Shown: positions 1 through 25,093 of the stretch, in pieces | How positions within the stretch are numbered: the first letter of the stretch is position 1 | Layout of the letters: every line of letters begins with the position of its first letter | NCBI GenBank assembly: GCA_026391215.1 | Contig: JAPLDX010000132.1 | Span: 1 to 25,093, forward strand | Length of the DNA: 25,093 nucleotides | From: Bacteroidia bacterium | Lineage (GTDB): Bacteria; Bacteroidota; Bacteroidia; Bacteroidales; VadinHA17 | Reading direction: 5' to 3' | Made by a program: the position numbers and the translations under genes | The notes under the pieces: generated by a model | What the model was told of the DNA's origin: nothing | The model's input: the letters and a program-made list of their open reading frames with translations, nothing else | Database searches by the model: none

Positions 1-281
1 ACTTCTCCCTTATGAAGGTCAGGGGAGACCTGGTAACTGACGATCTTGCAGGCTCCTATGGATTGATATATTTTGATGCGTTCGGTCCTGAGAAACAGCC
101 TGAAATGTGGACTAAAAGTGTTGTTAGTAAAATTGCGGGAATAACTGACAGGAATGGAGTATTTGTCACATATTCCTCAAAAGGTGAGGTAAAAAGGAAT
201 CTCAGGGATTGTGGTTTTAAGGTAACTTTGCTTCCGGGGCCTCCGGGCAAAAGGCATTATATAAAGGCAATTAAAATTTGA
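1..281 (+). CDS. mnmD: tRNA mnm5s2U34 methyltransferase MnmD-like (5' end outside window)
   Basis: Motifs LIYFDAFGPEKQPEMW, TYSSKGEVKRNL and GFxVxxLPGPPGKR are typical of the MnmC methyltransferase domain and stand-alone MnmD. The frame is open back to the window start. Confidence 0.85.
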   Translation, partial: FSLMKVRGDLVTDDLAGSYGLIYFDAFGPEKQPEMWTKSVVSKIAGITDRNGVFVTYSSKGEVKRNLRDCGFKVTLLPGPPGKRHYIKAIKI

Positions 282-320
282 AAAATGTTATTAAAGGCTT
301 TTTTACTTTGCTCAAAGTGT

Positions 321-328
321 TAACTTTG
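321..328 (+). promoter_or_regulatory. Bacteroidota sigma-A -7 element (TAACTTTG) upstream of the FKBP gene
   Basis: Exact TAnnTTTG match 27 nt upstream of the ATG at 356. No well-spaced -33 TTTG is seen. Confidence 0.55.
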
Positions 329-355
329 CGAAAATTCTAATTAAAAATATTCAAT

Positions 356-1069
356 ATGAAAATTAAGGGATTATTGGTACTCTCAATTGTAATGGCCATG
401 CTACTTGGCTCCTGTTCGAAAAGCGCAGTAAAATCCGTTAAAATGAAAAGTGATGAAGATTCACTTGCTTATGCATTAGGCACTATTTATTATAATGGAC
501 TGATTGCTGACAGCCTGAATCTGAATCCGCTTCTGATAGCCAAGGCAATGCTTGATGGGAAAGACGGGAAAACAGTTATGACCGAAGAGAGTGCAAGAAA
601 TTACATCATGGTATTCGTTAATGCTCGCGAACGCGAAAAAACCGCAAAGAAAGCTGAAGATAATTTAGTTTTATATAAAGACTATATTGCAGAGAATGAA
701 GCATTTCTGGTTAAGAACAAGGAAAGATCAGAAATTACTGTTACTGCAAGCGGCCTTCAGTATGAAGTTATAAAGATGGGTACGGGTCCCAAACCGACTA
801 CCGACAATGTTGTTAAGGTTCATTATGTAGGAACTCTTATTGATGGTACAGAATTCGATTCCTCGATTAAAGAAGGTGAACCTGTTGTATTCCCGCTTTC
901 CGGAGTTATCCCCGGTTGGACAGAAGCCCTTCAGCTCATGCCTGTAGGTTCGAAGTTCAGGATCTATCTTCCGCAAAGTATAGCTTACGGTGCAAATGAA
1001 GCAGGTGATCAGATCAAACCATATTCCACACTCATTTTTGAAGTTGAGCTTCTTGAAATTGTTGAGTAA
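356..1069 (+). CDS. FKBP-type peptidyl-prolyl isomerase (FkpA/FklB-like, with N-terminal dimerisation domain), probable lipoprotein
   Basis: TASGLQY, VKVHYVGTLIDGTEFDSS, VIPGWTEALQLM and IKPYSTLIFEVELL motifs. N-terminal hydrophobic signal with lipobox LLGSC. Confidence 0.95.
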   Translation: MKIKGLLVLSIVMAMLLGSCSKSAVKSVKMKSDEDSLAYALGTIYYNGLIADSLNLNPLLIAKAMLDGKDGKTVMTEESARNYIMVFVNAREREKTAKKAEDNLVLYKDYIAENEAFLVKNKERSEITVTASGLQYEVIKMGTGPKPTTDNVVKVHYVGTLIDGTEFDSSIKEGEPVVFPLSGVIPGWTEALQLMPVGSKFRIYLPQSIAYGANEAGDQIKPYSTLIFEVELLEIVE

Positions 1070-1528
1070 ATGATAAACGCTGAAATTCATACCGCTAAGG
1101 GTGTGATGAAAGTAGATTTCTTCGATAAAGACGCACCCGGTACAGTTGAAAATTTTATCAAACTTGCAAAGAGTGGTTTCTATGACGGGCTGGCATTTCA
1201 TCGTGTCATTCCAGATTTCGTTATCCAGGGAGGCTGCCCGTTTTCGAAGGACCTTAAAGACCCAAGGGTAGGTACAGGCGGGCCGGGATACAAGATAAAA
1301 TGTGAACTAAAAGGTGAAAACCAGTATCACGACAGAGGAGTGCTCTCGATGGCTCATGCCGGAAGAGATACCGGGGGGTCGCAGTTCTTTATCTGTCACA
1401 GCAGGACCAATACAAAGCACCTCGACAGGCAACACACCTGCTTTGGCAAGGTATATGATGGCACTGATATCATTGACAAGATCCGGCAGGGAGACAAAAT
1501 TGAAAAAATTATCATTCACGAAGAATAA
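1070..1528 (+). CDS. Cyclophilin-type peptidyl-prolyl isomerase
   Basis: [36 protein letters not shown] and [12 protein letters not shown] motifs. The ATG directly follows the FKBP stop codon. Confidence 0.95.
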
Positions 1529-1534
1529 ACTCAG

Positions 1535-1915
1535 ATGGCATTTGAAACTTCAGGCAGGATCATCGACATCTCCCCTGTAAACCAGGTAAGCGATAAATTC
1601 AGAAAACGTGAATTTGTCATTGAGAAAAAGGAGGCGGGAGGAGCTGCGGTATTTGTTGACTATGTTAAGTTCCAGCTGACTCAGGATAAATGTGAGCTAA
1701 TTAACGAATCATTTCTTAATGAGGATGTTAAGATATGGTTCAACCTGAGAGGCAATAAATGGGAACGGGACGGAAAGGTCAATTACTTCACCAATCTTGA
1801 TGTCTGGAAAATTGAAAAACTGTCAGCACAGGGAAGAGATCAGAATGCACCCTCAGACATCACTCTTGAGGATATACCTCCGGAAAATGATGAACTGAGC
1901 GACTTGCCATTCTGA
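1535..1915 (+). CDS. DUF3127 family protein (OB-fold/SSB-like, acidic C-terminal tail)
   Basis: FRKREFVIE, VKFQLTQDKC, FNLRGNKW and YFTNLDVWKIE pattern. Ends in ELSDLPF. Confidence 0.85.
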   Translation: MAFETSGRIIDISPVNQVSDKFRKREFVIEKKEAGGAAVFVDYVKFQLTQDKCELINESFLNEDVKIWFNLRGNKWERDGKVNYFTNLDVWKIEKLSAQGRDQNAPSDITLEDIPPENDELSDLPF

Positions 1916-1928
1916 AAAGAAAATATTT

Positions 1929-3983
1929 ATGAATCCGCTCCTCCAGGACTGGAACACACCTTTTAAAACTCCGCCTTTCCATTCTATTGAGACTGCTCAT
2001 TTCAAACCGGCGGTGGAGGAGTCTATCAGGTCAGCTTCAGAAGAAATAAAAACAATTGCAGAAAATCCGGAGCCTCCGGATTTTGAGAATACAATTGCAG
2101 CACTTGACAGAACAGGCAACAAGCTGGGAGATGTCACAGCTGTTCTTTTTAATCTCAACAGCGCTGAAACAAATAAAGATCTGCAGGAAGTCACAAGGGA
2201 CGTCTCTCCTGTCCTTGCACGCTTCTCCAACGATATAACGCTGAATGAAAAGCTTTTCGCCAGAGTAAAGTCAGTATATGATTCCATGGGATCATCAGGA
2301 CTGACAACTGAACAGAAGATGCTTGTTGAAAAGAATCACAGGAATTTTATTCTCGGCGGTGCAGGGCTTGATGAAAAGTCGAAGAAACGCTTCAGGGAGA
2401 TTTCAGAAGAGCTTTCCCGTTTGTCAGTAAGATTTGAAGAAAACATACTGGAAGATACCAACTCATTCGAACTCCATATCACTGACAGGGATGATATTTC
2501 AGGCTTGCCTGAAGGAACATTGGAGATGGCAGCCATGGAAGCAAAAGACAGGAAGAAAGAGGGCTGGATCTTCACTCTTCACTTCCCAAGCTATATTCCT
2601 TTTATGCAATATTGTGATAAGAGCCTCCTCAGGGAGAAAATGTACAAAGCCTATACTTCAAGGGCATTCCACGGAGATAAAAGCGATAACAGGGAATTGG
2701 TAAGGGAAATAGTCAACCTGCGTGTAGAACTAGCCAATATACTGGGATTCAATAACTTTGCGGATTTGACTCTTGGCGACAGGATGGCTGATACAACCAT
2801 GAAGGTCGAAACATTTTTCAATGAGCTCCATAGTGCCTCAAAACCTGCTGCCATAAGGGATCATGACAACCTTAAAAAGTTTGCCCTGGAAACCGGAAAC
2901 AAAGATGAAGTTGAGAGATGGGACTGGGCTTATTATTCGGAAAAGCTCAGGAAGGCAAAATATGACATCGATGATGAAGTCCTTAAGCCATTTTTTGTTC
3001 TGGAAAATACAGAGACAGCAATATTCAACCTTGCCACAACACTTTATGGAGTCAGATTCGTGAGGAATGAAACAATACAGGTTTACCATCAGGAAGTGAA
3101 GGCCTGGGAGGTTCATGATGCCGATAATTCTTTTCTGGCTGTCCTTTATACGGATTACTTCCCAAGAGCAGGTAAAAACGGCGGCGCATGGATGACTGCA
3201 TACCGTGAACAAAGACAGGAATATGGAAAAGATGTAAGACCTATCATATCCATAGTTGCCAATTTTACAAGACCTACTGAAACAAAGCCTTCTCTTCTTA
3301 CTTTCAACGAGGTTACAACTTTTCTTCACGAGTTTGGTCATGCTCTTCACGGGATGCTTACAAAATGCACCTATGAAAGTCTTTCCGGAACAAGTGTTGC
3401 ACGCGATTTTGTTGAGCTCCCTTCACAGTTCATGGAGAATTTTGCATTTGAGAAAGAATGGTTATCATCATGGGCAGTTCACTACAAAACCGGCGAAAAG
3501 ATCACTGATCAAATTATTACCAGGATAAGGGAATCTTCAACATTTAACGAAGGCTATGCCTGCAACAGGCAACTGGGTTTCGGATTTCTGGATATGGCAT
3601 GGCACACGATAACCGCACCAGTAACGGACGATATAGCGGCATTTGAATATACAGCTATGGAAAATACCGAGCTGTTTCCTCCTGTAACCGGTTCAAATAT
3701 GAGCGCCTCGTTCAGCCATATTTTTGGTGGAGGATATGCTGCCGGCTATTACGGGTACAAATGGGCTGAAGTACTTGATGCTGATGCTTTTTTGCATTTC
3801 AGGGAAACGGGTATTTTTAACAGCGAAACTGCAGGATCATTCAGGAAGAACATTCTCGAGAAAGGAGGAACTGATAAGCCGATGAACCTTTATATAAGCT
3901 TCAGGGGCAAGGAGCCGACCATAGATGCTTTTCTTGAACGAAGCGGATTGAATGACCCCCCTGCCCCCCTTAAGGGGGGTTGA
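1929..3983 (+). CDS. dcp: M3 family metallopeptidase (peptidyl-dipeptidase Dcp / oligopeptidase A-like)
   Basis: NPLL...PPF N-terminus, RAGKNGGAWM, FLHEFGHALH zinc motif, DFVELPSQFMEN and GGYAAGYYGYKWAEVLDADAF. Confidence 0.92.
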   Translation: MNPLLQDWNTPFKTPPFHSIETAHFKPAVEESIRSASEEIKTIAENPEPPDFENTIAALDRTGNKLGDVTAVLFNLNSAETNKDLQEVTRDVSPVLARFSNDITLNEKLFARVKSVYDSMGSSGLTTEQKMLVEKNHRNFILGGAGLDEKSKKRFREISEELSRLSVRFEENILEDTNSFELHITDRDDISGLPEGTLEMAAMEAKDRKKEGWIFTLHFPSYIPFMQYCDKSLLREKMYKAYTSRAFHGDKSDNRELVREIVNLRVELANILGFNNFADLTLGDRMADTTMKVETFFNELHSASKPAAIRDHDNLKKFALETGNKDEVERWDWAYYSEKLRKAKYDIDDEVLKPFFVLENTETAIFNLATTLYGVRFVRNETIQVYHQEVKAWEVHDADNSFLAVLYTDYFPRAGKNGGAWMTAYREQRQEYGKDVRPIISIVANFTRPTETKPSLLTFNEVTTFLHEFGHALHGMLTKCTYESLSGTSVARDFVELPSQFMENFAFEKEWLSSWAVHYKTGEKITDQIITRIRESSTFNEGYACNRQLGFGFLDMAWHTITAPVTDDIAAFEYTAMENTELFPPVTGSNMSASFSHIFGGGYAAGYYGYKWAEVLDADAFLHFRETGIFNSETAGSFRKNILEKGGTDKPMNLYISFRGKEPTIDAFLERSGLNDPPAPLKGG

Positions 3984-4086
3984 AACCCATACTGGTCCTT
4001 ATGAAATATGATATGGGTTTATAGCCCCCCTTCAGGGGGGATGGGGGGTAGAAAAGTCAATGGGGATGGGGGGTCGACAAGTCAAT
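3954..4086. repeat. REP-like G/C-tract inverted-repeat element with a 25-bp tandem duplication
   Basis: ACCCCCCTGCCCCCCTTAAGGGGGG (3955-3979) and CCCCCCTTCAGGGGGGATGGGGGGT (4025-4049) form an inverted pair, each with an internal C6-N4-G6 palindrome. Inner IR AAACCCATA (3983-3991) / TATGGGTTT (4012-4020). Direct repeat 4037-4061 vs 4062-4086 is 23/25 identical. Confidence 0.85.
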
Positions 4087-4188
4087 GGTCAAGAACTGAG
4101 AAATGCAAACATATATTATATTTACCAGTTCTTATTAAATTGAAGCATCTCTTTAACATATTATAAATCAATATATTAATTATTATAA

Positions 4189-7100
4189 ATGATTCTCTTC
4201 TTCAAAGGCTCCGCTAATACCATTTTAGCAGCCGGAGTTATAAAAAAGCTGTTAAAGAAAGATATTGAAAAGCTATGCTGGCTCTTCAGCAATGCAGCTA
4301 AGCTTGATTCTGAAACAGTTAAAGGTACCTTCATCGGACCTCGCAAGGAGATGATAACTCCCTGGAGCACCAACGCCGTTGAGATCACGCAGAATATGGG
4401 AATTACCGGTATAACCAGGATTGAAGAATTCCATCCTTCGGGGAAGAATCCGATATGGGACCCAATGCTTCAGTCCATATACAAAGACCTCGACCAGCAT
4501 ATTTTCAAAATTGACAGACTGCCTGAACCGGTAATATACATTGATGATATAAAGGAATACAACGACAAAGAAGGTCTTGCACTGAGCAATGAAGAAATAA
4601 AATATCTGCATAAGCTCAGCACCAGGATCGGCAGAAAATTGACTGACAGTGAAATATTCGGATTCTCGCAGGTCAATTCTGAACACTGCCGTCACAAGAT
4701 ATTTAACGGAATGTTTGTCATAGACGGTAAAGAAAAGGAAGCCTCACTTTTCCAGCTGATCAAGCTGACAACAAAGGTTAATCACAACAAAGTAGTTTCA
4801 GCATATAAGGATAACTGTGCTTTCATAAGCGGTCCTGTTGTTGAGCAATTTGCCCCGGTCACCCAGGACAAGGCTGATTTCTTCAAAATAACAGACTATG
4901 AATCAGTACTTTCACTTAAAGCTGAAACACATAATTTTCCTACCACAGTAGAGCCCTTCAATGGAGCTTCAACAGGTACCGGTGGTGAGATCAGGGACCG
5001 TATTGCGGGAGGCAAGGGGGCCTTTCCAATTGCAGGTACTGCGGTTTATATGACTTCCTATCCCCGCCCTGATGGTGCACGCAAGTGGGAAAAGAAGACT
5101 AAAGAGAGATCCTGGCTTTACCAGACACCTGAAGATATACTTATCAAAGCATCTAACGGTGCCAGTGATTTTGGCAATAAATTCGGACAGCCGCTGATCT
5201 GCGGATCGCTTTTCACATTCGAACATTTTGAAAATCTTAAAAAATACGGCTACGATAAAGTTATTATGCTGGCCGGAGGAATAGGTATCGGCAAGAAAAA
5301 TGACAGTGAAAAAGACATCCCCGAAAAAGGAGACATAATAGTTCTCCTCGGAGGAGACAACTACAGGATCGGTATGAGCGGAGGAGCCGTATCTTCAGTA
5401 GAAACAGGCAGATATGACAGCTCCATAGAACTGAATGCTGTCCAGAGAGCAAATCCCGAAATGCAGAAAAGGATATACAATGCCATCAGGGCTCTTGGTG
5501 AATCGGAAAATAGTCCTGTTATATCGATACATGATCACGGTGCGGGCGGACATCTTAATTGCCTATCAGAGCTGGTAGAGTCAACAGGAGGAAGAATTGA
5601 TATCTGCAAGCTTCCGGTGGGTGATCCTACGCTTTCGGCAAAAGAAATAATAGGCAACGAATCGCAGGAACGTATAGGACTGATAATGAATAAATTATCA
5701 ATTGATACGTTAAAAAAGATTGCTGAAAGGGAAAGAGCCCCTATGTACATCATCGGAGAAGTAACAGGTGATCACCAGTTCACAATGATAAATCCGATAA
5801 CAGGCGAAAAGCCAATTGATATTAAGCTTGAATCTCTCTTTGGCAATCCCCCGAAAACAGTCTTAACCGATAATACTGTCAGAACCGGCTACAGGAAAGT
5901 ATCATATGATATTATCCATATCAATGAATATGCAGAGATGGTTCTGCAGATAGAGGAAGTGGCGTGCAAAGACTGGCTCACAAATAAAGTTGACAGGTCG
6001 GTGACCGGCAGGATAGCCAAACAACAATGTGCTGGTCCTCTTCAGCTTCCGCTGAACAACTTGGGAGTCATTACTCTTGATTACAGGGGGAAACACGGGA
6101 TGGCCACATCACTTGGTCACGCTCCGGCTGCCGGGCTGGTTGATCCGGCTGCAGGTTCCGTCTTATCTATTGCTGAGGCCCTGACAAACATTATCTGGGC
6201 ACCGCTTACCGGCAAAATAAAGGGTGTTTCACTTTCAGCAAACTGGGTATGGCCATGCAGGAATCCAGGGGAAGATGCCAGGCTTTACATTGCGGTTAAA
6301 GCTGCCAGTGATTTCGCCATCAGACTGGGGATTAATATACCTACAGGCAAAGACAGTCTCTCAATGACGCAAAAATACAATGACCAGGTGGTACTCTCAC
6401 CCGGAACCCTGATAATTTCGGCATCTGCTGAAGTAAAGGATGTTCGCAAAATTGTAGAACCGGTCATAGTTAATGATCCCTATACCAGCCTTTTCTATAT
6501 TGACATGAGCAAGGATGATTTTAAGACAGGAGGAAGCAGTTTTGCCCAGGTACTGAACAGGCTGGGAAATGATGTCCCCACAGTGAAGGATCCTGTTTAT
6601 TTTGCTGAAGTATTTAATACAATACAGGAACTGATATCCGGGAACAAGATCCTTGCCGGTCATGACATATCGGCTGGAGGAATGCTAACAACACTTCTTG
6701 AAATGTGCTTCTCAAACACTTCGGGAGGAATAACGATCAACCTTTCAGCCCTGGATGAAAAAGATACAATAAAAATGCTTTTCAGTCAGAATCCCGGAAT
6801 ATTGATCCAGGTGAAGGATGAGAATGAAGTGGCCGAAATACTGCTGGAACATGGCATATCTTACTTTTCTATAGGACATCCTGTAGATGAAAGATCACTT
6901 TTTATCACCAGCAATAATTATAAAATAAAATTTGATATTGACGAGCTCAGGGATAAATGGTTTATCACCTCATTTCTTCTCGACCGGAAACAATGCGGAG
7001 AGAAACTTGCAGCCGAACGGTTCAGGAATTATAAGAACAATAATCTGAAAATCAATATTGGTGATTTCCCCGGAACTTTTAAATCTCTCGGTATCTCACC

Positions 7101-7887
7101 TGAAAGAAGGAAGAAAAGTGGAATCAGGGCAGCGATCATCAGGGAGAAGGGTGTGAACGGCGACAGGGAAATGGCATATGCTCTTTATCTTGCCGGATTT
7201 GATGTGAAGGATGTTCACATGACAGACCTGATCTCGGGCAGGGAAAATCTTGAGGAATTGAGCATGATAGTCTTTGTGGGCGGATTTTCAAACTCTGATG
7301 TTCTTGGTTCTGCAAAGGGCTGGGCCGGTGCATTCATGTACAATAGCAAGGCACAGTCATCCCTCAAAAAATTCTACAAAAGAACTGATACTCTATCCCT
7401 TGGCGTCTGTAACGGATGCCAGCTGATGGCCGAGCTGGGGCTGATTTATCCGGAGCATTTGAAGATGCCAAAGCTTCTGCGTAACAGGTCCGGCAAATTT
7501 GAATCTGCATTTCTCGGAGTCAGGATATTGCCTAATAAATCGGTTATGCTTGGCAATATGTCAGGAATGGAACTTGGTATCTGGGTTGCGCACGGAGAGG
7601 GACAGTTTAGTCTTCCCTATCCCGAAAAGAAGTATAATATCCCTTTAAAATATTCCGGTCACACATATCCGGCAAATCCTAACGGCTCCGATTATGACGT
7701 GGCAGGCTTATGTTCTGATGATGGCCGCCATCTGGTAGTTATGCCGCATCTTGAACGGGCATATCTCCCATGGCAATGCGGTTATTATCCTGACGGAAGG
7801 AAAAATGATGAAGTCACACCATGGATACAGGCATTTGTAAATGCCAGGGAATGGATAGAATCAGCGGCGGGTGACAGGCGTAAATGA
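4189..7887 (+). CDS. purL: Phosphoribosylformylglycinamidine synthase, large single-chain type
   Basis: NSEHCRHKIFN, KAETHNFPT, IHDHGAGG and ESQER motifs. C-terminal glutamine amidotransferase domain with GGFSNSDVLG, LGVCNGCQL and MPHLER. Confidence 0.98.
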   Translation: MILFFKGSANTILAAGVIKKLLKKDIEKLCWLFSNAAKLDSETVKGTFIGPRKEMITPWSTNAVEITQNMGITGITRIEEFHPSGKNPIWDPMLQSIYKDLDQHIFKIDRLPEPVIYIDDIKEYNDKEGLALSNEEIKYLHKLSTRIGRKLTDSEIFGFSQVNSEHCRHKIFNGMFVIDGKEKEASLFQLIKLTTKVNHNKVVSAYKDNCAFISGPVVEQFAPVTQDKADFFKITDYESVLSLKAETHNFPTTVEPFNGASTGTGGEIRDRIAGGKGAFPIAGTAVYMTSYPRPDGARKWEKKTKERSWLYQTPEDILIKASNGASDFGNKFGQPLICGSLFTFEHFENLKKYGYDKVIMLAGGIGIGKKNDSEKDIPEKGDIIVLLGGDNYRIGMSGGAVSSVETGRYDSSIELNAVQRANPEMQKRIYNAIRALGESENSPVISIHDHGAGGHLNCLSELVESTGGRIDICKLPVGDPTLSAKEIIGNESQERIGLIMNKLSIDTLKKIAERERAPMYIIGEVTGDHQFTMINPITGEKPIDIKLESLFGNPPKTVLTDNTVRTGYRKVSYDIIHINEYAEMVLQIEEVACKDWLTNKVDRSVTGRIAKQQCAGPLQLPLNNLGVITLDYRGKHGMATSLGHAPAAGLVDPAAGSVLSIAEALTNIIWAPLTGKIKGVSLSANWVWPCRNPGEDARLYIAVKAASDFAIRLGINIPTGKDSLSMTQKYNDQVVLSPGTLIISASAEVKDVRKIVEPVIVNDPYTSLFYIDMSKDDFKTGGSSFAQVLNRLGNDVPTVKDPVYFAEVFNTIQELISGNKILAGHDISAGGMLTTLLEMCFSNTSGGITINLSALDEKDTIKMLFSQNPGILIQVKDENEVAEILLEHGISYFSIGHPVDERSLFITSNNYKIKFDIDELRDKWFITSFLLDRKQCGEKLAAERFRNYKNNNLKINIGDFPGTFKSLGISPERRKKSGIRAAIIREKGVNGDREMAYALYLAGFDVKDVHMTDLISGRENLEELSMIVFVGGFSNSDVLGSAKGWAGAFMYNSKAQSSLKKFYKRTDTLSLGVCNGCQLMAELGLIYPEHLKMPKLLRNRSGKFESAFLGVRILPNKSVMLGNMSGMELGIWVAHGEGQFSLPYPEKKYNIPLKYSGHTYPANPNGSDYDVAGLCSDDGRHLVVMPHLERAYLPWQCGYYPDGRKNDEVTPWIQAFVNAREWIESAAGDRRK

Positions 7888-8412
7888 AACTGAGATAAGC
7901 TTGGCTATATCAGCAGCGGAAGATCCGGTTACCTTAAAATCCTTCGGGAGTATCATTTCACTTGTGACCTGGATATAGAATTGGCCGGTATCCTGCAGAT
8001 ACAGGGAACCGATAAATGAATCTGCCCTGAAATAAGGTGATGTCACATCGGATGAATTCATAAAAACCTTATCGCAATCAGGACGTGCCTGGATCATTTT
8101 ATCCTGAACGTTAACCATCACCGGATTTTTATATTTCAGATCATTTGTATCCAAAGTAGCACTTGTTATCCATACATTATAACGTCCTGATTTTGAAACA
8201 ACAACATTCCATTCTGCGGTATTATCTGCTCGATCGTCCATATCTAAATAGCAGTCTGCCTTATCCAGCTTCAAGGAAATTGTTCCGTCTTCACGTTGTC
8301 TTATTGTTTCAGCACCATCCTTAATTTCCGGTGTTGTAGTCTTACATGAAATAAGAAGGCTGATAGCTGCTATTGCCAATAACCCTGATTTAGCCCTTTC
8401 AATTCTTATCAT
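7861..8412 (-). CDS. Hypothetical lipoprotein, possibly a beta-sandwich (CBM-like) domain
   Basis: 183-aa ORF with signal peptide and lipobox LLISC. AEWNVVVSKSGRYNVWI resembles CBM6/35-like strands (weak). The 3' end overlaps the purL 3' end by 27 bp. Confidence 0.7.
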   Translation of the reverse strand: MIRIERAKSGLLAIAAISLLISCKTTTPEIKDGAETIRQREDGTISLKLDKADCYLDMDDRADNTAEWNVVVSKSGRYNVWITSATLDTNDLKYKNPVMVNVQDKMIQARPDCDKVFMNSSDVTSPYFRADSFIGSLYLQDTGQFYIQVTSEMILPKDFKVTGSSAADIAKLISVSFTPVTRR

Positions 8413-8598
8413 TCGCGCTTATATCGTTAAATTAATAATCCTCGTAAATAGAACACTGCAAAAATTATTCCATTGTTCTGATTTTGGAAGAATTTGCAAA
8501 TTAAATTTAAATATTCCGATTATAAAAATGCTGATATAGGATTGACGAATTTAAAAGTCTTTCTTACCTTCTCATTATTAATATAACCATCAAATAAC

Positions 8599-8631
8599 TT
8601 GTTATTATCCAGTTATTAATGTATATCTTTG
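8599..8631 (+). promoter_or_regulatory. Candidate sigma-A promoter for the 8707-13646 operon
   Basis: TATCTTTG (8624-8631) matches TAnnTTTG. TTG at 8599-8601 is a possible -33 element. Lies in a very AT-rich divergent intergenic region. Confidence 0.5.
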
Positions 8632-8706
8632 ATTATGTTACATGATAGATTATAGAAGTATACTGCTTCACTATTAATCTCATAATAAATCAAAATATAA
8701 GATCTC

Positions 8707-10422
8707 ATGAAAAAAATCAGATCTGCAATTCATTTCCTCTTTTTTCGAAACGGATTAAAGTCCGTAAGGTCAGGAAAAGTCAGATCCCTCATATTTTTAT
8801 CGAAAGTAATTATGGTCATCCTTGCCTTCAATATGATCTCAGGATGTTATTATTATAAAGCCATCTCTACTACTAATCCAGGTGAAGAGCTTTTCCGTCC
8901 GTATCTCGGTAATAATAAAGTATTTGTTATCCATGAAGGAACATCTGTCTATCTATTGAATGTTTCAAAAATTGAAAATGATTCATTAAAGGGCACTCTC
9001 TCTTCAGATACCTATTCATTTCCATATAAGCGTACAGGCTTCCCTGAAATGAATACCTCGCCAAGATACAGGAGAACAAAGGGAGATCTTAGAATATTGA
9101 ATGAAGTCCATCTATATATTGATACAAAGGAAATTACTCAAATTCCTGGTACTTCAATTTCTTTAAAAGATATTCACAGGTGTGACGTTTATTTCAATAA
9201 TTATAACAAGACAGCATTTGTCTCGATTTTTGGCACCATCGGAATCATTGCGGGCACATTCATTGCAGTAAATATTGTAATCCTGCTGTATTTCATATTT
9301 TCAGGTGCTTCCTGTCCATTTATTTATGTAAATACAGACGATGGTTTAAAATTTGCCGGTGAAATTTACAGCGGAGCTATTTATGCCCCAATGGAAAGAA
9401 ACGATTATCTCGCTCTGCCACAGCTGATTGCTGATGACGGGAGTTATAAACTCAGGATTTCAAACGAACTTCAGGAGGTGCAGCACACAAATCTTGCAGA
9501 GCTCATTGTTATAGACCATCCGGCAAAATCAGAGGTCCTGTTAGACAAGTATGGCAATTATCAAACCTTTTCCGATATTCTGGCTCCGCTGAAGGCAATA
9601 AATCTCAGGGGAATGGATGTTCTTGACCTGGTTAAGGAAAGAGACAGTATATGCTATGTCGGTACAGATCCGCAAAAGGAGATTCCCCTGACAGATGGAT
9701 TGATTTTAACATTTGATCCGCCTGATAATGCACGATCAGCCAAAGTTATTATCAGGGCAAGAAATTCCCTCTGGCTTGAATATGTTTATAAGGATCTACA
9801 TGAATTACTTGGAAATTATAATGATAACTGGACCCGAAAACAAAATGGATCTAATCCTGAAAAGCTTAAGGAATGGCCTTTAAGCCAGAAGATCCCTCTC
9901 TTATTGTTTGTTGAAAAGAATGAAAGCTGGAAATTCCAAGACTATTATAATATGATCGGTCCGATGGCATTGAAAGAGGATGTTATCTCAATTAATCTTG
10001 ACAGTATCGGAACAGGACCGTTAAAAATAAAACTGGAATCAGGAACATACTTCTGGGAAATTGATTATGTAGGCATTGATTATTCTATAAATATACCAGT
10101 CAGACAAACTACAATCACCTTAAACAAGGCAATAGCTGAAGATGAGGATAATGTTGCCGACCTTCTCATGCATGACGATTTAAAATATTATGTCCAGTCT
10201 GAAGAACATACTTTTGCTGACCTGACTTTCAGGGTTCCGGAAAATGCCGGCGACGACAGGACTGTCATTCTTCATTCGAAAGGCTACTATAACATTAACC
10301 AGAAGAATACTGGTTTACCTCAGATTAAAAAGCTTAATGCCAGCCGTAAACCTGGACAGTTCCTTGAATATTCGAGGGAATTAATGGAAACCAAGGTCAA
10401 TCAATTGTACGGCACTCAGTGA
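8707..10422 (+). CDS. Hypothetical membrane-anchored protein (571 aa) with SCPFIY motif
   Basis: Long ORF. N-terminal hydrophobic stretch ending in ISGC (possible lipobox). Internal TM helix (about aa 170-200) followed by GASCPFIYV and a large soluble domain. No catalytic family recognised. Confidence 0.8.
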   Translation: MKKIRSAIHFLFFRNGLKSVRSGKVRSLIFLSKVIMVILAFNMISGCYYYKAISTTNPGEELFRPYLGNNKVFVIHEGTSVYLLNVSKIENDSLKGTLSSDTYSFPYKRTGFPEMNTSPRYRRTKGDLRILNEVHLYIDTKEITQIPGTSISLKDIHRCDVYFNNYNKTAFVSIFGTIGIIAGTFIAVNIVILLYFIFSGASCPFIYVNTDDGLKFAGEIYSGAIYAPMERNDYLALPQLIADDGSYKLRISNELQEVQHTNLAELIVIDHPAKSEVLLDKYGNYQTFSDILAPLKAINLRGMDVLDLVKERDSICYVGTDPQKEIPLTDGLILTFDPPDNARSAKVIIRARNSLWLEYVYKDLHELLGNYNDNWTRKQNGSNPEKLKEWPLSQKIPLLLFVEKNESWKFQDYYNMIGPMALKEDVISINLDSIGTGPLKIKLESGTYFWEIDYVGIDYSINIPVRQTTITLNKAIAEDEDNVADLLMHDDLKYYVQSEEHTFADLTFRVPENAGDDRTVILHSKGYYNINQKNTGLPQIKKLNASRKPGQFLEYSRELMETKVNQLYGTQ

Positions 10423-10449
10423 TCCGAAAGCATTTAAAGATGATTTATT

Positions 10450-11637
10450 ATGAATCGGGGCACTAAAGCTGCCTGTGTTCAAAATAGCAGGATACATATT
10501 GTAAGCGGTTTGAAGCTTGCAATGGTAAGGATTGGTGCAGTCCTGACCATTCTCATACTATCTCTAAAAATCAATCCAAATCCATTTAAAGCAGTCCGAT
10601 TGCTTCGTTCCTTAATCAGGGAAAGAGTTACCATCCATGGCAACGAAGGTGGAATAAAGGCTGTTAAAGCAGGCAAAAAATATTTTTGGAGCACAAATGT
10701 GCCGGGATGGCCTTCTGAGGCTTTCAATCATTTTATATATAATGAATTCCAGAGGATTCACTCTCCTCTTGAAAGCCATCTTCAGACGATATTTTTAGGT
10801 ATCACCAATGTTTGTCCATTAAACTGCATTCACTGCTTTGAATCAGAAAATTTGTCTGACAAAGACAATTTATCACTGGAGGAATTAGTGAATATTATGG
10901 AGAAAATTAACAATCATGGAATCAGACACATACATCTAAGCGGCGGAGAGCCCCTGAGCAGGTTTGATGATATGATCGAACTGTTGAGATTTTCCGGGAA
11001 CACCAAAGAATTCTGGATTAATACTTCGGGTTTCGGACTTACCAGGGAAAAAGCTTTTGTAATGAAGCAAAATGGGATCACCGGGGCCATTATTAGTCTT
11101 GATGATTGGGATGAAAAAAAGCATAATGCTTTCCGGAAAAATGACAAATCTTACTTCTGGGTGAAAGAAGCTGTCAGAAACTGCAACGAAGCAGGTATTA
11201 TTGTCTGCCTGGCATTATGCTGTATAAGGGAATTTGCAACAGAAGAAAATTTAGACCGGTATCTCCAGCTGGCTAAAGAAATGGGTGCCGTATTCGTCAG
11301 GATAATGGAGCCAGTTAAAGTCGGGAGGTTTTCCGGCAAGGATGTTCAGCTTGATCAATTCCAGATCGGTATAATTGACAGGTTTATGCTTTCCCGCAAT
11401 AGTGATCCGGCTTATGCCGGATATCCTATAATACAATTTCCTGGCCACCACCAGAGAAGATCAGGTTGTCAGGGTGCAGGCAACAGGTATCTTTACATTG
11501 ACTCAAATGGTCAGTTTCATTCATGCCCATTTTGCAGGAAACCTCTTGGAAATGCTTTAACAGAATCATTAGACTTCGGGATAGCACAGGCCAGAGCAGC
11601 CGGATGCCATTTATTCCAGCAAAGAACTTTAGCCTGA
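10450..11637 (+). CDS. Radical SAM protein with C-terminal SPASM/Twitch-like Cys motif
   Basis: ITNVCPLNCIHC (CxxxCxxC), LSGGEP, INTSG, ISLD. C-terminal GCQGAGNRYLYIDSNGQFHSCPFC...AGC. N-terminal extension of about 110 aa with a hydrophobic segment. Confidence 0.92.
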   Translation: MNRGTKAACVQNSRIHIVSGLKLAMVRIGAVLTILILSLKINPNPFKAVRLLRSLIRERVTIHGNEGGIKAVKAGKKYFWSTNVPGWPSEAFNHFIYNEFQRIHSPLESHLQTIFLGITNVCPLNCIHCFESENLSDKDNLSLEELVNIMEKINNHGIRHIHLSGGEPLSRFDDMIELLRFSGNTKEFWINTSGFGLTREKAFVMKQNGITGAIISLDDWDEKKHNAFRKNDKSYFWVKEAVRNCNEAGIIVCLALCCIREFATEENLDRYLQLAKEMGAVFVRIMEPVKVGRFSGKDVQLDQFQIGIIDRFMLSRNSDPAYAGYPIIQFPGHHQRRSGCQGAGNRYLYIDSNGQFHSCPFCRKPLGNALTESLDFGIAQARAAGCHLFQQRTLA

Positions 11638-11643
11638 CCGGAA

Positions 11644-12234
11644 ATGAAAATAATAAATATACCTCTTAATATACCTAATGTACTTTCCTTATACAGATTG
11701 TTCTCGTTCCCATTCGTAATGATCTTTATATTCCTGGGGCATGAGACTCTGTTTGCATTCTTTATATGGTTCAATCTCACAACGGATATTCTTGACGGGT
11801 GGATTGCCCGCCGGTTCAATCAAATGACCGAAATCGGTGAAAAGATAGACGGAATAGCTGATTCAGGAACATACATTCTTGCGCTTACGGGGATTTTTGT
11901 ATTTAAATGGACTGATTTTCAACCTCATGCTATATCATTTTTCATTTTTATCGGACTTTTTATTATTTCCCGGTTGCTTTCTCTTCTGAAATTCAGGGTT
12001 TATTTCGGTTACCATTCCGTACTTATTAAAATAGCCGGATATATTCATGGCGCTTTTTTTATTGTACTGTTCTTTTTGAATTTCTACATTTGGTTTTACT
12101 ATATTGTCATGATCAGTGGTTATATTGTATTTACGGAATCCATTCTGATAACGTTGATTTTAAAGGAACCAAGGTCGCATGTTAAAGGGTTCTTCTGGTT
12201 GCTTAAATCCAGGAAAGAGGTAAATCAGTCATGA
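11644..12234 (+). CDS. CDP-alcohol phosphatidyltransferase family protein (PgsA-like)
   Basis: NIPNVLSLYR and the signature DILDGWIARRFNQMTEIGEKIDGIAD (DxxDGxxAR-x8-GxxxDxxxD). Multiple TM helices. Confidence 0.93.
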   Translation: MKIINIPLNIPNVLSLYRLFSFPFVMIFIFLGHETLFAFFIWFNLTTDILDGWIARRFNQMTEIGEKIDGIADSGTYILALTGIFVFKWTDFQPHAISFFIFIGLFIISRLLSLLKFRVYFGYHSVLIKIAGYIHGAFFIVLFFLNFYIWFYYIVMISGYIVFTESILITLILKEPRSHVKGFFWLLKSRKEVNQS

Positions 12235-13646
12235 GCTTACTTTTAATTATATCAACAATCCACTTTTTAATAGGCGGGGTCAGCTTATTTCTTATTAACA
12301 AGAAACTATCTGTTGAAGAGCGGAGAAAAAACTGGTTGAAGTACATATTCTACCTGCTTATTTTTGTGGTTGTCCTGGCATCTGTCCTGGTAAATAAGAA
12401 CATTTTCCTTGGAGTCTCAATAATTATTTTTTCCATTTGTCTTTTAGAGATCCTGAAACTTAGTAAACTGCCATGCACTTATATTTTGCGTGATCGATTT
12501 GTTTTCATATCCATAATAATATTTTCAATCCTTGCACTGTTATTTTCAATTTTCATTCTTGTACCCTCAGTAATCATTGCCTATACCTATACTGTTGTCA
12601 TTATTTTTGATGGTGCAAGCCAGATATCAGGTCAGATCTTCGGTAAGAGAAAAATATTCCCGGCCATTAGTCCAAACAAAACATTTGAAGGATTAGCAGG
12701 CGGAATTTTAAGCGCAGTGATCACAGCTGTCATTTTACATGGTTTTGTCAGCTTTTCTGTAACTAAAGCTTTGATCTTCGGGCTGCTAATATGTGGTGTA
12801 TCGTTCACAGGAGATTTCGTATCATCGATTTACAAAAGAGCCTTTAGTATGAAAGATTTTGGGAATATAATTCCGGGTCAAGGAGGGATGATGGACAGGT
12901 TCGACAGCTTCATAACAAGTGGTGCTGTTGTAGGTTTAATAAGCATTTTTACATTTTTTTCATTCAGGGATGCTGACAGAAACATTGCCGTCTATCTTGG
13001 ATACTCCCTGACCTTTATATTAATACTCTTATCCGGTGAAATGCTTCAGCATATATTCAAGTTTAAGCCGGAATTTTCAAGAGCTTTTTCACATATGATA
13101 GCGGGAATAGCCAGCTTATTCATGATAAAGTTGTTTACATCTCCGTGGTATATCGTTTCTATCTGTATCCATTCGGCTATATTCATGTACATTTCAAAAA
13201 GAATCAGCATGTTTCATTCTCACCACGGAGTGGAAAGGACTACAAATGGAAGCCCATTGTTTTTCATGGGAATCTTAGCTGCCTTCTTAATCTCAGAAAT
13301 GCAAAAAAATACATCATTGTTTTATTTGCCGGTTACGATCCTGTCAATCAGTGATCCTGCTGCTTCATTGGCTGGATTAAAAAGCAAGTCGGGATTGTGG
13401 TCAGAATTATTTTCAGGTTTCAAAAGTTCAAAAACCTACCTGGGATCTCTTGTTTTTTTTATTTCAGCTTTTATAATCCTGATTGCAGGGATGGCTCTCT
13501 TTTACGAATTTACCTCATTAAAGCTTATTCCTTTAGCAATAATATCAGGGATAATTACAATTACAGAGCTCATTAGTCCCGGTGGGTCTGATAATCTCAC
13601 CATTCCCTTAGCAGCCTCTTTGACAATTGCCTTGCTAGTAGTGTAA
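12231..13646 (+). CDS. Fusion of phosphatidate cytidylyltransferase (CdsA) and a SEC59/DGK1/VTE5-family CTP-dependent lipid-alcohol kinase
   Basis: N-half: ISPNKTFEGLAGG and KRAFSMKDFGNIIPGQGGMMDRFDS (CdsA). C-half: SRAFSHMIAG, SISDPAASLAG, KTYLGSLVFF and ELISPGGSDNLTIPL (phytol/dolichol/DAG kinase family). ATGA overlap with the upstream gene. Confidence 0.88.
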   Translation: MSLLLIISTIHFLIGGVSLFLINKKLSVEERRKNWLKYIFYLLIFVVVLASVLVNKNIFLGVSIIIFSICLLEILKLSKLPCTYILRDRFVFISIIIFSILALLFSIFILVPSVIIAYTYTVVIIFDGASQISGQIFGKRKIFPAISPNKTFEGLAGGILSAVITAVILHGFVSFSVTKALIFGLLICGVSFTGDFVSSIYKRAFSMKDFGNIIPGQGGMMDRFDSFITSGAVVGLISIFTFFSFRDADRNIAVYLGYSLTFILILLSGEMLQHIFKFKPEFSRAFSHMIAGIASLFMIKLFTSPWYIVSICIHSAIFMYISKRISMFHSHHGVERTTNGSPLFFMGILAAFLISEMQKNTSLFYLPVTILSISDPAASLAGLKSKSGLWSELFSGFKSSKTYLGSLVFFISAFIILIAGMALFYEFTSLKLIPLAIISGIITITELISPGGSDNLTIPLAASLTIALLVV

Positions 13647-13654
13647 GTAACTGT

Positions 13655-15556
13655 CTAGTAAACAATTACATTTTTTCTCAAGCAGGAAGCTGGTTTAGGT
13701 GTGTTTTTTTTTAACATTGGCACAGTTATAGCTTCTGCAACTATTTCAGCGATATCGGCAACCTTTGTCTCTGTTGCTCCTGCAAGAATTTTCTTGCATA
13801 ACGGGCATGATGTTGCCAGAATGTCCGGATTTTCCCTGGTCAGCTCAGCAGCTGTATCACGGGCTATTTTATTCTTTTCCTGATAGCTGATCTTAATATT
13901 GCCAAGGCTCCCTCCGCAACAGAGAGATTTCTCATTTTCAAAATTCGTATTCTGCAGGCGGACAACATGCTTAAGGACTTCTTTGGGTTCATCGTAAACT
14001 CCAGAACCTCTTCCCAGATCACAGGGTGTATGGTATACGACTTTTTTCCTCAGGAAATTGAGTTTCAGTGAACCTTCCTCAATAAGCATATTAATGAACT
14101 GTGTATGATGAAGAACCTCAACATCAAGATAATAGCTTTCTTTAAATACCTTATAGCATATCGGACAGGAGGTCACAAGTGTATGGGCACCTGATTTCCA
14201 TATAAGCTGCGAGTTAAAATTAATTAATTCTCTTGCTTCCCTGTCCTGACCTGAAAGCATAAGAGGACGGCCGCAGCAGACACCACCGCCGGCATCCATG
14301 AAACTGTAATTTACCCCGGAAGCATCAAATATCCTGACCATTGAATTCCCGATAGCCGGTGTAAGATGAGTCATGCAGCCGGCAAAATAAAGAACATCAG
14401 TTTTTGCCGGTTCTTCCACAGGCAGAAATGAATATGATGTTTTCCCGTTAGTTTTCACCGGCATAATATCAAGCCTGTCAGGCAGATATTTCTTCCATAT
14501 GCTGGTTTGAACAGGTTCGGTCTCTCCTGCCCTTCTTCTTATCATCCTGATCGGCGTCAGCTCAATACCTACCGGGCATACCTGATCACACCGCCCGCAC
14601 ATGAGACAGTTGAAAGCAATATCGCTGACATTTTCATTGTTACGTATGCCTTTCAGAAGATAAGCCGATTGAATATTAGTTATGCCTGCCGAGAAATTAA
14701 GCTGGCATGCATCTATGCACATCCCGCATGATGAACATGAATATGTCTGTATTTCCGTGAAAGCGCCTGGCTGATCACCTGTTGTTATTCCTGAGTTCCT
14801 CGCAAATATCAGGAACAGCTCAGTTGGGATATGCATATACCTTGTAAGAGGAAGAAGGATAAAAAATGTACCAAGTGAAAGAGAATAGAGCCACCAGAAG
14901 GGATATGCCATCTGCTGTGCCGGAAGAAAGGATGCCAGGAGTGAGCCAAGAAATCCTGTAAGGAAGCTACCGGTGCCATAAGCACCACTGGTGAAGCTTT
15001 CAGCCAGAAGTCGGCTCGGAAAGATCAGCCATAAAGAAGTAAGAGCAACCTTGTCAAGCACTCTCAACCTGGTTGTCTTTTTCATTCCGACCACTTTTGA
15101 AGAAAACCTCTTGATCACTGCAATCAGCAGTCCTGATAAAATAAAAGCAAGCAGCAGATCCATCCAGAACGAATAGGCGGCTTCAAAGCCCGCCCTTCCG
15201 TGATCAGGATTAAAGAATTTGAAGAAAATAGCTTTATATGGAGCGTTCAGGTGTTTCTCACCGAAGATATCAGCTTCAATAGTACCGAACAGAATCAGCA
15301 GGAACCATCCGAAAGCCAGGCTCATATGCATAAAGCCAAGTCTGAAGTTAGATTTAAGTATCTTCCTGTGAATCAGGCTCTCCATAAAGATCTCCTTCAG
15401 GCTTTGTCCGAATGCTCTTCCGAAGAAGCCGCGCTGAAGCCGCAGCTTGTCAGGCCTCGAAAGGTTGCTGAACCAGCGCACGCTTCTCACTACTGCATAG
15501 ATGAGAATGAAGTACAGTCCGATATTAAATGGTATGACAAACGGATCAAACTGCAT
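13655..15556 (-). CDS. Membrane-anchored heterodisulfide-reductase-like protein (HdrF/HdrED-type): NarI-like TM domain, 2x[4Fe-4S], two CCG domains
   Basis: N-terminal TM helices with His in GFMHMSL and RYMHIP. Ferredoxin motifs CSSCGMCIDAC and CLMCGRCDQVCP. CCG domains FAGC..VCCG..TSCPIC and HTPC..LCCGG..TSCPLC. Confidence 0.88.
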   Translation of the reverse strand: MQFDPFVIPFNIGLYFILIYAVVRSVRWFSNLSRPDKLRLQRGFFGRAFGQSLKEIFMESLIHRKILKSNFRLGFMHMSLAFGWFLLILFGTIEADIFGEKHLNAPYKAIFFKFFNPDHGRAGFEAAYSFWMDLLLAFILSGLLIAVIKRFSSKVVGMKKTTRLRVLDKVALTSLWLIFPSRLLAESFTSGAYGTGSFLTGFLGSLLASFLPAQQMAYPFWWLYSLSLGTFFILLPLTRYMHIPTELFLIFARNSGITTGDQPGAFTEIQTYSCSSCGMCIDACQLNFSAGITNIQSAYLLKGIRNNENVSDIAFNCLMCGRCDQVCPVGIELTPIRMIRRRAGETEPVQTSIWKKYLPDRLDIMPVKTNGKTSYSFLPVEEPAKTDVLYFAGCMTHLTPAIGNSMVRIFDASGVNYSFMDAGGGVCCGRPLMLSGQDREARELINFNSQLIWKSGAHTLVTSCPICYKVFKESYYLDVEVLHHTQFINMLIEEGSLKLNFLRKKVVYHTPCDLGRGSGVYDEPKEVLKHVVRLQNTNFENEKSLCCGGSLGNIKISYQEKNKIARDTAAELTRENPDILATSCPLCKKILAGATETKVADIAEIVAEAITVPMLKKNTPKPASCLRKNVIVY

Positions 15557-15890
15557 TTTTCACTTTTTTATTAAAAGCTTCTCTTGCAAGCGTAACAACA
15601 TTACGTGTGTTCACACCCCGTGGGCATACCAGTATACATTTTCCACAGAGCATGCATTTCCCAATATTATCGCGGACAAGTTCATTCTCTCCCCGTTTCA
15701 AAAATATCTGGAGCTCCCTGAGGCTGAATCGTGTAAAATTACCAGTTGTACATGTTGCTGAACAGCATCCGCATTCAATACATACCCTGAAGCTTGGTTC
15801 ATGTTCGGCAATATATTCAGCAATGCTCCTGTCGTTGGCGTCATAGTCAATAATTCTGGCCTTCGAAATTGTAAAACCGAAATTGCTCAT
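15546..15890 (-). CDS. Small 4Fe-4S dicluster protein (HdrC-like)
   Basis: CIECGCCSATC and CMLCGKCILVCPRGV. Overlaps the downstream gene start by 11 bp. Confidence 0.9.
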   Translation of the reverse strand: MSNFGFTISKARIIDYDANDRSIAEYIAEHEPSFRVCIECGCCSATCTTGNFTRFSLRELQIFLKRGENELVRDNIGKCMLCGKCILVCPRGVNTRNVVTLAREAFNKKVKNAV

Positions 15891-15894
15891 CTTA

Positions 15895-16920
15895 TTAACT
15901 TCTGTTTTTAAAGTAATTCAATACATCCGAAACCGTTGCCCGTGCATGTGATATCGTTTCTGTAATATTCATAGGTGCAGTGCAGGTACCGGCATAAAAC
16001 ACCCCCGGTATATTACTGATATTACTTCCGAAATGGTTATCAGCTGAAGCAAAGAATCTGTTTTCCCCGGTTTCCAATCCTGCTGATTTTGCCAGGATTC
16101 TTCCACCTTCCGACATCTCCATACCTGCCATTAATACAAGCATATCGAGTTCCATTTTCAATGGGCGGCCTGCAAGAGTATCTTCGGCCTTAATTATCAG
16201 CTTCTTTCTTATTGATTCACTTACTTCGGATACTTTTCCTCTGATGAAGTTTATCCCCCATTCTTCCTGAGCTTCGCGATAAATTTCCTCGTAATGAGCT
16301 CCACCCATTCTCATATCCATATAAAAACAAAAAACTCTTGTTTCAGGAAGAAGTTCTCTAATTTCAATTGCTTGTTTTACAGCTGTTATACAACACAGCT
16401 TGGAGCAATACAGGTTACCCACCTTCTCATCACGAGAACCTACGCAATGTACAATACCCACATTCTCAGGTACCCTGCCATCGACTAATACAATCTTATC
16501 TTTTCTGAACATTTCTTCCAGATCAGATGATGTGATTACATTATCATAAATGCCATAACCATACTCTTCCTTTCTGGAACTTTTAAACAGATCAAATCCT
16601 GTTGCGACAACAACAGCATCTGCAGTCATTTCAGTACCTTCCCTGGTTTCAAGAGAAAAAATGCCATTTATATTTACTAATTTTTCTATTGTTGTTCCTG
16701 ATATGACCTTTATACCATCTTTATTTATAAGCTTGTCGAGATAGTCTTTTACCTCAGAGCTTCTTCTTCTGTCAGGGAAAAGCTTATACCAGCCATTAAG
16801 GTGTCCCCCTGTGTTTTCATCTTTCTCAACAAGACTTACATTAAAACCGGCGTTTGAAAGCTGTCCTGCAGCTTCCATCCCGGCCACACCAGCCCCGATA
16901 ACAACAATGTGCTTATTCAT
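15895..16920 (-). CDS. hdrA: Short HdrA-like FAD/Fe-S protein (341 aa, no ferredoxin insert)
   Basis: VIGAGVAG FAD motif, VVATGF, EYGYGIYDNVIT, HCVGSRD...YCSKLCC (HdrA cluster ligands), FYMDMR and GVFYAGTC. No CxxCxxC ferredoxin motifs. Confidence 0.88.
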   Translation of the reverse strand: MNKHIVVIGAGVAGMEAAGQLSNAGFNVSLVEKDENTGGHLNGWYKLFPDRRRSSEVKDYLDKLINKDGIKVISGTTIEKLVNINGIFSLETREGTEMTADAVVVATGFDLFKSSRKEEYGYGIYDNVITSSDLEEMFRKDKIVLVDGRVPENVGIVHCVGSRDEKVGNLYCSKLCCITAVKQAIEIRELLPETRVFCFYMDMRMGGAHYEEIYREAQEEWGINFIRGKVSEVSESIRKKLIIKAEDTLAGRPLKMELDMLVLMAGMEMSEGGRILAKSAGLETGENRFFASADNHFGSNISNIPGVFYAGTCTAPMNITETISHARATVSDVLNYFKNRS

Positions 16921-16926
16921 TAAATA

Positions 16927-17988
16927 TCAGATATTTAACAGACTGTGAGAATTTATTTTTGTCACTGTTCCGTTAATTTCATATTTCTTCTCCGGATCAT
17001 ATTCATATCCGATTTTTTCAAGCAATGGTTCACAATCGATCTGGTGCATCTGCAATCCCAGATCCCAGGGATCGTAACCCAGAACAAGCCCGGCTACCTC
17101 TTCGTATGTGAATACAGGAATACCCTCACCATTACAACCATATGTTTTGCCTTCCATTTCATTAATCACATACTGCCACCTGTCTAAAAACATAGGACAT
17201 CCAGGGCAGTTAGTGATAATCATATCGGGTTTATAGGGCTGCATTGATTCAAACTTCTGCTTCGAGCAGGCAATTGAAAAGCCCCTGTTAGCCTGTACCA
17301 GGTATTGTCTGAAGCCAAAACCACAGCAATGTCTCCGTTCGGGATAGTCAATGACTTGTCCTCCCCATTCTTCTATCATTCCTGCAAGAACATAAGGATA
17401 TTCTGCGCCACCGACACCCTTTAAAGGAAACATTTTAGAATAATGGCATCCTATATGATCCACAACTTTAAGAGGTTCACCGGTATTTTTATTTACTAAC
17501 TTATATTTAGCTTTTGCACCTATTTCTTTTCTGAATTTATATATGACATCACTTGCATGAGCCAGATTTTCAGGAATTTCAAATTCCCTCCCTGTGGCCT
17601 TTTTAAGCTGCTTCCTGACTTTACCCTCAACCTCCGGAAAATGGTGCCATGTTTCAAGGATTTCGGTATAAAGACCAAATGAAGTAATGCAGGAAGGGAC
17701 ATAGTTTTTATAACCTGCCTCAGTCATTAATGCAAACTGCCTTGCAACAACGGTCATCGCTGTCTCAACCGGAACAACGTCTCCATGATATCCAATGCCG
17801 GAACAGGTCGTATGACATGGATGTTCGTAGACATCCTTACCAAGCTCTTCCCTCATTATACGCAGAAAAGCAACCTCAGATCCGGGGAAGAAATTTTGCC
17901 TTATACAGCTTCTTACATAGAAGTATCTGTCATCAGCTATCTCTTTCTGATATTCACTCCATATAGCTCTTTTTCCTTCAATTTTCAT
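16927..17988 (-). CDS. hdrB: Heterodisulfide reductase subunit B-like CCG-domain protein
   Basis: Non-canonical first domain (RSCIRQ, TTCSG, SCITS). Canonical second domain (HIGCHY, HCCGFG, NCPGC). Ends with typical LVLGYDP...LGLQMH. Confidence 0.88.
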   Translation of the reverse strand: MKIEGKRAIWSEYQKEIADDRYFYVRSCIRQNFFPGSEVAFLRIMREELGKDVYEHPCHTTCSGIGYHGDVVPVETAMTVVARQFALMTEAGYKNYVPSCITSFGLYTEILETWHHFPEVEGKVRKQLKKATGREFEIPENLAHASDVIYKFRKEIGAKAKYKLVNKNTGEPLKVVDHIGCHYSKMFPLKGVGGAEYPYVLAGMIEEWGGQVIDYPERRHCCGFGFRQYLVQANRGFSIACSKQKFESMQPYKPDMIITNCPGCPMFLDRWQYVINEMEGKTYGCNGEGIPVFTYEEVAGLVLGYDPWDLGLQMHQIDCEPLLEKIGYEYDPEKKYEINGTVTKINSHSLLNI

Positions 17989-17993
17989 TCTGA

Positions 17994-18704
17994 TTATTGC
18001 TTTGTGTGCGACCCGTTATTGGTCTTGTAAATATGCCTGAAATACTCATTATCATTGGTTTCATCAAGTTGAAGGTTCAATTCCTCAGCCTTTTTCATTG
18101 AAGAAGACTCAATCTTTTCATATCGTTTTAGAGCTCCTGTCACTTCAAAAATCTTTTTTAGTTCATCAAGTGATTCTTGTGGAATTTTTCTTAAGATCCC
18201 AGGGCCAGATCCTTTATAATTTCCACCAAGCCGGTTTACAAGTTCTTTACGGTTTTCATAAACCCATTCCCAGTTTGGTCCCTGTTCAGGGTGAAGAGGA
18301 GGTGTAAGCATATCAATATAAACACAGTAACCGGTGCTGAGAATAGATTCCCCAACAGTTCTCTTAATAGCCAGTTGTTGTCTCCCCTTCTCTGATTCAA
18401 CAAAAAAACCAAGATCCTGTGATAATCCGCGTAATGCCATTATTACTAATCCTGGTGCATTACCTCGCGGACATCGTGTTTTACATGACATACATTCTCC
18501 ACAATACCATATTACTTCAGACTTAAGCAGTTTTTCAATTTCATCATTATCACCCGATTGAACAATATCCACAATTTGGCGTGGATCATAATTATAAAAC
18601 TCGGCTGCCGGGCAAATAGCAGTGCAAACGCCACAGTTCATGCAGGCATTCAGTCCCTCTTCAAACCTGATGTCCTGCATCAGCATTTCATAGTAATTTA
18701 CCAT
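17994..18704 (-). CDS. hdrC: Heterodisulfide reductase subunit C-like Fe-S protein with long C-terminal extension
   Basis: CMNCGVCTAICP and IWYCGECMSCKTRCPRG. First gene of the - strand operon. Confidence 0.88.
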   Translation of the reverse strand: MVNYYEMLMQDIRFEEGLNACMNCGVCTAICPAAEFYNYDPRQIVDIVQSGDNDEIEKLLKSEVIWYCGECMSCKTRCPRGNAPGLVIMALRGLSQDLGFFVESEKGRQQLAIKRTVGESILSTGYCVYIDMLTPPLHPEQGPNWEWVYENRKELVNRLGGNYKGSGPGILRKIPQESLDELKKIFEVTGALKRYEKIESSSMKKAEELNLQLDETNDNEYFRHIYKTNNGSHTKQ

Positions 18705-18722
18705 TTCAGGATCTTGACTTTG

Positions 18723-18740
18723 CTGTTAATTGATTAACAC
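18723..18740. promoter_or_regulatory. Rex-like operator palindrome upstream of the hdr-like operon
   Basis: cTGTTAATTGATTAACAc: perfect IR TGTTAAT/ATTAACA, 12/14 match to TTGTTAA-N4-TTAACAA. Abuts the -7 box on its downstream side. Confidence 0.65.
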
Positions 18741-18747
18741 AAAAGTA
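18740..18747 (-). promoter_or_regulatory. Bacteroidota -7 promoter element (TACTTTTG) of the hdr-like operon
   Basis: Reverse complement of CAAAAGTA matches TAnnTTTG, 35 nt upstream of the hdrC ATG. Confidence 0.6.
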
Positions 18748-18814
18748 TATTGTGTCCGCGAAACAGGTAAGACGATTAAAGCCTATTTTAGGTGTGGTAT
18801 TTATACTTAGAGAA

Positions 18815-18894
18815 AACGGTGCAACGGTACAACGGTACAACGGTGCGACAGTGCAACGGGTCAGCGGTGCGACTGTGCAATGATGCAATGGTAA
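18815..18894. repeat. Tandem array of ten degenerate 8-bp units (consensus AACGGTGC)
   Basis: AACGGTGC AACGGTAC AACGGTAC AACGGTGC GACAGTGC AACGGGTC AGCGGTGC GACTGTGC AATGATGC AATGGTAA. Confidence 0.9.
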
Positions 18895-18900
18895 ATGGTT

Positions 18901-19509
18901 TTAAGGGCAATTGCAGGGTTTGTATTTCCTCCTGCCGTTCAGCTTTTCGTTGATCTTGTAAGTCAGGAAGGCCGAACCGGCACCAATAAGCGCTCCTGCA
19001 AGCACATCCGAGGGATAATGAACACCAACCTCCATTCTGGAATATGCAACTGTCCCGGCCCATGCAAAAGAGGGAACGATTACATACCATTCAGGATATG
19101 CCAGGCTTAAAGATGTGGCCGTTTCAAATGCAGATGAGGTATGTCCCGATGGGAAGGACGGACTTATAACATCCATTTTTTTCATAATATCGGGATAGGT
19201 TTCATATGGGCGGTCACGGTTAACAGTATATTTCAGTGCCGCGCTGATTCCAAAACTGAATGCAGTGCCCACTGCTATCACACAGGCATTTCTCACCATT
19301 TCTTTATCATCTTTTATAAGTCCTGCCGTTACAATGCCAGCAGGCACACCAATGACAACATAAGCCTCTGACCGCGACATGAACCTGAAGAAATTGTCTG
19401 CCGGAAGAACTTCCGGAGAATTTATTGACCTTAACAACCGGATGTCAATATTCTGAGAATAGAGACCTATCGATGTAAATAATGATATTATCAGAAAAAT
19501 AGCCTTCAT
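18901..19509 (-). CDS. PAP2 family phosphatase
   Basis: All three PAP2 motifs present: KYTVNRDRP, PSGH and SRMEVGVHYPSD. N-terminal signal peptide and TM helices. Confidence 0.93.
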   Translation of the reverse strand: MKAIFLIISLFTSIGLYSQNIDIRLLRSINSPEVLPADNFFRFMSRSEAYVVIGVPAGIVTAGLIKDDKEMVRNACVIAVGTAFSFGISAALKYTVNRDRPYETYPDIMKKMDVISPSFPSGHTSSAFETATSLSLAYPEWYVIVPSFAWAGTVAYSRMEVGVHYPSDVLAGALIGAGSAFLTYKINEKLNGRRKYKPCNCP

Positions 19510-19521
19510 AATTTATTGTCC

Positions 19522-19618
19522 TGCAAGTCATTCAAGTCATGCAAGTCGTGCAAATCATGCAGGCCTTTTCCCCTTGAGAGACTTGCACGACTGCAAGACC
19601 GGCAAGACTGGCAAGACC
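19522..19618. repeat. 9-bp tandem/inverted repeat cluster (consensus TGCAAGTCA / GGCAAGACC)
   Basis: Five units at 19522-19566 (TGCAAGTCA TTCAAGTCA TGCAAGTCG TGCAAATCA TGCAGGCCT), an inverted unit GACTTGCACGAC at 19580-19591, then TGCAAGACC GGCAAGACT GGCAAGACC at 19592-19618. Confidence 0.85.
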
Positions 19619-20050
19619 TTATTTCAGTTTGGTCTTGATATCAATCAGTTTCTTTATAGTTACAACATCAGACTGATCCGCCATTTTCGTTGTTATTGCC
19701 CTGATCTTGCCATAATGCTTGCCACCTGTAAAATCATCCTTTACAGATTTTGGTATATCGCTGGCAAGTATTACAGGTTCTGCTTTATCTCCAAAATAGA
19801 AAGTCACCCTGAAAGTATCCTTCATCACAGCCAGCCAGAAGATTGTCTTCTTTTTCAGGACCATTTTAAAAAGCCATTGCTTCCCGTCATTATAATAATT
19901 CCAGCTGCCCAAAGAATCCTTATAATTTTCTGACATATAATCCATTATACTTTTCCACAGAGCCTTCTTAATTCCGATAATTGAAAATATGTACTCATCT
20001 GTTGGTTCGACCTGCTTGTCGGATAAAACATAAACTTCTTTTTCTGCCAT
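19619..20050 (-). CDS. DUF3788 family protein
   Basis: 143-aa ORF with WNYYNDGKQWLFK..KKKTIFWL...FRVTFYFG pattern and C-terminal KLIDIK. Confidence 0.75.
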   Translation of the reverse strand: MAEKEVYVLSDKQVEPTDEYIFSIIGIKKALWKSIMDYMSENYKDSLGSWNYYNDGKQWLFKMVLKKKTIFWLAVMKDTFRVTFYFGDKAEPVILASDIPKSVKDDFTGGKHYGKIRAITTKMADQSDVVTIKKLIDIKTKLK

Positions 20051-20100
20051 AATTTAATATTTTCTCAATTTTTCTGAAACACCTGAAAAAGTCTTTTTTT

Positions 20101-20176
20101 CCCACCCCTAAATCCCCCAAGGGGGACTTTCAGATATCCAGATAGTCATAATGCCCCCCCTGGGGGGTTGGGGGGT
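20101..20176. repeat. Second REP-like G/C-tract element
   Basis: CCCACCCCTAAATCCCCCAAGGGGGACT (20101-20128) faces CCCCCCCTGGGGGGTTGGGGGGT (20154-20176). Same architecture as 3954-4049. Confidence 0.8.
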
Positions 20177-21039
20177 ACAATATTTTTATTCGTTTCCTTC
20201 AATGAAGTAACGCTTCCAAACCTCCAGGCTTTAAGAAGTGTTTTAATATAAAACAGAATTTGTGTTGTAATAAAGAGAAGGAAAACACCTCCTCCTGTAA
20301 CAGGTGTCCATGATCTGATAACGAGAATGACCAGCGCTCCGAAAAGAAGCTGAATCACCATGAGTATCAGCATCATCGGGAAAGACGATGCGAAATGACC
20401 GAATGTTTCACTGAATCCAAATCCCAGGGCTTTAAAGAATGCAGGCTTTTCAGAGGATACCAGCCAGGCCCTTGCATAATCGGCAACAAGCAGAAAAATA
20501 ACTTCTGCCATGGAAAATACCAGCACAGCAATGATCCCTATGATGAAGGTCATCGGACCGGGTGTTCCCGACTGCAATGTTAATCCAACAGGAAGACCAA
20601 CAATAAGGAATGCAAAGAAAATAATCATGAAAATGATCATGAAATATAAGCCAAGAAAATACCAGAAATACCTGGCCGAAGCCCTGAAAAAGCACGGAAC
20701 TGAGATTATATCTTTTGAACCTTTTATGCTTTGGAAAAGACCTCCGGCAAAAAATGTGTTTAGAAGTATACCCAGGAAGATCACAAAGAAAAATCCTGAG
20801 AAGAAGTATGAAGCCAGGCTTGCCAGATACGGGCCAAGGTCACTTATCACTTCAATATCCAATCCGTCCCGCAACCTTTCAGTTATCATGCTGCTTCCGA
20901 ACCCTGTTCTCATTGTACCTTTCATCGGGATTACAAATACTGATATAAGTATCAGAGAGAAGAACCAGATTATTAGTACACCCTTCCATGATCTTAATGA
21001 CCGCAGGGCACCTGATGACAAAGATTTAAAAATCTTCAT
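20146..21039 (-). CDS. Hypothetical polytopic membrane protein
   Basis: 297 aa with about 6 hydrophobic helices. Starts 11 bp after the M1 peptidase stop codon. Confidence 0.85.
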   Translation of the reverse strand: MKIFKSLSSGALRSLRSWKGVLIIWFFSLILISVFVIPMKGTMRTGFGSSMITERLRDGLDIEVISDLGPYLASLASYFFSGFFFVIFLGILLNTFFAGGLFQSIKGSKDIISVPCFFRASARYFWYFLGLYFMIIFMIIFFAFLIVGLPVGLTLQSGTPGPMTFIIGIIAVLVFSMAEVIFLLVADYARAWLVSSEKPAFFKALGFGFSETFGHFASSFPMMLILMVIQLLFGALVILVIRSWTPVTGGGVFLLFITTQILFYIKTLLKAWRFGSVTSLKETNKNIVPPNPPGGAL

Positions 21040-21050
21040 AACGTCTTAAT

Positions 21051-23018
21051 TTACAGTGTTATAGCACTAATATATAATTGCATCAGAAAAATTAACTTGT
21101 CGGCAAAGCGACGAATGAGTACACGGTCAGGATCTTCAGTTCTGGAGTTATTAATGAAGTTCACATCCATCCTGTTTTTATATTCCGGATCTATCTTAAC
21201 CCATTCTATCTTTCCGTGTCCCAGGTATGTGAAATCCTTATAACGGGCTTTCCCATCCCAGTTTTCAAGGATCTCATCGCCATTCTTAAAATGAACCAGA
21301 ACATCCACAGGGAGCATGACCTCTCCAAGCCTTTCCATCTGGACAACCGCTTTATAGAGTGAATCATTCAAGGGAAGACCTTTGGAGAGTGAATCGTTCT
21401 CCTGCATTTTCTTTTCAGAAGGAAGCTTCTTATTTATAAGGTTTGACACCCTGTAATCACATATACCGGTGCCATAAAGTGTCTCGTCAAAAAACCAGTT
21501 CATATCTGCTCCGAACTTATCTCCATAAGTCTTTGTAACGACTTCATTGACAACATTAACAAAGTCTTTTCCCGAAGGATGCCTGAATGCCCATTTTCTG
21601 TAATATTCCCTGAAAACTTCATTTGTCGTTTTCTCGCCGATAACTCCCATTAATGAGTAAAGCCATGTCGCAGCTTTATTATACGACATCATTCCATAGG
21701 TTCCGTGCGGATAATTCCAGGAATACTCATTATTACTGACCACCTGCCTGTTGTCAGATTTGGTATAGGTTAATCTTGAATAGGCTTTATCAGGTATTTT
21801 TAGGTAACGATAGTCCATCAATCCTGAGTTTTCTCCATAGTAGTGATCCATGATCCTTGCCTCCCAGAATGAATTAATTCCCTCATCCATCCATGGCTCC
21901 TCAAATTCATTGGATGCCAGAATCCCCATAAAATAAGCATGTCCGAATTCGTGGACGGTAACCATTTCACCCATATGCATCCATTCAGGCATTCGGTCAG
22001 CCGACATTGAAGTAAACAGGGTTGTATATTCCATTCCGCTGGCCCCCGATCCTATAGTCGGCGGATCAACAAAAGTGAGGTGCGGCCATGGGAAAGGACC
22101 AACGTTTTTTGTCAGGTATTCGAGAGCATTTTTTACTGCAGTAAATTGCCTGTCAACCTGTTTAACCCTTGCTTCAGGTAAAAGAAGCGTTATACTGACA
22201 TGTTCCCACTTATCAGTAAATACCTTATATCCCGGCCATGCTGTCCATGCAAAATCAACTATATCCTCCGCCCTCAGGGTCAGTGTCTTCAAATTGCTGT
22301 CAGCAACAGATTCATTTATAAGCATCCCTCCGGAACCCACAACATATCTCTCTGGTAAGGTGATCTTGACATCATAAACACTATGGTTGGCATAGAATTC
22401 GGAGTTCACATGGAACTGATGGCAGTTCCATCCGCTTTGAGATCTCTGCCGCATTCCGGAAGGCTCATATACTCCGAATTTGGGAAACCACTGGGCTACA
22501 AAAAAGTATTCGCCGGAAAAGCCTGTTCTCCTGATCCTTGACGGCAGCTTTGTCTCAAAATCCACATTGATAAAGACCGTATCGCCGGGTCTGGCAGGTT
22601 TTGGAAGAATCACCTGAAGAACGGTGCTGTCAGCAGAATTGGCATCATCGGGATGGATATAATGAATCAATGGCATCAGGTCGGTTCCATTCCCGTCAGT
22701 GAAGGAGCTTATGTTTATCCACCCAAGGTCCAAATCCTTTTTGCCTGGTGATCCTCCTGATTCTTTATACAGTGTTGAATTTCTGCTCCTGAAAGCATTC
22801 ATATACATATGAAGCTGGATATCAGGCACTGTCCCGGATGACGTATTTACCCAGAAGGCTTTCATTGTTCCGGAAACGGTCTTCGCTGCAGTATCGAGTT
22901 TTACGTCAATGTTATAGCCGGTGATCCTTGGACTCAGGGGTTCCTTGTTAATGATCTGGGAATGAAGGGAACCGGCAAAAGTCAATAATACGACAAATGG
23001 CATTACCTTTTTTTTCAT
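21051..23018 (-). CDS. M1 family metallopeptidase (secreted)
   Basis: Signal peptide, AQWFPK, GASGMEY (GAMEN-like) and VHEFGH-x18-E (WMDEG) zinc motif. Catalytic Tyr region SYNKAA. Confidence 0.93.
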   Translation of the reverse strand: MKKKVMPFVVLLTFAGSLHSQIINKEPLSPRITGYNIDVKLDTAAKTVSGTMKAFWVNTSSGTVPDIQLHMYMNAFRSRNSTLYKESGGSPGKKDLDLGWINISSFTDGNGTDLMPLIHYIHPDDANSADSTVLQVILPKPARPGDTVFINVDFETKLPSRIRRTGFSGEYFFVAQWFPKFGVYEPSGMRQRSQSGWNCHQFHVNSEFYANHSVYDVKITLPERYVVGSGGMLINESVADSNLKTLTLRAEDIVDFAWTAWPGYKVFTDKWEHVSITLLLPEARVKQVDRQFTAVKNALEYLTKNVGPFPWPHLTFVDPPTIGSGASGMEYTTLFTSMSADRMPEWMHMGEMVTVHEFGHAYFMGILASNEFEEPWMDEGINSFWEARIMDHYYGENSGLMDYRYLKIPDKAYSRLTYTKSDNRQVVSNNEYSWNYPHGTYGMMSYNKAATWLYSLMGVIGEKTTNEVFREYYRKWAFRHPSGKDFVNVVNEVVTKTYGDKFGADMNWFFDETLYGTGICDYRVSNLINKKLPSEKKMQENDSLSKGLPLNDSLYKAVVQMERLGEVMLPVDVLVHFKNGDEILENWDGKARYKDFTYLGHGKIEWVKIDPEYKNRMDVNFINNSRTEDPDRVLIRRFADKLIFLMQLYISAITL

Positions 23019-23045
23019 CTGAGTAAATGATTTATGACTATCCTG

Positions 23046-23435
23046 CTATTGATTTTCCACTGGTTCTTTTATCAGCGTCAGAGGGATAACTCCTTCACTA
23101 AAGACAGCATTACCGGTCATTGTTGAATTGTCGTTCATCTTAAGATTAACCGATACACTATCAGTTTCAATCCAGATATAGAAATGGATAGAATCATTTT
23201 GAATCTTTACTTTTTCACCCGTAAGGGTATAATCCATATTTGTCAATGAAATTAATGCAGTGTATTTCCCCTCAGCTGACAAAAAATCTATTGCCCCCGA
23301 AGTATAGCCTTCAGGAGCATATGGCGCATCAAATTTCCATTGGCCAACAGGATCTTTTTTCTCAATTACTGGTTGTGCCAGACCGGTCGAGGAAAAGAAA
23401 ACAAGAAGCATGATGAAAGGAAAAATCTTTTTCAT
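23046..23435 (-). CDS. Hypothetical secreted protein (probable start at 23435, MKKIFPF; ORF extends to 23465)
   Basis: Classical signal peptide MKKIFPFIMLLVFFSSTGLA-Q followed by a DPVGQWKF beta-rich domain. Confidence 0.75.
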   Translation of the reverse strand: MKKIFPFIMLLVFFSSTGLAQPVIEKKDPVGQWKFDAPYAPEGYTSGAIDFLSAEGKYTALISLTNMDYTLTGEKVKIQNDSIHFYIWIETDSVSVNLKMNDNSTMTGNAVFSEGVIPLTLIKEPVENQ

Positions 23436-23587
23436 ATATGATAATTTTAAATTAGAGAGATCCATTTAGTTCCGAAGGCTGAATTTACTTGATTTTTTTT
23501 ATCTGACCCGTTTTTTCTGAAAATGTATTAAAAACATCATAATTATCATATATTTAGTTTGAAAGGTGAACAAAATATACTTTTACA

Positions 23588-23605
23588 TTGTTAATTAAAT
23601 AACAA
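23588..23605. promoter_or_regulatory. Rex-like operator upstream of sqr
   Basis: TTGTTAATTAAATAACAA, 13/14 match to TTGTTAA-N4-TTAACAA. Preceded by a -7-like TACTTTTA (23578-23585) and 16 nt upstream of the ATG. Confidence 0.65.
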
Positions 23606-23621
23606 TAGATTAGAATTAAAC

Positions 23622-24854
23622 ATGAAAAATCTTGTAATTATCGGAGGAGGAACAGCCGGGACTACGATGGCAAACAAACTGGTAAAGTATCTCCCTGCGA
23701 ACAGATGGAAAATAACGATCATCGAAAGGGCAAAAGAACATTTTTATCAGCCCGGCTTTCTTTTTATCCCCTTTGGTTACTATAACAGGGATCAAATAGC
23801 AAAACCAACAAAGAAATTCTTTCCAAAAGGAATTGATGTCATCAATAATGAGGTAGATCGGATCGAGCCTGATAAAAACCTGGTAAATCTAAAAGATGGA
23901 AATTCAATTACTTATGATGTTCTTCTCATCGCAACAGGTACAAGAATAACCCCTGAGGATACACCTGGTCTTAAAGGTGAATTATGGCATAAGAATGTTT
24001 TTGATTTCTATACTATTGAAGGCGCTGAAGCTCTTGCAGGCTTTTTCAAAACCTGGGAAGGCGGCGACCTGGTGATCAACATAGCCGATAATCCTATAAA
24101 ATGTCCTGTAGCTCCTCTTGAATTTAGCTTTTATGCTGATGAATTTTTCCAAAAAAGAGGTATAAGGGACAAGGTAAAGATAACTTATGTAACCCCGATG
24201 TCAGGAGCTTTCACAAAACCGAAAGCCTCAAAATTTCTAGGATCTCTCATGGAGAGGAAGAATATTATTATTGTCACCGATTTTTTCCTTGGAGAAGTCG
24301 ATAATACAAATAAAAAGATCCTCGATTTTGGAGGCCGTGAGGTTCCATTTGACTGTCTGGTTACTATACCCCTTCATTCAGGAGATCCTGTAATCTCAAA
24401 AAGTGGATTGGGTGATGAATTTGGATTTGTAAAAGCCAATAAAAACACACTGCAATCCCTCAATTACCAGAATATTTTTGTAATTGGTGATGCATCAAAT
24501 CTTCCGACATCTAAAGCCGGATCAGTAGCTCATTTCCAGGCAGATATCCTTCATGAGAATATCCTGAGCTTTATTAATAATGAATCTTTAAAAGCTTCAT
24601 TTGACGGACATTCAAATTGTTATATTGAAACAGGTTATGGAAAAGGGATCCTGATTGATTTTAATTATGAAACAGAACCCTTGCCGGGAATGTTCCCATT
24701 ACCAGGTATTGGTCCTTTCACATTATTGAAAGAGAGTCGAATAAATCATTTGGGGAAACTGTTTTTTAAATGGATGTACTGGAATCTCCTCCTGCGAGGA
24801 AGATGGATTCCTATACCATCTAAAATGTCTATGAAAGGTAAGATTTCAGACTAA
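23622..24854 (+). CDS. sqr: Sulfide:quinone oxidoreductase (type III-like) flavoprotein
   Basis: IIGGGTAG, HFYQPGFLF, IKCPVAPLEF and FDGHSNCYIETG (the two active-site Cys), GDA..LP.SKAGS. Amphipathic C-terminus HLGKLFFKWMYWN. Confidence 0.88.
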   Translation: MKNLVIIGGGTAGTTMANKLVKYLPANRWKITIIERAKEHFYQPGFLFIPFGYYNRDQIAKPTKKFFPKGIDVINNEVDRIEPDKNLVNLKDGNSITYDVLLIATGTRITPEDTPGLKGELWHKNVFDFYTIEGAEALAGFFKTWEGGDLVINIADNPIKCPVAPLEFSFYADEFFQKRGIRDKVKITYVTPMSGAFTKPKASKFLGSLMERKNIIIVTDFFLGEVDNTNKKILDFGGREVPFDCLVTIPLHSGDPVISKSGLGDEFGFVKANKNTLQSLNYQNIFVIGDASNLPTSKAGSVAHFQADILHENILSFINNESLKASFDGHSNCYIETGYGKGILIDFNYETEPLPGMFPLPGIGPFTLLKESRINHLGKLFFKWMYWNLLLRGRWIPIPSKMSMKGKISD

Positions 24855-24890
24855 TATATTTATAATCAATAACTTAATAATCTCAATATT

Positions 24891-25093
24891 ATGGCACAAA
24901 AAATTTATGCAGGCGTCACAGTGGATGTCAACGAGGAGGGTTATTTTACCAGTCCCTCACAATGGACCAAAGAAATAGCCGTGGAAATTGCAAAGGAAGA
25001 AGGTATCACCCTTACAGATCAGCATTTTGCTATTATGGATTTTCTCCGTACCAAATTCCTCAGTGGTGAATTACTCTCAATAAGGAGCATAAA
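24891..25093 (+). CDS. TusE/DsrC/DsvC family sulfur relay protein (3' end outside window; not in the ORF track)
   Basis: Own translation: MAQKIYAGVTVDVNEEGYFTSPSQWTKEIAVEIAKEEGITLTDQHFAIMDFLRTKF... This matches the family N-terminus (D/N-x-EGY/F...W...A..IA..EGI.LT..H...+.++R). The C-terminal Cys residues are not visible. Confidence 0.88.
   Translation, partial: MAQKIYAGVTVDVNEEGYFTSPSQWTKEIAVEIAKEEGITLTDQHFAIMDFLRTKFLSGELLSIRSI

Follow-up and report, generated by a model that had tools for sequence, protein, structure and literature searches.

A close described counterpart of the lipid genes analysed here is the bacterial CDP-diacylglycerol pathway, which leads from CdsA to PgsA, PssA or a CMP-forming cardiolipin synthase and which likewise combines a CTP_transf_1 domain with a complete transferase motif. 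The window (i.e., the whole stretch of 25,093 nucleotides of a Bacteroidia bacterium that was analysed) differs from it in that its lipid proteins fall far below every NCBIfam equivalog cut-off, its CdsA is fused to a second domain of about 235 residues, and the genes share an operon with a radical SAM enzyme (rSAM) and a lipoprotein. The CdsA signature, moreover, reads PGQGG instead of the usual PGHGG. The second domain has a polytopic membrane character in common with the CTP-dependent lipid kinases, namely, yeast Dgk1 and the dolichol and phytol kinases, and carries a conserved Asp within a D-x-x-A-x-x-x-G-like sequence, with a K-T-x-x-G motif after it. PMC2459266 describes Dgk1 as harbouring a cytidylyltransferase-like domain with an essential conserved Asp, and this domain as common to the CTP-dependent diacylglycerol, phytol and dolichol kinases. 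For the C-terminal half of the window protein, the likeness to these kinases is drawn from weak PF01148 matches in relatives and from weak profile alignments.

With regard to the rSAM and its partner, parallels are found in SkfB and probably also in QhpD/QhpC, twitch/SPASM maturases that target a Cys in a partner protein or peptide: the window rSAM has four invariant C-terminal Cys, and its partner has an invariant Cys. Unlike in these systems, the window rSAM has no recognisable RRE, and it is paired with a large lipoprotein of the membrane where they have a short peptide or a small subunit. TIGR04133, a 'radical SAM/SPASM protein' family, presumably also consists of rSAMs paired with a lipoprotein in Bacteroidetes, the same phylum. 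With archaeal Tes/GDGT-MAS and, presumably, the bacterial membrane-spanning lipid synthase Mss, the window enzyme shares a radical SAM core and a Cys-rich C-terminal region. To our knowledge, Tes has not been described with an obligate partner protein, whereas the rSAM family of the window has one of 550 residues. As for Mss, the part of PMC13159169 that is available mentions no such cluster.

Operon layout and the lipid genes

The operon consists of four ORFs on the + strand (571, 395, 196 and 471 aa), with spacings of 27 bp (genes 1 and 2) and 6 bp (genes 2 and 3) and a 4-bp overlap of genes 3 and 4, exactly as the first-pass annotation had given them; a convergent gene ends at 13655, 8 bp past gene 4 (Table 1). 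The TAnnTTTG motif found upstream, which we take as the Bacteroidetes -7 consensus, is not enriched across the window (17 found vs. 25 expected). No Rfam family was detected in 7800-14000, nor an intrinsic-terminator-like site at the rSAM/transferase junction. An identical four-gene block with equally tight spacing is present in three further genomes (L001, L009 and L061), the four copies lying in four different flanking contexts; the gap between rSAM and transferase is 6 bp both in the window and in L001, and 3 bp at L009. Since the block recurs amid different flanks, its arrangement is not due to chance.

Table 1. Features of the operon and its upstream region, in window coordinates
Feature	Position	Strand	Basis
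Spacer, AT-rich, intergenic, 294 bp, likely promoter region	8413..8706	.	sequence read
TAnnTTTG match in the spacer	8624-8631	+	sole + strand match within spacer
Gene 1 (ORF1), 571 aa, lipoprotein with one membrane helix, no known family	8707..10422	+	family searches, AF2, alignment
Lipobox MISGC with Cys47	8833..8847	+	translation; alignment of relatives
Single transmembrane helix of ORF1, residues 166-198	9202..9300	+	AF2 helix and hydropathy
Cys203-Pro204, motif S-C-P-F-I-Y, immediately after the helix	9313..9318	+	invariant in alignment; translation
Gene 2, radical SAM enzyme, 395 aa	10450..11637	+	PF04055
CX3CX2C cluster motif, C122, C126, C129 (CPLNCIHC)	10813..10836	+	alignment and translation
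C340, C359, C362, C386, putative auxiliary Fe-S site	11467..11607	+	alignment and translation
Gene 3, CDP-alcohol phosphotransferase, 196 aa	11644..12234	+	PF01066
Catalytic signature D48xxD51G52xxA55R56x8G65xxxD69xxxD73	11785..11862	+	alignment and translation
Gene 4, whole, 471 aa	12231-13646	+	ORF list
Gene 4 N-terminal half, CdsA-like cytidylyltransferase domain, residues 1-235	12231..12935	+	PF01148, fold
Gene 4 C-terminal half, candidate CTP-dependent lipid kinase, residues 236-471	12936..13646	+	weak profile links

The assignments of genes 2, 3 and 4 to the radical SAM, CDP-alcohol phosphotransferase and CdsA-like families, already proposed on first reading, all lie above the Pfam cut-offs. 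Gene 3 matches PF01066 (CDP-OH_P_transf) with 69.6 bits for a cut-off of 22, and none of the eight catalytic positions of its motif varies among the 18 relatives aligned. Its nearest types are CMP-forming cardiolipin synthase and PgsA, and one source labels its relatives 'cardiolipin synthase (CMP-forming)', but no NCBIfam equivalog cut-off is reached (ClsA, 52.2 against 240 bits; PgsA, 40.9 against 109.1; PssA, 35.1 against 107). The family comprises 306 clusters, compared with nine for the CdsA fusion, the latter counted by word search; the lipid genes therefore also occur outside this operon.

In gene 4, PF01148 (CTP_transf_1) covers residues 9-235 only, with 121.4 bits for a cut-off of 24. 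This half resembles TmCdsA (4q2g) both in sequence (E 5.4e-11) and in fold (Foldseek probability 1.00, TM 0.56 on target). Gene 4 was rejected as a housekeeping CdsA orthologue, scoring 77 bits against an NCBIfam equivalog cut-off of 385. The C-terminal half has no Pfam match of its own and 1749 relatives, mainly stand-alone proteins of about 220 aa. Half of the aligned relatives (20/40) match PF01148 weakly (E up to 0.1; best E 2.2e-6), and among the 23 scanned, one stand-alone protein, P0145, exceeds the 24-bit cut-off (28.1 bits). Further, hhalign and hmmsearch align its SDPxA..G and KT..G motifs with the CdsA half, the hhalign match between the two halves being weak (probability 23%, E 8.7e-4). 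These similarities hint at a second membrane domain that is distantly CTP-transferase-like, and make a CTP-dependent lipid kinase a candidate function. Of the CdsA-kinase fusion initially suggested, the CdsA half thus stands, while the kinase half is reduced to this distant likeness. The proposed route, in which a lipid alcohol becomes a lipid phosphate, then a CDP-lipid and finally a phospholipid, holds up as chemically coherent, because the transferase motif is complete, the first half of gene 4 matches the TmCdsA fold, and its second half is distantly CTP-transferase-like.

The radical SAM enzyme and its lipoprotein partner

Gene 2 matches PF04055 (Radical_SAM) with 82 bits for a cut-off of 29.5, and has an N-terminal extension of about 110 residues and a twitch-like C-terminal region with four Cys. 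Neither the CX3CX2C cysteines nor the four C-terminal ones vary in any of the 25 relatives aligned, and the latter probably bind a cluster. A full SPASM domain has seven Cys, whereas a twitch domain holds one cluster; PF13186 (SPASM) does not match the window rSAM and is listed for one of the 109 family clusters, and the four-Cys pattern would fit a single twitch-like cluster. These 109 clusters, at 242 bits or above, form a discrete family, the score then falling to 48 bits for MoaA-like proteins. By sequence, the closest solved relatives are MoaA, SkfB (family profile, E 1.4e-18) and PqqE, and Tes/GDGT-MAS is also among the matches (E 4.9e-11). SkfB and PqqE, which come next after MoaA, act on peptides, an observation that speaks against a lipid substrate. 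Membership in three described families was rejected: Tes (NF045702), with 41.4 bits against an equivalog cut-off of 450; MoaA (TIGR02666), with 68.1 against 284.05 and no Mob_synth_C domain; and TIGR04133, with 50.8 against 425 and an ORF1 devoid of NCBIfam matches, i.e., a different family. A search of the first 117 residues for an RRE/PqqD-type recognition domain found none even at E up to 10; the N-terminal helix is only moderately hydrophobic (mean 1.35).

ORF1, called 'hypothetical protein' in the single database record examined, belongs to a family without annotation: it has no match in Pfam, NCBIfam or PADLOC, nor in the PDB by sequence, and its 34 relatives show no consistent Pfam family. 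Cys47, preceded by a hydrophobic stretch, is invariant in all 34 aligned relatives, pointing to lipidation at this residue. The transmembrane helix has a mean 19-residue hydropathy of 2.45 across these relatives. Beyond Cys203-Pro204, the alignment reveals invariant G223, R231, D233, N253 and E257. An invariant Cys suits a protein substrate of the rSAM equally well. The AF2 model (pLDDT 85.1) retrieves weak beta-sandwich matches alone among PDB folds (best E 6.3e-4, TM <0.2). Positive charges around the helix (K+R, 1.4 before and 1.0 after) do not settle the topology, for which we infer a small exported N-terminal domain, one helix, and a cytoplasmic double beta-sandwich domain of about 370 residues.

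Conservation of the gene neighbourhood

The comparison covered 65 loci holding a relative of the rSAM in species-level genomes, at least 65 of which carry the system. ORF1 is present in 64 of them, and adjacent and co-oriented in 63, with a median gap of 5.5 bp, 4-bp overlaps in five loci, and both gene orders represented (53 and 11 loci). In contrast, both lipid genes accompany the rSAM in three of the 65 loci (L001, L009 and L061), and the transferase without the second lipid gene in two more (L039 and L051). The constant companion of the rSAM is thus the lipoprotein gene 1, which the first-pass annotation had passed over as an unknown membrane protein, and conserved lipid neighbours, whose lack that annotation had named as a refuting result, are largely absent at the family level. 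From these counts it follows that the rSAM is no dedicated tailoring enzyme of this lipid pathway.

The pair is found mainly in Bacteroidota, including four isolate-type (vs. MAG) genomes: Maribellus sp. CM-23 and YY47, Draconibacterium mangrovi, and Rhodocytophaga aerolata. A tree built from 59 rSAMs unites the window and the three loci with both lipid genes in one nested clade (support 1.0), and rSAM identity at the loci bearing lipid genes ranges from 53% to 69%. For 22 of 53 metagenomic rSAM clusters (at least 52% identity), the longest contig had the same size as that of a CDP-alcohol transferase cluster, a proxy for linkage; among 55 weaker or partial rSAM matches, the same proxy retained two fragments only, 64% and 52% identical. 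The operon is therefore a composite of a core ORF1-rSAM pair and a clade-specific lipid module, the lipid genes having joined an older two-gene system in one clade.

Taken together, lipid-type neighbours occur in a minority of the loci, about 11 of 66 with the window counted. In other lineages they also comprise a Spt/BioF-like acyltransferase directly upstream of the pair (L041 and L045), a Tes/TrsS-like rSAM beside it (L038), and, nearby, a PlsC-like acyltransferase (L030) and an MMPL transporter (L065). As they are few and such genes are common, they lend weak support to a lipid substrate. In 30 of the 65 loci, the pair is accompanied by families c2 and c5, distant homologues of one another with signal peptides and a C-terminal Phe. 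Genes at the equivalent position carry DUF3575 or OMP_b-brl, and in an Atlas look-alike cluster 18% of the members bear OMP_b-brl. The extra gene in about 30 of 65 loci is thus a probable outer-membrane barrel, and its presence beside the pair in roughly half of the genomes suggests that the system serves the cell envelope.

Possible functions of the composite operon

We propose, with a probability of about 45%, that the locus is one operon built of two modules of different age, in which the younger makes the lipid that the older works on. Genes 1 and 2 would form a conserved, mostly Bacteroidota, two-gene system, ORF1 and the twitch-type rSAM working as an obligate pair on the cytoplasmic side of the inner membrane, presumably in physical contact, with the most conserved site of ORF1 (Cys-Pro and Arg, Asp, Asn and Glu) lying directly below the helix at the inner face. 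Genes 3 and 4 would be a later addition in a single Bacteroidales clade. In gene 4, the C-terminal half may phosphorylate a lipid alcohol with CTP, the CdsA-like half would turn the lipid phosphate into a CDP-lipid, and the Cls/Pgs-like transferase would move the phospholipid moiety onto an acceptor hydroxyl. The lipid module would thereby supply, on the spot, the lipid for the pair in this clade; held by ORF1, this putative substrate would have a hydrogen abstracted, from chain or head group, by the rSAM.

Another possibility, somewhat doubtful in our view, is that ORF1 itself is the substrate. The rSAM would then modify or cross-link Cys203 at the membrane face, thereby maturing an envelope-spanning protein, while the lipid genes carry out a related but separate membrane task; QhpD/QhpC and sactipeptide chemistry provide the model, e.g., a thioether that links Cys203 with a conserved Asp, Glu or Tyr close by. 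The near-universal one-to-one adjacency with apparent translational coupling, the Cys-Pro followed by invariant R231, D233, N253 and E257 within 55 residues, the four invariant C-terminal rSAM cysteines, as in twitch/SPASM maturases, and the presence of SkfB and PqqE among the best solved relatives are all compatible with it, as is the fact that most loci keep the pair without any lipid gene nearby. However, a 570-aa membrane protein would be an unusual rSAM substrate, the N-terminal region of the enzyme yielded no RRE/PqqD-type domain, and the lipid genes stay joined to the pair across 53 to 69% rSAM identity and in varied contexts, which argues for a shared task.

The self-contained four-enzyme pathway of the first-pass annotation, in which the rSAM would be devoted to tailoring a new phospholipid and gene 1 would encode a bystander membrane protein, could account for the tight operon and for three lipid activities in chemical order, and the broad rSAM class does include lipid-acting enzymes, Tes/GDGT-MAS being among the matches. 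A radical-modified phospholipid is plausible within the clade, but it is not a property of the rSAM family, given three loci out of 65 with both lipid genes vs. 63 with gene 1; together with an rSAM score far below the Tes cut-off (41.4 vs. 450 bits) and a transferase family much wider than the fusion (306 vs. nine clusters, by word search), this renders such a dedicated pathway unlikely. More daring, and a little less probable still, is an unprecedented radical covalent step performed by the pair at the inner membrane face, either joining a lipid to the cytoplasmic Cys203 of a lipoprotein whose other side is lipid-anchored already, or linking the tails or head groups of lipids to give a phospholipid that is dimeric or spans the membrane; the kinase/CdsA/Cls-like module would supply the activated lipid in this clade, and the barrel of other lineages would mark a new envelope-spanning system. 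A chance juxtaposition of two unrelated operons, without functional link, would agree with the very different phyletic spread of the modules, yet it is highly improbable in view of junctions of 6, 6 and 3 bp, free of an intrinsic-terminator-like site in the window, and of a block retained in four genomic contexts and, by proxy, on many metagenomic contigs.

For this family, the informative neighbour of the rSAM is the unannotated gene 1, not the annotated lipid enzymes. The rare fusion of CdsA with a CTP-transferase-like domain would unite the phosphorylation of a lipid with its CDP activation in a single polypeptide, and, should the step on Cys203 prove true, ORF1 would be a lipoprotein pinned to the membrane from both faces. 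In the clade of the window, an unusual membrane lipid may be what the operon makes or uses. The isolate-type strains of the four genomes named above could be grown, and, should the lipid reading be true, the operon would offer a compact, transferable four-gene cassette for probing an uncharacterised rSAM–lipoprotein system.

Operon layout and flanking genes

The first-pass annotation described four co-oriented genes separated by 27 bp, 6 bp and a 4-bp overlap, and the ORF coordinates confirm this layout. Its domain calls held for three of the parts, as Pfam recovers Radical_SAM, CDP-OH_P_transf and CTP_transf_1, whereas the presumed kinase half of gene 4 is without a Pfam match. All four proteins score below the curated cut-off of every NCBIfam model.

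A 294-bp AT-rich spacer lies upstream of gene 1, and a convergent gene ends 8 bp past gene 4. A single match to TAnnTTTG, the Bacteroidetes -7 promoter consensus, is located 76 bp 5' of the first ATG; the motif shows no enrichment across the window, for which promoter and terminator scans were uninformative. Rfam did not reveal a riboswitch. The spacer contains just three ORFs, of 26-30 aa and without recognisable feature, leaving a precursor peptide encoded there unsupported. It is bordered by a divergent ORF of 183 aa, the N-terminus of which is lipoprotein-like; this ORF matches no family significantly, and its 3' end overlaps the end of purL by 27 nt.

With regard to the other flank, a heterodisulfide-reductase-like (Hdr-like) gene set converges on the operon and suggests an anaerobic host. 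Its first protein (633 aa) has two CCG domains and a 4Fe-4S dicluster in addition to a membrane region at the N-terminus. After it come a ferredoxin of 114 aa and proteins resembling HdrA (341 aa), HdrB (353 aa) and HdrC (236 aa); every one of these scores under the NCBIfam equivalog cut-offs. A gene for a PAP2-family lipid phosphatase, about 5 kb from the operon, is not conserved beside it in the loci examined.

Coordinates of the operon genes, their flanks and selected neighbours of the ORF1-rSAM pair in other genomes (L-numbers, genome loci with an rSAM relative)
Sequence	Feature	Positions	Strand	Annotation
Window	gene 1 (ORF1), 571 aa	8707-10422	+	ORF call; no Pfam family
Window	gene 2 (rSAM), 395 aa	10450-11637	+	Pfam Radical_SAM, 82 bits
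Window	gene 3 (transferase), 196 aa	11644-12234	+	Pfam CDP-OH_P_transf, 69.6 bits
Window	gene 4 (CdsA-like and kinase-like fusion), 471 aa	12231-13646	+	Pfam CTP_transf_1, 121.4 bits, residues 9-235 only
Window	purL	4189-7887		
Window	ORF, 183 aa	7861-8412	-	
Window	Hdr-like gene set	13655-18704	-	
Window	lipid phosphatase gene	18901-19509	-	PAP2 family
L004	c2/c5 example	4376-5173		
L031	c2/c5 example	9779-10693		
L041	acyltransferase and radical SAM genes	2-3572, 3845-5032		
L045	acyltransferase and radical SAM genes	2-3554, 3836-5023		
L038	radical SAM gene, 501 aa	2679-4184		Tes/TrsS-like
L008	O-methyltransferase and permease	8437-9102 and next gene		
L013	O-methyltransferase and permease	3517-5592		
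L060	O-methyltransferase and permease	566-2605		
L039	tyrosine integrase gene	2292-3509		

The ORF1-rSAM pair and its neighbours

One scan of species-representative genomes with a single peptide pattern yielded at least 65 loci carrying a relative of the radical SAM enzyme (rSAM), assigned by record title to lineages of Bacteroidota (59), Cloacimonadota (2), Thermoanaerobaculia (2) and 'uncultured bacterium' (2). Draconibacterium mangrovi, Maribellus spp. and Rhodocytophaga aerolata are cultured carriers. When the window's proteins were compared by phmmer with all ORFs of these 65 loci, a homologue of ORF1, the predicted lipoprotein encoded by gene 1, was found in 64, the exception (L060) finishing at a contig end. 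The two genes adjoin in 63 loci, co-oriented and within 300 bp, with a median gap of 5.5 bp; ORF1 precedes rSAM in 53 loci and follows it in 11. ORF1 and rSAM are an old, tightly coupled pair. A tblastn search of plasmids with ORF1 gave no match.

With an E limit of 1e-3, searching the protein collection with rSAM returned 118 proteins. Scores of at least 242 bits were obtained for 109 clusters, including the window's own, and the next matches, MoaA-like proteins, reached 48 bits, a drop that marks rSAM as a discrete family. In an alignment of 25 members, the CX3CX2C motif (C122, C126, C129) and four C-terminal cysteines (C340, C359, C362, C386) are all invariant. The solved proteins closest in sequence to the family profile are MoaA, SkfB, PqqE, BlsE and GDGT-MAS, and no Pfam family is hit by the initial ~110 residues, even when E values as high as 10 are allowed. 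The enzyme is not a member of the Tes, MoaA or TIGR04133 families, scoring under the NCBIfam cut-off of each. A role as a defence system is unsupported, the PADLOC match being just a generic viperin-like radical SAM similarity of 35 bits.

Across 34 aligned relatives, ORF1 has an invariant Cys47 in a lipobox-like L-x-G-C context, followed by a variable domain of ~115 aa and one strongly hydrophobic helix (mean hydropathy 2.45). Directly after the helix comes an invariant Cys203-Pro204 within S-C-P-F-I-Y, and the next 55 residues include the invariant G223, R231, D233, N253 and E257. In the AF2 model (mean pLDDT 85.1), a small beta domain is followed by a helix (residues 166-198), a pair of beta-sandwich regions bearing a three-helix insert, and helices at the C-terminus. 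With an E limit of 0.001, Foldseek of the whole model against the PDB returned just two matches, both weak beta-sandwich ones, with TM below 0.2; the ORF1 profile matched no PDB sequence, and Pfam revealed no consistent family across the 34 members. Look-alikes in the Atlas are unnamed Bacteroidota clusters, and in Rhodocytophaga aerolata the homologue goes under the name 'hypothetical protein'. As judged from these comparisons, ORF1 appears to stand outside every described family.

Clustering of the called genes of the loci revealed two further families beside the pair, namely c2 (~265 aa), directly upstream in 22 loci by profile, and c5 (~304 aa), directly downstream in 8. Their profiles hit each other at E 1.6e-5 and 1.4e-4, and the families are thus distant homologues. 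Taken together, they flank the pair in 30 of the 65 loci, and both are absent from the four loci with lipid genes (the window, L001, L009 and L061). Their members carry signal-peptide-like N-termini and end in Phe. The genes occupying this position encode a DUF3575 protein in L026 and an OMP_b-brl protein in L048, and OMP_b-brl is assigned to 18% of the members of an Atlas look-alike cluster. Pfam gave nothing significant for the c2/c5 family, a profile sequence search found nothing in the PDB, and hhalign detected no similarity to ORF1. These proteins are probably outer-membrane barrels.

Another 42 neighbour proteins scanned with Pfam are heterogeneous. The lipid-related ones include a PlsC-like acyltransferase (L030), an MMPL transporter (L065) and a short-chain dehydrogenase (L029). 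In L041 and L045, the gene immediately upstream of ORF1 encodes an Spt/BioF-like PLP acyltransferase, which at 390 bits falls short of the CFB serine palmitoyltransferase model's cut-off of 640; in both loci, three further SPASM-class radical SAM genes are present on the opposite strand. In L038, from Thermoanaerobaculia, the gene directly downstream of the pair codes for a radical SAM protein with a zinc-ribbon N-terminus; its scores against TrsS and Tes, 312 and 262 bits, lie below the respective cut-offs of 490 and 450. An O-methyltransferase gene and an amino-acid permease gene come after the pair in three loci of Bacteroidales/Rikenellaceae.

Lipid genes in a single clade

Across the family of rSAM, lipid-gene neighbours are largely not conserved: the CdsA fusion and the transferase both occur in just 3 of the 65 loci (L001, L009 and L061), compared with the near-universal ORF1. 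The transferase alone has homologues in two more, L039 and L051, and profiles of the fusion and of its C-terminal domain brought up no extra copies in the loci. In L039, a tyrosine integrase gene is situated just past the divergent transferase gene adjoining the pair, which hints that this region may be mobile in that genome.

A FastTree phylogeny of 59 rSAMs, from which L026, L040, L056, L058, L059, L060 and L063 were omitted (rSAM ORF short or dropped in gene calling), places the window with L001, L009 and L061 in one clade with a support of 1.0, which lies within the wider rSAM family. What surrounds the four-gene block is different in each of the four genomes, and the junctions are tight throughout. 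In metagenomic clusters, an equally long longest contig for rSAM and transferase clusters served as a crude proxy for a shared contig. By this proxy, 22 of 53 rSAM clusters with at least 52% identity match a transferase cluster (14 of 26 on contigs of at least 5 kb); among the other 55 listed rSAM hits, only two fragments do so (64% and 52% identical). Since the comparison covered the best 120 of 306 transferase clusters, misses are uninformative. The make-up of the operon is composite: a single clade recruited the lipid genes and has kept them.

The transferase signature, D48xxD51G52xxA55R56x8G65xxxD69xxxD73, is complete and invariant in 18 of 18 relatives. Its top NCBIfam matches, ClsA-type cardiolipin synthase and PgsA, are sub-threshold, one source labels its relatives 'cardiolipin synthase (CMP-forming)', and nothing was found among PDB sequences.

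In both sequence and fold, the N-terminal half of gene 4 resembles CdsA, and it falls far under the CdsA equivalog cut-off; the whole-model fold search matched CdsA and CarS, the aligned half not being specified. An exhaustive search with the C-terminal half (E limit 1e-3) gave 1749 relatives, the majority of them stand-alone and ~220 aa long, and PF01148 is hit by 20 of 40 aligned relatives when E values up to 0.1 are admitted (best 2.2e-6). Between the halves of gene 4, alignments were obtained with hhalign (probability 23%, E 8.7e-4) and with a one-sequence hmmsearch (domain E 1e-4). Both align S-D-P-x-A-x-x-x-G and K-T-x-x-G of the C-terminal half with F-D-G-A-S-x-x-x-G and K-T-F-E-G, respectively, of the CdsA half, and G-G-S-D-N parallels G-G-M-M-D-R. 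BLASTP between the halves and a search of PDB sequences with the C-terminal-domain profile found nothing. [quoted passage not shown] Given this precedent and the weak CTP-transferase-type matches, 'kinase' is a reasonable but unproven label for the C-terminal half. The fusion is rare: a word search gave 9 clusters, and of the best 150 representatives ~13 are fused. Four relatives of the C-terminal half (P0191, P0196, P0207 and P0126; about 450-470 aa), one of them a 'hypothetical protein' from a Geobacter MAG, differ from the CdsA fusion in carrying the kinase-like domain N-terminally, followed by ~230 aa without Pfam family.

A working model for the pair

The lipoprotein signal and the single stop-transfer helix would place the large C-terminal domain of ORF1 in the cytoplasm, where an rSAM has to operate; counting charges on either side of the helix leaves the topology undecided. 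In the best-supported working model, the pair would act at the inner membrane face, and the lipid on which it acts in this clade would come from the transferase together with the CdsA-like and kinase-like activities. The main rival is that rSAM would modify ORF1 itself, at Cys203. Sulfatase-type maturation to formylglycine has been dropped, as the motif around this residue does not follow C/S-x-P-x-R, the formylglycine maturation motif. The initial proposal of a self-contained pathway to a radical-modified phospholipid survives in part, in that layout, domains and the retention of the lipid genes with the pair agree with it, but their limitation to one clade does not.

A full-text literature search found no paper in which radical SAM occurs together with terms for CDP-alcohol transferase or cytidylyltransferase, although supplementary gene lists could mention family members, and passages of the Mss/Ger paper (PMC13159169) mention no such cluster. 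The parts of the operon belong to known superfamilies, none fitting an equivalog definition, and known enzyme kinds are arranged around an uncharacterised protein family, ORF1. The four-gene operon is of moderate interest, mainly as a compact, testable handle on an unstudied rSAM-lipoprotein system.

Follow-up and report, generated by a model that had tools for sequence, protein, structure and literature searches.

What role an hdr-like operon plays in a fermenter-type anaerobe, and whether it works together with the genes of a sulfide:quinone reductase (SQR) placed near it, is the question raised by this locus. The window, which is the whole stretch of 25,093 nt analysed here, comes from an uncultured anaerobic Bacteroidales bacterium. 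A preliminary description of this DNA proposed a co-regulated sulfur system, in which a membrane-anchored Hdr-like complex, SQR and a TusE/DsrC protein link the quinone pool and NAD(H) to protein-bound sulfane sulfur. The best explanation, put forward here tentatively, is that the operon encodes an Hdr-type (per)sulfide/disulfide oxidoreductase linked to menaquinone, which probably functions as an electron sink. It builds on the gene content, the cofactor motifs, the fold of the membrane subunit, the operator shared by the two units and the fuller sqr operon seen in relatives. That such a complex is encoded near an operon for sulfide handling, with a repressor site common to both promoters, points to an undescribed sulfur-based electron balancing in such fermenters.

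Gene organization of the locus

Both gene groups of the preliminary description are confirmed. The five-gene hdr-like operon occupies positions 13655-18704 of the minus strand, and the sqr-tusE pair is divergent, 4.9 kb away. The hdr-like ORFs, given in operon order in Table 1, are separated by gaps of 4-6 nt or overlap by 11 nt. Five minus-strand genes unrelated to either locus lie between them and encode a PAP2 protein, a DUF3788 protein, a 297-aa membrane protein, an M1 peptidase and a 139-aa protein.

Table 1. Positions of the genes and promoter elements in the window.
Feature	Position	Strand	Remarks
hdrC1-like, 236 aa	17994..18704	-	first gene of the operon; two cubane [4Fe-4S] motifs
hdrB1-like, 353 aa	16927..17988	-	classical five-Cys CCG motif (C-terminal); non-classical Cys set (N-terminal)
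short hdrA-like flavoprotein, 341 aa	15895..16920	-	FAD motif (N-terminal) and HdrA-type Fe-S motif
small ferredoxin, 114 aa	15546..15890	-	two [4Fe-4S] motifs; similar to the N-terminal domain of HdrC
fused membrane subunit, 633 aa, EtfD/EMO/HdrDE-like	13655..15556	-	predicted membrane region; two cubane and two complete non-cubane (CCG) motifs
palindromic operator, hdr promoter	18723..18740		Rex-box match, 2 mismatches
conserved upstream element, hdr promoter	18766..18812	-	TATAAATACC-N6-8-AAATAGG and following bases
tandem-repeat array, ~10 copies of an 8-nt unit	18815..18892		upstream of the conserved hdr element
direct-repeat element CATCATAAWTATCATA, upstream of sqr	23535..23550	+	seen by eye
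palindromic operator, sqr promoter	23588..23605		Rex-box match, 1 mismatch
type III sulfide:quinone reductase, 410 aa	23622..24854	+	NF049943; Cys form
TusE/DsrC-family gene, 5' part, 67 codons	24891..25093	+	cut by the window end

The soluble core and the membrane subunit

HdrC1 and HdrB1 of the operon match HdrC and HdrB, the HdrC models giving 64-88 bits, under their cut-offs. The eight cluster Cys of HdrC1 are invariant (n = 64 sequences), as are C181, C221, C222, C261 and C264 together with C28, C62 and C100 of HdrB1 (n = 80), C159, C172, C176 and C177 of the HdrA-like protein (n = 71) and the eight Cys of the small ferredoxin (n = 57). Residues 3-335 of the HdrA-like protein align end to end with residues 2-338 of sHdrA (PDB 6TJR, 206 bits). 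The locus contains, in consequence, the hdrC1-hdrB1-hdrA core with a short (~340 aa) FAD/[4Fe-4S] HdrA, which is an sHdr feature. The FAD and Fe-S motifs are the only cofactor signatures recognised in this short form, and the proposed link to NAD(H) is not supported.

The 633-aa subunit combines hydrophobic N-terminal segments, predicted to form a helical membrane region (~residues 1-255), with a dicluster motif and two CCG domains. Its model (pLDDT 86, pTM 0.81) has as best PDB fold match the EtfD of M. smegmatis (9OJN; E 7e-19, TMq 0.63) over the whole length, at ~16% sequence identity in the fold alignment, and a profile comparison matches it at 1.3e-33; the quinone-linked membrane anchor suggested earlier is thus upheld. 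The subunit has the one-chain layout of EtfD/EMO, with a NarI-like membrane domain binding a putative heme b, two cubane motifs and a non-cubane-cluster domain. H63, H77, H242 and all 18 cluster Cys are conserved. The invariant H77, in the second membrane helix, and H242, in the last one, are placed near the reported heme ligands of EtfD, His78 and His241 (PMC13083937). EtfD has Thr539 at the position of a second Cys, and the cluster-closing His583; the subunit has Cys428 and Ile466 there, and both of its five-Cys CC..CxxC motifs are intact. For this reason distal and proximal clusters of the EtfD kind, fully coordinated and without a catalytic role, were rejected, and to judge from the residues the clusters look like the catalytic Hdr type rather than the shielded one.

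The sqr-tusE-dsrE2-like operon

The sqr product reaches 619.4 bits against the NCBIfam model NF049943 'type III SQR' (cut-off 525). Its HSNC motif at 330-333, with the redox C333, is kept in ten relatives and identifies the Cys form, whereas the selenoprotein subtype has HxxU at this place (motif tabulated in PMC13188914). The next ORF (24891-25091) encodes the N-terminal 67 residues of a protein of the TusE/DsrC family. This fragment scores 41.7 bits against TIGR03342 (TusE/DsrC/DsvC family, cut-off 53.5) because the window end cuts the gene; the homologue in locus L002, which belongs to a relative, scores 77.6 bits.

The window copy of TusE being partial, its Cys pattern was read from relatives at 72-85% identity. 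The full-length proteins (103 aa) end in SC[IV], and so the C-terminal Cys sought by the preliminary description is present, in penultimate position. It is the single Cys in all eight of them, with no second one anywhere, which excludes the two-Cys mechanism of DsrC and, with it, a DsrC that serves DsrK as substrate through two Cys of its C-terminal arm. In 9-10 relatives the operon runs on as sqr-tusE-dsrE2-like and the carrier Cys is conserved. The search for further sulfur-relay genes was successful in part: a DsrE2-like gene follows tusE and rhodanese genes occur in relatives, but tusA is absent from the 30 loci whose upstream sequence reaches 8 kb or more.

Promoters and shared operator

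The two promoters are built alike, as had been noticed. A common 11-mer (18741-18751 for hdr, 23574-23584 for sqr) is followed by a palindrome, TGTTA-N6-TAACA, with exactly two copies in the window (18724-18739 and 23589-23604), one at each promoter. The expected count is 0.04, and none of 100 shuffles gave two copies. The hdr operator adjoins the -7 box (18740-18747, minus strand), and that of sqr begins 3 nt past a -7-like box (23578-23585). Close relatives keep the operator in 39 of 46 hdr promoters and in all 11 sqr promoters. Within 1.31 Mb of loci, 15 of the 16 matches with at most one mismatch are placed at hdr or sqr promoters; the shuffle control gave 0 exact and 0.5 one-mismatch matches. 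The conserved hdr upstream element lies ~40 nt upstream of the -7 box, in one copy per locus and at constant position in 35 close relatives and the window. In relatives the place of the tandem array is occupied by arrays of different 7-9 nt units. The direct repeat upstream of sqr was also seen, by eye, in 10 related sqr upstream regions.

The operator consensus equals the Rex box TTGTTAA-N4-TTAACAA, quoted as TTGTTAANNNNTTAACAA in PMC5367854 from Ravcheev et al. 2012. This match suggests control by NADH/NAD+ instead of a sulfur-specific switch, the candidate regulator being of Rex type. Of the co-regulated sulfur system first proposed, the shared and conserved operator stands; because this operator matches the Rex box, the co-regulation may belong to a global redox regulon rather than to a dedicated sulfur system. 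A global regulator would link unrelated redox genes, which counts against the best explanation.

Distribution and gene neighbourhoods

The hdr operon, with 304 candidate loci found, is far commoner than its linkage to sqr. Of 80 related loci, 74 have the five genes in identical order, and three of the remaining six end at contig edges. Of 30 close relatives, 9 have a sqr gene at most 10 kb away from hdr, and of 20 distant ones none has (hdr without sqr in this range: 21/30 and 20/20); an obligatory linkage is not supported. The distant clade has no operator at its hdr loci, no sulfur-relay genes (0 of 103 neighbour proteins) and no conserved neighbours of the operon. Consequently, the general function of the complex cannot depend on sqr-tusE.

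Among close relatives, sqr is just 1.4 kb from hdrC1 in L002, where the intervening genes are different, and sister species have, in the corresponding position, genes for PhsA/PsrA-like, 4Fe-4S, NrfD, YeeE and rhodanese proteins. Sulfur genes, either DsrE2-like or rhodanese and YeeE, are located upstream in 18 of the 30 loci for which 8 kb or more of upstream sequence is available. The module types switch among close relatives, with at least four forced changes each, and keep their place at the locus.

No LbpA/GcvH-like protein, lipoate ligase/synthase or TusA was detected in 140 clade-A neighbour proteins (Pfam; up to 10 kb on either side), and the window genes include neither lbpA nor lipoate-assembly genes. 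The scanned neighbours of hdr loci contain no sHdr oxidation accessories, and the scanned loci no sulfite-handling genes. As supposed earlier, dsrAB is absent from every locus examined, as is dsrJOP. None of the 80 loci has an ETF gene within the hdr operon. ETF genes appear elsewhere only in L045 and, past dsrE, in L018, L019 and L031, where fused EtfBA, an ETF-QO-like gene and a SufS-like gene come after dsrE. In 11 loci hdrC1 is preceded on its own strand by a GPx gene, which is the direct neighbour in seven of them and is set off by PAP2 in others, and AhpC/TSA genes are upstream in L017 and L042; the window has no peroxidase gene upstream of hdrC1.

Proposed function and alternatives

The five hdr proteins probably form one complex. 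In it, an sHdr-like soluble core (HdrC1, HdrB1 and the short FAD/[4Fe-4S] HdrA) and the small ferredoxin would be joined to the single-chain EtfD/EMO/HdrDE-type subunit, with its heme b membrane domain and quinone site, two cubane and two complete Hdr-type non-cubane clusters. The presumed substrate, a thiol/disulfide or persulfide couple of the cytoplasm, would be handled at HdrB-type sites and exchange electrons with the menaquinone pool. In the lineage of the window, the hdr and sqr-tusE-dsrE2-like units would stand under a common repressor operator over the transcription start, and the match to the Rex box implies that both would be turned on as NADH accumulates. Sulfane sulfur would then be handled by SQR together with TusE and DsrE2-like as one-Cys carriers, and turned over by the Hdr complex against menaquinol/menaquinone. 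The reductive direction, from sulfane sulfur to H2S, is favoured over the oxidation of sulfide or sulfane: oxidation accessories of sHdr were not found in the scanned neighbours, and Rex-repressed genes commonly serve NADH re-oxidation. On the other hand, SQR is a known sulfide oxidiser, and the menaquinol-driven reduction of sulfane is uphill on standard potentials.

It is also conceivable, if somewhat unlikely, that the complex has no sulfur substrate and shuttles electrons between a cytoplasmic partner and menaquinone, with the non-cubane clusters as wires. The proximity of hdr and sqr would be inherited gene order, and the operator would be shared because both units fall under a wide redox regulon of Rex type. 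An autonomous operon, complete in 74 of 80 loci, mostly without sqr nearby and, in the distant clade, without conserved neighbours, agrees with such a module, as do the global nature of the Rex box and the unrelated housekeeping genes between hdr and sqr. The non-cubane clusters of EtfD and EMO are described as non-catalytic, merely relaying electrons (PMC13083937; preprint 10.64898/2026.08.18.745454), so a thiol substrate need not exist for the hdr complex. However, both five-Cys motifs are of Hdr type, without the shielding His of EtfD, HdrB1 adds an HdrB-type subunit that is superfluous for an electron wire, and the operon encodes no donor such as ETF. The two kinds of upstream sulfur module in 18 of 30 close relatives, turning over yet staying at the locus, and the short distance of sqr in L002 despite different intervening genes also speak against it.

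A compact sulfur oxidation of sHdr type is improbable. SQR would make sulfane, TusE and DsrE2-like would deliver it, HdrB1 would oxidise it towards sulfite, and the EMO-like subunit would pass the electrons to menaquinone and onward to fumarate reductase or an oxidase, resembling type II sHdr without EtfAB. This agrees with the known direction of SQR, with the C1-B1-A order and 6TJR-like HdrA, and with the EtfBA, ETF-QO-like and SufS-like genes of L018, L019 and L031. Type II sHdr is likewise described as reaching menaquinone through a fused HdrC-HdrB protein, EtfAB and EMO, and DsrE, TusA or rhodanese proteins as constant companions of sHdr systems (PMC11094781). Against it stand the missing lipoate-related, TusA and sulfite-handling genes in the neighbourhoods given above, the hosts, which are fermenter-type anaerobic Bacteroidales MAGs, and a Rex-type derepression at high NADH, ill-suited to loading the quinone pool with more reductant; the available text of published sHdr surveys names other phyla. 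Support of a thiol peroxidase, in which menaquinol keeps a thiol carrier reduced for GPx or AhpC/TSA, is very improbable: the peroxidase genes of the 11 loci and of L017 and L042 suggest it, but they are separated from the operon by the conserved promoter and have no counterpart in the window or in the distant clade. The least credible alternative is the DsrMK-like module of the earlier analogy, reducing a DsrC-type disulfide/trisulfide on the TusE/DsrC protein. A NarI-like membrane domain and CCG domains beside a DsrC-family gene recall it, and the single Cys of TusE (8/8), a DsrK equivalog score of 66.7 bits against a cut-off of 400 and the absence of dsrAB and dsrJOP from all loci examined contradict it.

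Comparison with known systems

The operator shares with the Rex regulons of anaerobes the 18-bp palindrome, its half-sites and spacing, and the repressor-like placement over the transcription start. On the other hand, hdr-like operons and sqr are not classical Rex targets, no Rex-like ORF was seen in the window or related loci, and the literature that could be searched showed no Rex gene or regulon for this organism or for Bacteroidota. DsrMK(JOP) with DsrC has in common a NarI-like domain, a CCG protein and a DsrC-family gene in the neighbourhood, but the TusE-type protein near hdr has one Cys, the DsrK score is far under its cut-off, and DsrAB and DsrJOP are missing from the loci examined. 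The methanogen-type bifurcating HdrABC was rejected, since its HdrA (~650 aa, with ferredoxin and MvhD-binding domains) is matched by the 341-aa protein only in the central part of the 640-670-aa chains.

Type II sHdr (sHdrC1, B1, A with sHdrB3, EtfAB and EMO; PMC11094781) shows the same hdrC1-hdrB1-hdrA order, the short HdrA, an HdrC-HdrB-type fused Fe-S protein, an EMO-type path to menaquinone and, in part of the related loci, nearby DsrE-family and rhodanese sulfur transferases. The hdr loci differ by lacking lbpA, lipoate-assembly and tusA genes within 10 kb, TusE standing where TusA would, by lacking etfAB in the operon, and by their anaerobic Bacteroidales hosts. Their membrane protein is encoded inside the operon and has two complete non-cubane motifs, whereas sHdrB3 reportedly binds one cluster. 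The second sHdr arm (type I hyp-hdrC2-hdrB2; type II hdrB3, etfAB and emo) is replaced by the 114-aa ferredoxin and the membrane-fused HdrC-HdrB.

The ETF:(methyl)menaquinone oxidoreductases EtfD (PDB 9OJN) and EMO, whose solved structures are reported to have five transmembrane helices, likewise unite NarI-like, two-cubane and non-cubane-cluster domains in one polypeptide (PMC13083937; preprint 10.64898/2026.08.18.745454), and their membrane-domain His pair is conserved in the 633-aa subunit; HdrCBA-like genes take the place of the ETF partner gene in the hdr operon. HdrDE, the membrane-bound heterodisulfide reductase of Methanosarcina, has a cytochrome b part and an HdrC-HdrB fusion with catalytic-type non-cubane motifs, and is described as coupling a membrane carrier to disulfide reduction (preprint 10.64898/2026.08.18.745454). 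Its two parts are separate and its carrier is methanophenazine, whereas the hdr complex has a single chain, would use menaquinone, belongs to a bacterium without CoM or CoB and has an added HdrCBA-like core. Among known proteins, the membrane subunit is most closely related to EtfD/EMO/HdrDE rather than to DsrMK.

Composition of the hdr operon

The hdr operon comprises five ORFs that are separated by gaps of 4-6 nt or overlap by 11 nt (Table). Their proteins score far below the equivalog cut-offs of all NCBIfam Hdr-family models and, therefore, none of them is orthologous to a named enzyme. HdrA aligns end to end with the sHdrA of Hyphomicrobium denitrificans (6TJR; 206 bits), whereas only the central part of methanogen HdrA aligns with it. 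Its Fe-S motif is present, with four Cys invariant in 71 sequences. The coupling of the Hdr-like complex to NAD(H), proposed in the preliminary description, is not retained, since no evidence of an NAD(P)H site was seen in HdrA. In HdrB1, the five-Cys motif at the C-terminus is classical and the N-terminal Cys set is non-classical.

In 34 related loci a 183-aa gene adjoins the membrane-subunit gene on its outer side, separated from it in a few cases by no more than one small ORF. In the window, four plus-strand genes are placed between the two, which looks like a lipid-synthesis insertion. A 100-aa ORF on the other side of the operon overlaps the end of the PAP2 gene, crosses tandem repeats and matches no family; it is probably not a gene.

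Coordinates of the features in the window and in related loci (L numbers) that carry the hdr operon
Feature	Location	Strand	Remarks
hdr operon	13655-18704	-	five ORFs
HdrC-like protein (HdrC1)		-	gene 1 in transcription order; 236 aa; two [4Fe-4S] motifs
HdrB-like CCG protein (HdrB1)		-	gene 2; 353 aa
HdrA-like flavoprotein (HdrA)		-	gene 3; 341 aa
Ferredoxin		-	gene 4; 114 aa; two [4Fe-4S] motifs
Membrane subunit		-	gene 5; 633 aa; hydrophobic segments in residues 1-250, dicluster motif, two CCG domains
Four genes beyond the operon	8707-13646	+	571-aa protein, radical SAM, CDP-alcohol phosphatidyltransferase, 471-aa CTP_transf_1 protein
hdr upstream element	18766-18892 region
100-aa ORF	18788-19090	-	probably not a gene
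sqr upstream element	23535-23550		direct repeat
sqr	23622-24854	+
tusE/dsrC-family ORF	from 24891	+	first 67 residues, then window end
PhsA/PsrA-like set	L034:15-5235
GPx gene	L034:8557-9042
AhpC/TSA gene	L017:1272-2528		directly upstream of the hdr promoter
AhpC/TSA gene	L042:8044-8532		upstream of the hdr promoter
dsrE-linked trio	L018:2-4696
sqr with in-frame stop	L001:1924-3156
sqr with in-frame stop	L030:708-1940
FNR-like Crp/Fnr gene	L012:5229-5930
FNR-like Crp/Fnr gene	L026:2400-2954		3' end looks frameshifted

The membrane subunit

The structure model of the 633-aa subunit (pLDDT 86, pTM 0.81) has M. smegmatis EtfD (9OJN) as its top solved whole-length fold match (E 7e-19, TMq 0.63), and HdrB chains match its C-terminal part. 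EtfD, as described in PMC13083937, combines five membrane helices with a heme b ligated by His78 and His241, adjoining the menaquinone site, and further has two cubane clusters and two CCG-domain clusters. Thr539 and His583 are described there as giving one linear [3Fe-4S] cluster and one closed, non-catalytic cluster. The available portion of a preprint (10.64898/2026.08.18.745454) extends this build, with its NarI-like membrane domain, to Syntrophus EMO and HdrDE.

Residues H63, H77 and H242 of the 633-aa subunit are invariant among relatives. In a single-sequence search against the PDB the membrane domain gave no match and hence no residue-level alignment with EtfD in that domain. A pairing of Arg305 with Arg306 between the two proteins by residue number was dropped, the Fe-S motifs being offset by 27 residues. 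In a profile alignment the positions of EtfD Thr539 and His583 are occupied by Cys and Ile, and ten of the ten Cys of the CCG motifs are conserved. Because of these replacements and the retained Cys, the non-cubane clusters look like those of the catalytic Hdr type.

A shared operator and its candidate regulator

The same 11-mer, in which the Bacteroidetes -7 box consensus TAnnTTTG is matched, stands upstream of both hdr and sqr and is directly followed by a palindrome. The latter, TGTTA-N6-TAACA, has just two occurrences in the window, one at each of these promoters (0.04 expected; two reached in 0/100 shuffles), which also hold the only window matches to its 18-bp form TTGTTAA-N4-TTAACAA at up to two mismatches. 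When called as the best site within 90 nt before the start codon with at least 10 of 14 consensus positions, the operator is found at 39 of 46 hdr promoters (45 loci plus the window) and at all 11 sqr promoters, its conserved core being 6-N4-6 (TGTTAA/TTAACA). The 1.31 Mb of loci contain 6 exact matches, 10 with one mismatch and 49 with two, against 0, 0.5 and 13.9 in shuffles; of those with at most one mismatch, 15/16 lie at an hdr or sqr promoter. The earlier remark that both promoters are built alike was correct and, as this sequence conservation indicates, the operator is a conserved functional feature. At the hdr promoters of the distant clade, the more divergent group of loci, it was not found. 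Reading the palindrome as an RNA hairpin was rejected: the sequence itself is conserved, one-sided changes break the pairing and there is no Rfam match.

The operator starts at the end of the -7 box, or a few bases from it, and leaves about 10-30 nt to the start codon; it therefore occupies the position of a repressor site. It offers a direct, testable handle on the conditions under which the complex is synthesized. Rex is a repressor of fermentation and respiration genes that senses NADH/NAD+. The clostridial Rex box, as quoted from Ravcheev et al. 2012 in the accessible part of PMC5367854, is identical to the operator consensus, letter for letter. No Rex-like ORF was found in the window or related loci, and nothing usable was found in the literature on Rex in Bacteroidota.

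Two related loci (L012 and L026) carry an FNR-like Crp/Fnr gene divergent from sqr, the protein having an N-terminal CxxCx4C (three Cys) and a fourth Cys in the sensor domain. Its own promoter contains a perfect TGTGAT-N4-ATCACA at about -42 relative to the probable start. This protein is judged to be probably a separate regulator, not the one acting at the shared operator, because the inner bases of its site differ from those of the operator and no site of this type is present in the window.

Each promoter has a further upstream element. The one at hdr is strongly conserved (about 45 nt, TATAAATACC-N6-8-AAATAGG...) and occurs once per locus, in the window and in 35 related loci. It is preceded by a short tandem-repeat array whose unit differs among species (8-nt unit in about 10 copies in the window). 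Neither has an Rfam match, and together they may serve as an activator site with a spacer array. The direct-repeat element of sqr, CATCATAAWTATCATA, is conserved in the sqr upstream regions of L001-L037, about 25-30 nt ahead of the -7 box. It differs from the hdr element; thus the operator is common to both promoters and the upstream sites are not.

The sqr operon and its sulfur carriers

The sqr product matches the 'type III SQR, selenoprotein subtype' model with 619 bits (cut-off 525) and carries Cys instead of Sec in the HxxU position. The sqr genes of L001 and L030 contain one in-frame stop each, at non-conserved positions. Selenocysteine was rejected, as the stops are not at the Cys position, and these two genes are pseudogenes or assembly errors. 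In relatives the operon consists of sqr, tusE (103 aa) and a gene for a 165-aa DsrE2-like protein with two invariant Cys, which matches PF13686 and scores 94 bits with NF047629, under the cut-off of 210.

DsrC is defined by a two-Cys disulfide or trisulfide. The TusE of relatives ends in S-C-[I/V] and has no other Cys in 8/8 full-length proteins. Judged from these single-Cys sequences, TusE could carry a persulfide and would be unable to form the DsrC-type disulfide or trisulfide, so the DsrC-like role once suggested for it falls away. Of the companions named in the preliminary description (dsrE, tusA and rhodanese), a DsrE2-like gene and rhodanese occur in close loci and tusA was not found in the window or the scanned neighbours.

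A DUF1641 gene lies between sqr and tusE in L002. In three loci (L018, L019 and L031) dsrE is followed, on the same strand and with short gaps, by genes for a SufS-like class-V aminotransferase, an ETF-QO/FixC-like protein and a fused EtfBA, possibly forming one long operon with sqr. The same trio is found in L045 with no sqr nearby.

Distribution and linkage to sulfur genes

A genome scan with HdrB1 gave 304 candidate loci, the best 80 of which were kept. The five genes occur in the same order in 74 of these 80; of the remainder, three are cut by contig ends and three (L051, L060 and L072) are missing some genes. At least 120 cluster representatives are 77-96% identical to the 633-aa protein. 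The names of the 120 closest clusters are all generic, such as 'Fe-S oxidoreductase', and the organisms, for those clusters that state one, are MAGs of Bacteroidetes, Bacteroidales or Bacteroidia. In the representative search some two dozen further clusters are full-length with 40-50% identity, beyond which full-length relatives are at about 35% or less, among them proteins at 30-35%. Among the best 80 loci, HdrA identity separates a close clade (n=46) from a distant clade (n=32), the latter including gut, rumen, termite-gut and Prolixibacteraceae MAGs. One locus labelled Chloroflexota (L033) is probably a mis-binned contig: its operon proteins are 72-85% identical to those of Bacteroidales and it is nested in the close clade on the tree.

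In the window five unrelated genes separate the hdr operon from sqr-tusE. A divergent sqr-tusE lies within 10 kb upstream of hdr in 10 close loci, the gap between hdrC1 and sqr ranging from 1.4 to 7.1 kb with varying intervening genes; in L005 the operator is found at the contig edge, at the place preceding the expected sqr. Where at least 8 kb of upstream sequence is available, the linkage is seen in 9/30 close loci and in 0/20 distant ones. The neighbours in the distant clade are heterogeneous, with sulfur-relay members in 0/103 scanned proteins.

Other sulfur genes can take the position of sqr-tusE-dsrE. A PhsA/PsrA-like set (molybdoenzyme, 4Fe-4S subunit, NrfD-type subunit, two YeeE halves and rhodanese) occupies it, in part or whole, in L008, L010, L011, L013 and L034, with only some of its genes in L011 and L013. 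Rhodanese and/or YeeE alone occur in five further loci. Where a close locus has at least 8 kb of upstream sequence, sulfur genes are present in 18 of 30 cases (9 sqr-tusE, 5 phs/psr-like, 3 rhodanese/YeeE only and 1 dsrE only) and in none of the other 12. A tree was built from HdrB1, HdrA and the membrane subunit (76 rows; quick search under LG+G4). On it each module type requires 6 changes, at least 4 of these being forced by well-supported branches, and the clustering of neither type exceeds that of shuffled labels (132 and 118 of 500 shuffles). Sulfur genes thus turn over at the place upstream of hdr, in species that are related, not independent, and this turnover points to something beyond a single inherited accident.

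Genes for LbpA/GcvH-like proteins, lipoate ligase/synthase, TusA, DsrAB, MvhD and Flx-like proteins were found neither in the window nor among 140 close-locus proteins (Pfam scan) and 103 distant-locus neighbours. The neighbour scans used ORFs of at least 70 aa, with conserved clusters entered through one representative each; one close-locus scan was confined to ORFs that were unclustered and at least 95 aa long.

Peroxidase genes are also found in this region. In 11 related loci the hdr promoter is preceded by a GPx gene of the same strand, immediately upstream in seven of them and with PAP2 intervening in others. AhpC/TSA genes are upstream in L017 and L042. The window has neither gene at this place.

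Proposed mechanism and direction

The analysis establishes the parts with their cofactor motifs, the membrane-subunit fold and the operator common to both promoters. The five hdr proteins would form one complex, as the analogy to HdrABC, sHdr and EMO suggests. Electrons would then pass between HdrB1 and menaquinone, with HdrC1, the flavin of HdrA, the small ferredoxin and, in the membrane subunit, cubane clusters, non-cubane clusters and heme as carriers. The best candidate for the substrate in this lineage is protein-bound sulfane sulfur, because SQR, TusE and the DsrE2-like protein are co-regulated with hdr. The main rival is a general quinone-linked redox module that has only a global regulator in common with sqr.

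As to direction, the evidence leans towards an electron sink working by reduction. A repressor of the Rex type would free the genes for expression as NADH accumulates, sister species hold the thiosulfate/polysulfide-reductase set at the equivalent position, and the accessories of sHdr oxidation are absent from the scanned window and neighbours. On the other hand, SQR is known as a sulfide oxidizer and the reduction of sulfane sulfur by menaquinol is uphill at standard potentials, both of which count against this direction. Thiosulfate and polysulfide reductase genes reported in Bacteroidetes bins of anoxic water, in the accessible part of PMC7887784, again favor reduction.

If the complex joins menaquinone to thiol or persulfide chemistry, it would add a redox-balancing route and a route for turning over sulfide or sulfane sulfur, both so far unaccounted for, the latter in habitats where sulfur cycling competes with methane formation. 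Bacteroidales are leading fermenters of peat, fens, sediments and guts.

Comparison with known systems

In the available part of PMC11094781, the type II sHdr system comprises sHdrC1, B1 and A, a fused HdrC-HdrB protein, EtfAB and an EMO that leads to menaquinone; the hdr operon resembles a condensed version of it. The sHdr surveys, in the portions accessible, name phyla other than Bacteroidota. No published account of this Bacteroidales operon was found, and Table S1 of PMC11094781 or the supplementary phylogeny of the EMO preprint may include its proteins. The arrangement appears to be a new variation on known systems: an sHdr-like core is coupled without intermediary to an HdrDE/EMO-like quinone module, and its conserved operator of the Rex type is also found at a sulfide-handling operon. 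The link of menaquinone to thiol or persulfide chemistry, if true, would fill a missing arrangement in the Hdr, sHdr, EMO and HdrDE module family. A broader reading is offered tentatively and considered rather unlikely: a third sHdr-like type, with the soluble HdrC1-B1-A core on an HdrDE/EMO-like quinone module, cytoplasmic respiration of persulfide or sulfane sulfur bound to TusE/DsrE and Rex-type control by NADH. Such a system would provide fermentative Bacteroidales of wetlands and guts with a hidden sulfur-based electron sink and give them a part in cryptic sulfur cycling.
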